Shown here: one piece after another, positions 1 to 64,000 of the stretch
How the letters are laid out: each line of letters begins with the position of its first letter
How positions within the stretch are numbered: position 1 is the stretch's first letter
Origin: an uncultured Candidatus Saccharibacteria bacterium
GTDB lineage: Bacteria; Patescibacteriota; Minisyncoccia; Phycocordibacterales; UBA9973
Reading direction: 5' to 3'
Length of the DNA stretch: 64,000 nucleotides
Assembly: GCA_964554645.1 (NCBI GenBank)
Contig: CAZKPK010000001.1
Coordinates: forward strand, 3,697-67,696
The notes under the pieces: model-generated
Database searches by the model: none
Told to the model about the DNA's origin: nothing
The model's input: the letters and a program-made list of their open reading frames with translations, nothing else
Position numbers and translations under genes: made by a program

Positions 1-40
1 AATGCAGTGATGAGTGATGCGATGATTAATGTTTCCATAA

Positions 41-649
41 TTATTTTAGTGCTTCTATTTCTTTGATTAATTTTTCATTTGCCAAAGCCATATTCGGGTC
101 ATCCATTGTAAACCTGATTATTCCTTCTTTATCAATGACAAAATAAGTGTGGCCAGGCAAAGAGCCGCGATGCATAGATGAATTAAGATTGAGCGTATCA
201 TACGCTATAGACACGGAGCGCGCGGTGTCAAAAATAATTTTTGACTTTACTAAGTTGGTCGATTTACTTACGATATCAAGCCACTGACTTTTGGGGTCTG
301 TTACGATTGAGAAGGCTATTATACTTTCAGTGTCAAATCTAGAATCGTTGCCAAGTTCCGCTATCTGATTCCAGCAGGCCGGATAACACATTGACCCTTC
401 GTTAAAGAAAAGAACGACATTTTTACCGAGATAATCGCTTAATTTAACCGTTTCTCCGGTGATTGATTCAAGCTCAAAATCAGGCGCTTTTTGGCCCACT
501 GCTTCTTTGAAGTAAATTTTTTCTTTTATTTCCGGATTAACTGCGCTTTTTGTTTCGGAAGGTTCTTTGCTGCCGGTGAATAAAATTAATCCGCCGACAA
601 TAACTATCACCACTCCGCCGATAAGTATTTTATTGTTTAGTGTTTTCAT
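41..649 (-). CDS. membrane-anchored thiol-disulfide oxidoreductase, redoxin/TlpA-AhpC-like family
   Basis: N-terminal TM helix; thioredoxin-fold CxxC-type motif (SMCYPAC) and redoxin-like length. Confidence 0.65.
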   Translation of the reverse strand: MKTLNNKILIGGVVIVIVGGLILFTGSKEPSETKSAVNPEIKEKIYFKEAVGQKAPDFELESITGETVKLSDYLGKNVVLFFNEGSMCYPACWNQIAELGNDSRFDTESIIAFSIVTDPKSQWLDIVSKSTNLVKSKIIFDTARSVSIAYDTLNLNSSMHRGSLPGHTYFVIDKEGIIRFTMDDPNMALANEKLIKEIEALK

Positions 650-735
650 AATGATTGGTTTAAATTAAAATAGTAAAAAATCTCTTGAGGGGATTTTAAA
701 AGGCACAACCAAAAATTTTACGACAAAATTAAAAG

Positions 736-1140
736 CTATGCCTTGTATGAAAGAGACGGACTATTTATGAAAAGTGAAAGCCGTTTGATTATTTCTGTCG
801 GCAGAGTATATAATTTTTTGTTGTCCAGATAATATTTCCATTTATAAAAATACTGTTTTTGGTTCAAAAAGTTTTGTTTGCCGAAAAAATACAAGGCTAT
901 GCCTAAAAACAAGAATGAAAAGATAAAGAATGAAGAAAAAGTTGCATTAGAAAACTGCTGCCAGTTATTTATATGTTCAAGAGTGTTTTCGCACACAGAA
1001 AAGCCATTTTCCGAGTAGGGGCAATTTACCATCGGTGTTTCGGACATGTGGTTGAATTTAAACAAGCCAAAAACCCCAATGCTTATGTAAGCAAGTAAAA
1101 TAGAAAACCCTAAGAATAATTTTGCATTTCGTAAATTCAT
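736..1140 (-). CDS. hypothetical membrane protein
   Basis: ORF with two hydrophobic segments; no recognisable motif. Confidence 0.35.
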   Translation of the reverse strand: MNLRNAKLFLGFSILLAYISIGVFGLFKFNHMSETPMVNCPYSENGFSVCENTLEHINNWQQFSNATFSSFFIFSFLFLGIALYFFGKQNFLNQKQYFYKWKYYLDNKKLYTLPTEIIKRLSLFINSPSLSYKA

Positions 1141-1153
1141 GTTTTTAAAAATT

Positions 1154-1540
1154 TCATTTTATTTTAAACCATTCTTTAAGAGATTTAGGCCACCCGATTA
1201 TTAGAAGCAATGCTAAAGGAGCTCCCCAATTAGCCCACCTTTCAACGAAATCCCAAATCGGCATCCCGACAATAGGTCTCAAGAGCGCGGTCCAAAATCC
1301 CCAGAATACCATCCAGAGAAGCGCAAGGCGGATTGGTTTAATCAGAACAAGGATAGCCAATATAATATCTATGATCCCTAAAATAAATAACAATTGAGTT
1401 GCTGTTTCTGCATCAAAAACGCCAAATTGAGTAAACCAACCAATCCAGTCTTTCTTGCCTTGCAAAGCAAACACACCATGACCAATAAATTCACCAGCAA
1501 CCGAGACTCGCAAGACCCATTCAACAAGTTTCGTATTCAT
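1154..1540 (-). CDS. DoxX-family membrane protein
   Basis: about 128 aa with 4 TM segments; AGEFIGHG...G..K motif pattern typical of DoxX. Confidence 0.55.
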   Translation of the reverse strand: MNTKLVEWVLRVSVAGEFIGHGVFALQGKKDWIGWFTQFGVFDAETATQLLFILGIIDIILAILVLIKPIRLALLWMVFWGFWTALLRPIVGMPIWDFVERWANWGAPLALLLIIGWPKSLKEWFKIK

Positions 1541-1847
1541 GATTTTATTAAATCACTTACTTATTAATTTGTTTGTAAAGCCAGATGCCGAGCAGAATCA
1601 GGTCTATCACTACGATTGTCATAATGATGATACCCAACCCTCCGCCCATTATCCCGCTATACCCGTATCCATATCCCATCATATTGCCATTATATACTAT
1701 TATTTTAAATAAAGCGACCTTTTAAAGTTTCTTTTATTATCATTGTTTTTCTTAATCATACACAATTTTAAATATACGCCATGGCTGATATTGAGACAGT
1801 TTAGATTTTTGTTAATTTGATAAAAGTTTTTAATTAGCTGACAATGT

Positions 1848-4400
1848 TCAATTGTTTTTTAACCGTAATGAATTCAAAACCACGCTGATACTGCTAAAGG
1901 CCATGGCGACAGCGGCAAAAATCGGGTTGAGCAAAATTTTGAAAAATGGATATAGAATTCCGGCGGCGACAGGAATAAAGGCAATATTGTAAAAAAATGC
2001 CCAGAAAAGATTTTGTTTTATTATTCTCATTGTCCGTCTGGAAATTTTTATAACTTCCCAAATAAGCATCAGGTCGCCTCTCATTAAAGTGATATTAGCC
2101 GACTCCATCGCGATATCCGTGCCCTCTCCCATAGCGATGCCGATATTGGCTTGAGTAAGCGCTGGAGCGTCGTTGATACCATCGCCGATCATGGCCACAA
2201 TTTTTCCTTGATTTTGAAGCTCGCGAACTTTTTCTGACTTTTTATCGGGCAGAACTTCGCTCATTACATTGTTTATACCCACTTCCGCCGCAATCGCTCT
2301 GGCAGTGCGGTTGTTATCTCCGGTAATCATCCAGACGTCTATCTTGTTTTTTTGAAGAGCCTGAACCGCTTCTCTGGATTCCTTCTTTAACACATCGGCG
2401 ACAGCTAGTGCGCCCTTTATTTTTTTATCAACGGCAAGAATCATCACCGTTTTCCCTTCATTTTCAAGCTTGGCAATATCGATCTCATAGGGAGAAATGT
2501 CAAGATTAATATCTAAAATCAGGGTCCGGTTTCCCAAATACGCCTCAACTTTTTGAGATTCAATTTGCAAAATTCCCCGTAACCCTTTTCCAGAGATGGC
2601 CTTAAAATTTTCCAATTTATACAATCCAATTTTTTCTTTTATTACTTCATCCAAGATCGCTTGATCAAGAGGGTGGGAAGATTTTTGATCTAAACTTGCG
2701 GCATATTGCAATATGGCTTGCGCTAAAGGATGTTCCGATCGCTGTTCGAGCGAAGCGGCTAAATTAAGGATCTCCGTCCGATGGCCATTATTGAAAGCGA
2801 TAATATCAGTCAACTGTGGTTTCCCTTGAGTCAAAGTTCCAGTTTTATCCAAGATAATTGTATCTATCTTGCCTCCGATTTCGAGCGAAGTGGCGTCTTT
2901 AATCAAAATTCCTCTGGTAGCGGCGTTGCCAGAGGAAACCATAATAGCCATCGGAGTGGCAAGCCCGAGCGCGCAAGGGCAGGCAATTATCAGAACTGCC
3001 ACAAAATTAACAAGCGCAAAAGTGAAAGCGGGATTCGGTCCAAAGAAAAACCAAATAAGGAAAGTTAGAACAGCGACGATAAATACCGCCGGAACGAAAT
3101 AAGAAGAAACCAGATCGGCTAATCGCTGAATCGGCGCTTTAGAGCCTTGAGCCTCTTCCACCATTTTGATGATTTGCGAAAGCATCGTGTTTTTGCCAAT
3201 CTTGGTCGCGCGGAAGGTAAAGGCTCCGAATTTATTTATAGTGCTGCCGATGACCAAACCGCCAACTTTCTTGTGAACCGGCATGGATTCTCCGGTAATC
3301 ATTGATTCATCAATTTCTGATTCTCCTTCGGTTATTTTGCCGTCAACTGGAATTTTTTCTCCGGGTCGAACAACTATCAAATCCCCAACCTGCACTTCGG
3401 ATATCGGTATTTCAACTTCTTTGCCATCCCGCAGAATTTTTGCGGTTTTGGGCTGTAAGCCAATAAGTTTTTTAATAGCTTCGGAAGCCCTTCCTTTCAT
3501 CAAAATCTCAAAATATTTTCCCAAGAGAATTAAAACAATAATGATTGCCGAAGTGTCAAAATAGGTTGCCGGTGTTATTCCGCCCTTGGTGAAAAAAACG
3601 GGAAAGACTGTGACCGCTAGGCTGTAAAAATATGCCGCCAGCGTTCCGATGGCAATCAGGGTATTCATATCAGCCGTGCGGTATTTTATAAGAAGCTTCA
3701 GCCCGCTATAAAACTGAAAACCTACCCAAAACTGCACCGGCGTTGTCAGTAAAAGAAGCGTCCAATTGTTGTTCATAATTTTGGGCACAAAAGAAAACCA
3801 CTCCGGAAAACTGCCCAAAAATATAAAAAGCGAAAGAATGCCACCGATAATAAGTTTGCGTTTCATAATTTTTACCTGTCTTTCTCGCTCGATTTTTTCT
3901 TTATCCAAAATTTCTTCTGCCTCGCCTTCTTCTTTAATTGGCTTGTAGCCGGCGTCAGAAATAACCTTGAAAATTTGATCGATATTTACTAGAGAATAAT
4001 TAAAAATCACTTTGGCCCGCTGGTTTGAAAAATCTACATCAATATTTTTTATGCCCGATAATTTTTTGATAGCTCCCTGCACGACCATGGCGCAATGCGG
4101 AGAATCCATGCCTAAAACTTTTATTGAAATTGTTTTATTATCACCGCTAACAACGAGTTCGTCTTTTTTAGTAGAGCCAACATTAACATTTTTAGAAACT
4201 AAATGATATCCTGCTCCACTTACCGCCTTTTCAAGGCTTGATTCGGAAATAATATTTTCATCAAATTCAATTAAGGCTGATTCCGAAGCAAAATTGACCG
4301 AAGCTGAATGCACTCCGGCTGTCTTAGAAAGCACGCGCTCAATTGTCGCCACGCAACTCGCGCAATGCATTCCTTGAATTTTATATGTTTCCTTTTTCAT
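1848..4400 (-). CDS. copA: copper-translocating P-type ATPase with two N-terminal HMA domains
   Basis: two GMxCxxC heavy-metal-binding motifs (MHCASC, SPHCAMV); CPC membrane motif; DKTGTLT phosphorylation site; GDGINDAP. Confidence 0.92.
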
Positions 4401-4446
4401 TTTATGAGTTTTTGTTTATTTGTATGCATAGTTACAGTTCAAGTAT

Positions 4447-4481
4447 ATACCCCCTAGGGGTATTGTCAACAATACCTGTTG
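4447..4481. promoter_or_regulatory. overlapping GC-rich inverted repeats (ATACCCC-CTA-GGGGTAT and GGTATTG-TCAA-CAATACC) just upstream of copA; putative metal-responsive repressor operator
   Basis: perfect 7-3-7 and 7-4-7 palindromes in an AT-rich intergenic region 47 bp upstream of the copA start codon (minus strand). Confidence 0.4.
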
Positions 4482-4635
4482 AAAACTAAGAATTAACTCG
4501 AGGTAATATGGTATAATAACTTGGTCGGTCATTATAAACTTTTTAATCAAATCTATCCATGATTAAAGGAGATCATTAAGAAATAGTTTACTTGTTCTAA
4601 AAAGAGGCAGCATCAGCTGTCTCTTTTGTGTTATC

Positions 4636-5853
4636 ATGCTACAAATGAATGAACCATCTGTGAAAAAAAGTTCTTGCTCTTATTGTGGGGATGCTTCCAT
4701 CAATCATACTCTTTCTTTTTTAGAGAGCGTGATTTCAATTACTCTTGATAATCAGGCAAAGAAATTTATAAAATACGTTCCCTTTTTCATAAAAAATTTT
4801 GCTGACTTGGTTCCTGAATTTTTATTTAGAACTCTTGCCTTTTTGAAACTCGCCGAATTCTCGGGAGATATAAATAAAGCGAATACTTTTCGTTCCAGAA
4901 TTATCTGGGAAGAAGCAAAAAGAAGGGGAATAATAATGGAACAGGTGATATTTCTCGATAGGCCCTTAGATTATTATCGCGCAATAATAAAAATTAAAAA
5001 TAAGAAAAAAAATATTTATTTTGAGAGTCTTCCTGTAAAGCCAGAATTTTTAGATCTGAGTAAAAATTGGGATGATAAAGTTATACTCAAGCAGGAATTC
5101 AAGAAGCAGAATATCCCAGTTCCAGCTTATTTTGAGCTCTCTCCTTTTTCACTTTTTGGTTTCAAAAATAAAAATATAGAAAAAATATTTTCCAAATTAC
5201 CTAAGCCCATAGTGGTCAAACCGCGAGTAGGATCTCGTGGCAGGCATACTATCACCAATATTAATACCATCCAACAATTAGAAGAAGGTATTAATGTCGC
5301 CGGGCAAATATGCTCCTATCTTGTTGCTGAAGAGCATTTACAAGGTAGTGTTTGCCGGGCAACTTTTGTGAATGGAGTGCTTGCGGGATTTTATAAAGGC
5401 CACGCTCCAACTCTCTTGGGTGATGGGAAAAGGACGATTCAAGAACTTATTAAGGAAAAAGATAGTAGACGTCATAATCGAGTCGAGCCCATACGTGTTT
5501 CAAAAGAGTTACACGATCATATTTTACGATCAGGATTTACCATTCTTGATATTTTGCCCATTGGAGTTTCTTTATCTCTAACGCATCGCATCGGCCGATT
5601 ATTTGGAGGGAGAACTATAGAAATGATTGATGATCTTCACCCGAGCTTTATCTCTATTTTAGAAGAGGCTGCAAAAATTGTAGGCTTATCTGTGGTAGGA
5701 TTTGATTGCATTATACCTGACACAACCAAAGATGCTCATTCACAGAAGTGGGGGATTATTGAATGTAATTCTTTACCCTTTATAGATTTGCATTATTATG
5801 CCTTAGAGGGCAAACCTAGAAATATTGCCGGCATGATCTGGGACTTGTGGTGA
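4636..5853 (+). CDS. ATP-grasp family ligase (cyanophycin-synthetase / RimK-like ATP-grasp domain)
   Basis: VVKPRVGSRGRH, GDGKRTIQELI and downstream HP motifs, typical of ATP-grasp peptide ligases. Confidence 0.5.
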   Translation: MLQMNEPSVKKSSCSYCGDASINHTLSFLESVISITLDNQAKKFIKYVPFFIKNFADLVPEFLFRTLAFLKLAEFSGDINKANTFRSRIIWEEAKRRGIIMEQVIFLDRPLDYYRAIIKIKNKKKNIYFESLPVKPEFLDLSKNWDDKVILKQEFKKQNIPVPAYFELSPFSLFGFKNKNIEKIFSKLPKPIVVKPRVGSRGRHTITNINTIQQLEEGINVAGQICSYLVAEEHLQGSVCRATFVNGVLAGFYKGHAPTLLGDGKRTIQELIKEKDSRRHNRVEPIRVSKELHDHILRSGFTILDILPIGVSLSLTHRIGRLFGGRTIEMIDDLHPSFISILEEAAKIVGLSVVGFDCIIPDTTKDAHSQKWGIIECNSLPFIDLHYYALEGKPRNIAGMIWDLW

Positions 5854-5901
5854 GTTTGTCGAACCATATGTGGCAATAAATTTTACTAGTGAAATTTTTT
5901 T

Positions 5902-6471
5902 TTAAAAATAATTTTCGCCCTTTTTTGCGCTTTTCATATATTTTCGGATGAATGCAAACAATAGGATAGCTAATATAATCACGCTTACTATGGCTGCATA
6001 ATAATTCAAATATTTCTCTATGACCAGATACATGTTTCCGAAAAATATTCCAATAACGAACCAAACTGCATACTGGACAAGAGAAACCAGCCCGCAGGTT
6101 TTGAAATATCGCCCAAAAGGAATATGCAACGCGCCGGCGGCAACGAGTCCCGTGAATCCAATGCCATACACGAGCTTGGATACGACGATCGCCTGGCTGT
6201 GATTTTCACTGAAATATGCTTTTGCCTTTTCTAATTTTTCTTCGGTGATTTTGAAATAAGGCAGGAATCTTTTTCCGCAGTATCCGATATAGTATTGCGC
6301 AAAATCTCCGACAATGTCTCCTAAAACTATTATCACATAAACTAATAAGGGATTTAAAATGCCAAGCATGATCAAGGGTCCGGAGATTATCATCAAAATC
6401 GGACCCTCGATCAGGGAAAAAGGTATCAAGATCAGGTATTTATATGTCAGTAAAAGTTCAATTAAAGACAT
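5902..6471 (-). CDS. DedA/SNARE-associated (VTT domain) membrane protein
   Basis: about 190 aa polytopic membrane protein with DedA-like conserved core (VVSKLVYGIGFTGLVAAGALHIPFGRY). Confidence 0.65.
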   Translation of the reverse strand: MSLIELLLTYKYLILIPFSLIEGPILMIISGPLIMLGILNPLLVYVIIVLGDIVGDFAQYYIGYCGKRFLPYFKITEEKLEKAKAYFSENHSQAIVVSKLVYGIGFTGLVAAGALHIPFGRYFKTCGLVSLVQYAVWFVIGIFFGNMYLVIEKYLNYYAAIVSVIILAILLFAFIRKYMKSAKKGENYF

Positions 6472-6490
6472 TAACCAATACTATCATATT

Positions 6491-7150
6491 CTAATGCGCC
6501 ACGGTGAAAGCGATGATTTTTTTCACGCCAGATTGCTTTAAAATTTTTCGCGCTTCGCTCAAGGTCGCGCCGGTGGTGGTAATGTCGTCTATCAGAATTA
6601 TATTTTTATTCTTCAACAGCTCTCCGTTTTTTATAGCGAAAGAGCCGATGATGTTTTTCAGGCGTTCTGCGCGGTTCTCAATGCGCGCTTGATGTTTTGT
6701 TTCCTGCGGTTTGATTAAAATATTGTTTTCTAATTGCATAGCTATCTTTTCGCGCAAACTATTTATTCTTATCAATTCTCGGCAGATTAATTCCGCTTGA
6801 TTATAGCTGCGCTCTCGCCGTCTTTTCTTAGACAAGGGAATGGGAATTAGGATTGGTTCGCGGAAATTTTCCATTACGCTTAATTCTGAAAGCTCCTCCA
6901 AGATTTTTTCGTAAATAACTTTTGCAAATATGCTTGCCAATCTTTTTTTTCTCTTATACTTGAAGAGCAAGAGCGCTTTTTTAATGGGCGGGTGGCGATA
7001 ATCATATATGGGGAAAATCCATTTTGCGCTTTCGCGCTCCGCCGCCGGTGATTCGGAAAGACATTTAATGCACAAATCCGAACCAGCCTGACCGCACGAG
7101 ATGCATTTTACAGGAAAAACAAGGTCCAAGATGGTGTTTAAAAATCGCAT
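6491..7150 (-). CDS. comFC: competence protein ComFC-like phosphoribosyltransferase
   Basis: N-terminal CxxC..CxxC zinc finger plus C-terminal PRTase motif (LIDDITTTGATL). Confidence 0.75.
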   Translation of the reverse strand: MRFLNTILDLVFPVKCISCGQAGSDLCIKCLSESPAAERESAKWIFPIYDYRHPPIKKALLLFKYKRKKRLASIFAKVIYEKILEELSELSVMENFREPILIPIPLSKKRRRERSYNQAELICRELIRINSLREKIAMQLENNILIKPQETKHQARIENRAERLKNIIGSFAIKNGELLKNKNIILIDDITTTGATLSEARKILKQSGVKKIIAFTVAH

Positions 7151-7243
7151 CCCATTAGAAATTTTAATAATAATGTTTTATTGTTTATCTTATTCATATT
7201 GGATTTCTAATCGGGACATATTTATGATACAATATTAGCATAA

Positions 7244-8383
7244 ATGGATAATCCGTTTAAAAAAATATTTTCCAGTATAAGAAATCTCACAAAAAGTGGA
7301 GAAGATAGCGCTGTTGGCATTGATATTGGTTCTTCCGCAATCAAGGTGGTTGAGATAAAAAGGAAAAGAGGCAAAGTGGTGCTTGAAACCTATGGAGCAA
7401 TAGCTCTTGGTTCCTATGACGCCCTTGATGTGGGGCGTGTCACCAATCTCTCGGTTGAAAAGATGGCGGAAGCTCTCAAGGAGGTCTTGAAGCAGTCCGG
7501 GATTACCACTACTTCAGGGGCTTTTTCTATTCCCATCCAATCAAGTTTAATTTTTGCCGTTGAACTTCCGGTTCAGGCTAAAGAAAGCGAGATAGCGACA
7601 ATTATTCCCACTGAAGCTCGCAAGTATATTCCGGTGCCAATTACGGAAGTTTCTCTTGATTATTTTATCTTGCCTCAAAAAGAACCTTCTTTTGAAGAGA
7701 TGAATGCAGTTGTTGATAATCCCGACATTCCGCAAAAGCCGACAGATAAAACAAGCGTGCTTGTGGTGGCGACGCAAAATGACGCAATTTCCAAATATCG
7801 TTCCATCGTTTCTCAATGCTCTCTCTCCGCCTCTTTTTTTGAAATTGAAATATTTTCTTCAATCAGGGCGAATTTTGAACACGAACTTTCTCCAGTGCTG
7901 TTGATGGATTTCGGCGCCTCCCGCACGAAACTCTCTTTGGTTGAGTTTGGAATGGTCAAAAGTTACCATACGATAGATAAAGGGGGAGCCGATATAACCG
8001 ACTCTATTTCCAAATCTTTAAGTATTCCTTTCAGTGAGGCGGAAAAAATGAAAAAAGAATTTGGTCTCTTTGAAAATCCGGTGGAAAAAAGTTTGTCGGA
8101 TATCATCAGAATCCATATTGATTATATTTTTTCTGAAGCCAATAATGTGCTGTTGGAGCATGAGAAAAGATACAATAAAACTATAAGCAAAGTGATATTT
8201 ACAGGCGGCGGATCTCTTTTGAAGGGGCTGAAAGAAGTGGCGGCAAATAATTTTCGAGCGGAAATAGAAATCGGCCATCCTTTCAGCAAGGTCAATGCTC
8301 CAGCCTTTTTGGAAAAAGTTTTGGAAACGATGGGTCCCGAATTCGCCGTCGCCTTGGGACTGGCGTTGCGAAAGTTGCAGTAA
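7244..8383 (+). CDS. pilM: type IV pilus assembly protein PilM (actin-like ATPase fold)
   Basis: GIDIGSSAIKVVE N-terminus, length and first position in the pil operon. Confidence 0.85.
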   Translation: MDNPFKKIFSSIRNLTKSGEDSAVGIDIGSSAIKVVEIKRKRGKVVLETYGAIALGSYDALDVGRVTNLSVEKMAEALKEVLKQSGITTTSGAFSIPIQSSLIFAVELPVQAKESEIATIIPTEARKYIPVPITEVSLDYFILPQKEPSFEEMNAVVDNPDIPQKPTDKTSVLVVATQNDAISKYRSIVSQCSLSASFFEIEIFSSIRANFEHELSPVLLMDFGASRTKLSLVEFGMVKSYHTIDKGGADITDSISKSLSIPFSEAEKMKKEFGLFENPVEKSLSDIIRIHIDYIFSEANNVLLEHEKRYNKTISKVIFTGGGSLLKGLKEVAANNFRAEIEIGHPFSKVNAPAFLEKVLETMGPEFAVALGLALRKLQ

Positions 8384-8390
8384 AAAATTA

Positions 8391-8437
8391 TCCACCCCGT
8401 CCTTTGATTACAAAGTCCACCCCTCAAGAGGGGAATC
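8391..8437. repeat. Family-A palindromic repeat unit (TCCACCCCGTC-ctttgattacaaag-TCCACCCCTCAAGAGGGGAAT)
   Basis: 47 nt identical to the copy at 16013-16061; contains the CCCCTC-AA-GAGGGG hairpin. Confidence 0.85.
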
Positions 8438-8444
8438 AGAAAAA

Positions 8445-8945
8445 ATGAAAGAAACTACCCCAAAAAAAGAAAAGTTTAAAGAAGTAATTGTTTCAGATGA
8501 AATTAGAAAATATCTTTCAGAAGCTACATGGCTGAAAGAGGGGGAAGATGTTAGACTCCCGGATTATATAAGACTCAAAACTGAAATAAGAGATATTTTA
8601 GTCCGAGTTGGAATTTGGTCGGATGAATTTTCTAAATGGCTAGATATGAATCTTGACGGTGTAAGTTTGCTGGGCAAACAAATTGAGGCAGTAGGCCAAT
8701 GGATGGAACGCAAAGATAATAAATATAGAAAAGAAAACTTAGAACATTACCGTGCTGGTGCAAAAACAAGCCTAGAATATTTGGAAGGCTGGTCTCCAGC
8801 ATTTGAAAAGTGGCTTCTTGATGGTTTGCCAGGAGATCTGCAAAAAGTTGGTGAAAACATGGATTATATAGGGAGAGTGTCTAGCACTATCGGAGCTATT
8901 AATATGGCAAAAAGATTGCTTAAGAAAAAAAAAGATCAAAAGTAA
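8445..8945 (+). CDS. hypothetical protein (166 aa) inside a repeat-bounded insertion between pilM and pilN
   Basis: ORF 8295..8945 trimmed to the first ATG after repeat A1. The upstream 50 codons are repeat-derived (..HPSRGE..). Confidence 0.5.
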   Translation: MKETTPKKEKFKEVIVSDEIRKYLSEATWLKEGEDVRLPDYIRLKTEIRDILVRVGIWSDEFSKWLDMNLDGVSLLGKQIEAVGQWMERKDNKYRKENLEHYRAGAKTSLEYLEGWSPAFEKWLLDGLPGDLQKVGENMDYIGRVSSTIGAINMAKRLLKKKKDQK

Positions 8946-9009
8946 ACTATATTTCAACATGAGGAAGCGATATAAACAGAAAAGTAATAATCTAGATTAA
9001 AATAACTAT

Positions 9010-9522
9010 ATGCGCAATAGGCAACCATCCACCCCGTCTCGACTAAAGTCGAGTCACCCCTCAAGAGGGGAACGTCCACCCCGACGCAAGCGTCACCCCT
9101 CAAGAGGGGAATGGAATCCAAAATCTCTATATCCATATTGGGAAATTCCTAAAAACAAAATTTTGACTGATAGGGCAAAAGATTTAAGAAAGGCGGGTAA
9201 TTTATCTGAAGTTATTTTTTGGCAAACTTTTAAAGATAAAAATAAATTAGGTTTTGATATTGATAGACAAGTTATAATCGGCAATTATATTGTAGATTTT
9301 TTTATTCCCGAACTAGGTTTAGTTTTTGAGATAGACGGTTCAAGTCATGACGATAAGCTTGAATATGATGCTGAACGAGATGCTTTTATGAGAGATTTAA
9401 ATTTAAAAGTGGTTAGAATTCTTGATATTGATGTGAAGAAGAATCTAGGAAGTGTCTATCAATTTGTATTAGAAACAATACATAAAAGAAAAAAGGATGC
9501 ATTTGAATTATTCCCCTCTTGA
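9010..9522 (+). CDS. DUF559 / Vsr-like (very-short-patch-repair endonuclease fold) domain protein
   Basis: C-terminal 110 aa match the DUF559 architecture (IVDFFIPELGLVFEIDGSSHDD...YDAERDAFMRDLNLKVVRI). N-terminal 35 aa are a translation of repeat A2 (HPSRGE x2). The stop codon TGA lies inside repeat A3. The true start may be an internal TTG near 9160. Confidence 0.7.
   Translation: MRNRQPSTPSRLKSSHPSRGERPPRRKRHPSRGEWNPKSLYPYWEIPKNKILTDRAKDLRKAGNLSEVIFWQTFKDKNKLGFDIDRQVIIGNYIVDFFIPELGLVFEIDGSSHDDKLEYDAERDAFMRDLNLKVVRILDIDVKKNLGSVYQFVLETIHKRKKDAFELFPS
9027..9117. repeat. Family-A palindromic repeat, two tandem units
   Basis: ATCCACCCCGTC-TCGACTAAAGTCGAG-TCACCCCTCAAGAGGGGAA followed by GTCCACCCCGAC-GCAAGC-GTCACCCCTCAAGAGGGGAAT. 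Confidence 0.85.
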
Positions 9523-9598
9523 GGGGTACTCCGACTTCAGTCGGAGTGGGGTGGATGTATGAGGGGTGACCCGATGACCATCGGGTCGGGGTGGATAG
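9511..9598. repeat. Family-A palindromic repeat, inverted orientation (TTCCCCTCTTGAGGGGT-ACTCCGACTTCAGTCGGAGT-GGGGTGGAT plus a degenerate second unit)
   Basis: reverse complement of the A consensus; supplies the stop codon of the DUF559 gene. Confidence 0.85.
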
Positions 9599-9665
9599 CT
9601 GTAGAACCAGAGTTATGCACATTATATTTCACTTAAGTTTGTTTTTGTAATATAATTAAGATACG

Positions 9666-10271
9666 ATGGAGCAGAGTTTCCAAACATCATTTATACCTAA
9701 AAAACCGATAGTGAAAGAACGCGCCATTCCGGCGCGACCTATTGGTATTTTTATCATCATTACTATTTTTGTTTTATTCACCGTGCTTTTGGCAACCGTC
9801 GCTCTTTATTTCTATAAAGGGATTTTGGCAAAGAACATTACGCAAATGGAGAATGACTTAAATCTGGCTAAAAATCGTTTTGAACCTTCTAAAATAACGG
9901 AGCTCCAGCTATTAGACAAGCGTCTGCGCGCATCAAGTGAAGTTCTGTCTCATCATATAGCTATCACGCCTGTCTTTCAAGCATTGCAAGCCATTACTAT
10001 GAAAACTGTCCGTTATACTAAGTTCAGTTATGATTTTGGGAATACGAAAGATGCGAAAGATACGAAAGTGATTATCAAATTAAGCGGCCAGGCAGTCGGT
10101 TATCGCTCGGTTGCTCTGCAATCTGATCTTTTTGCTAAAAATAAAAATTTAATTGATCCAGTTTTTTCCAACCTGGCGCTTGATGACAAAGGCAATGTCC
10201 TTTTTGATCTGGAATTTTCGGTCGATCCGTCTTTGGTTGATTATAAGCAAATGCTCTTAACCCAAAGTTAA
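9666..10271 (+). CDS. pilN: type IV pilus assembly protein PilN-like (bitopic membrane protein)
   Basis: single N-terminal TM helix after a short cytoplasmic segment, about 200 aa, operon position after pilM. Confidence 0.6.
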   Translation: MEQSFQTSFIPKKPIVKERAIPARPIGIFIIITIFVLFTVLLATVALYFYKGILAKNITQMENDLNLAKNRFEPSKITELQLLDKRLRASSEVLSHHIAITPVFQALQAITMKTVRYTKFSYDFGNTKDAKDTKVIIKLSGQAVGYRSVALQSDLFAKNKNLIDPVFSNLALDDKGNVLFDLEFSVDPSLVDYKQMLLTQS

Positions 10272-10276
10272 TTTTT

Positions 10277-10897
10277 ATGATGCGATTTATTCTGCCAATT
10301 ATTTTGTTAGGAATCAGCGTGGCTGTTTTTATCATGTTCTCTAATCCTATTTACAATGATATTGGGGGATTGCGCGCGCAGACAGCGTCCTTCAATGAAG
10401 CGCTAAATAATTCCAAAATGCTTGAAAATGAACGAGATAAATTAACTTCCAAATATAATTCTATTGATATAGATAATTTAGCAAAACTCCAAAAGCTTTT
10501 GCCGGAAAATATTGACAATATACGCTTGATTCTTGAGATAGAACAGATAGCCTTGCCTTACGGCATGGCCTTGAAGGATGTAAAATACAATGCGACAGCT
10601 GACAAAGATAAAGCAAGCTCTGCGTCTCCTGTAGCCGGGGTTGCGCAAGGTGGCGAAACGGTCCAATCTTCTTCCAAAGATTATGGAGTTTGGGATTTGG
10701 AGTTTTCCACAACCGGTGCTTACAGCAATTTTCTTAATTTTACAAGAGATCTGGAAAGCAATCTTCGAATTGTCGATATATCATCAATTGCTTTTTCATC
10801 TGATACGAGTAGTGATTCCAGTTCGGCCCCCAAGTCTCCGTCTACCGAATCTTATAAATATAATTTTAAAATTAAGACTTACTGGCTAAAAAATTGA
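10277..10897 (+). CDS. pilO: type IV pilus assembly protein PilO-like
   Basis: N-terminal TM helix, coiled-coil region, operon position. Confidence 0.5.
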   Translation: MMRFILPIILLGISVAVFIMFSNPIYNDIGGLRAQTASFNEALNNSKMLENERDKLTSKYNSIDIDNLAKLQKLLPENIDNIRLILEIEQIALPYGMALKDVKYNATADKDKASSASPVAGVAQGGETVQSSSKDYGVWDLEFSTTGAYSNFLNFTRDLESNLRIVDISSIAFSSDTSSDSSSAPKSPSTESYKYNFKIKTYWLKN

Positions 10898-10973
10898 AAT
10901 AATTTCGCCCGAGCCGGAAAGGCTTTAGGGCTAAAAAATTAAAATTCCAATAGAGCGAACATAAAATAAAAAA

Positions 10974-11399
10974 ATGCCAAAAATAAGAAACATCATAATA
11001 TTTATAGCCATCGGAGCAGCCTTCGTTTTAATTTATGTTTTTTTTATAAAAAATCCTCCCGGTGATGATATAGCTCCCCTGATTTCCTCTTCGCAGACTT
11101 CGGCGATCTCGAATACAAATACAACAACGGGGAACGTAAATGGGATTGCCGCTCAAGATTTTCTAAGTTTGCTCTTGAGTGTTAAAAATATAAAATTAAA
11201 TGACACTATCTTTTCTGATGATGCATTTACCAGTTTGCGTGATTCTAGCATTACACTTACCCCGGATGGAAATGAAGGCAGACCAAATCCATTCGCTCCA
11301 ATCGGCGCTGATATTTTGCCGCCGGCGAATGCCAACACCCCAACGGGACAGACCGGAAGCGGAGGCGCTGGAACCGGAGTTCCCGCCTTGCCTCAATAA
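10974..11399 (+). CDS. hypothetical pilus-cluster membrane protein (Gly/Thr-rich C-terminus)
   Basis: N-terminal TM helix; located between pilO-like gene and pilB. Confidence 0.4.
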   Translation: MPKIRNIIIFIAIGAAFVLIYVFFIKNPPGDDIAPLISSSQTSAISNTNTTTGNVNGIAAQDFLSLLLSVKNIKLNDTIFSDDAFTSLRDSSITLTPDGNEGRPNPFAPIGADILPPANANTPTGQTGSGGAGTGVPALPQ

Positions 11400-11402
11400 A
11401 TT

Positions 11403-13151
11403 ATGAGTTTTTTAGAAGAACTAGCTAAAGAAGAGGTAATTAAAAAAAGCCAAATAGGCGAGATTAAAAACCGCGCGCAAGAGAAATTTGGAGGAGACAT
11501 AGATGAAGCCTTAATTGAATCCGGGATAACGGAGGAAAAAATTCTTGAAGTCAAAGGAAAATATCTGCAAATGCCGGTAAAGAAAGTGGCCAAGGATAAA
11601 TTGACTTTTGATGCTCTAAAATATATCTCGGAAGATTCAGCGACACACTATCATTTTGCTCCGATCGAGTTGCGAGAAGGAGTGCTAGAAGTGGGCGTTA
11701 CAAATCCGGAAAATATGCAAGCGATGAATGCGTTGCAATTTATCTCTGCCAAACTAGGCATTCCGTTCAAAGTGTATTTGATTTCTAAAAGTGATTACGA
11801 AAGCGTCATGGAGACTTATAAAGGCATAGGGAGCCAGGTGGAAGAAGCGCTCAGTGAGTTGGATCAAGAAGAGATAGCTAAAGCTGGAGGTCTGAGTGAA
11901 GAAAATTTAAGTAAAGAAATTAAGAATATAAAGCCGGGTGAAGAAACAAAAATAGTGGAAGATGCGCCAGTCATAAAAATCGTGGCGGTTATATTGCGTA
12001 ATGCCATAGAAGGCAATGCCTCCGATATCCATATTGAATACACTGGAGAAAAAGTGAAAGTGCGTTTTCGCGTGGATGGAAGTTTGCATACCACCATAGT
12101 GTTGCCTCCGAACATTTACGGCGGAATAATAGCACGTATAAAAATTTTGGCCAAGCTTCGACTGGACGAAAAAAGAAAACCTCAAGATGGATCGTTTAGC
12201 GCCAATATTGACGGACGCAAGGTTGATTTTCGCGTTTCTACCATGCCGGCGTATTATGGCGAGAAAGTTGCGATGCGTATTCTAGATTCCGAAAAAGGGG
12301 TCAAGCCTTTGGATCAATTGGGTTTATCAGAAACCAATCTCAAGATGATCCGAGAAGCGCTAAAATTGCCATACGGACTTATTTTAATCACTGGCCCAAC
12401 GGGATCAGGAAAATCTACGACCTTATATTCAATGATGAATGAACTCGATCGGGAAAAAAGCAATATTGTGTCTCTAGAAGATCCAGTGGAATATCATATG
12501 TCTGATATTAACCAATCGCAGATGATGCCGGAGATCGGATATACTTTCGCTTCCGGACTTCGTTCTATTCTCCGCCAGGACCCGGATATAATAATGGTTG
12601 GAGAAATTCGCGACAAAGAAACAGCCCAGCTGGCTATTCAAGCGGCTTTAACCGGGCACCTGGTTCTTTCTACGCTTCACACGAACAATGCTATTGGGGC
12701 AGTGCCTCGCCTGGTTGATATGGGGGTTGATCCGTATTTGATTGCGCCCACTCTTATTCTTTCCATTGCTCAACGTCTGGCCAGACTGACTTGCCCAAGT
12801 TCTCGAAAACTTATTCCGATGGACGAAAGCATTAAAATGCAGATCGAAGAGCAATTAAAAGATTTACCGAATGAATTTAAAAAAGAAATTGGAGTAAAGG
12901 GACAGATGTATGACACGGTTCCCTCGAACGAATGTCCTTCTGGCACCAGAGGGCGGATTGCTATTTTTGAAATGTTTAAAATAGACAAAGAAATGCAGAA
13001 TGTGATATTGAAAAGCCCGACGAATGGAGAAATCTACAGAGTCGCCCGCAAAAAAGGAATGCTAATGATGAAAGAAGATGCCATGCTTAAGTCCGTCAAA
13101 GGCATTATTCCTTTTACGGAAGTTTATAACTTTAGCAATGAGAATGAATAG
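11403..13151 (+). CDS. pilB: type IV pilus assembly ATPase PilB (GspE family)
   Basis: Walker A GPTGSGKST; Asp and His boxes; C-terminal Cys tetrad (CPSS...CPSG); N1/N2 domains. Confidence 0.92.
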   Translation: MSFLEELAKEEVIKKSQIGEIKNRAQEKFGGDIDEALIESGITEEKILEVKGKYLQMPVKKVAKDKLTFDALKYISEDSATHYHFAPIELREGVLEVGVTNPENMQAMNALQFISAKLGIPFKVYLISKSDYESVMETYKGIGSQVEEALSELDQEEIAKAGGLSEENLSKEIKNIKPGEETKIVEDAPVIKIVAVILRNAIEGNASDIHIEYTGEKVKVRFRVDGSLHTTIVLPPNIYGGIIARIKILAKLRLDEKRKPQDGSFSANIDGRKVDFRVSTMPAYYGEKVAMRILDSEKGVKPLDQLGLSETNLKMIREALKLPYGLILITGPTGSGKSTTLYSMMNELDREKSNIVSLEDPVEYHMSDINQSQMMPEIGYTFASGLRSILRQDPDIIMVGEIRDKETAQLAIQAALTGHLVLSTLHTNNAIGAVPRLVDMGVDPYLIAPTLILSIAQRLARLTCPSSRKLIPMDESIKMQIEEQLKDLPNEFKKEIGVKGQMYDTVPSNECPSGTRGRIAIFEMFKIDKEMQNVILKSPTNGEIYRVARKKGMLMMKEDAMLKSVKGIIPFTEVYNFSNENE

Positions 13152-13227
13152 ACGGAGTTGTTCACCAAGTGTTATTTGAAAGTAATTTGTAGTATAATTG
13201 ATTATTAGTTAATAGAGGTAAAAATAT

Positions 13228-13620
13228 ATGGAAAAAGAAAAAAGAAAAATTTTTATAGTTGATGACGATAGTTTTCTTCTAGATATGTATGCGCTTAAAT
13301 TTAGCCAAAATAATTTTGAAGTTTATACAGCAGTGAGCGGTGCGCAAGTAATAGAAAAGCTTCAGGGCGGACTCCGTCCGGATGTTATGCTGATAGATAT
13401 AATTATGCCGGAGATGGACGGTTTTGAGATGTTGGAAAAAATAAATGCCGACAAATTATCTCCGAATTCTGTCAAAATTATTTTGTCCAACAAAAGCCAA
13501 CAATCGGATATTGATCGAGGCAATAATTTGGGAGTAGCGGGCTATATTATAAAGGCTAATTCTACCCCAGTAGAAGTGATTAGTCAGATAACAAGCATTT
13601 TAGAGAAAAAAGCCAAGTAA
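13228..13620 (+). CDS. stand-alone response-regulator receiver (CheY/PilH-like REC domain)
   Basis: DDD acidic pocket, phospho-acceptor Asp in LIDIIMP, conserved Lys near C-terminus. Confidence 0.75.
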   Translation: MEKEKRKIFIVDDDSFLLDMYALKFSQNNFEVYTAVSGAQVIEKLQGGLRPDVMLIDIIMPEMDGFEMLEKINADKLSPNSVKIILSNKSQQSDIDRGNNLGVAGYIIKANSTPVEVISQITSILEKKAK

Positions 13621-13625
13621 GCCAT

Positions 13626-14684
13626 ATGGATTATAAGAAAAAACTTGAAGAACTTATTTTGACCGTTATTCGCGAAAACGGATCGGACTTGCATTTAGGC
13701 ACTGGAAGAGTGCCAGTTATTCGCGTGTCGGGAGAATTGATATTTCTTGCCAAGCAACCAGTTTTTACAAAAGAAGATATGATTGGAATTTTGAGTGAAG
13801 TGTTGGAGAAAGCGAAAGTCCAGAAATTTATGGAAAGTCAGGAAGCCGATTTCTCTTATGATTTCCGCGGGGAAGCGCGGTTGCGCGGCAATGCTTTTTT
13901 TCAGAAAGGTCTAATCTGCGTGGTTTTTCGATTGGTGCCGAAAGTAAAGACTATCGCCGAATTGCATTTACCTGCCATTGTTGCAGATCTTGCCCGTAAA
14001 AAGCAAGGTTTTTTTCTAGTAGTTGGTCCCGTTGGGCAGGGCAAGTCGACCACTCTGGCCGCGATGGTGGATCTAATCAACAATGAAAAGGCGCGCAATA
14101 TCATAACAATTGAAGACCCGATTGAACATGTCTATGTGCCCAATAAATCCATCATCAGCCAGCGCGAAGTCGGTATTGACACCGCCGACTTTCATCTGGC
14201 GCTTAAATCGGCTTTCCGAGAGGATGTAAATGTAATAATGATAGGCGAAATGCGCACGCCAGAAACGATAGCGACTGCCGTAACTGCCGCCGAAACCGGA
14301 CACCTGGTGCTTTCCACTTTGCACACCAATAACGCTTCTCAGACCATAGACAGGATTATCGACTCTTTTCCGGGCAGTCAACAAGATCAAATTCGCTCCC
14401 AGCTTGCCGCCTCGCTGCTGGGTATTTTTTCTCAAAGGCTGATCCCTCGAATTACCGGCGGACTTATTCCCGCCTTTGAGCTTCTTTTAAATAATAGCGC
14501 CGTGTCAAATTTAATTCGGGAGAAACGCACGCATGAAATAGACGTGGTCATAGAAACAGGGATGGAATCCGGCATGATTGACTTGAACCATTCCTTGATG
14601 GAGCTGGTGCGCGCCGGAGAAATTACGATTGAGAACGCTTACCAGTATTCTCTCAATCCTAAGGGTTTGGAACGGATGATTTAA
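13626..14684 (+). CDS. pilT: twitching-motility retraction ATPase PilT
   Basis: Walker A GPVGQGKST, PilT-specific motifs, about 350 aa. Confidence 0.9.
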   Translation: MDYKKKLEELILTVIRENGSDLHLGTGRVPVIRVSGELIFLAKQPVFTKEDMIGILSEVLEKAKVQKFMESQEADFSYDFRGEARLRGNAFFQKGLICVVFRLVPKVKTIAELHLPAIVADLARKKQGFFLVVGPVGQGKSTTLAAMVDLINNEKARNIITIEDPIEHVYVPNKSIISQREVGIDTADFHLALKSAFREDVNVIMIGEMRTPETIATAVTAAETGHLVLSTLHTNNASQTIDRIIDSFPGSQQDQIRSQLAASLLGIFSQRLIPRITGGLIPAFELLLNNSAVSNLIREKRTHEIDVVIETGMESGMIDLNHSLMELVRAGEITIENAYQYSLNPKGLERMI

Positions 14685-14687
14685 AAA

Positions 14688-14735
14688 GACCACAGGTCAG
14701 ACCTGTGGGATTCCCATAGGTCTGACCTATGGAAC
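14688..14735. repeat. Family-B REP doublet (CCACAGGTCAGACCTGTGG plus CCCATAGGTCTGACCTATGG)
   Basis: two adjacent imperfect-copy palindromes between pilT stop and pilC start; second unit matches the REPs flanking the RAYT gene at about 34.1-34.8 kb. Confidence 0.8.
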
Positions 14736-14744
14736 AATAAAGAT

Positions 14745-15953
14745 ATGTTATTCAAATACAAAGCGGTAGATCCTGAGGGTTTAAATAAAGAAGGAGAGAT
14801 TGACGCAACCAATCGCGATCTGGCGATAAGCGGTTTGCAGAGAAGAGGGTTGGTGATTATTTCCATCCAAGATGAAACAGAGCGCAAGTCTATTTTTTCA
14901 GTTTCTTTTTTTGAAAAAGTTTCCAATAAAGATGTAGTTATTCTTTCCCGCCAGATCGCGACTTTATTTGAAGCGCAAGTTTCGGCGCTGAAAGCCTTTA
15001 CGATGCTGGCGGCCAACGCGGAAAATAAGCTTCTGGGCCGCAAGCTGACCGTTATTGGCGATGATCTTCAAGCGGGGGTTTCCATTTCCGGCGCATTGGC
15101 GAAGCATCCGGATGTATTTTCCAGTTTTTATGTGAATATGGTCAAAGTGGGCGAGGAAACCGGAAAACTTGATCAGACCTTTCTATACTTGGCGGAGTAT
15201 TTAGATCGCCAATATTCCCTTACTTCCAAGACCAGAAATGCGCTTATTTATCCGGTTTTTGTGATTATTACGTTTTTTGTGGTTATGACTCTGATGTTTG
15301 TTGTGGTGATTCCAAAACTCTCTTCAATTATCCTGGATTCAGGGCAAGCAATACCGGTTTATACAAAAATAGTCATCGCAATTTCCAATCTTTTTGTTCA
15401 CTATGGTTTCTTTGTTTTGATTTTTTTGGTCTTGCTGGGCATCTGGGTTTGGAGATTATCTTCTACGGAAAAAGGGAAAGCGTATCTTGATTCATTAAAA
15501 CTCTCTACGCCGGCTGTAGGTAATTTATACAGGAAGCTTTTTCTTTCCAGAATGACGGACAGTTTAAATACCATGATTTCTTCCGGTATTCCAATAGTTC
15601 GGGCGATAGATATTACGGCCGAAGTTGTCGGCAGTCGCGTCTACAGAGGACTTCTAGGAGAGGTAGCGGATGAAGTAAAATCCGGTCTGGCGCTCTCTGT
15701 GGCGCTGGCCAGACATAAAGAAGAAATACCCAGTATTTTGGTGCAGATGGTGCAGGTGGGGGAGGAAACTGGTTCATTGGGGGCTATTTTAAAAACCTTG
15801 ACCAATTTCTATAAGCGCGAAGTGGATGATGCGATTGATACGTTAGTGGGCCTGATAGAACCGGTAATGATCGTGGTTTTGGGTCTCGGAGTGGGCATAC
15901 TCCTAGTTTCCGTATTAGGGCCAATTTACAATATGGCTGGAGGAATCAGTTAG
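14745..15953 (+). CDS. pilC: type IV pilus inner-membrane platform protein PilC (GspF family)
   Basis: two T2SS-F domains, 3 TM segments, about 400 aa. Confidence 0.9.
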   Translation: MLFKYKAVDPEGLNKEGEIDATNRDLAISGLQRRGLVIISIQDETERKSIFSVSFFEKVSNKDVVILSRQIATLFEAQVSALKAFTMLAANAENKLLGRKLTVIGDDLQAGVSISGALAKHPDVFSSFYVNMVKVGEETGKLDQTFLYLAEYLDRQYSLTSKTRNALIYPVFVIITFFVVMTLMFVVVIPKLSSIILDSGQAIPVYTKIVIAISNLFVHYGFFVLIFLVLLGIWVWRLSSTEKGKAYLDSLKLSTPAVGNLYRKLFLSRMTDSLNTMISSGIPIVRAIDITAEVVGSRVYRGLLGEVADEVKSGLALSVALARHKEEIPSILVQMVQVGEETGSLGAILKTLTNFYKREVDDAIDTLVGLIEPVMIVVLGLGVGILLVSVLGPIYNMAGGIS

Positions 15954-15960
15954 GATTGAT

Positions 15961-16077
15961 TCTCCTCTTGAGGAGTACTCCGACTCAGGTCGGAGGGAGG
16001 TGGATGAGTTTTTCCACCCCGTCCTTTGATTACAAAGTCCACCCCTCAAGAGGGGAATCGCTACCCCTGTGGATAAC
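15961..16077. repeat. Family-A composite repeat (degenerate inverted unit plus forward unit identical to A1)
   Basis: TCTCCTCTTGAGGAGTACTCCGACTCAGGTCGGAGGGAGGTGGAT followed by TTCCACCCCGTCCTTTGATTACAAAGTCCACCCCTCAAGAGGGGAATCG. Confidence 0.85.
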
Positions 16078-16241
16078 TTTCTTGCATGTTTTTTTGCCTC
16101 TATATGATATAATTACTCCATTAGAAAAATATTTCAGCCATAGGCTGATCCGCCTTAGGCGGAAAAAATAAGTCGAAAATATATTATTATTAGTTAATTA
16201 TTATTGACTTGCCCCGCTGGGGCGGGGTAGATAAATAAATT

Positions 16242-16706
16242 ATGAAGAATTTTAAAAAAGGTTTTACATTAATTGAACTCTTGGTCGTAGTAGCCATCAT
16301 CGGCATTTTGGCGTCGGTTGTCTTGGCGTCGTTGAATACAGCAAGGACAAAAGGTAAGGACGGAGCTGCACAAACATCCATAGCTAGTGTTAAAGCTCAA
16401 GCTGAAATTTTCTTTACTACTAATTATGGGACTGCGGGTACTATAACTGACGCATCTTCAGCTGGAACTACAAGTGCTTGTGATCAGGCCCAAGTTATAA
16501 ATATTCTTAAGTCTGTAAAAGGAAATACTGGTAGTACCGCAACTTGTGCAGTTGGTCTAGATGGTGCAACATGGGTAGCATGGAGTCAACTAGCTTCACA
16601 GACCTCACCAGCAAACTTCTGTGCGGATAGTACAGGTTTTAGTGGTTCTCGTACAGTTGCTCCTACGTCAGCAGTTACTGCTGCTGTGAGTTGTGCATCT
16701 AGTTAG
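16242..16706 (+). CDS. type IV major pilin (prepilin with class-III signal peptide)
   Basis: KGFTLIELLVVVAIIGILA N-terminal processing/methylation motif; Thr/Ser/Ala-rich globular part; strong terminator follows. Confidence 0.85.
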   Translation: MKNFKKGFTLIELLVVVAIIGILASVVLASLNTARTKGKDGAAQTSIASVKAQAEIFFTTNYGTAGTITDASSAGTTSACDQAQVINILKSVKGNTGSTATCAVGLDGATWVAWSQLASQTSPANFCADSTGFSGSRTVAPTSAVTAAVSCASS

Positions 16707-16747
16707 TAGTGCAAGTGCAAGCAAGGATAATCCTTGATATTTAGAAA

Positions 16748-16773
16748 AACCACCCCAAAAGGGTGGTTTTTTG
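16748..16773 (+). terminator. rho-independent terminator after pilin gene
   Basis: AACCACCC-CAAAA-GGGTGGTT stem-loop followed by T6. Confidence 0.7.
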
Positions 16774-16877
16774 TTTGCGTGTTATATTTGGGTTATGGTA
16801 TGATTAAGAGTAAGAATCAAATATGTTTAACTCGCTTACTAGAAAATATTAATAATTAATTTGTGGATACAAATTTT

Positions 16878-16967
16878 ATGATAAATGCATATATATTAGG
16901 AGCTTTAGTACTTATAGCCCTTATTCTTTTGGTTATTCTTGCAAAGAAAAACAATCAAGAAAAGTAG
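16878..16967 (+). CDS. candidate 29-aa hydrophobic small peptide (MINAYILGALVLIALILLVILAKKNNQEK)
   Basis: ATG-initiated ORF, single predicted TM helix with charged C-tail, bracketed by two near-identical terminators. Confidence 0.3.
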   Translation: MINAYILGALVLIALILLVILAKKNNQEK

Positions 16968-17021
16968 TTTGTTCTAGCTACGGACTAGCTACGGACGTTG
17001 GACGTCCGACGAAGATCAGAA

Positions 17022-17047
17022 AGACCACTCCCAAAAGGTGGTTTTTT
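17022..17047 (+). terminator. rho-independent terminator (near-duplicate of the one at 16748)
   Basis: ACCACTCCCAAAAGGTGG hairpin followed by T7. Confidence 0.5.
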
Positions 17048-17059
17048 TGTTTTCTTTGC

Positions 17060-17470
17060 TTGTGGTATAATCAAAAAATGAATATAAATGAGTTGCAATC
17101 AAAAATGATACCTTTGGCGGAAAAATACAATTTAAAATTAGTTGTTCTTTTTGGTTCGCAGGCTAGTGGACGGACACACAAAAGAAGCGACATAGATATA
17201 GCTGTTATTGGAAAAGTTGCTTTTGATATGACCAGACTCACAATTGATTTTTACAATCTTTTTAATAGAGAAGATGTAGAAATCGTTGATATCAGTAGCG
17301 CTTCGCCCACGACGATGTATGTAGTTGTCCGAGACGGAAAATTGTTATATGAAAGCGAATCCGGGGCTTTTTTGAAATGGAAACTTTATGCAATGTGGGT
17401 TTGGCGAGATACTGCATGGCTAAGAAGATTGCGCGATAAAAAATTGGTAGAGTGGGCCAAAACGGCATAA
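17060..17470 (+). CDS. MNT-type nucleotidyltransferase antitoxin
   Basis: GS-x9-SDIDI nucleotidyltransferase motif (GSQASGRTHKRSDIDIAV), about 135 aa, immediately upstream of HepT-like gene. Confidence 0.75.
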   Translation: MWYNQKMNINELQSKMIPLAEKYNLKLVVLFGSQASGRTHKRSDIDIAVIGKVAFDMTRLTIDFYNLFNREDVEIVDISSASPTTMYVVVRDGKLLYESESGAFLKWKLYAMWVWRDTAWLRRLRDKKLVEWAKTA

Positions 17471-17483
17471 TTCAATAATTCAT

Positions 17484-17912
17484 ATGATACAAAAAGACAC
17501 CATAAAAAAAATAGCTGTTATTCAAGATTATTTGAATGCTCTAGCTCTTTACTTGAAAATTCCTACGGAGGAATTATTGGAAAACAATGAAAAGCGAGCT
17601 GCCATGGAACGTTATTTTATTCTCATGGCAGATGAGGCTTTTGACATCAATAGTGCTTTGGCTTATCAACTCGGTAACAGGATTCCCGAATCAAATAAGT
17701 CAACGTTTTATGAAATAGCGAATTTGGATATAATCAGCAGAGAATTTGCGGATGAGATTTCATTATCCGCGAAGACGAGAAATAATCTCGTTCACGACTA
17801 TGAGAAGGTTCAAGAAAGCGTTCTCATTGAAGAAATGAAGAAATATGCGGAGTTATATAAAAAATATGTAAAGATTCTGATTGAAAAATTTGTGGCAGAT
17901 ATAGGGAAGTAG
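17484..17912 (+). CDS. HepT-like (DUF86) toxin of HepT/MNT type II toxin-antitoxin pair
   Basis: R-x4-H-x-Y catalytic motif (RNNLVHDY), about 140 aa. Confidence 0.75.
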   Translation: MIQKDTIKKIAVIQDYLNALALYLKIPTEELLENNEKRAAMERYFILMADEAFDINSALAYQLGNRIPESNKSTFYEIANLDIISREFADEISLSAKTRNNLVHDYEKVQESVLIEEMKKYAELYKKYVKILIEKFVADIGK

Positions 17913-17955
17913 TCTGATTTTGGTATTTTGTGGTTTAAAGTGATACAATATAACT

Positions 17956-18783
17956 ATGCTTTTTTTGCTTTTGGTTATTTTTTTCATCCTCGGTCTCATC
18001 ATCGGCAGCTTTTTGAATGTGATAATTTATCGGCTGAATACAGCCAGATCGTTCGGAGGCAGGAGCGCTTGTATGTCTTGTCAGAACAGGCTTTGCTGGT
18101 ATGAACTTATCCCACTCTTTAGTTTTTTGGGTCTTGGGGGGAGATGCCGAAGCTGTAAAACTAAAATTTCTATCCAATATCCGTTGGTGGAACTTGCGAC
18201 TGGCTTGATTTTCGCCTTGTTATTTTTTAAACTGCAAGATGTTTTTTATACTAATTCTCTGGTTTTTTTCATCACTTATGATTACTTTGCTTTATTGTTT
18301 TCACTTCTTCTAGTCATTGCCACTTATGATCTCAAACATAAAATAATTCCGGATATTTTGTCTTTTGCTTTTGGCGCGCTTGCTTTTATTGGCCTATTTT
18401 TCTTCTCCGCCCAAGGCGGATCCGCCTTTGGCGGAAATAATATTTTTTACCCCCATTTTCCCACAGTTTTAGAATTTTTGTCGGGTGGATTAATAGCGTT
18501 ACCTTTTGCTTTTTTTTGGCTTGTATCTTCCGGTCGGTGGATGGGGTTAGGGGATGCCAAGCTTGCGCTCGGCATTGGGTGGTTTTTAGGCATATCTTCT
18601 GCGCTCTCGGCTTTAGTGGTTGCTTTCTGGTCTGGAGCCATCGTCGGAATAATTCTCGTTATTTTTTCCAGAAATAGAAAAATTGGCAGGCTGGGGATGA
18701 AAAGCGAAATTCCTTTTGCCCCTTTCCTAGTTTTTGGCGCGTTTCTAGCTTTTATTTTTGGATTGAATCTTTTTGGAATTTAA
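17956..18783 (+). CDS. pilD: prepilin peptidase / N-methyltransferase PilD (A24 family)
   Basis: polytopic membrane protein with cytoplasmic CxxC...CxxC tetrad (CMSCQ...CRSCK) and conserved Asp residues. Confidence 0.9.
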   Translation: MLFLLLVIFFILGLIIGSFLNVIIYRLNTARSFGGRSACMSCQNRLCWYELIPLFSFLGLGGRCRSCKTKISIQYPLVELATGLIFALLFFKLQDVFYTNSLVFFITYDYFALLFSLLLVIATYDLKHKIIPDILSFAFGALAFIGLFFFSAQGGSAFGGNNIFYPHFPTVLEFLSGGLIALPFAFFWLVSSGRWMGLGDAKLALGIGWFLGISSALSALVVAFWSGAIVGIILVIFSRNRKIGRLGMKSEIPFAPFLVFGAFLAFIFGLNLFGI

Positions 18784-18792
18784 AAGAATTTT

Positions 18793-19383
18793 ATGTTTAA
18801 GTTGAGTAAAAAAATAAAAAATAACAAAGGAATGACTTATATAGAACTTATTGTTGTTCTCTCTATTTTTGCCATTATGTCTTCCATTATTCTTTATAAT
18901 TATGGAGAATTTCAGGCAAAAGTGGATATCAAAAATTTAGCCAGCGATATCGCTTTGAAAATTGTTGAGGCGCAGAAGTCAGCGCTTTCTGGAAAATGGA
19001 CTTCTGGCGCGGTGGATGGTTGGAAACCATCTTATGGTATATATTTTAATACTTCCAGTGCTGATGAAAAAAAGAAGTTTACTTATTTTGCAGATTTTAA
19101 TAACGATAAAATATATAACGATACTCCGCTAGATACAATAAGTATTACAAAAGGCAATTATATAGAAAAAATAGAAAGTTGCGCAGGTTCTCCCACTATT
19201 TGCGCTTTGGTCACAAACTCCTTTTTGTCAATCATTTTTACAAGACCAAATTCTGGCGCAGTTTTTAGTTCCTTGAGTGGCATACTAACTGGTTTTGATT
19301 ATATTCAAATCACTATTTCCTCACCCCAAGGTAAAACAGCCTTAATAAAAATCTATCCTTCGGGGAGGATACAAGTAAATTAG
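18793..19383 (+). CDS. minor pilin / pseudopilin with class-III signal
   Basis: KGMTYIELIVVLSIFAIM N-terminus. Confidence 0.75.
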   Translation: MFKLSKKIKNNKGMTYIELIVVLSIFAIMSSIILYNYGEFQAKVDIKNLASDIALKIVEAQKSALSGKWTSGAVDGWKPSYGIYFNTSSADEKKKFTYFADFNNDKIYNDTPLDTISITKGNYIEKIESCAGSPTICALVTNSFLSIIFTRPNSGAVFSSLSGILTGFDYIQITISSPQGKTALIKIYPSGRIQVN

Positions 19384-19414
19384 GTTTTAGGTTCTAGCTA
19401 CTAGGTTCTAGTAA
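19381..19414. repeat. CTAG-rich direct-repeat motif (TAGGTTCTAG x2) immediately after stop codon
   Basis: taggttttaggttctagctactaggttctag; related copies at 37583-37628, 45747-45771 and 16970-17011. Confidence 0.6.
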
Positions 19415-19423
19415 TACAAAAAA

Positions 19424-20044
19424 ATGCAAGATAAAAATAACAAACAAAAGAGGTTCACCCACCAAAATTTTCTAAAGAAAATTTCAGGCGGGTTCACTAT
19501 AATCGAAACAATGATTGCTATCTCTCTTTTTTTGGTTGTTGTCATGTCAGGCATGAACGCTCTTTTGAATGCTAATTTGCTTCATCAAAAATCGGGAGAC
19601 ATGCGTTCTATTTTGGATAATTTAAGTTTTATTATGGAAGATATGTCTAGAAATTTAAGGACGGGGTATGATTATTATTGTATCCTAGCTGGAGAAACAA
19701 TTCCCAGTGGGACAGTTAATCCTCGAAGTTGTACTGACGGAGTAGGAATTTCCTTCAAATCTGCTACTAGTGGTCAGTGGGTATATTATGTAGGTAATAA
19801 TCCTAATAGCGTGTATGGTATTTTTAGAAAAATTGGAGCAGAAACCGTTCAATTGACTCCCAATGAAGTTGTTATTACGTCAACTTCTCTTGTTTCAGTT
19901 TTAGGCGCAGAACCGCCACCGGGCAACAGCCAACAACCCTTTGTTACTATTAGATTAGTCGGAAAAATAATCTTAAAAAATAATGTTGAAACGCCATTTT
20001 CTTTGCAAACCTCGGTGTCCCAAAGGTTAATAGATGTTATATGA
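19424..20044 (+). CDS. minor pilin / pseudopilin
   Basis: GGFTIIETMIAISLFLVVV prepilin motif. Confidence 0.75.
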   Translation: MQDKNNKQKRFTHQNFLKKISGGFTIIETMIAISLFLVVVMSGMNALLNANLLHQKSGDMRSILDNLSFIMEDMSRNLRTGYDYYCILAGETIPSGTVNPRSCTDGVGISFKSATSGQWVYYVGNNPNSVYGIFRKIGAETVQLTPNEVVITSTSLVSVLGAEPPPGNSQQPFVTIRLVGKIILKNNVETPFSLQTSVSQRLIDVI

Positions 20045-20586
20045 GTAAATTTTTTAAACAAAAAAATACGGCTTTTACTTTAGTAGAAACGCTTGTGGCT
20101 ATTTCGATTTTTACCGTATCCTTGCTTGGAATAATGTCTGTTTTGGCTTCTGGTATTGCCAATACGAATTATGCCAAACAAAAAATGGTTGCCACCTATC
20201 TAGCGCAAGAGGGCATTGAATATATCAGGAATATGCGGGATACTAAGGTCTTGTATGGGTCGGGGGATAGTAATGCCAAATGGAATCAATTTAAATCTGA
20301 TCTTAGCCCATGCAATAATGATAGCGATCATGCATGTGGTTTTAATACAGTCTTTCCTTATGATGTTTCTACATGTCCTTCTCTTAATGATTGTAAATTA
20401 TATGTGAACAATGGGGGTTATAACACTAATTCAAGTGGTACGGACTCTGGTTTTGTTCGCAAAATTTGGATGGACACGGCCGGTCTAGGTTCAGACGAAG
20501 TAAAAATTTTTTCAAAAGTTGAATGGACTACAGGTTCTGGAGTTAAAAGTGTAACTTTTTCCGAAAATTTATTTAATTGGTGGTAG
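20041..20586 (+). CDS. minor pilin / pseudopilin
   Basis: AFTLVETLVAISIFTVSLLG prepilin motif; 4-nt overlap with upstream gene. Confidence 0.75.
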   Translation: MSKFFKQKNTAFTLVETLVAISIFTVSLLGIMSVLASGIANTNYAKQKMVATYLAQEGIEYIRNMRDTKVLYGSGDSNAKWNQFKSDLSPCNNDSDHACGFNTVFPYDVSTCPSLNDCKLYVNNGGYNTNSSGTDSGFVRKIWMDTAGLGSDEVKIFSKVEWTTGSGVKSVTFSENLFNWW

Positions 20587-20593
20587 AATAATC

Positions 20594-23222
<2,629 letters not shown>

Positions 23223-23233
23223 TTTCAATACAG

Positions 23234-23290
23234 GGAACCGTCGCATAGCGGTCAAGTGCCGAAGGGAATACAGACTTGGAAAGCGCTTTT
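23234..23290 (+). pseudogene. truncated tRNA-Ser-like fragment (5' half) followed by T-run
   Basis: shares the D-arm (TCGCATAGCGGTCAAGTGC) and CTTGGAAAGCG anticodon-loop segment with the tRNA at 23326-23410 but lacks the T-arm and 3' acceptor strand. Confidence 0.35.
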
Positions 23291-23325
23291 TTGTTTGTTA
23301 ATAAATATTCGAGTGAAATATCAGA

Positions 23326-23410
23326 GGAGGGTTCGCATAGCGGTCTAGTGCGCACGCTTGGAAAGCGTGTGTGGAGCAATCCACCAGGAGTCCGAATCTC
23401 CTACCCTCCG
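23326..23410 (+). tRNA. tRNA-Ser (anticodon GGA), class II with long variable arm
   Basis: manual fold: 7-bp acceptor GGAGGGT/ACCCTCC, 3-bp D-stem, anticodon stem CACGC/GCGTG with loop TTGGAAA, variable arm GTGGA-GCAA-TCCAC, T-stem AGGAG/CTCCT. Confidence 0.75.
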
Positions 23411-23445
23411 CACGAATAAAGTGTTATAATTATTCAACAAAATTT

Positions 23446-24654
23446 ATGTTAGATACGGATAAAATAAGAGCTGATTTCAGTATTTTAAAAAAGAAAAACG
23501 GCGCAACCCCGATCTATTTTGATAGCGCTTGTATGAGTTTAAAGCCCGATAAAGTTGTTGAAACGATGAACGATTATTACTTTAATTATCCGGCTTGCGC
23601 TGGTCGCAGTTCTCATAAAATGGGAGATAAGGTTACGAAGAAAATAAAAGAGACGAGGCAACTTATTGCAAAATTCATAAACGCCAATAGTGAAAATGAA
23701 ATAATTTTCACGCGCAACACAACTGAAGGCATAAACTTGCTTGCAAATTCTTTCGGTTTTAAAAAAGGGGAGGTGGTTTTAATTTCGAACAAAGAGCATA
23801 ATTCAAATTTAGTTCCTTGGTTGCTATTGAGAGACAAAATAGGCATTATCGTAAAAATAATTCCTACGAACGAAGATGGCACTTTTAATTTAAACAGCTT
23901 ACCCTCGTTAATTAAAGGCGCCAAACTTCTTTCAATAGTCCATACTTCCAATTTGGATGGGGTTACTAATCCCGCCAAAGAAATAATAAAAATTGCCCAC
24001 CAAAACAATGTCTTGGTTTTCTTGGATGCCGCGCAGAGCATTCCCCACCAAAAAATCAATGTTCAAGATTTAGAGGTTGATTTTTTGGCTTTTTCCGGAC
24101 ACAAAATGCTGGGTCCGACCGGCACCGGAGTTTTTTATGGCAAGTATCAATTATTAGAAAAGTTAGAACCGTTTATGGTTGGCGGAGATACGGTTTTGTC
24201 TTCCACTTATGAAAATTATAAATTTTTGCCTGCGCCGGAAAAATTTGAAGCTGGATTGCAAAATTACGCCGGAATTATCGGGCTGGGAGAAGCTGTCCGA
24301 TATTTGAGCCAGTTTGATTTTAATGACATAAGAGAACAGGAGCTTAAATTAAATTCTTATATCACGGCGGAATTGCAAAAAATTCCGCAAATAAAAATTA
24401 TCGGCCCCCAAGACGCCCAAGACAGATCCGGGATTATTGATTTTTATATTGATGATACAGATATGAATAAATTTGCGATTATGCTTGATGAAATGGCAAA
24501 TATCTCCATTCGTTCTGGACAACACTGCGTCCATTCTTGGTTTAATGGTAAAAAGATTTTTAATTCCGCCCGCGTTTCTTTATATTTTTACAACACGATG
24601 GAAGAGGCCGAAACATTTATCGCCAATTTAAAAAAGATTATAAAAATATTGTAA
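23446..24654 (+). CDS. sufS: cysteine desulfurase (class V aminotransferase, SufS-like)
   Basis: PLP-Lys motif FSGHKMLGPTG and conserved catalytic Cys region (SIRSGQHCVH). ORF-track start 23371 overlaps the tRNA, so trimmed to the internal ATG. Confidence 0.85.
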   Translation: MLDTDKIRADFSILKKKNGATPIYFDSACMSLKPDKVVETMNDYYFNYPACAGRSSHKMGDKVTKKIKETRQLIAKFINANSENEIIFTRNTTEGINLLANSFGFKKGEVVLISNKEHNSNLVPWLLLRDKIGIIVKIIPTNEDGTFNLNSLPSLIKGAKLLSIVHTSNLDGVTNPAKEIIKIAHQNNVLVFLDAAQSIPHQKINVQDLEVDFLAFSGHKMLGPTGTGVFYGKYQLLEKLEPFMVGGDTVLSSTYENYKFLPAPEKFEAGLQNYAGIIGLGEAVRYLSQFDFNDIREQELKLNSYITAELQKIPQIKIIGPQDAQDRSGIIDFYIDDTDMNKFAIMLDEMANISIRSGQHCVHSWFNGKKIFNSARVSLYFYNTMEEAETFIANLKKIIKIL

Positions 24655-24658
24655 ATTC

Positions 24659-25597
24659 ATGCCCTGCCTATTAGCTTTAATTATATTTTCAATCTTGGGC
24701 ATATTCAGCGCTTCTCATAGAGCTTTCGCGAAAGAGGCTTTTGATTGCGTGTTCAGAAGAATAACTTTTCGTCCTTGCAACGCTAGTTTTCAAGAAAAAA
24801 TAAAAGGAAAAATTTTATCAAAATTGATTGTTCGTTCAATTTTTCTCGCTAAAATGGTCAATAAACATTATGAAATATTATCTTGGATATTTTTTATCTT
24901 AATGGTAGGCAGTACCCTTTGGGTTTTACGGGGCGGGTATAATTTCTATGTTTATGGCAGTTGCAATGGACTTAACCAAAGCGGATTCTGCGCTTTTGAT
25001 CCAAGCGGGGAAAATAATAAGGTAACAACAATCGGAGACAGTTCTGCTTGCGGTCTTACGCAAAATTCAGAAGAAAATTTGACATTAGAGAATGTTAATC
25101 TCTCTATTTTCCCGACTCAAAATACTGGGTCAAAAGACACCGTGGTTTTTGTTGGTTGTTATGCTTGCGATTATTCCAGAAAGGCTTATCCGGATATTCA
25201 AAAATTAGTAAAAAATAAACAAGCCAACTATGTTTTTGCTCATTATCCAGCCAAAGGTGATACTACTTTTTTAGCCGAGATAGGATATTGTGTGTCTAAA
25301 GATTACAAAAATGAATATTGGGATTTAAATAATTATCTGTTCACCGCCGATAAGGATTTTATTTTGAACAAACTAAATGCTAATAAAATACTGGAGAGCT
25401 TCAATTTTGATGTAAAAAAAGTGAACGAATGCGCGAATAACATTGAAACAAAAAACATTGTGCAAGATCAAGTTATCGAACTCAAGAAGACCAATCTTTA
25501 TGGCACGCCTACTATTTTTATAAATGGCAAGGCATTTGTAGGACCCAAGCCGTATAGAGTCTACCGAAACGCTCTAAATAAATTTATTTTCTTCTAA
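24659..25597 (+). CDS. membrane-anchored DsbA-like thiol-disulfide oxidoreductase
   Basis: N-terminal TM segments, CxxC (CYAC) in a thioredoxin-like C-terminal domain, TPTIFINGK cis-Pro loop. Confidence 0.55.
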   Translation: MPCLLALIIFSILGIFSASHRAFAKEAFDCVFRRITFRPCNASFQEKIKGKILSKLIVRSIFLAKMVNKHYEILSWIFFILMVGSTLWVLRGGYNFYVYGSCNGLNQSGFCAFDPSGENNKVTTIGDSSACGLTQNSEENLTLENVNLSIFPTQNTGSKDTVVFVGCYACDYSRKAYPDIQKLVKNKQANYVFAHYPAKGDTTFLAEIGYCVSKDYKNEYWDLNNYLFTADKDFILNKLNANKILESFNFDVKKVNECANNIETKNIVQDQVIELKKTNLYGTPTIFINGKAFVGPKPYRVYRNALNKFIFF

Positions 25598-25645
25598 AAA
25601 TAGAGTAGAACGAACAAATGATATTCTCGGCAATAGTTTTAAAAT

Positions 25646-28639
25646 ATGAAAAAATTTGAAGGAGAATACAGCAGTGAATATAAAAAACTCAATCCGGCTC
25701 AAAAAAAAGCGGTAGATACTATTGATGGACCGGTCATGGTGGTGGCCGGTCCGGGAACGGGCAAGACGCAGATTTTGGCCTACCGTATAGCTGAAATTCT
25801 AAAAAGGACGGATACCAAACCGGAGAACATTCTCGCGCTTACATTTACTAACGCGGGAGTTATATCAATACGCGAGAGACTTCTCGAAATGATGGGAGAC
25901 ACGGCTTACAGAATAAATATTTTCACATTCCATGCATTTTGTGAGCACATTATTAAAGAATTTCCTTTTTATTTTAAAGAATTAGAAAGTGCGCGAGTGA
26001 TTAGCGATTTGGAGCGAGTCCAGCTTGTAGAAAAAATAATTAAAGACAATAAATTTAAAGATCTTGTATCTTTTCATGATGAATTCTTTTTCTTAAACAA
26101 AATAGTAAGTGGGATTTTGTCTATCAAGAAAGAAGGATTTTCGCCAAAAGAATTTATTGACAAATTACCTGAATGGAAAAAGAATCTTCTTTCTGGTGAC
26201 GATTTGTATTACAAGAAAGATTTTGGTAAGTACAAAAAGGGGGAGCTCAAGCCGACTGAAGCAGAAAAAGTAAATCAAAAAATTCACAAGGCAGAGGAGC
26301 TGGGTGAAATATTTGCTTTGTATCAGGCAGAGCTCAAGAAGTTTGGCTTCTATGATTTCTCCGACATGGTGCTATATGTCTTGGAAGAGTTATCCAAAAA
26401 CAGAGACCTAAAAGCTGACATCCAAGAGAAATATCAATATATTTTAGTGGATGAGCACCAAGATACAAATGAAGGACAGAATGCTCTGCTCGAATTTCTC
26501 ACTGATGCTCCACATTTAGAAGGCAAGCCGAACATTTTTGTAGTGGGAGACGAAAAGCAATCCATTTACAGATTTCAGGGTGCGAGTGCAGAGACTTTTT
26601 CTAGATTTCAAAAAATGTATAAAGATATTTATATGGTGGTTCTGTCCGAGAATTATCGCTCTACACAAAATATTTTAGACGGAGCCCACAGCACAATTGT
26701 AAAAGGAAAGAAAATGCGGGATAGTAGTGAACTTCTTGCAAATACAAAAGAGAATGAAAAGATTACTGTGCGTGAATTTTCTAATTATAAATTCGAGCTT
26801 CTTTTTCTGGCGGAAGAAATAAAGAGGAAAATCGACGATGGAGTTTCCCCTTCAGAAATAGCAGTCTTGTATCGCGCAAACAAAAATGTCTCAGACATAA
26901 AGGCCGCCTTCGACTTTTACAAGGTAGATTACACCATATTTAGTAGAGACAAGATTTTAGATGATCCCAATATTCGAAATTTAATACATATATTGAAAGT
27001 AATCTACAATTTGAACGACGATCACAACCTTAGTAAAGCATTTTTCGCCAAATTTCTAGGCTTCGATGCTTATGACATCGTCCGAATATTGGATAAATTT
27101 AAGTCCTTACGCAAAATGGAGAAGAAGCATGTTTTTTCCATCATAGAGGACAAAGCAACATTAAAAGAAATCGGGGTTAAGAACATTGAAATGTTTATAA
27201 ATTTTGCGAAAGTATTAAAGGAGATTCAGTTAGAATCTAAGAATCAATTTTTTTCAGATTTCTTCAAAATATTTCTAGCGAAGATTGGATATATAAAATA
27301 TATGCTCTCGTCTTTGGACAGCCGGCTTCAAATTGTAAAACTCGATAAAATTTTAGATGAAATAAAAAAACAAAATAGTGCAAAGAGAGATTATGGACTT
27401 CATGACTTTGTGTATTTCGTAGATGCCTTTGCTAAATATAACTTGGATATTAATAGTGCCGACCCAGAGATCATCGAAGGTGTGTCGCTGATGACAGCGC
27501 ATGGCTCCAAGGGTCGCGAGTTCGAATATGTCTACATTATAAACGCTATTCGTAGAAGTTGGGAGGCAAGTCGAGGTGGTGGTGGAGCGATTGCATTACC
27601 TATTTATCAATACGATGGCGATATCGAAGACGAAAGACGCCTTTTCTATGTGGCGATGACGCGCGCAAAGAAGGTTTTGAATATTTCATATGCTCGCATC
27701 GACAACGATGGTAGAGAGCATGAAGCATCAGAGTTTGTAAAAGAAATTAATGCTAAATATAAAAAAGAGCAGAAGATGGATAAATTTGAGGAAAAAAATG
27801 TAGAAAAATTAAGTGCATTTTTGAATGTAAGTGACAAGTCTGCTTCACTCTTCGAACCGAAATATTTGAAGCTACTTTTCTTTGAAAGGGGATTGAATGT
27901 CTCTGCGCTCAACAACTATCTAGAATGTCCAAAGAAATATCTTTTCAAAAATCTTATACGAATTCCAGATGTTTATTCACCAACTTTAAAATTTGGAGAC
28001 CTTATACACAAATCACTCGAATTATTTTTTACTGAGTCTGCACGGGCGGAGAAGATTCTACCAAAAAAGTTTCTTTTGCAGATTTTCAAAAAAGAATTAC
28101 TGAAGACCTACTTCTCGGAGAAAGATGAAGAAAAATTTAGAGAGCGTGGAGAGAAGACATTGTCCGAGTATTATGACGACTATTGGAAGACCTGGACTTA
28201 TAAAGTGAAGACGGAGTTTAATCCAAAAAGAAATTTCGAACTCGACAATAAAGAAATTTTAAAAATTACTGGTTTTATTGACAAAATAGAGCAAGACGAA
28301 GATGACGGCATAATAAACATCGTAGACTATAAGACCGGGAGGACTTTTTCAGAGAAAGATAAAGAAGAAAAAGCAGAATATGAAAGGCAAATTGTCTTCT
28401 ATCATCTTTTACTCGAGGAATATGATGAAGGAAATCTCACAGTGAACAAAAGCATGCTCGATTTCGTCGAAAAAAATAAAAAAGGAAAATTTGAACAATA
28501 CTCCTTTACAGTTACCAAAGAGCACCTAAAAAGATTAAAGGAGGAAATAAATCTTTGCGCTACGGAAGTTATTTCTCTAGAATTTCTTAAAAAAGGCTGT
28601 AATAAAAAAGACTGCGAATGGTGCCATATATTGAATTAA
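25646..28639 (+). CDS. UvrD/PcrA-family helicase fused to C-terminal PD-(D/E)xK (RecB/Cas4-like) nuclease with Cys cluster
   Basis: helicase motif I AGPGTGKT, motifs II-VI, and C-terminal IVDYKTG plus CEWC. Confidence 0.8.
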   Translation: MKKFEGEYSSEYKKLNPAQKKAVDTIDGPVMVVAGPGTGKTQILAYRIAEILKRTDTKPENILALTFTNAGVISIRERLLEMMGDTAYRINIFTFHAFCEHIIKEFPFYFKELESARVISDLERVQLVEKIIKDNKFKDLVSFHDEFFFLNKIVSGILSIKKEGFSPKEFIDKLPEWKKNLLSGDDLYYKKDFGKYKKGELKPTEAEKVNQKIHKAEELGEIFALYQAELKKFGFYDFSDMVLYVLEELSKNRDLKADIQEKYQYILVDEHQDTNEGQNALLEFLTDAPHLEGKPNIFVVGDEKQSIYRFQGASAETFSRFQKMYKDIYMVVLSENYRSTQNILDGAHSTIVKGKKMRDSSELLANTKENEKITVREFSNYKFELLFLAEEIKRKIDDGVSPSEIAVLYRANKNVSDIKAAFDFYKVDYTIFSRDKILDDPNIRNLIHILKVIYNLNDDHNLSKAFFAKFLGFDAYDIVRILDKFKSLRKMEKKHVFSIIEDKATLKEIGVKNIEMFINFAKVLKEIQLESKNQFFSDFFKIFLAKIGYIKYMLSSLDSRLQIVKLDKILDEIKKQNSAKRDYGLHDFVYFVDAFAKYNLDINSADPEIIEGVSLMTAHGSKGREFEYVYIINAIRRSWEASRGGGGAIALPIYQYDGDIEDERRLFYVAMTRAKKVLNISYARIDNDGREHEASEFVKEINAKYKKEQKMDKFEEKNVEKLSAFLNVSDKSASLFEPKYLKLLFFERGLNVSALNNYLECPKKYLFKNLIRIPDVYSPTLKFGDLIHKSLELFFTESARAEKILPKKFLLQIFKKELLKTYFSEKDEEKFRERGEKTLSEYYDDYWKTWTYKVKTEFNPKRNFELDNKEILKITGFIDKIEQDEDDGIINIVDYKTGRTFSEKDKEEKAEYERQIVFYHLLLEEYDEGNLTVNKSMLDFVEKNKKGKFEQYSFTVTKEHLKRLKEEINLCATEVISLEFLKKGCNKKDCEWCHILN

Positions 28640-28678
28640 AATCTTGTAATTTTGTCTGTTTTTCGTTAAGATAGCTAT

Positions 28679-29437
28679 ATGAATGAGGGAAATAAAAAAG
28701 GAACCATACATCCGTTGTCTCTTTTGGCCAATCAAGCTTATGAAGCTTTTACCGAGATGGGTTTTGAAATTGTGACCGGACCGGAGCTTGAAAGCGACTG
28801 GTATAACTTTTACGTTTTAAATTTTCCTAAAGATCATCCGGCGCTTGATATGCAGGACACATTCTGGCTAAAACCTCCACGAGGTGAAGGTTCGCCCGAT
28901 CATTTTTCAAATGATTTAGGGACAAAAGAAAATAAACATGTTCTGCGCACCCATACCACGACCGTCACAGCTCGCGCGATTGAGGAAGCAGGGAAAGCTA
29001 GCCGAATACCTTGCGCCTTCATTTCCATCGGAAAGGTTTTTAGAAATGAAGCGACGGATATGACTCACGAGATGCAATTTTTTCAGATAGATGGGGCAAT
29101 GGTCGGAAAAAATATTTCCATCGCTGATTTAAAAGGAGTGCTTACTCATTTTTATAAAAAAATGCTGGGAAAAGAAGTAGAGATAGAATTCCGACCGAGT
29201 TTTTTTCCTTTTACCGAACCTTCCATTGAAGTATTTGCTAAATTCAATGGCAAATGGCTGGAAATGATGGGGGCGGGAATGCTCCACCCAAATGTTTTGC
29301 GCAATCTCGGCCTTGATCCTGCCAAAATGCAAGGCTTTGCTTTCGGTGGCGGGCTGGATCGCATTGCAATGATTAAATGGAATATTTCCGATGTGCGACT
29401 TTTTTATCAGGGAGATTTGCGTTTGAATCAGTTTTAA
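28679..29437 (+). CDS. pheS: phenylalanine--tRNA ligase alpha subunit (short form)
   Basis: class II motifs: FRPSFFPFTEPS, GFAFGGGLDRIAM. Confidence 0.9.
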   Translation: MNEGNKKGTIHPLSLLANQAYEAFTEMGFEIVTGPELESDWYNFYVLNFPKDHPALDMQDTFWLKPPRGEGSPDHFSNDLGTKENKHVLRTHTTTVTARAIEEAGKASRIPCAFISIGKVFRNEATDMTHEMQFFQIDGAMVGKNISIADLKGVLTHFYKKMLGKEVEIEFRPSFFPFTEPSIEVFAKFNGKWLEMMGAGMLHPNVLRNLGLDPAKMQGFAFGGGLDRIAMIKWNISDVRLFYQGDLRLNQF

Positions 29438-29438
29438 T

Positions 29439-31367
29439 ATGAAAATTTCTTATAATTGGCTCAAATGGTATATACCGGAAGCGCCTCCCGCAAACAAACT
29501 TGCGGATATTTTTAATTACCATATTTGCGAAGTGGAGAGTGTCCAACACCGAGTGTTGGACAAAGATAAAGATTGGATTTTTGATTTAAAAGTTTTGCCG
29601 AACCGCGCGCATGATTTACTTTCACATCAGGGAGTCGCTCGCGAGCTTGCTTCACTTTTAGATATCAAATATGTAGATCCCACGCCGAAATATAAAATTC
29701 CCGCCTCCGCCAAGGCTGCCCCCTTCGCTGAAGTGGCTACGAAGGCCAAGTCGGCGGGCAAGCCGGAATTAAAAATTGATGTTCAAACGCCTTTATGCAG
29801 GCGATATATGGGCAGAATTATAAGGGGAATAAAAATCGGTCCCAGTCCGGAGTGGATGGTGAAGCATTTAGAATCAATAGGACAGAGAAGTATAAATAAT
29901 ATTGTAGATGCCGCCAATATTGTAATGTTTGATTGCGGACAGCCGACTCATGCTTTTGATCTGGATAAAATGAATAGCAAGATAATAGTGCGCGAGGCAG
30001 AAAATGACGAAGACATAACCACTTTAGATAATCAGGGAATAAAATTAAAAAGTTCAAATATGGTGATTGTAGATTCTAAAAATATTTTAGCGATTGCCGG
30101 AATAAAAGGCGGGAAGATTGCGGAAGTGGACAATAATACAAAAAATATAATTCTTGAGGTTGCTAATTTTGATCCGGTTTCGGTGCGGAAAACAGCTCAA
30201 GCCTTTAATCTATTTACCGACGCGCGAAAGAGGTTTGAAAATGACCTGTCGCCAGAATTGGCACCATATGCCATGCGCGAACTCTCGGCTCTCATTTTTG
30301 AAATGTGTCCGGACGCTATTTTTGAAGATGTTGTGGATGTTTACCCCCACACCAATGATATTGGTGTGGGGGTTTATCCTGAAAAACAAAAGGAGAAAAA
30401 ACTTTCTTTTTCGGCTGAAAGAATTTCAAAAATTTTAGGACTCAAAGTTTCAGTTAAAGAAATAGAAAATATTTTGCAGAGATATAATTTTAGGTATAAA
30501 GAAAATAAAGGGAAATTTGAGGTTGTTGTGCCACCGATGCGTCTTGATTTAGCAATAGAAGAAGATATGGCGGAAGAGATAGGTAGAATTCTGGGATATG
30601 ATAAAGTAAAACCACAAATTCCCCACATGTCTGACATGTGGGAACCACAGGTTAATGAGATTTATGCAAAAATTTCCTGGGTCAGAAATAAATTATTGGC
30701 TGATGGATATTCCGAAGTGATGACTTATACTTTTCGAGAAAAGGGAGAAATAGAAGTGCAAAATAGCGCTTCCGATAAAAAGTTTTTGCGAACGAATTTA
30801 ACTGATGGATTGAAAGAAAGCGTTAAATTAAATCACGCCAATGCCCCGCTGTTAGGAATTGACGAAATTAAAGTTTTTGAAATTGGAACTGTTTTCAAAA
30901 AAGATAAAGAGCAGATAAATATTTGTTTTAGTGACAAAAAAAATATCACAGAAGTTTCTTTAAATGATTTTTGTAAAGATATGCTTTCTAGTGATTCTCC
31001 TCTTGAGGAGTACCCTTTAGGGGGAGGTGGAAAATTTATCCACCCCGTCGCAAGCGCCACCCCTCAAGAGGGGAATAGATTCAAGATGTGGTCTTTGTTT
31101 CCTTTCATTGCGCGCGATATCGCTGTCTTTGTGCCGGAAAAAATTAAGAGTTTGGAAATAGAAAAAATAATAAAAAAGAATATGGGAAATATGGTGATTC
31201 GAGGTCCGGAACTTTTTGATGAATTCAAAAAAGGCAATCAGATTTCTTATGCCTTCAGATTGGTTTTTCAATCTTACGATCGGACACTGACAGACGCAGA
31301 AGTGAATGAAATTATGGATAAAATAACTGACAAAATTAAGAAGAATAAAGGTTGGCAAGTAAGGTAA
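29439..31367 (+). CDS. pheT: phenylalanine--tRNA ligase beta subunit with in-frame Family-A repeat insertion
   Basis: B3/4, B5 and FDX-ACB-like domains. Residues ..SPLEEYPLGGGGKFIHPVASATPQEGN.. are encoded by the repeat at 30997-31078. Confidence 0.9.
   Translation: MKISYNWLKWYIPEAPPANKLADIFNYHICEVESVQHRVLDKDKDWIFDLKVLPNRAHDLLSHQGVARELASLLDIKYVDPTPKYKIPASAKAAPFAEVATKAKSAGKPELKIDVQTPLCRRYMGRIIRGIKIGPSPEWMVKHLESIGQRSINNIVDAANIVMFDCGQPTHAFDLDKMNSKIIVREAENDEDITTLDNQGIKLKSSNMVIVDSKNILAIAGIKGGKIAEVDNNTKNIILEVANFDPVSVRKTAQAFNLFTDARKRFENDLSPELAPYAMRELSALIFEMCPDAIFEDVVDVYPHTNDIGVGVYPEKQKEKKLSFSAERISKILGLKVSVKEIENILQRYNFRYKENKGKFEVVVPPMRLDLAIEEDMAEEIGRILGYDKVKPQIPHMSDMWEPQVNEIYAKISWVRNKLLADGYSEVMTYTFREKGEIEVQNSASDKKFLRTNLTDGLKESVKLNHANAPLLGIDEIKVFEIGTVFKKDKEQINICFSDKKNITEVSLNDFCKDMLSSDSPLEEYPLGGGGKFIHPVASATPQEGNRFKMWSLFPFIARDIAVFVPEKIKSLEIEKIIKKNMGNMVIRGPELFDEFKKGNQISYAFRLVFQSYDRTLTDAEVNEIMDKITDKIKKNKGWQVR
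30997..31078. repeat. Family-A composite repeat (degenerate inverted unit plus forward unit) inside pheT, in-frame
   Basis: CTCCTCTTGAGGAGTAC..GGAGGTGGA followed by ATCCACCCCGTCGCAAGCGCCACCCCTCAAGAGGGGAAT; same composite arrangement as 15961-16077. Confidence 0.85.
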
Positions 31368-31379
31368 AACCTGCTATAA

Positions 31380-33488
<2,109 letters not shown>

Positions 33489-33507
33489 ATTTATTATATT
33501 GCGCTTT

Positions 33508-34095
33508 ATGAAAAAATTAATCTTAGCTTCAAGTTCAAGCACAAGGAAAAATTTGCTTACAGAAGCCGGCTTGAATTTTGAAATTGATCCAAGTAGTTAC
33601 GAAGAAGATATAACATTATTAATGTCTCCAAAAGAATTAGTGGCTCATTTATCTTACGGTAAAGCAAAAGATGTAGCATCGAGGCACCAAGAAGCCATAG
33701 TTCTAGGAGCTGATACAATTATTGTCTATCAAGATAAAATTCTCGGTAAACCTCATACATCGGAAAGAGCTAAAGAAATGTTAAAAATGTTAAGTGGTAG
33801 GGCACACTTAGTTGTTACTGGTTTTACAATAATTGATACGAAAAATAATCATAGCATCTCCAAAGTTGTAGAAACAGAAGTGTTTTTCAAAAATCTCACA
33901 GATAGAGAAATAGATAATTATGTAGCTACCGGTGAACCACTGAATAAAGCAGGGGCTTATGCAATTTTAGAGAATGGTGGCAAATTTGTTAAAAAGATCG
34001 AAGGAAGTAGAACAAATGTGTCAGGTTTACCCATGGAGGAGTTAATGAATGTTCTAAAAAATTCCCATAGGTCAGACCTATGGGATGTGTTATAA
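33508..34095 (+). CDS. maf: Maf-like nucleoside-triphosphate pyrophosphatase; C-terminus encoded by a REP element
   Basis: KLILASSSSTRKNLL...GKP...; final residues ..NSHRSDLWDVL are a translation of REP copy B2. Confidence 0.85.
   Translation: MKKLILASSSSTRKNLLTEAGLNFEIDPSSYEEDITLLMSPKELVAHLSYGKAKDVASRHQEAIVLGADTIIVYQDKILGKPHTSERAKEMLKMLSGRAHLVVTGFTIIDTKNNHSISKVVETEVFFKNLTDREIDNYVATGEPLNKAGAYAILENGGKFVKKIEGSRTNVSGLPMEELMNVLKNSHRSDLWDVL
34063..34086. repeat. Family-B REP (TTCCCATAGGTCAGACCTATGGGATG)
   Basis: perfect palindrome; 5' flank of RAYT gene and 3' end of maf. Confidence 0.85.
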
Positions 34096-34102
34096 TAGCA
34101 GT

Positions 34103-34780
34103 ATGAGTCTCAGAGATTCGAATTTAGTGGAAAAAGAGTATTATCATATTTACAATCGCGGTAATGGAAAAAATAAAATTTTTAATTCCATAGAAGATTA
34201 CGATCGTTTTTGTAAACTTCTTTTTATTTGTAATTCTGAAAGAAGTTTTACATTCAGAGATTCAGTCGTAGATCAAAAAATTGATGCCTGGGATTTTGAA
34301 AGGGGAGAACCGCTTGTGGAAATATGTGCATGGGTTTTAATGCCTAATCATTTCCATATAATTTTAATTTCCCATAGGTCGGACCTATGGGATGAGAAGT
34401 ATAATCCAATAACGGAATTTATGAGAAAACTTTCTACGGCTTACGCTATGTATTTTAATAAGAAATATAACCGCACTGGATCTCTTTTTGAAGGAAAGTT
34501 TAAGTCTAAACATATTAGCAAAGATAATTATTTCCATTATTTATTTTCTTACATTCATCTTAATCCAATTAAATTAATCCAACCAGATTGGAAAGAAAAT
34601 GGTATCAAGAATAAAAAAGAAGCGATTGCTTATCTTATGAATTTTAAATATTCAAGTTTTCAAGATTTTTATGGTGTCTCTAGAAAAGAAGGAAAGATAA
34701 TAAATAAGAATTCGTTACCAGAAGATTTTAAATACAATCATGTTGAGGAACTTTTTGAATGGATAACTGATTCCCCATAG
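34103..34780 (+). CDS. REP-associated tyrosine transposase (RAYT; IS200/IS605-like Y1 HuH transposase)
   Basis: HIYNRG motif, HuH motif (PNHFHIIL), catalytic Tyr region (YIHLNP); flanked by, and interrupted in-frame by, Family-B REPs; stop codon TAG lies inside REP B4. Confidence 0.8.
   Translation: MSLRDSNLVEKEYYHIYNRGNGKNKIFNSIEDYDRFCKLLFICNSERSFTFRDSVVDQKIDAWDFERGEPLVEICAWVLMPNHFHIILISHRSDLWDEKYNPITEFMRKLSTAYAMYFNKKYNRTGSLFEGKFKSKHISKDNYFHYLFSYIHLNPIKLIQPDWKENGIKNKKEAIAYLMNFKYSSFQDFYGVSRKEGKIINKNSLPEDFKYNHVEELFEWITDSP
34369..34394. repeat. Family-B REP inserted in-frame inside the RAYT gene (encodes SHRSDLWD)
   Basis: TCCCATAGGTCGGACCTATGGGATG immediately after the HuH motif codons. Confidence 0.85.
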
Positions 34781-34799
34781 GTCAGACCTATGGGGAATC
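34769..34799. repeat. Family-B REP, extended perfect palindrome (GATTCCCCATAGGTC-a-GACCTATGGGGAATC)
   Basis: 15-bp arms; overlaps RAYT stop codon. Confidence 0.85.
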
Positions 34800-34834
34800 A
34801 CTTCTTGAAATTCTCAAAAAAGAAAGGAAATAAA

Positions 34835-35521
34835 TTATTTCTTGTTTATAGTTTCTAACTTTTCTCCTTTCCAGAATTCATATAGCGGTGAAATAAACAT
34901 TCCTGTCACAAAGAACCAGACCAAATCTTCAACTGGAATATTTAAAAGCATTATGCCAGAAATATTTTTATGTATCCAAAAATTTATCGCTGTCGGGTCG
35001 AAAGAGAAAATTATATAATAAATAGGTATAGAAATTAAGGTAATGATCACTCCACTCGTTAAAGACAGGATGATTAAATCTTTTCTGTAAAAATAAATTA
35101 CTAGCGTTGGAATTAACATTGTAAATAATGATGAATAGAAAGAGTGTATATTTATATAGAAAAATGTAAAATTTCCAATGAATGTTGACAACAATATCAC
35201 AATTATAAAATGTTTTAGATGAGTATTCTTTTTTCCACGAATTTTAACTAATTTATCCTTAAAGATTTCTTCATATATTGAAACTATTATTCCTCCGACA
35301 AAGAAACCAAAAAGAATATCTTCTATACCCACAATTGTTCCTGTTATGGTGGTAGGTTTCCACCAATCCTTTGTCCAGATAAAAGCTTCCATAAAAGTAG
35401 CCACTATGGCAACTAGACTACCCATCAATAATATTTCTTTTCTAAGATCTTTACGATATATATACAGAATCAACCAAACCGGAAAATACATTAAAACTCC
35501 AATTAAATATGTTGAATTCAT
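34835..35521 (-). CDS. hypothetical polytopic membrane protein
   Basis: about 7 hydrophobic segments; start overlaps thrS stop (operonic). Confidence 0.4.
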   Translation of the reverse strand: MNSTYLIGVLMYFPVWLILYIYRKDLRKEILLMGSLVAIVATFMEAFIWTKDWWKPTTITGTIVGIEDILFGFFVGGIIVSIYEEIFKDKLVKIRGKKNTHLKHFIIVILLSTFIGNFTFFYINIHSFYSSLFTMLIPTLVIYFYRKDLIILSLTSGVIITLISIPIYYIIFSFDPTAINFWIHKNISGIMLLNIPVEDLVWFFVTGMFISPLYEFWKGEKLETINKK

Positions 35522-37284
35522 TATTTTTTATCCTTCATTTCTTCCAAAAGTTTTTTAATTAGTTCTTCTTTTGATATTTGTCCGAGGTTACCGGTGCCCG
35601 CCTTGGTGGGTAAATCGCGGGATTCAAGGGTCACTTTTTTGGCTTCAATTTCTTTGTCACCGAGGACAATCCAATACGGGATTTTGTTTGTTTTTGCATC
35701 GCGGACTTTCTTGCCAAGATTTTCATCTCCGTCATCCAGCTCTGCGCGAATATTATTTTCTTTTAATAATTTAAAAATTTCTTTGGCGTATTCGTTATGA
35801 TTTTCTCGCACTGGAATTATCTTTACTTGTGTTGGTGACAACCAAAGAGGGAAAGCACCAGCGGTGTGCTCGATTAAAATAGAAAGAAATCTTTCAATTG
35901 ATCCCATAATCGCTGCGTGAATCATTACGATGCGTTCTTGTTGTCCTTTTTCGTTGATACAATATAAATCGAATCTTTCAGGCATATTCATATCGATCTG
36001 AATAGTAGCTACTTGATGTTCTCTGCCAATAGCGTCTTTGGCCATGAAATCTATCTTTGGTCCATAAAAAGCTGCTTCTCCTATAGCTTCAATCGCTTTT
36101 TCACCATTCTTTTCAATTATTTTTCTTAAAGCATTTTCTGAATTTACCCATATTTCAGAAGTGCCTAAGTATGCCTTCATATTTTTCGGATCGTGGAGGG
36201 AAAGACGGGGTTTTAGAATAAAACCAAAAGAACCATAGAAAGTTTTTATAATATTATAAATTTTACCCATTTCATCGCCCGCTTGATCTAATCGACAGAA
36301 TACGTGCGCGTCATCTTGAGTAATGGAACGTACTCTAGAAAGCCCAGATAGTTCTCCTGTTTGCTCATCGCGATAAACTTTCGTAGTCGAGGCATATCTT
36401 TGAGGGAGTTCTTTATAGCTCCACTGACGTCTGTTGTAAATCTGAGTATGATGCGGACAATTCATCGGCTTTATTGTAAATGTGTGTTTTTCTCGGGTAG
36501 TTATTCTAAACAAATCATCCCTGAATTTATCCCAGTGCCCAGACTTCTCGTAAAGCTCCTTCTTGGTTATGTGTGGAATATCCACTCTTTCATAACCGGC
36601 GATTTCACGCAGTTCCCAGACAAAACCGTCCAGCAAGTCTCTTAGCATTGTGCCTTTTGGGGTGAAGAGGGGAAGTCCTGCGCCTACTAGTTCTGAGAAA
36701 GTAAATAAATCAAGTTCTTGGCCGATCTTTTTATGGTCTCTTTTTTCTGCTTCTTCTCGCTGTTTTATATATACATCGAGTTCTTCCTTTGTTTCAAAAG
36801 CGAGTCCATAAATACGCGTGAGCATTTTGTTTTTCTCATCTCCACGCCAATAAGCTCCGGCTACACGGTCTAGCCTGAAAGCATCTACTGGCAGTTCTTT
36901 ATTTGGATGTTCCAAGTGCCCGCCTTTACACAGGTCCACCAAAGTTCCAGATGTATAGAAAGTTAATTTTTTTCCATCTTTAGCAAATTCCTCAAGTAGT
37001 TCGGTTTTGTATTCATTCCAGGCAAATTCTTTTCTAGCTTCTTCTAGTGTTACTTCGCGGCCGGTAAACGTATTCCAAGTCTTTATAATTTCCCGCATTT
37101 TCTTTTCTATTTTAGGGAAATCTTCAACAGAAACTGCTTTTGGTAAATCAAAATCTTGGTAAAAACCATCATCAATAGCTGGACCGATAGCATTTTTGGC
37201 TCCTGGATATAGTTCTTTTATGGCTGTTACCAAAAGGTGTGCTAAGGTGTGTCTGATCTTGTATGCGTTGTCCACTTTTTCCAT
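35521..37284 (-). CDS. thrS: threonine--tRNA ligase
   Basis: second-additional-domain HxxxH motif (RHTLAHLL), class II core motifs, C-terminal anticodon-binding domain. Confidence 0.9.
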   Translation of the reverse strand: MEKVDNAYKIRHTLAHLLVTAIKELYPGAKNAIGPAIDDGFYQDFDLPKAVSVEDFPKIEKKMREIIKTWNTFTGREVTLEEARKEFAWNEYKTELLEEFAKDGKKLTFYTSGTLVDLCKGGHLEHPNKELPVDAFRLDRVAGAYWRGDEKNKMLTRIYGLAFETKEELDVYIKQREEAEKRDHKKIGQELDLFTFSELVGAGLPLFTPKGTMLRDLLDGFVWELREIAGYERVDIPHITKKELYEKSGHWDKFRDDLFRITTREKHTFTIKPMNCPHHTQIYNRRQWSYKELPQRYASTTKVYRDEQTGELSGLSRVRSITQDDAHVFCRLDQAGDEMGKIYNIIKTFYGSFGFILKPRLSLHDPKNMKAYLGTSEIWVNSENALRKIIEKNGEKAIEAIGEAAFYGPKIDFMAKDAIGREHQVATIQIDMNMPERFDLYCINEKGQQERIVMIHAAIMGSIERFLSILIEHTAGAFPLWLSPTQVKIIPVRENHNEYAKEIFKLLKENNIRAELDDGDENLGKKVRDAKTNKIPYWIVLGDKEIEAKKVTLESRDLPTKAGTGNLGQISKEELIKKLLEEMKDKK

Positions 37285-37357
37285 AGTTCGTATGATAACA
37301 CACTTTAAATTTTTTCAAAATTGCTTTTCATCCATAATATGCTAGAGTGTATTCATT

Positions 37358-37582
37358 ATGGTAGTCCGAATGAGAAGCACAAAATCGCATACGAAAAATA
37401 GACGTTCGCATCATGCGTTGGCTAAGGCTAATTTTTCAAAGTGCGAGCATTGCAAAGCCTTGAAAAAACGCCATACAGTATGTTCTGCTTGCGGGTTTTA
37501 TCGAGGAAAAAAAGTTTTGGATCTAGTTAAGAAAACAGAAAAGAAACAGAAGAAAGAAAAAGCGGCTCAAGCAAAGAATTAG
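37358..37582 (+). CDS. rpmF: 50S ribosomal protein L32
   Basis: KSHTKNRRSHHAL ... CxxC ... CSACGFYRGKKV zinc-ribbon L32 signature. Confidence 0.8.
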   Translation: MVVRMRSTKSHTKNRRSHHALAKANFSKCEHCKALKKRHTVCSACGFYRGKKVLDLVKKTEKKQKKEKAAQAKN

Positions 37583-37628
37583 TTACTAGGGGCTAGTGGC
37601 TAGGGACTAGAACCTAGAAGCTATAACC
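37583..37628. repeat. CTAG-rich motif (ttactaggggctagtggctagggactagaacctagaagctat)
   Basis: member of the TAGGTTCTAG / CTAGAACCTAG motif family found immediately after stop codons. Confidence 0.55.
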
Positions 37629-37636
37629 TAATTTTT

Positions 37637-38593
37637 ATGGCCAATAGGCACCTTTCCAGATCAATAGTGCTCCAAACGCTTTTTGAGTGGGATTTTATGT
37701 CCGCTGGGAAAGAGAGTATCAGTTCTATTAATGGCGAGATTAAGAAAGTATTGGACAGAAATTTAAAAGAATTTGCTCCCGGACTCGAAGATGACAGTTT
37801 TGTTTTTTCGCTTTTAAATGAAGTGTTAAAAAATTGTGTTCGGGTTGATCAAATTATAGAAACATCAGCGCCGGATTGGCCGATAAATAAAATTTCTGTC
37901 GTTGATAGAAATATTCTCCGAATCGGATTAACGGAACTTCTTTTCAGCGACCGATCGCAAGTGCCCCCAAAAGTGGCGATTAACGAAGCGATTGAATTGG
38001 CAAAAACTTTTGGCGGAGAGAATTCCAGTAAATTTATAAACGGCGTACTCGGAGCAGTTTATAAAGAAATGGGTGAACCTGGCAAGGAGCAAACGAGCAA
38101 AAAGAAAAATCGCAATCAATCCAAAGAACAGGGAAAAACGTTGGACCTCACCAAACTGCCGGTTGAAAACTTGGGCGGCGCGTTAGTTTATGCAACAAAA
38201 GATGGGAATATTTTATTTGCGCTTGTGCATGATGTTTTTGGCTACTGGACTCTTTCTAAAGGCAAAGTCGAAAAAAAGGAAAGTGTTCAGGAAGGGACAG
38301 TAAGAGCAATCAAGAAGGAAATCGGGCTTGATGTTGTGCTAGAAGAAAAACTTGGGGAAAATGAATATGTTGCAACCCACCCAGAAAAAGGAAAAAGCCT
38401 GAAGAAAGTTATATATTTTTTGGCGTATAGCGAATACAAGGAGCTTATTTTGGAAAAATCCGGCGGACTCGATGGGGCCAGATGGTTTGAAATGATGGAG
38501 GTGCCGGAACTTCGCATTTATAATGACATTATTCCGCTTATTGAAAAGGCGGTCGAAATATTGAGCAGTAAAAAACAAAAGAACAGTCAATAA
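37637..38593 (+). CDS. NusB-like N-terminal domain fused to a C-terminal NUDIX hydrolase domain
   Basis: NusB-like helix bundle (HLSRSIVLQTLFEWDF ... AINEAIELAK) plus Nudix box-like GKVEKKESVQEGTVRAIKKEIG. Confidence 0.6.
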   Translation: MANRHLSRSIVLQTLFEWDFMSAGKESISSINGEIKKVLDRNLKEFAPGLEDDSFVFSLLNEVLKNCVRVDQIIETSAPDWPINKISVVDRNILRIGLTELLFSDRSQVPPKVAINEAIELAKTFGGENSSKFINGVLGAVYKEMGEPGKEQTSKKKNRNQSKEQGKTLDLTKLPVENLGGALVYATKDGNILFALVHDVFGYWTLSKGKVEKKESVQEGTVRAIKKEIGLDVVLEEKLGENEYVATHPEKGKSLKKVIYFLAYSEYKELILEKSGGLDGARWFEMMEVPELRIYNDIIPLIEKAVEILSSKKQKNSQ

Positions 38594-38617
38594 GTTTATA
38601 AGATAAAAAATAAAATT

Positions 38618-39313
38618 ATGATTCAACTTTCAAATTTTGAGAAAAAAACAAAAATAATTTTTAGGGATAAGAATTTGCTCAAACAAGCTTTTATTCATCG
38701 TTCTTACATAAATGAAAATCCGTCGACCACTCTTTCGCACAATGAACGCTTAGAATTTCTGGGAGATGCCGTGCTGGAACTTATTGTCACAGATTTTCTT
38801 TATAAAAAATACCCGAATTATACGGAAGGGGAACTGACTGCTCTGCGTTCAGCTTTAGTTAATGCTGTCATTATTTCTGAAGTTGCCGCCAAAATCGGCA
38901 TGAATGATTATTTGCTTTTATCTAAAGGAGAAGCCAAAGATGGCGGCAAAGCCAGACAGTATATTTTGGCAAACACATACGAAGCCTATATTGGAGCCAT
39001 ATATTTGGATCAAGGAATAAATATCGCGGATAAATTTGTCAGGAAAACCCTTTTGCTCAAAACGGATGAAATAGTAAATAAAAAACTTTGGCGGGATGCG
39101 AAATCTCTAGTGCAAGAAAAAGCGCAGGAGTTAGTGAATGTTACGCCTGCCTATAAAGTGCTAAAAGAATCCGGTCCCGATCACGATAAAAATTTTACAG
39201 TTGGTATTTATTTTGGCGGGAGTTTGATAGCCGAAGGCAAAGGTCAATCCAAGCAAGAAGCAGAACAATCTGCCGCCCTGAATGCGTTAAAGGTAAAAAA
39301 TTGGCTGGATTGA
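38618..39313 (+). CDS. rnc: ribonuclease III
   Basis: RNase III signature ERLEFLGDAVL and C-terminal dsRBD. Confidence 0.92.
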   Translation: MIQLSNFEKKTKIIFRDKNLLKQAFIHRSYINENPSTTLSHNERLEFLGDAVLELIVTDFLYKKYPNYTEGELTALRSALVNAVIISEVAAKIGMNDYLLLSKGEAKDGGKARQYILANTYEAYIGAIYLDQGINIADKFVRKTLLLKTDEIVNKKLWRDAKSLVQEKAQELVNVTPAYKVLKESGPDHDKNFTVGIYFGGSLIAEGKGQSKQEAEQSAALNALKVKNWLD

Positions 39314-39316
39314 AAG

Positions 39317-39595
39317 GTGTTGAACTGGCTCAAAGTTGAGTTGCCTTCTCAAGCCCTTTTTGTTATTATATACATTATGAATACTATTACTGTGTCTAAA
39401 AACAAAATAGAAAAAGAGGGTGGAGTAGTACTTCTTTCCCTTAGGGAGTATCGAAAAATTCAAATGTCTTCGATGCCTATTTATTACTTGCAAAGCAAAG
39501 AAGCAAGGAATTTGGATAAATTGGTAAAAAACGGGCTCAAGAGTTATAAAGATGGTAAAACTAAAGTTCTGAAATCTTTTGCGGATTTTGATTAA
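39317..39595 (+). CDS. putative antitoxin of RelE-type TA pair
   Basis: small ORF directly upstream of, and nearly abutting, a RelE-like toxin gene; no recognisable motif of its own. Confidence 0.4.
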   Translation: MLNWLKVELPSQALFVIIYIMNTITVSKNKIEKEGGVVLLSLREYRKIQMSSMPIYYLQSKEARNLDKLVKNGLKSYKDGKTKVLKSFADFD

Positions 39596-39599
39596 TTTT

Positions 39600-39866
39600 A
39601 TGAAGATACGAGAGGTGCGGATTAATGCCAGATTTGAAAAGAATTATAAAAAACTTCCCTATAAAATAAAGGGCAAAGCGAAAGTCAAAGAAAGAATTTT
39701 TAGAGAAAATGTTTTTCATTCGATTCTTCGCACTCATAAATTGCACGGTGAGGAAAAAGAAGCTTGGGCCTTTTGGATTGATTACACTTATCGCATTAAG
39801 TTTATTTTTCTTAGTGAAGGAGTTGTGCTTTTTCTAGATGTTGGCACTCATGATATTTATAATTAA
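39600..39866 (+). CDS. RelE/YoeB-family mRNA-interferase toxin
   Basis: LHGEEKEAWAFWIDYTYRIKFIF...LFLDVGTHDIY pattern typical of RelE/ParE-fold toxins. Confidence 0.6.
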   Translation: MKIREVRINARFEKNYKKLPYKIKGKAKVKERIFRENVFHSILRTHKLHGEEKEAWAFWIDYTYRIKFIFLSEGVVLFLDVGTHDIYN

Positions 39867-39948
39867 TTATTCATTCCAATGTTCTATAGAATGTTGGAGT
39901 TAAAAAGTTTTGAAGCTTTTGTGACAAAATAAATGCTATAATCACCCA

Positions 39949-42117
39949 ATGCGACTCAAAACTCTTGAACTGAATGGCTTTAAATCTTTTTCTCAAAAAA
40001 CAGTTTTGGAGTTTGATAACAGTATTGTCTGCATTGTCGGTCCGAACGGTTCAGGAAAATCAAATGTAGTAGAAGCCATCCGTTTTGTCTTGGGCGAGCA
40101 ATCAATGAAATCAATGCGTGGCAAGACGGGCGTTGATCTCATTTTCAAAGGATCCAAAAATTTGCCTAGGAAAACGCGGGCGGCCGTTACAATATATTTC
40201 AATAACTCTGACAAAATTTTTAGGCTTGAGGATGGTGTAGGAGAAAACATGAATTTGAATTATGACACTATCAGCATAACGCGCCAGGTTTTCCCTGACG
40301 GACTCAATAAATATATTTTAAATGGGACAGAAGTGCGCCTGAAAGATATTCACCACCTTCTGGCCTCGGTTAACATAGGTTCTTCCGGGCATCATATTAT
40401 TTCCCAGGGCGAGGCTGATAGGATTCTGAATGCCAGCCCAAAAGATAGGAAGGAAATGGTGGAAGATGCGTTGGGGCTCAAAATTTACCAGTATAAAATA
40501 AAAGAATCTGAGAGAAAACTGGAAAGAACAGAGAACAATATGAAAGAAGTGACCATGTTGCGCAGAGAAAATGCTCCGCACCTTAATTTCTTAAAGAAAC
40601 AAGTAGAAAAATTTGAAAGGGCGAAAGAAATGCAGGCAGAGTTAGCAATTCTCTACCAAGAATATTTAAAAAAAGAAAACGTTTATTTAAATAAAGAGAA
40701 GGAAAATTTTCTCGCAGAAAGAAATAAAATAGCCAAAGAACTGGAAAGTGTTGTTAGTAAAATTTCTCTGACTGAAGACAGTGGTTCAGCTAAGGGAAAT
40801 CAAAAAATAGAGGAGCTAAGAACTATTGAGCAAAAATTAAATGAAATCCGCAGCGCCAAGGGAGAAATGAACAGAAAACTGGGAAGAATTGAAGGGATGA
40901 TAGAGGCCAAACAGAATAGAGTTAAAATTTCTGGCCGGTGTCCCATGTGTGGCAGAGAGTGGGGGGAAATGAGCAAAGAACAACTCGAAAACAGAGAAAA
41001 CAATCAGCAAGAATTAGCAGAATTGAAAAATTCTCAAGCTGGTATTCTAACGCAGGTGCAGGAAATGGAAAATAAAGAGAAAGAGCTTGTCGATCAGATA
41101 GAAGAATTGAAGCAGGAAATAAATAAACAGATGGAAACCTTGCGCGATTTGGAGCGGGAGAAGTTCAGCTTTAAGGTTAGGCATCAGGAATTGTCTTCAG
41201 CTTTGGAACTGGTGCGCATCAAAGAAACGAATTTAAAAGGCAGGCTTGAAGCCTTTGAAAGTGAGATCAAAGAAGGTGTAGCGCTTATAGGTCAAGAGAT
41301 TTTGTCCTATCCGCCCGAGGCGGACCAGCCTTGGGCTGGTAAAGAAATAGATGAAACAAGGCAAGCTGAGTTAAAGAAAAAAATTGAGCGTTTGAAAATA
41401 AAATTGGAAGATGCCGGTCTTGGCGGCGGAGCGGAAGTTTTGAAAGAATTCAAAGAAGTTTCGGAGAGGGATAATTTTTTAGCGAAAGAAATGGAAGATT
41501 TATCTAAAAGCATGGTGGCGTTGCAAAAGCTCATAGAAGATTTAAAGGAAAAGATAGACACAGAATTCAAGGAGGGTATCAAAAAAATAAACAAAGAATT
41601 TCAAGAATTTTTCTCCTTAATGTTTGGCGGGGGGACGGGATCTCTTGCGATAGTGGTGGAGAATAAAAAGAGACGAAGTATGAGCGAAGAAGAGGCTAAA
41701 TTCAGCGAAGCTGAATCGCCCGACGCTTCTGAAGAAGCGTTTAGGGAAGAGATTGTTTTTGAACAGGGCATAGAAATAAATGTTTCACTTCCTCATAAAA
41801 AGGTCAAAGAGCTTCAGGCGCTCTCGGGCGGGGAGCGATCACTCACTTCTATTGCTCTTCTCTTTGCGATGTCGCAAGTGAATCCTCCGCCATTTTTGGT
41901 GCTTGATGAAACCGATGCTGCGCTGGACGAAGCCAACTCGCGCAAATATGGAGATATGTTGGAAAAACTTTCCAAACATTCTCAGCTTATTGTTGTTACC
42001 CACAACCGCGAGACGATGTCCCGCGCCGGCGTGCTCTATGGCGTAACGATAGGCGGAAATGACACCTCCAAGCTTCTTTCTGTTAAATTCGAAGAAGCCA
42101 CCCAAATTGCGAAATAA
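39949..42117 (+). CDS. SMC-family ATPase, short form (722 aa) with CPxCG zinc-hook-like motif in place of a hinge
   Basis: SMC N-head (LELNGFKSF...IVGPNGSGKSNVVEAIRFVLGEQS..S.RG), SMC C-head (LSGGERSLTSIALLFAM..PPPFLVLDETDAALDEAN; VLYGVT), long coiled-coil heptads, central ISGRCPMCGREWGE. Confidence 0.8.
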   Translation: MRLKTLELNGFKSFSQKTVLEFDNSIVCIVGPNGSGKSNVVEAIRFVLGEQSMKSMRGKTGVDLIFKGSKNLPRKTRAAVTIYFNNSDKIFRLEDGVGENMNLNYDTISITRQVFPDGLNKYILNGTEVRLKDIHHLLASVNIGSSGHHIISQGEADRILNASPKDRKEMVEDALGLKIYQYKIKESERKLERTENNMKEVTMLRRENAPHLNFLKKQVEKFERAKEMQAELAILYQEYLKKENVYLNKEKENFLAERNKIAKELESVVSKISLTEDSGSAKGNQKIEELRTIEQKLNEIRSAKGEMNRKLGRIEGMIEAKQNRVKISGRCPMCGREWGEMSKEQLENRENNQQELAELKNSQAGILTQVQEMENKEKELVDQIEELKQEINKQMETLRDLEREKFSFKVRHQELSSALELVRIKETNLKGRLEAFESEIKEGVALIGQEILSYPPEADQPWAGKEIDETRQAELKKKIERLKIKLEDAGLGGGAEVLKEFKEVSERDNFLAKEMEDLSKSMVALQKLIEDLKEKIDTEFKEGIKKINKEFQEFFSLMFGGGTGSLAIVVENKKRRSMSEEEAKFSEAESPDASEEAFREEIVFEQGIEINVSLPHKKVKELQALSGGERSLTSIALLFAMSQVNPPPFLVLDETDAALDEANSRKYGDMLEKLSKHSQLIVVTHNRETMSRAGVLYGVTIGGNDTSKLLSVKFEEATQIAK

Positions 42118-42193
42118 AATATTAGTTATAAAAATTAAATTGTGCTAAGTGACGCTATAACGTAACTGTAAACAATTTTTATATTTTATACTT

Positions 42194-44149
42194 TTATAGG
42201 AGTAAATAGTCTATCGTCTTTTTCTCCAAATCCACTCCTTGCACTTTTATTTTAATTTTGTCGCCGAGGCGGTATGTTCTGTGTTTTTTTTGTCCAACTA
42301 GTTCCAGTTTCTTTTTATTGAAAATATAAAAGTCGTCTTTCATATCTCGCACTCGCACCAAGCCTTCGCATTTCGTTTCCATTTCCTCAACATATATGCC
42401 CCACTCAGTGATTCCGCTTATAATTCCTTCAAAATTTTTTCCGAGCCGTTTGCTCATATATTCAACCTGCTTATATTTAATGGAAGATCTTTCAGCATCC
42501 GAGGCGCGCTTTTCTTGTTCGGATGAAATAATGGCAGTTCTTTCATATTCTCGCAAATACTCTTTGCCTATTTTTTTGTGAGCTAGATAATTTGCCAAAA
42601 GCCTATGCACCATAATATCCGGATATCTTCTGATTGGTGAGGTGAAGTGGGTATAATATTCAAATGCGAGTCCATAATGCCCGATATTTTTAGTGGAATA
42701 AATTGCTTTGGCCATAGATCGAATTACTGCCCGATGCACGGTATCCGCTTCGTTTTTTCCTTCTAGTTGTTTCAAAAGATTATTTATTTCATTATTGGGA
42801 ATGATTCCATCTCGGAGCGTTATTTTATATCCCAAACTTCGCAAGAAAAATGCCAGGTCAGCCATTTTTTCCTGGCTCGGAAAATCATGAATGCGATAGA
42901 TGGATACACTGTCATCTTTTTTACCCTCGGTTGTCTTTGGGGAAAGTGTCTCGGCCACCTTTTTATTGGCTAAAAGCATAAATTCTTCAACTAGTCTATT
43001 TGAATCACCGCGTTCTTTGGTGATTACTTTTATCGGCGTGCCGTTTTTATCCAGCACAAACTTTACTTCTTCCTGATCGAGCGAGATGGCGCCCTTTCTA
43101 AATCGTTCGGTTGTGAGGAGCTTTGCTAAATTATTTAGAATGAACAATTCTTTGTGAAATGGCGCGTCTGTTTTTTTGATCGATTCTTCTGCTTCTTCGT
43201 AGGTAAATCTTTTTTGAGAATGTATAACTGTGCGGCCAAACCATTCGCTTTTTACTTTGGCATTTTTGTCTATAACAAAAATCGCGCTCATCGTAAGTCT
43301 GTTCTTATTCGGCACTAAACTGCATAAGTCATTTGAAAGTTCTTCCGGGAGCATGGGGATTGTCCTATCTACCAGATAAACCGAAGTGCCGCGCTGTTTT
43401 GCCTCCATATCGATAACACTACCCGCTTTTACATAATGCGAAACGTCTGCGATGTGAACACCTATTTCGTATTTTTCCCTATTTAACTCTTTAAACGAAA
43501 TTGCATCGTCAAAATCTTTCGCATCCGATGGATCAATAGTGAAAGTCAAAGTCTTTCTGAAATCCCTGCGTCCTTCATAATCACTTGCTCTGATATCGTT
43601 TTTCTTTATTGTTTTTGCTTCGTCTTCTACTTTTTTAGGGAACTCCGAATCAAAACCTTTTTCCATTGCGATGGCCTGCATTTCAGTATTATTGTCTCCC
43701 GGTTGCCCTAGAATTTTGATTACTTTTCCCTCCGGCGCTTTACGCGCGTCTTTCCAGGAAACTATTTCTACAAAAACCTTCTGTCCCGCTTTAGCCCCAT
43801 TTAATGATCCCTCGGGTATTAAAATGTCTGTGTACATTTTCGGATCGTCTGGTTTCAAAAAGAATATATTGTTTCTTGACCCGAGCGTAGTCGAGGGTTC
43901 TTTTTCTAAAACCCCAGCAAAGCGCATTTTAGCCCGCGATATTATTTTTAACACTTCGGCTGTTTGGCGCCCCTTACTCTTAGGGTGGAGAAGTATTTCC
44001 ACCGTATCTCCATGCATAGCCGTATTCAAATGCCTTGCGTCAATTTCCGGGTCCTGCGCATCTTTTTTATCTCCAACCGCGACATATCCAGTGCCTTTGG
44101 AAGTAATGGATATAATGCCTTGTAGTCTGTTTATCTGTCTATTTGACAT
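42194..44149 (-). CDS. rnr: ribonuclease R (RNB-family 3'-5' exoribonuclease)
   Basis: cold-shock/OB N-terminus, RNB catalytic motifs (TIDPSDAKDFDDAIS), C-terminal S1 domain. Confidence 0.9.
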   Translation of the reverse strand: MSNRQINRLQGIISITSKGTGYVAVGDKKDAQDPEIDARHLNTAMHGDTVEILLHPKSKGRQTAEVLKIISRAKMRFAGVLEKEPSTTLGSRNNIFFLKPDDPKMYTDILIPEGSLNGAKAGQKVFVEIVSWKDARKAPEGKVIKILGQPGDNNTEMQAIAMEKGFDSEFPKKVEDEAKTIKKNDIRASDYEGRRDFRKTLTFTIDPSDAKDFDDAISFKELNREKYEIGVHIADVSHYVKAGSVIDMEAKQRGTSVYLVDRTIPMLPEELSNDLCSLVPNKNRLTMSAIFVIDKNAKVKSEWFGRTVIHSQKRFTYEEAEESIKKTDAPFHKELFILNNLAKLLTTERFRKGAISLDQEEVKFVLDKNGTPIKVITKERGDSNRLVEEFMLLANKKVAETLSPKTTEGKKDDSVSIYRIHDFPSQEKMADLAFFLRSLGYKITLRDGIIPNNEINNLLKQLEGKNEADTVHRAVIRSMAKAIYSTKNIGHYGLAFEYYTHFTSPIRRYPDIMVHRLLANYLAHKKIGKEYLREYERTAIISSEQEKRASDAERSSIKYKQVEYMSKRLGKNFEGIISGITEWGIYVEEMETKCEGLVRVRDMKDDFYIFNKKKLELVGQKKHRTYRLGDKIKIKVQGVDLEKKTIDYLLL

Positions 44150-44154
44150 ATAAT

Positions 44155-44433
44155 TTATTCTAATAACTTTGGATGCGAGCCTATGTCTACCAAAAGCAAC
44201 ACTAATTCTTTTTCTAAAATTTTATATATTAACAAAACATTCGGATATATATGACATTCGCGCGCGCCTTCCAATTTGCCTTTTAATTTATGGTCTCTAT
44301 ATGCTGGGTCTAGGGGAATTTGTTTCTGAATTAATAATATTATTTTTTCAAGTTTAAAAATAGAAAAACTCTCATGCCTTAAGTATATTTTCAAAGACTT
44401 TTGATATTTCTTTGATTTAATTACCGAGAGCAT
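44155..44433 (-). CDS. YafQ/RelE-family toxin
   Basis: RDHKLKGKLEG.RECHI.PN.LLIY....L.L...GSH pattern. Confidence 0.7.
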   Translation of the reverse strand: MLSVIKSKKYQKSLKIYLRHESFSIFKLEKIILLIQKQIPLDPAYRDHKLKGKLEGARECHIYPNVLLIYKILEKELVLLLVDIGSHPKLLE

Positions 44434-44721
44434 TTATTTCTTGTTTAAAATAGTAGAATGCAATTCTCTAATGCTTTTATAAGATTTTATTTTTTTATTT
44501 TTAAGATCATTCACGGTATTTTCTATTTCTTTGGCAAGCTCGGACTCATATTCATCAGTATATCCATTTATAGTTTTTAGTTCAAAGGGAATGCGCTGTT
44601 GTTCCACACTTTGGTGCAAAAAGAGCTTCACTGCACTCGATATATCGAGTCCCATGCGCGCAAAAGTCTTACGGGCGTCTTCTTTTATCTTTTCGTCAAT
44701 TCGTATATTTAATGTAGTCAT
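44434..44721 (-). CDS. DinJ/RelB-family antitoxin (RHH)
   Basis: MTTLNIRIDEKIKEDARKTFARMGLDISSAVKLFL ribbon-helix-helix N-terminus; trimmed from ORF 44434..44895 to the internal Met that sits 7 nt after a sigma70-like promoter. Confidence 0.65.
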   Translation of the reverse strand: MTTLNIRIDEKIKEDARKTFARMGLDISSAVKLFLHQSVEQQRIPFELKTINGYTDEYESELAKEIENTVNDLKNKKIKSYKSIRELHSTILNKK

Positions 44722-44728
44722 AGAATTT

Positions 44729-44756
44729 AGTATATACATTGTGCGCACAAAGTCAA
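44729..44756 (-). promoter_or_regulatory. sigma70-like promoter of the DinJ/YafQ operon with palindromic operator in the spacer
   Basis: minus strand TTGACT-16 nt-TATACT, 7 nt before ATG; spacer contains perfect palindrome TTGTGCGCACAA (44739-44750). Confidence 0.5.
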
Positions 44757-44892
44757 GTCTTGACAATAGGGTCAAGATATGCGATACTATCAGAGATATG
44801 TTTTTACCTTTGTTGATAGTTATAGCTATCATCATGCTATGCGTGACGATGGCGTGGTTGAAGGACGAGGATAGGTAATTCTCGTCCAAGTT

Positions 44893-44933
44893 CAAAAAGC
44901 TGGCACGTCCAAGGTCGTGCTAGCTTTTTTGTT
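44893..44933. terminator. bidirectional stem-loop terminator-like structure
   Basis: AAGCTGGCACG-tccaaggt-CGTGCTAGCTT hairpin with T-runs on both strands. Confidence 0.45.
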
Positions 44934-44966
44934 TGCAATTTTTCATTTTTATGTTAGACTTACTAA

Positions 44967-45287
44967 ATGTTGAAAATAAGATTACAGAGAATAGGTAGAA
45001 AGAACGATCCGGCGTTTCGGGTAGTTTTAACCGATTCCAAAAACAGCACCAAGAGCGGTAAATTTTTGGAAATACTCGGCACTTATAATCCAAAGGCGAC
45101 AGACAAGAAGTTGAGAGCAAATTTTACCAATGACAGGACAAAATATTGGCTATCCAAAGGGGTAAAACTTTCGGACACAATGCATAACTTTTTAGTTAAC
45201 GACAAAATCATAGAAGGTAAGAAGATAAATGTATTGCCAAAGAAAATGCCAACAGTTAAAAGAAAGGAGTTGAAAATGAAGAAGTAA
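44967..45287 (+). CDS. rpsP: 30S ribosomal protein S16
   Basis: MLKIRLQRIGRKNDPAFRVVLTDS N-terminus. Confidence 0.9.
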   Translation: MLKIRLQRIGRKNDPAFRVVLTDSKNSTKSGKFLEILGTYNPKATDKKLRANFTNDRTKYWLSKGVKLSDTMHNFLVNDKIIEGKKINVLPKKMPTVKRKELKMKK

Positions 45288-45403
45288 TTATATACAATAC
45301 AGATATGGAGCAGTGCATCCGGTCGTAAAACTGCTAAACATTTCCACCTGAGGTGGATTCGCCTTTGGAGGAAAAAATTAAAAGTAATTTACTGAAATAA
45401 CAT

Positions 45404-45745
45404 ATGCAAGACGCTGATAAGATATTTTTGGAATATGTGGTGAAAGCTCTTGTTGACAATCCGAACGATGTGAAGATTGAAAGGACTGTTGATGAGATGG
45501 GCGTGCTTATCTCGCTGACTGTGAATCCGGCCGATATGGGCAAAATTATCGGAAGAATGGGGAACACCGCTAAAGCTATTCGTACTTTGTTGCGAATTAT
45601 CGGTATGAAAAATAACGCCCGGGTGAACTTGAAAATCAACGAACCAGAAGGAAGCACCAGAGGACAAGGGTCCATAACCTCTCCGAGTGTTCCAAGTTCG
45701 CTGAAGACAGTAGATCAGGCAATGGAAGACCTGAAAGGAATTTAA
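45404..45745 (+). CDS. KH-domain RNA-binding protein (YlqC-like)
   Basis: GKIIGRMGNTAKAIRTLL KH GxxG loop; conserved position between rpsP and trmD. Confidence 0.8.
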   Translation: MQDADKIFLEYVVKALVDNPNDVKIERTVDEMGVLISLTVNPADMGKIIGRMGNTAKAIRTLLRIIGMKNNARVNLKINEPEGSTRGQGSITSPSVPSSLKTVDQAMEDLKGI

Positions 45746-45746
45746 T

Positions 45747-45771
45747 TAGGTTCTAGTGACTAGGTTCTAGG
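45747..45771. repeat. CTAG-rich direct repeat (TAGGTTCTAG-tgac-TAGGTTCTAG)
   Basis: starts 2 nt after the KH-gene stop; followed by a terminator. Confidence 0.6.
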
Positions 45772-45774
45772 AAA

Positions 45775-45801
45775 AGGCTCAGAGTAATCTGGGCTTTTTT
45801 G
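45775..45801 (+). terminator. rho-independent terminator
   Basis: AGGCTCAG-agtaat-CTGGGCTT (G-U tolerant) plus T6. Confidence 0.5.
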
Positions 45802-45874
45802 TTTGCTTTTTTCAGCCAGAAGCTATAATCTAGCAAGATAGTGCTTAAAGCACTATCTTGAAGAACTTAATTTT

Positions 45875-46573
45875 ATGCGTTTCCATATAATCACAATTTT
45901 CCCCGAGATATTTGATTCTTATCTTAAAGAGTCGATTATTGGGCGGGCGATCAGAAACAAAATTATTTCAGTAAAGTTTTATAATCCCAGAGATTATGTA
46001 AAAGGAAATAAAAGTAATTACAAACCCGTAGATGGCAAACCTTACGGCGGGGGTGCAGGTATGGTGCTTCAAGCGGAACCGATTTTGCAAGCATTTTTAG
46101 AGGCTGAAAAAAAGGTAAAGAGCAAAAAGAAAAAAGTTGTCATATTTTCAGCCAAGGGGAAATTTTTCAATCAAAAAATTGCATATGATTGGGCGCAAAA
46201 GTATGAAGAAATCATTTTTATTACCGGCCGTTATGAGGGGATTGACGAACGAGTTAAACAGGCGCTCAAAGCGGAAGAAATTTCTGTTGGTCCATATGTG
46301 TTGACTGATGGTGATGTTGCCGCGATGGCCGTTTCTTCTGCCGTAATTCGACTGATACCCGGAGTAATTCGCCTGGAATCTTTAAAGGAAGAGTCCTATT
46401 GGAATTTGCTGTTAAAAAAAGAAAAAGACGGAAAAGTAGGGGAGGATGGTCTAGAATATCCGCACTATACTCGTCCAGAAGTTTTAAAATACAAAGGCAA
46501 AAATTACAAAGTTCCCAAAGTTTTATTGTCCGGGAATCATAAGAAGATAGAGGAATGGAAACAGAGGAAATAA
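45875..46573 (+). CDS. trmD: tRNA (guanine37-N1)-methyltransferase
   Basis: MRFHIITIFPEIF N-terminus, SPOUT-fold motifs. Confidence 0.9.
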   Translation: MRFHIITIFPEIFDSYLKESIIGRAIRNKIISVKFYNPRDYVKGNKSNYKPVDGKPYGGGAGMVLQAEPILQAFLEAEKKVKSKKKKVVIFSAKGKFFNQKIAYDWAQKYEEIIFITGRYEGIDERVKQALKAEEISVGPYVLTDGDVAAMAVSSAVIRLIPGVIRLESLKEESYWNLLLKKEKDGKVGEDGLEYPHYTRPEVLKYKGKNYKVPKVLLSGNHKKIEEWKQRK

Positions 46574-46895
46574 TTCTCAGTATCTGAGCAAGGGGAGTCC
46601 TTACTAAACTTTGTCTACCATCTTGAACATATGTAAAAGATAGTGGATAAATTGGCAAACTACTTTTTCCACATTCCGCATTTGACAAAAAAAGTAAAAT
46701 AGAGTAGGCTGTTTTGGATTCATTGATTGAGTATCGGATGCAATCTTGGTGTTATATTACTAGGGTTTTAACTTAATCATCTAAATAAATTTTAAGAATC
46801 TGCCTGCGCCAGACAGGGCTAAAGAAAAACATTTTTGCCTTGTTTCTCTTGTGTTTTTCTTTCGCTTTTTCTTGTCTTATTTGGATTAAATAGAT

Positions 46896-49800
46896 ATGCA
46901 TCTAGAAACAAAATTTCCGAAAAAATATTTTTCAAGATATAAAAAACCTCTGGTAGAATTTCCAAATTTAATTGAAGCGCAACTTAAATCTTTTAAATGG
47001 CTAATAGAAAGCGGCATTGGCGAAGTGTTCAAAGAATTTTCTCCTATCAGCGATTACTTCGCAAAAAAATTCCAGCTCGAATTTGCATCTTTTTCTCTCG
47101 GCGAGTCAAAAACTGACGAAAATAATTCAAAAATAAATAAACTTTCCTACCAGGGATTGCTTAAGGCTCGGGTAAAACTGACTAATAAAATTTTAGGCAC
47201 TGTGAAAGAGCAGGAAATTTTTTTATCGGAGTTTCCTTTGATGACCTCTCATGGAACTTTCATTATAAACGGCGTGGAGCGTGTGATTGTGCCGCAGCTT
47301 GCTAGAAGCTTCGGAGTTTTTTTTACAGAGTCTGAAAATAAAGGCAATCGATATTTCGGCGCTAAAATTATACCGGCTCGCGGAGTTTGGATCGAAATAG
47401 AATCTGAGTCAGATGGCGGTATTTATGTGAGAATAGACAAAAAGAGAAAATTTTCTGCGACCGCGCTTCTGCGAGTGATGGGTTATGAAACTAGTGAAGC
47501 GATATTGAAAGGTTTTTCTGCCCAAAGCGTTGCGTCCAAAGATGGACAAGGATCAGTTTCAAATTTGGAAACAACAATCAAAGCTTGTTTGGCGAAAGAT
47601 GGAATTAAGAATTTAAATGACTCATATATTGAAATCTACAAGCGTCTAAGAGATGGCGATATGGCAACGGCTGAAAACGCCAAAGAGTTTATTAATTCTT
47701 TATTTACTACTGAAAGATATGACCTTTCTCCGGTTGGTCGTTTTAGGTTTAATCAACGTTTCAACAAACCTATGGATGAAGCGGCGCTGGCCAGGAGAAC
47801 TATTTCTAAAGAAGATCTGGTAACGGTGATTATGAACATTATTGCTCTGAACAATGACCCCGATGCCAAATCTGACGATATAGATCATTTAGGCCAAAGG
47901 CGGGTGAGGTTTGTCGGTGAAATTTTTCAACAGAAAATACGTACCGGCATGATGCAAATCAAGAGGAATATTCAAGATCGAATGTCTATCGTTGATGTTG
48001 ATACCGCGATGCCCATCGCTATTATCAATCAACGCCCGCTTCAGGCTCGAATAAAAGAATTTTTCACCACCAATCAGCTTTCCCAATTTATGGCGCAAGA
48101 AAATGTGCTTTATGAAATAGAACACTTGCGCACTCTCTCGGCTTTGGGACCCGGAGGTCTTACCCGCGAGCGCGCGGGTTTGGAAGTTCGCGATGTGCAT
48201 CCTTCCCATTACGGAAGAGTTTGTCCGATTCACACTCCGGAAGGTCCGAACATCGGTCTTATTTTACACCTTTCCACTTACGCCAAGATAAATGAGTTTG
48301 GCATTATTGAAACTCCATACATAAAAGTCAAAAATGGCAAACTGACCAAAGAGATAGTTTATTTAAATGCGCTGGAGGAAGAAAAATATAATATTGCGCA
48401 TGCCGGAATTTCTTATGATGAAAATGGGAAAATAACGGAAGAAAAAGTAGAGGCTCGGATTAAGACGGAACCGGGCGCAATTTCCCGCGAGGAAGTTGAT
48501 TTTATCGATGTTTCTCCCAATCAGGCTTTTTCCATAGCAACCTCAATGATTCCGTTTTTGGAACACAATAATGCCAATCGGGCATTGATGGGATCTAACA
48601 TGCAGAAGCAGGCTGTGCCTTGCGTGTTGCCCGAGGCGCCTATGGTGGCGACAGGTATTGAAGAATTGGCGGCGCGGGATTCAGGCAGATTAGTTATAGC
48701 GCTGGAGGATGGTGTGGTTTCTTATTTAGACGCAAGAAAAATAATTGTTAAAGGAAAAAATGAACAGACCTATCCTCTCGTTAATTTTATGAGAAATAAT
48801 AACTTTGCTGTATTTCACCAGCGCCCGTTGGTTAATGTCGGAGATAAAGTAAAAAAAGGCGATATCTTGGCGGATACCAGCAGTACCGTCGGCGGACAAA
48901 TTTCTTTGGGACAGAACATCTTTGTAGCCTTTTTGTCTTGGTCTGGATCAACCTATGAGGATGCAATAGTAATTTCAGAGCGTTTAGTTAAAAAAAGTAA
49001 ATTTACAAGCGTTTATGTTGAAGAATTCACTTGCGTAGTTCGCGATACAAAACTTGGACCTGAAATTACCACTCGCGATATACCGAATGTCGGAGAACTC
49101 AAACTCAAAGATCTGGATGAAGATGGTATTGTCCGCATTGGAGCGGAGGTCAGAGAAAATGATATTTTAGTCGGTAAAATTACTCCGAAAGGCGAGACGG
49201 AACTTACTCCGGAAGAACGGCTTTTGCGCTCAATTTTTGCCGAAAAAGCGCGGGATGTGAAAGACACCTCCTTGCGAGTAGAACACGGCAAGCGCGGTCG
49301 CATTATTGGCGTAAAAATTTTTTCCCGCGACTTAGGACATACGCTGGAAGCGGGAATTATCAAAAAAATTGTGATTGAAGTTGCCCAGATCAGAAATATT
49401 TCAGTTGGGGATAAGCTTTCTGGACGGCATGGAAACAAAGGAGTTATTTCAACAATTCTGCCGGAAGAAGATATGCCTTACATGGCGGACGGCACGCCAA
49501 TTGATATCATACTTTCGCCACTCGGTGTTCCTTCTCGTATGAACTTGGGACAAATTTTTGAAATGCATCTCGGGATGGCGGCCAATAGTCTTGGTTACCA
49601 GGCAATTGTTCCGCCATTTTTGGGAGCCAAACACGAAGAAATTAGAGAAGAATTAAAAAAGGCCGGACTGCCAGAGAATGGCAAATTGAAACTTTTTGAT
49701 GGACGCACCGGAGAGGCTTTTGAACAAGATGTTGCCGTTGGTTATATGTATATGTTGAAACTTCACCATATGGTGGAAGACAAGATTCATATGCGTTCAA

Positions 49801-50102
49801 TCGGACCTTACTCCCTCATCACTCAACAGCCTCTTGGTGGAAAAGCTCAAGGCGGAGGGCAGAGATTCGGAGAAATGGAAGTCTGGGCGTTGGAAGGCTA
49901 CGGCGCGGCTTATACTTTGCGCGAGATGCTGACTATTAAGTCTGACGATATTCTCGGCCGATCGGCCACCTTTGATTCTATTATAAAAAATGAAAAAATT
50001 AGACCGCCAAATTCCCCGGCCTCATTTAATGTGCTCTTAAACTATCTGCGAGGGTTGGCGCTGGATGTGAATTTAAGGAAAGACACAAGTAAAGAAGCTT
50101 AA
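46896..50102 (+). CDS. rpoB: DNA-directed RNA polymerase beta subunit
   Basis: full-length conserved rpoB blocks (e.g. GRHGNKGV, MHLGMAANSLGY). Confidence 0.97.
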   Translation: MHLETKFPKKYFSRYKKPLVEFPNLIEAQLKSFKWLIESGIGEVFKEFSPISDYFAKKFQLEFASFSLGESKTDENNSKINKLSYQGLLKARVKLTNKILGTVKEQEIFLSEFPLMTSHGTFIINGVERVIVPQLARSFGVFFTESENKGNRYFGAKIIPARGVWIEIESESDGGIYVRIDKKRKFSATALLRVMGYETSEAILKGFSAQSVASKDGQGSVSNLETTIKACLAKDGIKNLNDSYIEIYKRLRDGDMATAENAKEFINSLFTTERYDLSPVGRFRFNQRFNKPMDEAALARRTISKEDLVTVIMNIIALNNDPDAKSDDIDHLGQRRVRFVGEIFQQKIRTGMMQIKRNIQDRMSIVDVDTAMPIAIINQRPLQARIKEFFTTNQLSQFMAQENVLYEIEHLRTLSALGPGGLTRERAGLEVRDVHPSHYGRVCPIHTPEGPNIGLILHLSTYAKINEFGIIETPYIKVKNGKLTKEIVYLNALEEEKYNIAHAGISYDENGKITEEKVEARIKTEPGAISREEVDFIDVSPNQAFSIATSMIPFLEHNNANRALMGSNMQKQAVPCVLPEAPMVATGIEELAARDSGRLVIALEDGVVSYLDARKIIVKGKNEQTYPLVNFMRNNNFAVFHQRPLVNVGDKVKKGDILADTSSTVGGQISLGQNIFVAFLSWSGSTYEDAIVISERLVKKSKFTSVYVEEFTCVVRDTKLGPEITTRDIPNVGELKLKDLDEDGIVRIGAEVRENDILVGKITPKGETELTPEERLLRSIFAEKARDVKDTSLRVEHGKRGRIIGVKIFSRDLGHTLEAGIIKKIVIEVAQIRNISVGDKLSGRHGNKGVISTILPEEDMPYMADGTPIDIILSPLGVPSRMNLGQIFEMHLGMAANSLGYQAIVPPFLGAKHEEIREELKKAGLPENGKLKLFDGRTGEAFEQDVAVGYMYMLKLHHMVEDKIHMRSIGPYSLITQQPLGGKAQGGGQRFGEMEVWALEGYGAAYTLREMLTIKSDDILGRSATFDSIIKNEKIRPPNSPASFNVLLNYLRGLALDVNLRKDTSKEA

Positions 50103-50119
50103 TTTTATAAAAAACACAT

Positions 50120-53100
50120 ATGAAAACTTTAAACACAACTGAATTTAATTCGATCGCCCTACGGCTTGCGTCTCCGGAACAAATCAAGGAGTGGTCATTC
50201 GGGGAAGTGACGAAGCCCGAGACGATAAATTATCGCACTGGCCGATCCGAACGTGGAGGTCTCTTTGATGAAAAAATATTTGGACCGGAAAAAGATTACG
50301 AATGTTATTGCGGAAAATACCGCCGGATTCGTTATAAAGACATCATTTGCGAGAAATGCGGAGTGGAAGTTACCCGTTCGATAGTGCGCCGAGAGCGAAT
50401 GGGACACATCGAGCTTGGAACTCCCGTCTCGCATATTTGGTTTCTGCGCGGGGTGCCTTCTCGGATGAGCATTCTGCTTAATATATCCGTGACGGATCTG
50501 GAAAAGGTAATATATTTTGCCGGATATATAATTACTAAAGTTCACGAGGATGAGAAAGAAGCTGTTATTGCCAATTTAGATAAGGAATACAAATCTAAAT
50601 TAAAAAATGCGACCGATGATGATACTCGAGAAAAATTGAAAAATCTGCTTTCTATTACCAAGAAAGAAATTGGGGAAATTTATGAAGGGAAAGTTCTGAA
50701 TGAAATTTCTTTTCATCACTATTCTTTGAAATACGGAACTTGTTTTGAGGCCAATATAGGCGCTGAAGCTATTTATTCCATTTTTAAAAATTTAGATTTA
50801 GATAAATTAAAGACCCATACCGAAAAGATGATCGAAAAAGCCAGCGTGGCTGAAAAAGAGAAATTACAGAAAAGGCTTTCTCTTATTCGCGCTATGACCT
50901 ATGCCGGAATTCGTCCGGAATGGATGTTTTTGACCGTTTTTCCAGTTATTCCTCCTGTCTTGCGCCCGATGGTCGCTTTAGATGGAGGTCGGCACGCGAC
51001 TTCCGACTTGAATGATCTTTATCGTCGAGTTATTAATCGAAACAATCGCTTGAAGAAGTTGAAAGAAATCAATGCGCCGGATGTAATTTTGCGAAATGAA
51101 AAAAGAATTATTCAAGAAGCGGTTGATGCGCTGATCGATAATTCAATTGCCAAACAGAATGATTCTGCCGCCATGAGTCAGTCTCAAAAGCGTCCCCTAA
51201 AATCGCTGTCAGACAATTTAAAATCAAAACAAGGTCTTTTCCGCCAAAATTTGCTTGGAAAAAGAGTAGATTATTCAGGACGTTCAGTGATTGTCGTTGG
51301 TCCCGAGCTTAAGCTTAATCAATGCGGATTGCCAAAACACATGGCGCTGGAACTTTTTAGGCCATTTGTAATTTCCAAAATCTTGCAAGCGGAATTGGCG
51401 TTTAATATTCGCGGGGCAAACAAGCTGATAGAAGAACGAGGGGGGGAAGTCTGGGCAATGCTGGAAGAGGTTATTGCCGGAAAATACGTTCTCTTGAACC
51501 GCGCGCCGACCCTCCATCGTTTAGGTATCCAAGCTTTTAATCCGATTTTAATCGAGGGAAATGCTATTCAAGTTCACCCTCTTGTCTGCCAAGCTTTCAA
51601 CGCTGACTTTGATGGAGACCAAATGGCAGTCTATGTTCCTTTGCTTGAAGAAGCGCAATGGGAGGCAAAAGAGTTCATGGCTTCGAACAAGAATTTACTA
51701 AAACCCCAAAATGGCGATCCGATCGTGCATCCGCGCATGGATATGGTGCTTGGAAGTTTTTGGATGACGAAATCAATAGAAGGAGAAGTGGGTGAAGGCA
51801 AGTATTTTTCTAGGCCCAACACCGCCGTCACGGCCTATGATTATGGGATTATTTCTATGCGGGCCAAAATAAAAGTTCTTCCAATGGATAAACCCAAGTA
51901 TAAGAAATTTAATGGAGAAATTTTTGAAACGACCGTCGGCAGAATCATATTCAATAGTATTTTGCCGGATGATTTTCACTATGTAAATGATGAAATGACT
52001 CAAGATAGGTTGTCTTCTCTCTTGGATGAATTGATTATGCACTCGGGAGTTGAAAATATTCCCCATATTTTGGATACAATTAAAGCTTTTGGTTTTAAAT
52101 ATTCTACTATCTCCGGCACCACTTGGGGGTTGGATAATGTTTCTGTGTCTTCCGAGAAACCGAAAATTATAGCCGAAGGCAAGAAACTTGAAAAAGAAAT
52201 AATCTCCCAGTGGCAGGAAGGTCTTTTATCTGAGGAAGAAAAATATCAAAAAGTTATTGAAGTTTGGACGCATATGAAGAAAAATTTGGAAAAAGTTTTA
52301 CCCAAGACGGTTGACAAACACAGTTCCACTTACGATATATTTACTTCTAAAGCCAGAGGCACGATGAGTTCTTTGATGCAGATGACTGGAATGATCGGGC
52401 TGATTCAAAATAACCAAGGCAAAACCCTGGAATTTCCGATTATCCCTTGCTATCAAGAAGGGCTTTCCCCAATTGAATATTTCGTTATTACTCATGGCGC
52501 TCGCAAAGGCGCTTCCGATACCGCGTTAAATACCGCCAAAGCTGGATATCTAACTCGCAGATTGGTTGATGTGGCGCAGGATGTGGTTATCACTGAAGTA
52601 GATTGCGGAACCAAAGAGGGCAGGATAGTTACCAAAGAAAATATTTCTGGAATTGAAATTCCGCTTTCAAAAAATATCCGCGGGCGGGTATTGGCGGGAG
52701 ATCTTAAAAACAAAAATGGCAAGGTAGTTTATAAAAAAGGGTTTTTAGTCACGAAAGAGGAGGCCTACAATATTGAAGGAGCAGGTTTTACGGAAGTATT
52801 TGTCCGTTCTCCTTTAACCTGCCGCACTGTTCATGGTCTGTGTGTCATGTGTTATGGACTTGACTTAGGACGAAATCGTTTAGTGGAGCTTGGCGAAGCG
52901 GTCGGCATTATCGCGGCTCAGGCCATCGGAGAACCGGGAACTCAGCTTACGCTTCGCACCTTTCACGCTGGGGGCGTTGCCGGCACTGATATTACCACCG
53001 GTCTTCCGCGTGTCGAAGAAATATTTGAAAGGAGAATTCCTAAAAATCCGGCCATTATTTCTGAAACCGATGGTGAAGTGATCGAAATAAAAATAAAAGA

Positions 53101-53791
53101 TCCCGCCTCTGGCGGGACAGGTGTAAAATCTGCTCACTCCCGCGATATTTCAGGATCCGGCGGGGAAAAAATAATCAAAGTGCTTTCAGATCTGGAAGAT
53201 AGTAAGGCGGGGGCTAAAAACGAAATAGAATATCTTGTTCCGTTTCACAGAATGCCTACCGTTAAAGCAGGTGATCACATAAAGAAAGGGGATCTCCTAA
53301 CTGACGGGTCAGCGGATATTGCTGAAATGTTTAAATTTGGCAACAAGGAATTAGTCGAAAATTATATAATTCGGGAAATAAACAAAGTTTATGAATTGCA
53401 AAGCGCTTCAATTTCCAGAAAGCATACGGAAATAATTATCCGCCAAATGTTTTCGCGCCGAAAAATAAAAGACGCGGGCGACACTAATTTTTCCATCGGC
53501 GATATTGTTGAGAATACCGCATTTATAGAAGAAAATCAGAGAGTTGCGCGCTTGGCGGTTAAACCGCCAAGCGCGCTTGGCGGTTTAACCGCCAAAGCAG
53601 AAACAGTGGTGCTTGGTATCACGGAAGTGTCGCTTCGCACTAAAAGTTGGCTCTCGGCGGCTTCGTTCCAAAACACCAATCGCGTTCTTATTGAAAACGC
53701 GGTCAAGGGCGGGGTAGATTCTTTGAGAGGGTTAAAAGAGAATGTTATAATCGGTAGGTTAATTCCGGCTGGAACTGGATTTAAAAAATAA
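50120..53791 (+). CDS. rpoC: DNA-directed RNA polymerase beta' subunit, with in-frame Family-C repeat near the C-terminus
   Basis: Zn-binding CxxC..CxxC, NADFDGD catalytic motif, trigger loop, C-terminal VIVGRLIPAGTG; residues RLAVKPPSALGGLTAKAE encoded by repeat 53547-53598. Confidence 0.97.
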   Translation: MKTLNTTEFNSIALRLASPEQIKEWSFGEVTKPETINYRTGRSERGGLFDEKIFGPEKDYECYCGKYRRIRYKDIICEKCGVEVTRSIVRRERMGHIELGTPVSHIWFLRGVPSRMSILLNISVTDLEKVIYFAGYIITKVHEDEKEAVIANLDKEYKSKLKNATDDDTREKLKNLLSITKKEIGEIYEGKVLNEISFHHYSLKYGTCFEANIGAEAIYSIFKNLDLDKLKTHTEKMIEKASVAEKEKLQKRLSLIRAMTYAGIRPEWMFLTVFPVIPPVLRPMVALDGGRHATSDLNDLYRRVINRNNRLKKLKEINAPDVILRNEKRIIQEAVDALIDNSIAKQNDSAAMSQSQKRPLKSLSDNLKSKQGLFRQNLLGKRVDYSGRSVIVVGPELKLNQCGLPKHMALELFRPFVISKILQAELAFNIRGANKLIEERGGEVWAMLEEVIAGKYVLLNRAPTLHRLGIQAFNPILIEGNAIQVHPLVCQAFNADFDGDQMAVYVPLLEEAQWEAKEFMASNKNLLKPQNGDPIVHPRMDMVLGSFWMTKSIEGEVGEGKYFSRPNTAVTAYDYGIISMRAKIKVLPMDKPKYKKFNGEIFETTVGRIIFNSILPDDFHYVNDEMTQDRLSSLLDELIMHSGVENIPHILDTIKAFGFKYSTISGTTWGLDNVSVSSEKPKIIAEGKKLEKEIISQWQEGLLSEEEKYQKVIEVWTHMKKNLEKVLPKTVDKHSSTYDIFTSKARGTMSSLMQMTGMIGLIQNNQGKTLEFPIIPCYQEGLSPIEYFVITHGARKGASDTALNTAKAGYLTRRLVDVAQDVVITEVDCGTKEGRIVTKENISGIEIPLSKNIRGRVLAGDLKNKNGKVVYKKGFLVTKEEAYNIEGAGFTEVFVRSPLTCRTVHGLCVMCYGLDLGRNRLVELGEAVGIIAAQAIGEPGTQLTLRTFHAGGVAGTDITTGLPRVEEIFERRIPKNPAIISETDGEVIEIKIKDPASGGTGVKSAHSRDISGSGGEKIIKVLSDLEDSKAGAKNEIEYLVPFHRMPTVKAGDHIKKGDLLTDGSADIAEMFKFGNKELVENYIIREINKVYELQSASISRKHTEIIIRQMFSRRKIKDAGDTNFSIGDIVENTAFIEENQRVARLAVKPPSALGGLTAKAETVVLGITEVSLRTKSWLSAASFQNTNRVLIENAVKGGVDSLRGLKENVIIGRLIPAGTGFKK
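53102..53118. repeat. GC-rich hairpin TCCCGCC-TCT-GGCGGGA inside rpoC
   Basis: perfect 7-3-7 palindrome in otherwise AT-rich coding sequence; a second related GGCGGGG at 53153-53163; similar CCCGCC...GGCGGGC pair in pheT at 29701-29759. Confidence 0.4.
53547..53598. repeat. Family-C palindromic repeat (GCGCGCTTGGCGGTTAAACCGCCAAGCGCGC plus TTGGCGGTTTAACCGCCAA) in-frame inside rpoC
   Basis: 31-nt perfect palindrome followed by second unit; same core as ligA copy. Confidence 0.85.
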
Positions 53792-53838
53792 GGTATTGTA
53801 TAATTATGGCGTTAGTATTTTTTTAGACTAATTAAATT

Positions 53839-55080
53839 ATGATGAAGATCAATAATTCTCTCGTTTTCTTTATTGTTTTAATCGCAGTTCTCATCAGTGG
53901 CGCGCTTTTGTTGAACAATGGCGCCAAAGAATTATCGGATGGTTTTTCGCCAAACTATAATCTCGCCAAACCGCCTAGTTCCTCTGAAAAAGAAGTGAAA
54001 GTGTCGGCTGAACACGACAGCGACAAAGGGCTCAATATCACTCGTTTGGACGACAACGTGAAATTTACCGATTACGCTTCGTGTCTGCATCCAGATTATC
54101 TAAAAACTTATACTACATACCCCGGCATTCTTTCTAAAAACAATGCGTGTGTTAATAAAAGAATGCAACACGATATTTTACTCCAAAAACTGACAACTGC
54201 AGAAGGAAGCGCTCGGTTGGCAAAAGATAAAGCCGATATGGTGCAAGAAACCCTGGATTATATCAACGCTCATGAAAATGATGATCAAGTTACCTCATTG
54301 ATGTTTTTTAAAGGAATTGAAGATACCGCTTATTACGAGAAAGCCAGTTTTTCACCGCAATGTTTGGTTCAAGGAGGAGAAAAAGATGGTCCAAAGTTCG
54401 CGGGAATGTTAAAGCCAAAAGGGGATTCGTCCAGCGCGTTTGTTGATTCTACTCCTGCCACCCAAGCAAGCAAGAAATCGCTTCTTCTTAATCTTGAAGC
54501 TTTTCAAAATGGGACGATGGGATTTCTGAAAAAGGCGGCATTTGGACTTGAATTTATTGGTGGTAATTTATTCGACCTTTATATTTTTGTGGAGCCTGAA
54601 GTGGCGAAAAAACATGTCTTAATGCCAGCAGGTCTGAAGACATATGCAAATTTTATAGAAGCAGGTGTGACATTTTCCTCATCGTTAAAATGTAAAAAAG
54701 CAGGCGAAGTTCTAGCTGTGACAACGCTTATTTGGTTTGACCCTGATTTTTCCATGAGTGTTGCCAAATCTTTTAAAGAAGAAAACTGTGTCAACAAGGC
54801 AGATAAGATAAAAAAAGCGAAAGATGATGCAATCTCAAAGCTGAAATATTTGCGAGATATTCAGGCAAAATACGAAAAACAAGCGGTTGCGTATGCTTTA
54901 TCTATGAAAAAGCTGGAAGGAAGCGATCTTGAATGTTTCAATTTGCCGTCCAGCGGAGAAATCGCGAATGATGATGAAGAAACCACACCGCCAGCCACAC
55001 CGCCAACCGCGCCAGCAAAACCATCTTCTTTTCCTTCTTATCAAAATCCTATCCAGTCCGACTATCCAGTTCTGTATTAA
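53839..55080 (+). CDS. hypothetical secreted/membrane-anchored protein with Pro/Thr-rich C-terminal tail
   Basis: N-terminal hydrophobic helix; TTPPATPPTAPAKP low-complexity tail. Confidence 0.45.
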   Translation: MMKINNSLVFFIVLIAVLISGALLLNNGAKELSDGFSPNYNLAKPPSSSEKEVKVSAEHDSDKGLNITRLDDNVKFTDYASCLHPDYLKTYTTYPGILSKNNACVNKRMQHDILLQKLTTAEGSARLAKDKADMVQETLDYINAHENDDQVTSLMFFKGIEDTAYYEKASFSPQCLVQGGEKDGPKFAGMLKPKGDSSSAFVDSTPATQASKKSLLLNLEAFQNGTMGFLKKAAFGLEFIGGNLFDLYIFVEPEVAKKHVLMPAGLKTYANFIEAGVTFSSSLKCKKAGEVLAVTTLIWFDPDFSMSVAKSFKEENCVNKADKIKKAKDDAISKLKYLRDIQAKYEKQAVAYALSMKKLEGSDLECFNLPSSGEIANDDEETTPPATPPTAPAKPSSFPSYQNPIQSDYPVLY

Positions 55081-55213
55081 ATTAACCATTTTACGAGATA
55101 TTAATATTTTACCTGATGAGTTTTGTAAATTACGGTGCTTTTCCTTAAACCATTGACATTGTCAATCAAAAGTATATACTTTAGATATTATTATTATAAT
55201 AATAAAAAACGCC

Positions 55214-55486
55214 ATGCAAACAATGTTAAGTGTAAAAATTGATAAGAGGTTGAAGGAAAAAGCCCATGAGGTGGCTCATGCTCTTGGGGTGTCTTTGAAC
55301 GCGGTTATCAATCAGAATATCAAGGAGTTTATAGATGTGCGACAAGTGACTTTTACTGACCATCCCATGCCAAACAAAAAAACTCAGAGACTTCTAGATC
55401 GTCTTCTGGCGGATTCGAAAGCAAATAGAAATTTTGTAGGGCCATTTAATACGGCCGAAGAAATGATTAAAAGTCTTAATTCCTAA
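55214..55486 (+). CDS. DinJ/RelB-family antitoxin
   Basis: MLSVKIDKRLKEKAHEVAHALGVSLNAVINQNIKEF RHH-type N-terminus. Confidence 0.7.
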   Translation: MQTMLSVKIDKRLKEKAHEVAHALGVSLNAVINQNIKEFIDVRQVTFTDHPMPNKKTQRLLDRLLADSKANRNFVGPFNTAEEMIKSLNS

Positions 55487-55495
55487 TATTATTAT

Positions 55496-55753
55496 ATGCA
55501 AGTTGATTTTCATAACCATTTTAGAAAACAGTACAAAAAATTGTCTATGAAAATAAAAGAAAAATTTAATGAGAGGTTAATTGTTTTCAAAAATAATCCA
55601 TTCACATCAGAATTGAACAACCATACTCTTCATGGGAAATATTCAGGATGTAGAAGTATAAATGTGACGGGAGACATTCGAGCGATATATGAAGTTAGAG
55701 AAAAAGGAGTTAGGTTTCTGGATATCGATACGCATAGCAATTTATATAAATAA
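55496..55753 (+). CDS. YafQ/RelE-family toxin
   Basis: HTLHGKYSGCRSINVTGDIRAIYEV..VRFLDIDTHSNLY pattern. Confidence 0.7.
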   Translation: MQVDFHNHFRKQYKKLSMKIKEKFNERLIVFKNNPFTSELNNHTLHGKYSGCRSINVTGDIRAIYEVREKGVRFLDIDTHSNLYK

Positions 55754-55761
55754 AACATATT

Positions 55762-57579
55762 ATGTCCTCATCAGTTGACCAAATTAAATCACGAATAGAC
55801 ATCCTCTCGCTTGTAAGCTCTTATATCAAGCTAGATAAGGCAGGAGCGAGTTGGAAAGCCAAATGTCCGTTTCATAATGAAAAAACACCCTCATTTTTTG
55901 TCTCGCCGGAACGGGGGAGTTATTATTGTTTTGGTTGCGAGGCTTCGGGAGACATTTTCACTTTTGTGGAAGAATTTGAAGGGTTGGATTTTAAGGGCGC
56001 TCTGAAACTTTTAGCAGATCGCGCAGGAGTGGTGCTTGAAGTTTACAGTCAGGAAAAGAAAGAAGTAGGTGAATTGATTTTTTTGGAGAAAGAAAAATTA
56101 TATCGAGTGATGGAAGAAACCACGAAGTTTTTTGAAAATAATTTTCCGCCCAAGGCGGATCAGCCTCGAGCTGAAAAGGAAATAAAAGAAGCATTAGAGT
56201 ATCTGAAATCGCGTGGTTTAACCGATAAAACTATCAAAGATTTTAGAATAGGTTATGCCATTCTTGATTGGCGAACACTTTATGATTACCTAAAGTCTAA
56301 GAATTTTTCTGATGAAGAAATAGAGCTTGCCGGATTGGCCAAGAAACCGGAAGACAAGACAAAAGCAATGTATGACCGCTTTCGCGGACGCATAATGTTC
56401 CCAATTTCCGATTCCAGTGGCCGGATTATTGCTTTTTCGGGAAGAATTCTGATTGATGATGGAAAATCGGCGAAGTATTTAAATAGTCCGGAAACCCCGA
56501 TATTTAATAAATCTTCCGTGCTTTTTGGCATAGATAAAGCAAAAGATTCCATCCGCAAAAATAACTTTTCCATTTTAGTTGAAGGGCAGATGGATTTAGT
56601 TTTATCGCATCAGGTCGGTTTTAAAAATACTGTTGCATCTTCTGGCACGGCGATGAATGATTCGATAATATCTAAAGAGAACATTATAAATAATTTAGGG
56701 CTTGTTTGCAGATTATCTAAAAATATCGTTCTGGCTTACGATGCTGACAAAGCGGGAGTGAATGCTTCCAATCGTTTTGCAAAAATCGCATTATCTTTAG
56801 GGATGGATGTGAAAGTGGCCAGTATGAGAGAGGGTGTCGATCCAGCCGATATTATCTCCAAAGAGGGTAAAGATGCGTGGCATCAAGCAATCCGAGATTC
56901 AAAACATTTTATTCCATTTATGCTAGAGCGAATCTTGAAAGATGCATCTGGTGATGGAAGAAAAGTGGGCAGAGGAATTCAAGAACGTCTTTTGCCTTTT
57001 CTGAAGGATTTAGACAGCGCGATGGAAAAATCCCATTTTATCAAACTTATTAGCGATAAATCCGGCATAGCTGAAAAAGCTCTAATGGAGGATTTGCAGA
57101 AAGTAGAGTCAGAATTGAAATATGAAACAGAAGAAATCAAAATCGCGAAAGAAAATGTGGACAAAAAATTGAGAAAAGATCCGATTGAACGCAGACTGCT
57201 GGGAATAGCTTTTTGGCAGGAAAGTGTTAAAAGTAAGATCGTAGATCCAGAAATCATTTTTGCGAAACTAGGTAAAGTGAAGGAATATTATAAAGACAAA
57301 AAAGAAGATTTAATTTTCGAAGCGGAAGCTTTTTATTCCAATAGCGAAAACTTACAAAAAGATGTGCGAGAGATGCTACTTTCGATTGAAGAAGAATATC
57401 TTAATGAGGAGCTTGTTAAGAAAATGATAGAACTTAAAAATCTGAAAGATGAAAAGGCTAAATCCAATGTAATTGGATCGCCCGACACTTCAGCAAAAGT
57501 GTTTAGGGACGAAGCAGAAATTTTAAAAAGAATAAATGAAATAAATAAGAGGAAAGAAGAAATTAAAAATAGTCGCTAA
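55762..57579 (+). CDS. dnaG: DNA primase
   Basis: CHC2 zinc finger ([30 protein letters not shown]), TOPRIM ([10 protein letters not shown]), DnaG core. Confidence 0.9.
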
Positions 57580-57583
57580 AAAA

Positions 57584-58762
57584 ATGAAAAAAAAGAAAAT
57601 AAAAAAAGTAAATAAGAAGAAAACTATCAAGAAAATAAAAAAGTCCCGACCGAAAGCGTCGGGAAAAAAAGTTGCGAAATTATCTTCTCTAGAAAAAAAA
57701 GCGGAAAATTTGACTCGTATTTCAGATGAGCTTATAGAAAAAGGGCGCAAAAGGGGATTTATTACTTATGATGAAATATTAAAAACTTTTCCTGATGTTG
57801 AAAATAATATTTTATTTCTCGACGAGCTTTATGAGAAATTTGCGATTGCCGGCATTGATGTGTTGGAGGGGGGGAATTTACTCAATCTTAATGTGGATTT
57901 AGCCGATAAAGATTTGGGAAAGTCTGGTATGTATGATTCGATCCAAATGTATCTGAAGGAAATAGGCCAATATCCGCTGATTCACGCGAGTGACGAAAAA
58001 GAACTTGCCAAACGCATTGAACATGGCGATGAAGAAGCAAAAAATCTGCTGGCTCGCGCAAACTTGCGTCTGGTGGTTTCCATTGCCAAAAAATATGTCG
58101 GAAGATCTGCCAATTTAACTCTTCTTGATCTGATTCAGGAAGGCAATTTAGGCCTATTCAAGGCAGTGGAAAAATTTGATTGGACTAAAGGATACAAATT
58201 TTCCACTTACGCGACTTGGTGGATTCGCCAGTCTATTACTCGCGCGTTGGCGGATCAATCCCGCACCATCCGCATACCGGTTCATATGGTGGAAACAATT
58301 TCCAAATATAAGCAAACGCACCGTCGGCTTTCTCAGGATTTGGGCCGGGAACCATTAGCCGAAGAAATTGCCACCGAAATGGGTATTCCAGTGGAAAAAA
58401 TTCACATAATTGAAAATATTAGCCAAGAAACTGTCTCTTTAGAACAGCCAGTCGGGGATGATGACGACAAATCAACTCTCGAAAATTTTATTCCGGATGA
58501 TAAAATCTTGCGCCCAGATCAAGAATCTTCACGCCGGATTCTTTCCGACCAAATTCGCGAAGTTTTAAGTGAACTCAATCCCAAAGAGCGTAAAATACTT
58601 GAAATGCGTTACGGACTTCTTGACGGCATCCAACACACTCTTGAACGGGTAGGAGAAGAATTTGGCGTGACGCGCGAGCGTATCCGCCAAATTGAAGCGA
58701 AAGTTCACGAAAAACTTCGCCAGCATGACAAAATTGCGAGGTTGAAAAACTATTTTGACTAG
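57584..58762 (+). CDS. rpoD: RNA polymerase primary sigma factor (sigma70)
   Basis: regions 1.2, 2 ([13 protein letters not shown]), 3 and 4.2 ([11 protein letters not shown]); directly downstream of dnaG as in the conserved MMS operon. Confidence 0.95.
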
Positions 58763-58788
58763 TTAAACTAGATAACAAAATCATTCAA

Positions 58789-59316
58789 ATGATAAAACTT
58801 ATTTTAATAGTTGGATTAATTGTAAATTATGTACCTAAATTTAGACTTAGTGTTTTTAAACAATTAAAATCTTTAAGAAAGATTTCGTTGATACTTTTTG
58901 AAATCATAATACCTTTGGTAGCCATAATTCAATTATATTTATTAAATCCAAAAAATAATTTCATTACATATATGGGAATTATAATTTTTTCTATTGGAAT
59001 TGTATTAGGAACAATCGCTCGTTTACAGCTACGAGAAAATTATCTACCCATCTTAGCCACAAGTCCTTCAAGCAGAATTATTACTAACGGTATTTATGCA
59101 TATATCAGACATCCGATTTACTTTGGTACGATATTAACTATCATGGGTTTTGAATTAGTTCTCTTTCCTTTTCTGTCTTTAATGATTTTAATCATAATTC
59201 CAATACTTGTTTGGCAAATTAACAAAGAAGAAAAGCTTCTTTTTAAACATCTCAAAAAAGAATGGGAAATATATATTTTAAGAACTCCTTTTAAATTAAT
59301 ACCTTTTGTATATTAA
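58789..59316 (+). CDS. isoprenylcysteine carboxyl methyltransferase (ICMT/PEMT) family membrane methyltransferase
   Basis: NGIYAYIRHPIYFG...E.EE..L motif block. Confidence 0.7.
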   Translation: MIKLILIVGLIVNYVPKFRLSVFKQLKSLRKISLILFEIIIPLVAIIQLYLLNPKNNFITYMGIIIFSIGIVLGTIARLQLRENYLPILATSPSSRIITNGIYAYIRHPIYFGTILTIMGFELVLFPFLSLMILIIIPILVWQINKEEKLLFKHLKKEWEIYILRTPFKLIPFVY

Positions 59317-59542
59317 CAACCAAAACAACAGCTAGATTTTACTTAGCCAAAAGGTTAAATTTTTTTACAGCTTAAAATAAATTTTTAAGACCCTTTTTTA
59401 CTTTACTTAAATTTTTAGCATCCAATTTTTTTTATGTCTATTTGTTTATGCTTGATATCTTTAACCGAATAAATTTCCGGTTCATCAGCTAAAAAATCAA
59501 AACTCTTTGAATATGCGTTTATATTCGTTATTAATGAAAAGA

Positions 59543-59587
59543 CGCGTTAAAATTCCCCTCTTGAGGGGTGGCTCGGTAATCCGAGAC
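59543..59587. repeat. Family-A palindromic repeat, inverted orientation
   Basis: TTCCCCTCTTGAGGGGTG-GCTCGGTAATCCGAGAC-GGGGTGGAT. Confidence 0.85.
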
Positions 59588-59601
59588 GGGGTGGATGTAT
59601 T

Positions 59602-60330
59602 TTATTTCAACGCATTATCAATTTTTGGTTTTACCATTGTCCAAGATTCAGCGCCGTCGATGGTGGCGACAATTTTGCCGTTTTTCAAAATAAATCCTTT
59701 CGGGGTGCCTGTGACCCCCGCAGTCGTTCCTTCTTTTTTAGAATCAGCCACGGCTTGCGCGTATTTACTTTGATCTAAACACTGGTCAAACTGAACAACA
59801 TTTAATCCCAAATTTTTGGCAAAATATTTTAAATTCGGATCAGAAAAATTTCCCTTGTTTTCTCCATTTTGGTGAGTATAGAGATAATCATGATATTCCC
59901 AGAATTTACCCTGATCTCCAGCGCATCTCGCAGCCTCGGCTGATCTTACGGATTCCGGTCCCAAAAACGCGAAGTCTCGATACACAAATTGCACATTCCC
60001 GTTTTTTACATAATCATTAATACCAATCATAAACGGAGTCCAGCTTGGATCGATTTGTTTTAAGTATTTAATAACATCTGTATCAGACACTAAACCGGAA
60101 ACTGCTCCACAGAAAGGGCATTGAAAATCTTCATATAAAATAAGCGCAACCTTCGCATTTGAATTTCCAAGCACTCGATCTTCTTTTTCAACTGGGGCTA
60201 AAGATGTTATAGAAACCCCATTATCTACCGGATTCTGCGCCCCGCTGTCTTTTAGCAGAATCGCTCCGGCTATAATGATTCCGGCTACAATTATTGCTCC
60301 GGCTATTTGTTTTTGGTTGTCATTTTGCAT
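59602..60330 (-). CDS. DsbA-family thiol:disulfide oxidoreductase, membrane-anchored
   Basis: N-terminal TM helix; CPFC active site (FQCPFCG); thioredoxin fold with cis-Pro region (GTPKGFILKNGK). Confidence 0.75.
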   Translation of the reverse strand: MQNDNQKQIAGAIIVAGIIIAGAILLKDSGAQNPVDNGVSITSLAPVEKEDRVLGNSNAKVALILYEDFQCPFCGAVSGLVSDTDVIKYLKQIDPSWTPFMIGINDYVKNGNVQFVYRDFAFLGPESVRSAEAARCAGDQGKFWEYHDYLYTHQNGENKGNFSDPNLKYFAKNLGLNVVQFDQCLDQSKYAQAVADSKKEGTTAGVTGTPKGFILKNGKIVATIDGAESWTMVKPKIDNALK

Positions 60331-60434
60331 TTGCGCATTATAGCATTGTTTTTAAAAATGTGCTATATTAAGGACATTAAAATTATTGTCTGATAGTCGT
60401 TCGGACAAATTATTTATTATTAATTTTAAAATGT

Positions 60435-60728
60435 ATGTGTAATTCAATAAATGGTTGTTGCAAGGGTGGCTGCACTTCATCTTTGATTGGTAAAATCTTG
60501 CTAATCGTTGGAGGCGTCAACTGGGGTCTGGTTGGTGTTGGAATGTTGCTAGGTAGCAATTGGAATGTCATTAACCTGATTTTAGGATCCATTCCAACTC
60601 TTGAGGCTGTAGTTTACTTATTGGTAGGTATCGCAGCTGTCATGAATATTTTTGGCTGCAAATGCAAGAAATGCGTGGAGGCATGCGCTTCATGTGGCTC
60701 TGGCAATAAATCAGAAGGAGCTATGTAG
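60435..60728 (+). CDS. DUF378-family small membrane protein with Cys-rich C-terminal extension
   Basis: IGKILLIVGGVNWGLVG...IPTLEAVVYLLVGIAAV matches the DUF378 two-helix core; unusual tail GCKCKKCVEACASCG. Confidence 0.55.
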   Translation: MCNSINGCCKGGCTSSLIGKILLIVGGVNWGLVGVGMLLGSNWNVINLILGSIPTLEAVVYLLVGIAAVMNIFGCKCKKCVEACASCGSGNKSEGAM

Positions 60729-60825
60729 TTCATTTTTTCTATTGAATTTTTTTTCAAAAAAGTCCCTATTTTAGGGGCTTTTTCGTTGCCTAAGGGCTTA
60801 TTTTAATGTATATTTAAATTCTCGC

Positions 60826-62364
60826 ATGAATTTTAAAAATAGCATATATTATCAAGTGGGCAGGGCAAGCGATCTTGCTGACGCAGACCGTTTTATATAT
60901 AGAATTTTAGAAATAATTCCTGGTTTTTTAGCATGGTTTACCATCATCGGTGTTTTTCTGTTATCTTTTTACGCGCCATTTTATTCCGCTATTTTTATTA
61001 TTGTTTTTGATATTTATTGGATTCTAAAAACAATTTACCTTTCTATCTTTCTAAGGCAAAATTGGAAAAAAACAAAATATAATTTGTCTATAAATTGGAA
61101 ACAAAAACTTTCTAATTTGAAATATAATAGGGTGTATCATTTAATCTTGTTGCCTTTTTATAATGAATCATATGAAATCATCCAAAAAAGTATCACTTCG
61201 CTTGTTTTGTCCGAATACGATAAGAAAAAATTCATTGTCATTATTGCGGGTGAGGAAAGGAATAGGGCACATTACGAAAATACAAAACAAAAAATAGAAA
61301 AAGAATTTCCTAATATTTTTGGTAATATACTGTTTACCATGCATCCGAGCAATGTTCCGGGTGAAATGCCAGGCAAGGGATCCAATATTTCATATGCGAT
61401 AGATATGGCTCGAGTGAAGATTCTAGATACACTGAAAATAAAATATGAGGATGTGCTGGTTTCCGCTTTTGATATTGATACTGTCATATATCCGCAATAT
61501 TTTGAATGCTTGACTTGGTATTTTTTGACCACAGAGGATCCATTAAAATCTTCTTTCCAACCTATTCCAGTTTTTAATAATAATATATGGGAATCTCCAG
61601 CTTTTTCCCGAGTAGTGGCTTTTTCTGCTACATTTTGGCAGATGATTCAACAAGAAAGACCGAAAAGATTGACCACCTTTTCTTCTCACTCAGTATGTTT
61701 TAAAACATTATATGATGCTGGTTATTGGCAAAAAAATGTGGTTTCGGAGGATTCTAGAATATTTTGGAATTTACTTTTGGCGCATGATGGAGATCACAAA
61801 GTAGTTCCTCTGTGTTATCCAATATCTATGGATGCAAATTTAGCCCATAACTTTTGGCATACTACTAAAAATGTTTACAAACAACAAAGGAGATGGGCTT
61901 GGGGCGTGGAAAATGGTCCGTATGTTTGGTTTGGTTTTTTAAAGAATAGAAATATTTCAATAATTAAAAAGATTAGATTCACTTTTATTTTATTAGAAGG
62001 CTATTGGTCTTTGTCAACTAATCCCTTGATACTTTTTTTTCTTGGATGGCTTCCAGTTATTTTAGGCGGAAGAGTTTTTAATAGCACTATTCTTTCATAT
62101 AATCTGCCTTTATTTACCAAAGTTCTTATGACTATATCAATGAGTGGTTTATTTTTATGTGTCCTGATTTCTATGAGTTTTCTTCCAAAACCTCCCCAAG
62201 GGTATGGTAGACTTAATAAATTATCAATGATTGTCCAATGGATTATGATACCTGTTACGATTATATTATTTGGCGCACTGCCCGGATTGGATGCTCAAAC
62301 AAGGCTTTTGCTGGGTAAGTATATGGGTTTTTGGGTTACGCCGAAATATAGAAAGATAAAATGA
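60826..62364 (+). CDS. membrane-embedded family-2 glycosyltransferase, processive synthase type (QxxRW)
   Basis: GT-A fold motifs (LLPFYNES, DIDTVIYP) plus QQRRW motif and flanking TM helices, as in cellulose/chitin/hyaluronan-synthase-like enzymes. Confidence 0.7.
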   Translation: MNFKNSIYYQVGRASDLADADRFIYRILEIIPGFLAWFTIIGVFLLSFYAPFYSAIFIIVFDIYWILKTIYLSIFLRQNWKKTKYNLSINWKQKLSNLKYNRVYHLILLPFYNESYEIIQKSITSLVLSEYDKKKFIVIIAGEERNRAHYENTKQKIEKEFPNIFGNILFTMHPSNVPGEMPGKGSNISYAIDMARVKILDTLKIKYEDVLVSAFDIDTVIYPQYFECLTWYFLTTEDPLKSSFQPIPVFNNNIWESPAFSRVVAFSATFWQMIQQERPKRLTTFSSHSVCFKTLYDAGYWQKNVVSEDSRIFWNLLLAHDGDHKVVPLCYPISMDANLAHNFWHTTKNVYKQQRRWAWGVENGPYVWFGFLKNRNISIIKKIRFTFILLEGYWSLSTNPLILFFLGWLPVILGGRVFNSTILSYNLPLFTKVLMTISMSGLFLCVLISMSFLPKPPQGYGRLNKLSMIVQWIMIPVTIILFGALPGLDAQTRLLLGKYMGFWVTPKYRKIK

Positions 62365-63257
62365 TTATGATTAAAAAATACACCAAATTAGCTATATTTT
62401 GTCTCGCTTTTATTGTCATTTCTCCGATTATTGTTTTATATGCCAAAGGAGATATTTTTACCAGTGGTTGGAATATATTAAAAACCGGAGGAATATATAT
62501 AACTAGTGCTCCTATTGGGTCTGAAATTTTTATCAATTCCCAACTAAAAGGTTTAACCAGTTTTTTCTCTAGGAATGTTCTGATTAAAAGCTTGAGACCG
62601 AATACTTATGAGGTGTTGGTAAAAAAGGAAGGCTATAACGCTTGGACCAATAAAATAAAAGTTTCTGATAATTTTGTTTCTGATGCTAATGTTTTTATGT
62701 TGCCGACCGAGATTAAGTTAGAGGAAATAAAAAAATTTGATCTTACTCAAAAAGATAGTGAAAAAATAACTATACCCGCGTCAGTTAAAAATAAAGAGTA
62801 TGAAGATGTCAATCTGGTTTTTTCCAGTCCATCAGTTTTGACACAAAAAACTTCAGCAAACACTACTCCTAAAATTGATTTTAAGGGCAATTTAGGAACA
62901 AAAAATTCGCCGATTATGGATGGCAAACTGGGTGTGTGGCGAGAGGGTGGTGAAGTGTTTGTGGCTTGGTTTGGCAGAAACGATACGGCGCCGAAATATC
63001 TCTGCCGAGAGTCCGATTGCATGCAGACGATAAGCGTATTTAATTTCGGAAAGCCAGTGCGTAACATTAATTTTTTTCCGGAATATGATGGTGTTATAAT
63101 TGTTGCTCTAGAAAATAAAATAGAAGCTTTTCAGGCAGATCCGCATATTACGAAATTATTCCAAAAAATATATGTTGGCCAAAGTCCTGATTTCAGGATT
63201 ATTGATGAAGTTTTGTATATAAAAGATAGAGATTTTATCGCGAAGGTGACTTTATAA
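62361..63257 (+). CDS. PEGA-domain protein with N-terminal TM anchor
   Basis: ITSAPIGSEIFINSQLKGLT...NTYEVLVKKEGYNAW matches PEGA repeat; start overlaps GT2 stop by 4 nt. Confidence 0.55.
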   Translation: MIMIKKYTKLAIFCLAFIVISPIIVLYAKGDIFTSGWNILKTGGIYITSAPIGSEIFINSQLKGLTSFFSRNVLIKSLRPNTYEVLVKKEGYNAWTNKIKVSDNFVSDANVFMLPTEIKLEEIKKFDLTQKDSEKITIPASVKNKEYEDVNLVFSSPSVLTQKTSANTTPKIDFKGNLGTKNSPIMDGKLGVWREGGEVFVAWFGRNDTAPKYLCRESDCMQTISVFNFGKPVRNINFFPEYDGVIIVALENKIEAFQADPHITKLFQKIYVGQSPDFRIIDEVLYIKDRDFIAKVTL

Positions 63258-63273
63258 ATTATGAATAATTAAA

Positions 63274-64000
63274 ATGTTGTCGAATCGAAAATTGAAGCAA
63301 AAAGAATTATTTGTCTTTGATCTGGATGGTACAATTATCGAGACAAAGTCGCCGATGGAGCCGGAGATGTCCAAGCTCATAACTCGGTTGATTAAGACAA
63401 AGAAAGTGGCCATTATAGGCGGAGGCAAATACTCCGTTTTTCAAGAACTGTTTGTGTGCAAACTTAAATGCAAGCAAGAGCTTTTTAAAAATCTTTTCCT
63501 GTTTCCCGCCACTTCCACTATCTTTTATAAATATCACCATGGATGGAAAAAAATCTATGCCCTACATCTTTCCTCTGGTGAAATAAAAAAAATTAAACAA
63601 GCATTCCAGGATGTATTTAAGGAAATTGGGTATAAGCACCCCAAAAAAACTTATGGAAAAATCATTGAAGATCGAGGTACCCAGGTATCTTTTTCGATAT
63701 ACGGGCAAGATTTGGTCAAAGTGCTGGGGAGAAAGGGGGTGCGGATGAAAAAAGAATGGCTGAAAAAAAACCTGAAATTAAAAATGAAAATTGCCAGATT
63801 GGTGGGGAAGAAGCTTCCCGGCCTAGAAGTTCGGGCAGCGGGGTTTACGACGATAGATGTGACTAGGCGTGGAATCGACAAGGCTTATGGTATACATCAA
63901 ATTGAGAAACATTTGAGAATTCCGATTAGAAAAATGTTTTTCATTGGAGATGGGATTTTTCCCGGGGGAAATGATTATGCCATTGTTAAAACTGGGATAG
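63274..64000 (+). CDS. HAD-superfamily hydrolase (phosphomannomutase/Cof-like), 3'-partial at window edge
   Basis: motif I FVFDLDGTIIE near N-terminus; reading frame continues to end of window. Confidence 0.55.
   Translation, partial: MLSNRKLKQKELFVFDLDGTIIETKSPMEPEMSKLITRLIKTKKVAIIGGGKYSVFQELFVCKLKCKQELFKNLFLFPATSTIFYKYHHGWKKIYALHLSSGEIKKIKQAFQDVFKEIGYKHPKKTYGKIIEDRGTQVSFSIYGQDLVKVLGRKGVRMKKEWLKKNLKLKMKIARLVGKKLPGLEVRAAGFTTIDVTRRGIDKAYGIHQIEKHLRIPIRKMFFIGDGIFPGGNDYAIVKTGI

Follow-up and report, generated by a model that had tools for sequence, protein, structure and literature searches.

Three open reading frames in the stretch of DNA analysed here (64,000 nucleotides in all, hereafter the window) end in or just past a repeated sequence. 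These are maf, which codes for the Maf nucleotide pyrophosphatase, the neighbouring gene for a RAYT-like HUH/Y1 transposase, and a DUF559 gene. How did these three genes come to share this kind of end? The sequence-only reading of this DNA had held that palindromes were inserted secondarily into three existing genes and replaced their native C-termini. We propose that two causes gave the same look: very probably, RAYT and DUF559 are the repeats' own genes, and maf is a host gene lying against a repeat-bounded cassette.

The window corresponds to contig JACPLP010000008 of a MAG of Candidatus Nomurabacteria (CPR/Patescibacteria). The maf gene (33508–34095, forward strand, 195 aa) follows gyrB (31392–33488), and 7 nt separate its stop from the start of the RAYT gene (34103–34780, forward strand, 225 aa). 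On the reverse strand come a gene for a lycopene-cyclase-domain membrane protein (34835–35521) and thrS (35521–37284). The start of RAYT at 34103 (MSLRD) was taken from the N-termini of homologues and from the NCBI gene call; a start at 34085, inside the upstream palindrome, was considered and rejected for the same two reasons. An NCBI MAG and three assemblies made from SRA runs, all four independent, show an identical junction between maf and the palindrome. This junction is therefore not an assembly artefact.

The repeat found at maf and RAYT is a REP-type palindrome. Allowing up to 3 mismatches on both strands of the window, CCCATAGGTCnGACCTATGGG gave 9 matches versus 0 expected by chance, and these fell at four places: 14689–14733 (two adjacent copies), 34064–84, 34371–91, and 34774–94. 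The palindrome itself, TCCCATAGGTCnGACCTATGGGA, was seen at 34063–85, 34370–92, and 34768–800, with two more copies in 14690–14732. A variant palindrome, CCCACATGTCTGACATGTGGG, was located at 30622–42, giving 5 copies of the cognate REP and 1 variant in the 64-kb window. REP B2 (TCCCATAGGTCAGACCTATGGGA, 34063–34085) is the 5′ REP of the RAYT cassette and lies wholly within the maf ORF, in an open frame. REP B3 (34370–34392) sits in frame within the RAYT ORF, just past the HUH strand, and codes for residues 90–97, SHRSDLWD. REP B4 (34768–34800, 33 nt, 16-bp stem) is the 3′ REP and encodes the last RAYT residues, D-S-P, together with the stop TAG. In the two REPs on either side of RAYT (B2 and B4), the palindrome is broken only at a single base of the loop, an A in each. 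In related loci, flanking REPs occurred in inverted and in direct arrangements.

The protein encoded between these REPs carries an HUH motif, H83-F-H85, and a catalytic-Tyr motif, SYIHLNPIK. In an alignment of 23 RAYT sequences, the HUH was invariant, as were Y150, H152, L153, N154, and K157, and P155 nearly so. Its scores fell below the cut-off for NF047646 (E=5e-12, 45.9 bits, cut-off 80) and for PF01797 (Y1_Tnp; E=5e-4, 20.6, cut-off 23). Such sub-threshold scores point to a divergent clade, hence our use of the term RAYT-like. The predicted AF2 model (pLDDT 80.6, pTM 0.81) had as its top PDB match (E 8.6e-5, prob 1.00) 4ER8_A, the E. coli RAYT in complex with a REP hairpin, and the next matches were the TnpA proteins of IS200, IS608, and ISDra2. 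A RAYT gene flanked by REPs is referred to as a REPtron, wherein REPs lie at a very short distance from the rayt stops or directly past them, and a catalytic Tyr with an NP(L/V)(R/K) motif near it is a RAYT trait (Nunvar et al. 2010, PMC2817692). The gene in the window resembles a REPtron (PMC2817692; 4ER8) by its HUH, its YxxxNP(I/L/V)(K/R) signature, its best fold match to 4ER8, and its REPs on both sides, and also by being single-copy and syntenic across related genomes. It differs by scoring below the NF047646 and PF01797 cut-offs, by its length of ~225 aa, by an extra C-terminal helical region, and by a third REP in frame. A search of the literature for RAYT in Patescibacteria returned nothing relevant, which is no proof of novelty.

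RAYT ends GAT TCC CCA TAG, and the stop (34778–80) does lie inside REP B4, as the sequence-only reading had stated. That the repeat had been inserted there and had replaced the C-terminus was not borne out by the homologues, of which there were more than 7,900, equal in length (~225 aa) at 100% query coverage; 40 of the best 120 end in P followed by a stop. We drew 144 distinct RAYT loci from genome and metagenome contigs and recorded where the stop falls with respect to the 3′ hairpin. The stop was inside the hairpin at 41 loci, 27 of which use TAG, overlapped it partly at 4, and lay beyond it, the ORF reading through, at 8. The hairpin came 0–5 nt after the stop at 25 loci and more than 5 nt after it at 34, and the remaining 32 showed no perfect hairpin at the RAYT 3′ end. 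Taken with the reports of Nunvar et al. (2010) and Di Nocera et al. (2013), this pattern indicates that a stop inside the terminal repeat is the norm of the family and not a remodelling.

The DUF559 gene (9010–9522, forward strand) belongs to a family with a Vsr-like endonuclease fold and scored 76.8 bits against PF04480 (gathering 20.6) over residues 52–157. It ends TTC CCC TCT TGA. The TGA (9520–22) was correctly placed by the earlier reading inside repeat A3, within CCCCTCTTGAGGGG (9513–26), which belongs to a 47-nt inverted repeat, I1 (9026–9072 and 9511–9557, arms 81% complementary). The first ~36 codons are also repeat-encoded, a point absent from that reading. On the 5′ side, two copies of the module TCCACCCCG-[hairpin]-CACCCCTCAAGAGGGGAA span 9025–9118, and on the 3′ side two copies of TTCCCCTCTTGAGGGGT-[hairpin]-GGGGTGGA, in inverted orientation, span 9511–9601. 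Both features were shared by the homologues: 92 of 120 end with F-P-S-stop or a one-residue variant, and an HPSRGE-type repeat-coded N-terminal segment is present in 106 of the 120. At the DNA level, three further loci (L168, L169, and L171) are built as TCCACCCCG-[hairpin]-CACCCCTCAAGAGGGGAA, the DUF559 gene, and TTCCCCTCTTGAGGGGTG-[hairpin]-CGGGGTGGA, with the TGA in the 3′ repeat; at L169, the 5′ repeat sits just upstream of the DUF559 ATG, not within the ORF. L168 is syntenic with the window, and the other two are in unrelated contexts. Since the homologues end with the same motif in the same inverted repeat, repeat insertion did not replace this C-terminus; the stop-in-repeat is, by this comparison, an inherited architecture of the family and not a secondary remodelling.

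The view that palindromes were inserted into existing genes is thus refuted for RAYT and DUF559 by the termini of their homologues: the stop-in-repeat is family-wide and the protein lengths are normal. What these two genes have in common is that they form compact units, bounded by REP hairpins in the case of RAYT and by ~45-bp terminal inverted repeats in that of DUF559, so built that the 3′ repeat overlaps the last 1–3 codons and the stop (CCA TAG G in the REP stem; TGA in CCCCTCTTGAGGGG). As a side observation, the DUF559 gene with its ~45-bp terminal inverted repeats is apparently a compact mobile unit occurring in differing genomic contexts. Repeat-A modules are scattered, solo or paired, over the window (8388–8437, 15946–16059, and 30981–31082), and one inverted repeat-A pair lies in frame in the linker of pheT between the tRNA_synthFbeta and FDX-ACB domains. 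Our literature search gave nothing relevant on DUF559 with inverted repeats, an absence that proves no novelty.

Host gene maf stands apart, as it is the only one of the three whose end codons are repeat sequence and whose element-free orthologues are shorter. Codons 186–193 (TCC CAT AGG TCA GAC CTA TGG GAT) spell SHRSDLWD and coincide with the perfect palindrome at 34063–34085. They are followed by GTG TTA TAA, that is, V-L-stop, contributed by the RAYT leader TGTGTTATAATAGCAGT (34086–34102, forward strand). There is no in-frame stop within 34060–34092, and the predicted C-terminal peptide with its added tail reads ...VLKNSHRSDLWDVL. The claim that the terminal residues and the stop of maf are within the REP was accordingly right for residues 186–193 and wrong for the stop (34093–95), which is found 8 nt beyond the palindrome, in the RAYT leader.

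How much of the native protein was lost? The Maf domain was complete: PF02545 matched residues 3–185 with 198 bits, covering profile positions 1–186 of 187, TIGR00172 matched residues 1–184 with 191.9 (cut-off 117), and B. subtilis Maf (1EX2) aligned with residues 2–185. Among the 120 Maf homologues listed, the tail, unique to this organism, was present in P0001 only and in 0 of the 119 others, which end 1–6 residues past the GLPxEExxxxLK helix. The closest orthologue (80% identity), at locus L001, ends VLRNN-stop and lies in a gyrB-maf-thrS context with a 4-nt gap and no RAYT. The two DNAs are collinear up to AAAAAT (34062) and diverge exactly at the start of the REP; Maf orthologues stop at this junction or one codon past it. 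Because the homology with L001 ends at the REP and the profiles reach ~185, we infer that Maf gained 10 residues (186–195, SHRSDLWDVL) in place of the stop and about 1–3 displaced native residues, the whole Maf fold (1–185) being intact. The remodelling of the maf 3′ end is, on these alignments, real but minimal, with no substantial native C-terminus replaced. Of the earlier proposal, a 10-residue extension is thus retained, and a replaced C-terminus is not. Taking the three genes together, secondary insertion into existing genes is an improbable account: it fits with all three ORFs ending in or just past a repeat and with a displaced Maf-type end downstream of the cassette (see below), but Maf lost at most ~1–3 residues, and the other two genes have family-wide stops in repeats and normal lengths.

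The opposite possibility was that the repeats merely abut natural stops and that no protein was changed. This is the situation of pilM, T2SSE, and T2SSF in the same window, where repeats lie 4–7 nt past the stops without overlap. Moreover, host ORFs seldom ran into RAYT-flanking REPs: upstream this was so in 5 of 111 cases and downstream in 2 of 113, some of them resting on dubious hairpins. The rarity of such read-ins makes maf an exception and not the rule. Yet, for maf itself, this possibility is hardly credible: alignment with orthologues shows the native domain intact upstream, with ~1–3 residues lost, but no natural stop precedes the REP, the ORF runs on for 10 codons, and orthologues stop at the junction or one codon past.

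The sequence of events that we favour would run as follows. The cassette would have integrated at the extreme 3′ end of maf and displaced its terminal codons. The maf gene now lies directly against a REP-RAYT-REP unit, the 5′ REP standing where the last 1–3 codons and the stop had been. The old stop would have lain some three codons past the junction (LKN ahead of the junction here, versus LKK ahead of it and ERK-stop behind it), and the gene-proximal copy of maf would thereby have lost its stop. Since the REP is open in two of three reading frames and maf enters through an open one, translation would go on until it meets a stop in frame, which first happens at the TAA in the TATAAT box of the RAYT leader, and would add SHRSDLWDVL. 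The window has a coding fraction of 0.93 and its genes lie a few bases apart, so that a repeat arriving at the end of a gene could hardly avoid overlapping coding sequence. The Maf tail, if translated as the ORF predicts, is probably a tolerated, neutral appendage.

The displaced codons may persist as a relic past the 3′ REP, as they seem to do in several related loci. Directly after REP B4, in the maf reading frame, a short segment of the non-coding spacer (34795–34833, forward strand) reads ESLLEILKKERK-stop, which resembles Maf tails such as DEVLEILKQENK-stop with an ungapped BLOSUM score of 36. None of 100 shuffles and none of the 44 other C-termini of the window attained this score, and of 400 random 12-mers 1 did. 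At the nucleotide level, the similarity of the relic to the window's own maf end was not above chance, with 45 of 500 shuffles reaching the score. As a consequence, a simple recent target duplication does not fit the window locus.

Clearer cases were met elsewhere. At L092, the true gyrB end lies 8–13 nt before the 5′ REP, and a 36/41-nt copy with its stop comes directly after the 3′ REP (duplicates at 1–150 and 830–880); L088 has a decayed copy of the gyrB end after the 3′ REP (2690–2745). The end of ligA is duplicated at L039 (convergent, 31/32 nt, ~2900–2935 and ~3705–3740), that of an fpg-like gene at L025 (~2915–2950 and ~3710–3760), and L011 has an equivalent flanking duplicate (~1975–1995 and ~2755–2775). 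Some REP-RAYT-REP cassettes are therefore seen bracketed by 17–41-nt direct duplicates of the last codons and stop of a host gene (gyrB, ORF144, fpg-like, ligA). The duplicated segment, 17–41 nt long, differs at every locus, which argues that it is target-derived and not element-borne. These bracketing duplicates at five loci suggest that the very 3′ end of a host gene can serve as the integration site of the cassette, 17–41 nt being duplicated in the process. To our knowledge, IS200/IS605-type HUH transposition is neither known nor expected to duplicate targets. Integrative elements targeting gene 3′ ends, for example at tRNA genes, leave two copies of the gene end behind, one at either junction (att-site duplication). 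The cassettes described here are similar in being bracketed by two copies of a host end, one attached to the gene and the other a relic; they are dissimilar in that the duplicated segment differs per locus (gyrB, ligA, fpg-like, ORF144, maf) and there is no integrase. We also considered flanking duplicates as a universal feature of the cassette and rejected this, as they concern only about 5 of ~100 loci. DNA-level duplicates were detected at 4–5 of 92 loci (about 5%), one of which (L049) is REP-like sequence, and at the protein level in 2 of 42 upstream and 1 of 22 downstream tests.

A different history would be that the cassette has long resided between gyrB and thrS and that a maf gene or allele was later recombined beside it, with its right junction at the REP. 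As a matter of fact, the gyrB-RAYT-thrS order recurs in many relatives (L008, L010, L011, L088, L091, L092, and L093), with differing small genes or none in between, and eight related genomes have RAYT in this interval without maf, which speaks more for a cassette that stayed in place while its neighbours varied than for a fresh insertion into maf. Base composition is in keeping with this: the 2-kb bin with the maf end, RAYT, and the membrane-protein gene has a GC of 0.315, versus ~0.38–0.40 in the neighbouring bins, and maf and the cassette lie in the lowest-GC stretch of the window. The relic is, as said above, unlike the present maf end at the nucleotide level. Two observations speak the other way. 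The relic past the 3′ REP resembles the end of Maf and not, as at L092 and L088, that of GyrB, which implies that a maf gene was already the neighbour of the cassette when the duplication arose, and a gyrB-maf-thrS arrangement without RAYT does exist (L001). RAYT between gyrB and thrS in many relatives, together with this RAYT-free arrangement, suggests that the cassette was vertically inherited at a variable gyrB-thrS hotspot. Given the nucleotide mismatch of the relic, the low frequency of duplicates (~5%), and the variable neighbours, a resident cassette with a recombined maf stays a live, though clearly less likely, alternative to integration at the maf end, in which recombination may have brought today's maf allele to its place beside the cassette.

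The position of the maf stop raised the further possibility that the overlap is adaptive, the tail or the stop within the RAYT promoter/leader coupling or regulating the expression of maf and RAYT. Past the 5′ REP, at 5–8 nt from the ATG of RAYT, many loci show an extended −10-like box of the TGnTATAAT type, conserved at L088, L089, L091, L094, and others, and the leader is a candidate promoter. The maf stop falls inside this conserved box, 7 nt from RAYT, and REP B2 is terminator-like on both strands. However, the terminator-like matches were barely above expectation (2 vs 0.7 ± 0.8 in a terminator/promoter scan of 33400–35000) and were given no weight, the tail occurs in one organism only among the 120 homologues listed, the junction is not conserved in sister lineages, and REP read-ins are rare across loci. 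An adaptive overlap is consequently very unlikely.

It is already known that REPs can provide TAG stops, overlap the ends of RAYT genes, and extend host ORFs. GTAG-type REPs give TAG stops to flanking ORFs or lie inside ORFs, may overlap the 5′ or 3′ end of RAYT, and often lie within genes for replication and repair (Di Nocera et al. 2013, PMC3733652). The elements described here are alike in having a TAG in the REP stem, in overlapping the RAYT end, and in the palindromes found inside ligA, pheT, and rpoC. They are unlike them in their CPR/Patescibacteria host and in their core, (C/A)TAGG...CCTA(G/T), which is not a 5′ GTAG tag. Small repeats that extend gene 3′ ends or sit internally in frame are also known from Rickettsia RPEs, BOX/RUP, and BRE (Delihas 2011, PMC3184786, section 15). 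Of this kind are the tail of maf and the insertions in ligA, pheT, and rpoC; in contrast to RPEs (~105–146 nt), the elements here measure 23–45 nt and are tied to identifiable cognate genes, RAYT and DUF559, in the same window. Our observations add a CPR example to the overlap between repeats and ORF ends known from Proteobacteria and Rickettsia, and they show how ultra-compact genomes accommodate selfish repeats. For annotation, they mean that the Maf C-terminus, the DUF559 N-terminus, and several ligA, pheT, and rpoC "insertions" are repeat-encoded and not lineage-specific protein features.

A more novel result than the overlaps at gene ends is the REP inside the RAYT gene. Di Nocera et al. 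(2013, PMC3733652) made no mention of a REP inside a RAYT ORF, and we found no description of one in the searchable literature, an absence which does not prove novelty. An in-frame internal REP after the HUH motif was present in the window (REP B3) and at loci L009–L011, L014, L019, L020, and L088–L118. In 111 of 151 RAYT matches, the linker past the HUH has 13 residues and no REP-like hairpin, and the others have longer linkers. With the linker masked, the long-linker RAYTs formed one pure clade of 36 in an NJ tree, with 2 Fitch changes versus ~33 when labels were shuffled. In the AF2 model, the internal REP segment is a low-pLDDT loop between the strand 84–90 and the helix 102–121. In 26 members, the internal hairpin was perfect and a flanking REP could be detected, and for these we compared the two: a median of 92% of the length of the internal hairpin was an exact substring of the flanking REP of its own locus, versus 20% with the REPs of other loci.

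The internal copies also bore the mark of compensatory change. When 23 sequences were aligned in codon register, 92.3% of cells were paired, and double changes were seen in 8 of 9 pairs. Cells with compensatory changes numbered 40, versus 12.5 ± 2.5 in shuffles (0 of 500 reaching this number), and slid controls collapsed. Some of these changes are synonymous (CAT..CTA <-> CAC..CTG) and others are not (HRSDLW, PRSDLG, PRQGLG, PKSDLG). The internal copy has decayed in 10 of the 36. A reading to which we give about an even chance is that a Patescibacteria RAYT clade keeps its own REP in frame past the HUH, the REP having entered once and tracked the REP of each locus since. This would point either to ongoing homogenisation, RAYT-mediated or by gene conversion, or to a function, as a master copy or autoregulatory site. 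If true, and together with the duplicated host ends, it would mean that these RAYT cassettes, held to be domesticated, are still active on their own DNA and now and then move with it. The internal REP, the bracketed cassettes, and the DUF559 unit bear on RAYT immobility and on the co-evolution of REP/RAYT specificity. If confirmed, the co-evolving intragenic REP, the RAYT cassettes bracketed by duplicates, and a DUF559 gene accompanied by inverted repeats of its own and by MITE-like derivatives would be the weightier results.

Incidentally, we noticed palindromes inside other genes. The window holds 19 GC-rich perfect hairpins within ORFs, including ligA, pheT, and rpoC, and long perfect palindromes with stems of 10–22 bp occur in frame in essential genes. 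They lie at 21353–21375, 21533–21555, and 21763–21804 in ligA, two of these three being insertions relative to E. coli LigA, at 29540–62, 30343–73, and 30622–42 in pheT, and at 53552–53595 in rpoC. Two further palindrome families were recognised, TCCGCCnnnGGCGGA doublets (16134–16170, 18406–18442, 41310–41346, 45343–45379, and 56145–56181) and CTTGGCGGTTTAACCGCCAAG (21354–21809 and 53551–53602), which are partly intergenic and partly within the prepilin peptidase, SMC, ligA, and rpoC genes; no cognate gene for either was identified. Last, the pheT-internal CCCACATGTCTGACATGTGGG (30622–30642), which encodes PHMSDMW, does not match the REP type of the window's RAYT and matches that flanking a different RAYT, at L012 (CCCACATGTCGGACATGTGGG).

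Follow-up and report, generated by a model that had tools for sequence, protein, structure and literature searches.

A probable Smc orthologue from Patescibacteria, half-length and hinge-less, with a putative Rad50-type zinc hook at its arm tip

An ORF at 39949..42117 (+) of a 64-kb stretch of DNA, here called the window, runs from an ATG start to give a product of 722 aa that combines Smc-like ATPase heads with a Rad50-like motif at the tip of its arm. The question that this locus raises is whether such a protein belongs with the condensins or with the Rad50/SbcC repair ATPases. We propose, with a probability of roughly 0.7, that it is an Smc (condensin) orthologue that has been naturally minimised, with an Smc head, arm strands of ~170 aa and a Rad50-type CPxCG hook for the hinge, and that it is predicted to form a Zn-bridged homodimer. 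The features on which this proposal draws are collected in Table 1. The identical protein MBI2627493.1, from the Candidatus Nomurabacteria MAG GCA_016186455.1, is named 'AAA family ATPase' by NCBI, and the exact protein sequence was found on three contigs. An assembly or frameshift artefact was ruled out, as over 120 clusters at 90% identity, drawn from many independent assemblies, share this architecture; some of these homologue clusters were represented on 16-47 contigs.

Table 1. Positions of the gene, its parts and its motifs in the window, with the gene directly upstream
Feature	Residues	Nucleotides	Strand	Remarks
rnc (RNase III), directly upstream		38618..39313	+	
Whole gene, half-length hinge-less Smc with putative apical CPxCG zinc hook		39949..42117	+	
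ABC ATPase head, N-terminal half	1-170	39949..40458	+	Match to residues 2-206 of the B. subtilis Smc head
FKSF	11-14			
GPNGSGKSN (Walker A)	31-39	40039-40062		Nucleotides are those of GPNGSGKS
VLGEQS	47-52			
Q-loop SQGE	152-155			
Coiled-coil arm, N-terminal strand	~171-327 (~160 aa)	40459..40929	+	AF2 helices 178-274, 282-325
ISGRCPMCGREWGE	327-340			
Apical loop, putative zinc hook	328-342	40930..40974	+	Cys331-Pro-Met-Cys334-Gly at nt 40939-40953
CPMC	331-334	40939-40950		
Coiled-coil arm, C-terminal strand	~343-545	40975..41583	+	AF2 helices 343-447, 469-489, 494-559
In-frame GC-rich double-hairpin repeat element, C-arm loop		41310..41340	+	Encodes 'PPEADQPWAG'
ATPase head, C-terminal half	~546-722	41584..42114	+	Match to the C-terminal head of B. 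subtilis Smc, 103 bits
Signature LSGGE	625-629	41821-41835		
Walker B/D-loop LDETDAALDEAN	652-663	41902-41937		
H-loop THN	684-686			
VLYGVT	695-700			

The heads are of the Smc type. The protein scored 525.8 bits against the Smc model TIGR02168, compared with 51-83 bits against Rad50 models, 55 against RecN and 35 against SbcC, and the best match of the head in the PDB was the B. subtilis Smc head 3ZGX (1.7e-76), Rad50 heads matching at ~1e-13. Pfam SMC_N spans residues 3-706 (4.6e-60), and the residues of the Walker A, Q-loop, signature, Walker B, D-loop and H-loop motifs are invariant across the half-length family to which the protein belongs. The TIGR02168 equivalog cut-off was missed (525.8 vs 567.35 bits), which is consistent with the name given by NCBI. 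An earlier note on this DNA had listed the head motifs and the length of 722 aa, all of which are present in the ORF, and had called the heads canonical SMC and not Rad50/SbcC or RecN, a claim that the TIGR02168 score and the match to 3ZGX bear out. Other identities for the head were rejected: a Rad50/SbcC-type head, at 51-83 bits on the Rad50 NCBIfam models (cut-offs 700-1087) and 35 bits on SbcC (cut-off 478); RecN, at 54.7 bits on TIGR00634 (cut-off 407.85); archaeal ASRP/ClsN, at 60 bits on NF045487 (cut-off 300) and with a Patescibacteria bacterium as host; and SMC-like defence ATPases, as the PADLOC models LmuB (115 bits) and JetC (46 bits) were far under the Smc score and the gene has a housekeeping neighbourhood.

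No hinge could be recognised between the two head halves. The SMC_hinge family (PF06470) had no Pfam match in the 722-aa protein even at E<=1, and when the central region was compared by hhalign with a hinge profile made from 27 canonical SMCs, the probability was 0.4%; a degenerate hinge in the middle of the protein was thereby ruled out. Where canonical Smc has its hinge there is an apex loop of only ~15 aa. AF2 predicted helices at 178-325 and 343-559, continuous save for short breaks, on either side of a loop at 326-342. The full-length model was built on a shallow alignment and had a pLDDT of 68 and poor heads, and because of this low confidence it was taken for secondary structure only. 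The N-terminal strand is briefly broken at aa 275-281, a place at which inserts occur patchily among relatives, and the C-terminal strand is interrupted by a loop at 448-468 and a GLGGG break at aa 490-494. The part of the C-terminal strand next to the head is a strongly conserved 'neck' (IERLKIKLED...ERDNFLAKEMEDL), which could be aligned with its C-terminal counterpart in B. subtilis Smc. The earlier description of the middle as coiled coil without a globular hinge thus stands. With domain boundaries that are approximate, the arm has ~170 aa per strand (about 160-195), compared with 344 aa in B. subtilis, which suggests an arm length of ~22-25 nm. Among natural Smc arm lengths, which recur with a period of ~91 aa, there is a minor mode at 163 aa (PMC5344682); 344 aa minus two such periods is 162 aa, near the ~160-175 aa of the arm here, again with approximate boundaries.

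The apex resembles the zinc hook of Rad50. The protein has just three cysteines (28, 331 and 334); C331, P332, C334 and G335 are invariant in 121/121 sequences (that of the window and those of 120 clusters of homologues) and Cys28 varies, so that C331 and C334 are the only conserved cysteines. In a phmmer comparison the apex matched the P. furiosus Rad50 hook 1L8D with E=2e-7, 'GRCPMCGRE' being aligned to 'GKCPVCGRE' with eight of the nine core residues identical, and no such match to 1L8D was obtained for the Cys-free sister apex or for the hook apex of the Vogelbacteria type. An AF2 model of the apex hairpin as a fragment reached a pLDDT of 80, with 50-70 in the hook loop, and when it was compared with the PDB by Foldseek, 1L8D took ranks 1-2 and 6ZFF rank 4, at the weak E-values (0.02) that are usual for coiled-coil hairpins. 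The Pfam model Rad50_zn_hook (PF04423) matched below its threshold (15.1 bits, E=0.021, gathering cut-off 24.3). The protein is like the Rad50/SbcC hooks (1L8D, 6ZFF, 5GOX; PF04423) in having a CxxC at the tip of its antiparallel coiled coil, in a core 'G[RK]CPxCGRE' nearly identical to that of P. furiosus Rad50, and we infer that the apical CPxCG is a putative Rad50-type zinc hook that would bind zinc and dimerise. That CPMCGRE is close to the Rad50 hook had been claimed in the earlier note, and both the 1L8D alignment and the Rad50 hooks among the best Foldseek fold matches agree with it. Its claim that the hook stands in place of the hinge survives in part: the apex is hook-like and the hinge is absent, but a direct swap did not take place, since the surrounding family is already hinge-less with a mostly Cys-free apex.

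This surrounding family of half-length SMCs without a hinge is a large one in Patescibacteria. Among the matches listed, most members have a Cys-free apex of ~70 aa, the sequence of which suggests two short helices; the taxonomic distribution of the family is here that of a sample of contigs. A separate hook group of the form 'CxxCGQ' occurs in Vogelbacteria and relatives, the window type being 'G[RK]CPxCG.E'. In neighbour-joining trees with the apex masked, the window clade and the Cys-free protein P0121 formed an exclusive clade in 40/40 bootstraps, and the position of the window hook clade, separate from other hooks and sister to Cys-free proteins, was robust across trees. The non-window hooks fell into 3-8 clades across bootstraps in neighbour-joining trees. 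Judged from these trees, the hook is a derived variant that replaced the family's usual Cys-free apex in the window clade; the hinge would have been lost already in the ancestor of the large family, and the hook would have come later. A wider and more tentative proposal, to which we would give slightly less than even odds, is that Patescibacteria organise their chromosomes with a half-length hinge-less Smc whose arm tip is exchangeable, and that at least two lineages (Nomurabacteria-type and Vogelbacteria-type) independently evolved or captured a Rad50-like hook.

The gene neighbourhood is that of a bacterial smc. The neighbours of the gene are rnc, two small ORFs without a family match and RNase R; the order nusB-NUDIX/rnc/SMC is common to the loci L001, L083, L084, L089 and L090, and the wider gene order is also common to relatives, including the Cys-free sister P0273 in an identical locus. 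The classic rnc-smc order supports positional orthology with bacterial smc. In agreement with the earlier note, these neighbours include no Mre11/SbcD nuclease gene, and none adjoined the gene at any related locus examined. A gene for a UvrD-PD-(D/E)XK helicase-nuclease lies 11 kb upstream. From one lineage to another, the small ORFs beside smc show no relationship. A search for ScpA, ScpB or another kleisin gave nothing in the 64-kb window, in the rest of the 75-kb contig (the whole contig being ~10% of the genome) or in ~30 related loci; all ORFs of the window and of 26 Patescibacteria loci were searched by phmmer with B. subtilis ScpA and ScpB queries (possibly inexact in sequence) and with the motif 'GP[LIVMF][DE]x[LIVM][LIVM]', and the contig ends beyond the window and the neighbourhoods of five further family members likewise held nothing kleisin-like. 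Since the scpAB genes mostly lie apart from smc, a failure to find them near smc has little weight.

The protein thus shares with Smc of the Smc-ScpAB complex (B. subtilis; TIGR02168) its head sequence, ATPase motifs, neck, antiparallel arm and rnc-smc order, and differs from B. subtilis Smc in its length (722 vs ~1,186 aa), in its arm (~170 vs 344 aa) and in having a CPxCG loop and no hinge, as well as from Smc-ScpAB in that ScpAB was not found in the window, the 75-kb contig or related loci. We propose that Cys331 and Cys334 from each of two protomers would provide one tetrahedral Zn2+ site, which would hold the two together as a constitutive apical dimer, and that the heads would engage and disengage with ATP, as no catalytic motif is disrupted. 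A kleisin is the probable partner of the complex, which, we infer, would have a role in chromosome organisation, entrapping and extruding DNA as Smc-ScpAB does; its lumen would be smaller, in keeping with a genome of ~0.6-1 Mb. A design of this kind is viable, because an engineered B. subtilis Smc(Zh), which carries the zinc hook of P. furiosus Rad50 where its hinge was, supports normal growth (Buermann et al. 2017, PMC5344682). Smc(Zh) and the protein described here both join Smc heads and arm to a Rad50-type hook as dimerisation module, which is predicted in the present case. The chimera has near full-length arms, and truncations were functional in periodic length windows only (PMC5344682), whereas the protein here is natural, its hook is native and not grafted, and its arms are about two periods shorter.

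The combination of a hook with short arms is, however, also the architecture of Rad50/SbcC, and one alternative is that the protein acts as a Rad50/SbcC-like break sensor or repair ATPase with Smc-like heads, its nuclease being encoded elsewhere, and is no condensin. The match of the apex to the P. furiosus hook, the failure to find ScpAB in the window, the 75-kb contig and related loci, and the helicase-nuclease gene 11 kb upstream would all fit with this. Yet the protein differs from Rad50/SbcC in its heads (526 bits for Smc against at most 83 for Rad50 and 35 for SbcC), in the sub-threshold PF04423 score and in the lack of an Mre11/SbcD gene nearby in the loci examined; moreover, the gene occupies a conserved rnc-smc housekeeping position, and its closest relatives at the same locus are without a hook. 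We consider a repair ATPase distinctly unlikely. The CxxC could, alternatively, be a redox-active or disulfide motif, or belong to an intramolecular metal site at the tip of the arm, and not be an intermolecular hook, as might be read from the sub-threshold Pfam hook model and the loop pLDDT of 50-70. An intramolecular site with four ligands is not available with two conserved cysteines only, and the motif stands right at the tip of the hairpin, just where Rad50 has it, with eight of nine core residues those of the P. furiosus hook 'GKCPVCGRE'; this explanation is very improbable.

Another possibility is that the half-length family stands outside the Smc-ScpAB mechanism and that the protein forms a kleisin-free, Zn-bridged dimer that bridges or clamps DNA, similar to what has been proposed for ClsN (coalescin). 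The ~30 loci without a kleisin gene and the score under the TIGR02168 equivalog cut-off are in keeping with this. Against it, the neck of canonical Smc is the place where ScpA binds, and the head-proximal neck is strongly conserved here and aligns with that of B. subtilis Smc; the absence of scpAB nearby, as noted above, carries little information. The archaeal proteins ClsN and Sph1/2 (ASRP, NF045487) are short (~600 aa) SMC-superfamily ATPases with a zinc-hook motif for the hinge and are implicated in chromosome organisation (PMC9389158), and the protein here is likewise a short SMC-superfamily ATPase with a zinc-hook motif where the hinge would be. ASRP, however, is a distinct, archaea-specific family, whereas the present protein is bacterial, has canonical Smc heads, is encoded at an smc locus and reaches only 60 bits on the ASRP model against a cut-off of 300. 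A kleisin-free dimer is unlikely on this evidence, and we prefer the minimised Smc orthologue. That orthologue also differs from the 'hinge-less SMC' clade of ocean metagenomes, reported as a divergent SMC and not a Rad50, which branches within Actinobacteria and is explicitly without CXXC (Sussfeld et al. 2025, PMC12153180): in a comparison by description only, the family here is found in Patescibacteria and its window member has a hook. A literature search on CPR SMC, hinge, zinc hook and ScpAB found no published description.

Until now the only bacterial example of such a design was an engineered chimera; here it occurs in nature. It has been debated whether the SMC hinge plays an active part, as a gate for DNA or a site that binds it, or serves for dimerisation alone, and in what way the length and stiffness of the arms link ATP hydrolysis with DNA translocation. 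Both debates are touched by an Smc orthologue that is natural and conserved, has a putative hook and has arms about two coiled-coil superhelical periods shorter than usual, and the sister lineages with another hinge-less tip at the same locus offer a ready-made comparative system. If the protein is the sole SMC of its host and still loads on and extrudes DNA, the Smc(Zh)/Mini-Smc experiment has a natural precedent; the hinge fold would then be dispensable for bacterial condensin function, and arm length would seem to be quantised in units of ~90 aa. Half-length SMCs score just under the equivalog cut-off for Smc and receive the name 'AAA family ATPase', so that an SMC may seem, wrongly, to be missing from CPR genomes.

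The repeat element in the C-arm loop was found in some homologues only, and a variable acidic loop in the C-terminal head (aa 573-604) holds a second hairpin element (~nt 41700-41742).

The open reading frame at 39949-42117 (+) is real, and its 722-aa product (the window Smc) contains all of the motifs quoted in the earlier note. A database copy, MBI2627493.1, is labelled 'AAA family ATPase' and comes from contig JACPLP010000008.1 of a Candidatus Nomurabacteria MAG (GCA_016186455.1). Pfam detected a single SMC_N domain (residues 3-706, 4.6e-60), and the proposal that the heads are those of a canonical Smc and not of Rad50, SbcC or RecN was borne out by the NCBIfam scores and by the top PDB matches, which were B. 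subtilis Smc heads (3ZGX, 1.7e-76), with Rad50 heads at ~1e-13. The Smc ATPase head is intact. An identity as a defence SMC was rejected, as PADLOC LmuB (115 bits) and JetC (46 bits) both scored far below Smc. The hinge is absent, as had been claimed: SMC_hinge gave no Pfam match even at E<=1, and the central region matched a hinge profile built from 27 canonical SMCs with a probability of 0.4% (hhalign).

Features of the window Smc, its NCBIfam scores, and other features of the window
Feature	Position	Location	Score (bits)	Cut-off (bits)
FKSF	residues 11-14	window Smc
GPNGSGKSN	residues 31-39	window Smc
VLGEQS	residues 47-52	window Smc
ISGRCPMCGREWGE	residues 327-340	window Smc
LSGGE	residues 625-629	window Smc
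LDETDAALDEAN	residues 652-663	window Smc
VLYGVT	residues 695-700	window Smc
TIGR02168 (SMC_prok_B)		window Smc	525.8	567.35
Rad50 models		window Smc	51-83	700-1087
RecN model		window Smc	55	407.85
SbcC model		window Smc	35	478.5
ASRP model		window Smc	60	300
Type IV pilus cluster	7244-21037 (+)
IS200/Y1-transposase-like ORF	34085-34780 (+)
NusB-NUDIX	37637-38593 (+)
Two overlapping ORFs (92 + 95 aa)	39317-39866 (+)	between rnc and smc
YafQ-family toxin + RelB antitoxin	44155-44895 (-)	between rnr and rpsP
Hairpin elements	41310-41340, ~41700-41742	smc
Hairpin element	56145-56159	dnaG
Hairpin elements	53553-53594, 53101-53117	rpoC
Hairpin elements	21356-21801	ligA
Hairpin element	18406-18435	prepilin peptidase
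Hairpin element	48163-48178	rpoB
Hairpin element	16134-16163	intergenic

As judged from sequence comparison, the window Smc has a conserved two-cysteine apex of the Rad50-hook type. Only three cysteines are present (28, 331 and 334), and across an alignment that added 120 clusters of homologues (identity 51-89% with the apex fragment of the window Smc and 72-87% over the whole protein) C331, P332, C334 and G335 were invariant while Cys28 varied. The likeness of CPMCGRE to the Rad50 hook was upheld by a PDB-wide phmmer search, in which the 161-aa central region matched the P. furiosus Rad50 zinc hook (1L8D, 2e-7; 6ZFF, 1.9e-6), pairing 'SGRCPMCGREWG' with 'KGKCPVCGRELT'. The equivalent regions of P0121, the closest Cys-free relative, and P0187, which has a different hook type, gave no Rad50 match at E<=1, which argues that the match reflects more than coiled-coil composition. 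Pfam Rad50_zn_hook remained sub-threshold (15.1 bits vs 24.3). An AF2 model of aa 262-410 from a 121-sequence alignment (pLDDT 80) formed a hairpin of helices tipped by the CPMC loop, and its best Foldseek matches among 350,542 PDB chains were 1L8D (ranks 1-2, TM 0.78 on target), 6ZFF (rank 4) and human Rad50 5GOX (rank 8), with the weak E-values (0.02-0.1) expected for coiled coils. A CxxC with a role other than that of a hook is less well supported.

The arm is half-length and antiparallel. The B. subtilis head construct alignment and AF2 helices place its N strand at ~160 aa (170-330) and its C strand at ~195 aa (337-530, including a ~20-aa loop with an inserted repeat element), so that the mean arm is ~170-177 aa, compared with 344 aa in B. 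subtilis. The full-length AF2 model, of low overall confidence (pLDDT 68), had helices at 178-274, 282-325, 343-447, 469-489 and 494-559 and a loop at 326-342. Natural prokaryotic Smc arms have modes of 238, 341 and 515 aa, minor modes of 163 and 423 aa and a functional periodicity of ~91 aa (Buermann et al., PMC5344682); 344 minus 2 x 91 is 162. Hinge-less proteins were presumably missed by that pipeline because it required a hinge alignment (PMC5344682).

The window gene is the positional orthologue of smc. The gene order is UvrD-like helicase-nuclease, pheS, pheT, gyrB, maf, IS200-like gene, thrS(-), rpmF, nusB-NUDIX, rnc, two small ORFs, SMC, rnr(-), YafQ/RelB pair, rpsP, KH protein, trmD, rpoB and rpoC; rnc-smc is a classic arrangement in bacteria, and the nusB-NUDIX/rnc/SMC order was found again in relatives. 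NusB carries the NUDIX hydrolase domain at its C-terminus, a fusion kept across the Paceibacteria-type loci examined (L001, L083, L084, L089, L090). The two small ORFs had no Pfam match, and the second resembles RelE/ParE toxins by eye; both are missing from L001, L083 and L090, in which rnc directly adjoins smc, and other lineages have unrelated small ORFs here. The type IV pilus cluster (PilM-like, PilB, PilT, PilC, response regulator, several pilins, prepilin peptidase) is large and typical of Patescibacteria.

We propose that one Zn2+ would be held by four cysteines of two protomers, giving a constitutive apical dimer in which ATP would drive head engagement as in Smc and a putative kleisin would close the ring. 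Such closure is consistent with the conserved neck, which aligns with that of B. subtilis; no kleisin gene was found in the visible ~10% of the genome. A Rad50-like role in repair is less well supported. No Mre11/SbcD gene lies beside smc, as reported earlier, and no Mre11/SbcD, ScpA or ScpB gene was found in the 64-kb window or the remainder of the 75,354-bp contig. Also less well supported is a bridging dimer of the archaeal ClsN kind that lacks a kleisin. ClsN/ASRP are SMC-related proteins carrying a zinc hook (PMC9389158); they form a separate, archaea-specific family. A 'hinge-less SMC' clade known from ocean metagenomes lies within Actinobacteria and is explicitly without CXXC (PMC12153180). 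B. subtilis Smc with the P. furiosus Rad50 hook swapped for its hinge, Smc(Zh), supports normal growth (PMC5344682) and is artificial. No description of a hinge-less or hook-bearing Smc in Patescibacteria was found in the literature.

The best 150 matches among 1.84 billion 50%-identity representatives shared 41-70% identity and, apart from a few fragments, were 663-782 aa long; no Pfam hinge match was obtained in 10/10 family representatives tested. A central CxxC occurred in only eight of the 150, the remainder, many of them devoid of cysteine, having an apex of 55-97 aa. The sequence pattern of this Cys-free apex (for example in P0121, '...VVSHEEVIKIVGEVNNYIDEALDKDNLAEVSAILSRIKIILNKF...') suggests two short amphipathic helices; it had no Pfam match and no similarity to the hinge profile (1.4% probability, hhalign). 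All of the ~20 loci from GTDB species representatives among the matches listed were Patescibacteria MAGs and Cys-free. With the apex masked, the window hook clade and P0121 formed an exclusive clade in 40/40 bootstraps of distance-based (neighbour-joining) trees. A large set of Cys-free proteins from Nomurabacteria, Paceibacterota and Minisyncoccia includes both P0121 and P0273, the latter encoded in a locus identical to that of the window gene. Since distant family members (P0129) have an apex like that of P0121, the window-clade hook is probably derived, having taken the place in situ of a Cys-free apex. A second hook group ('K.CP[YV]CGQ'; Vogelbacteria and relatives) made up 40 of the 119 matches examined for P0187 and has a different gene context; hooks outside the window clade formed 3-8 clades across bootstraps.

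Most Patescibacteria SMCs sampled lack a hinge, have half the usual length and bear a Cys-free apex of 55-97 aa (P0121, P0123-P0270, P0271-P0389; L003-L025, L083, L089, L090); their usual annotation is 'AAA family ATPase', and no description of them was found in the literature. A 924-aa SMC homologue in a MAG labelled Gammaproteobacteria (L040, 10001-12775), the central part of which is neither hinge-like nor CxxC, may be a longer-armed hinge-less form.

Short GC-rich perfect hairpins were strongly over-represented across the window of this AT-rich genome (45 vs 3.6 in shuffles), often paired as double hairpins of ~30-40 nt. They group into 28 elements similar to Rickettsia palindromic elements or REPs, ~19 of which lie inside long ORFs and are read in frame as short peptide inserts, such as 'PPEADQPWAGKE' in Smc and a 12-residue peptide in DnaG; the same inserts are patchy among otherwise divergent Smc homologues. 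The IS200/Y1-like ORF (weak Pfam Y1_Tnp, HUH motif 'NHFHIIL') might encode a REP-associated transposase for these elements. Repeat copies linked to it lie at 14711-14745, 34062-34096 and 34369-34403, and the hairpin family 'TTCCCATAGGTCnGACCTATGGGA' has one copy within it and another at the maf 3' end. The N-terminal segments of a DUF559 (Vsr-like endonuclease) ORF (9010-9522, +) and its neighbour (8295-8945, +) are repeat-encoded, with 'HPSRGE' repeats of families D3 and D6.
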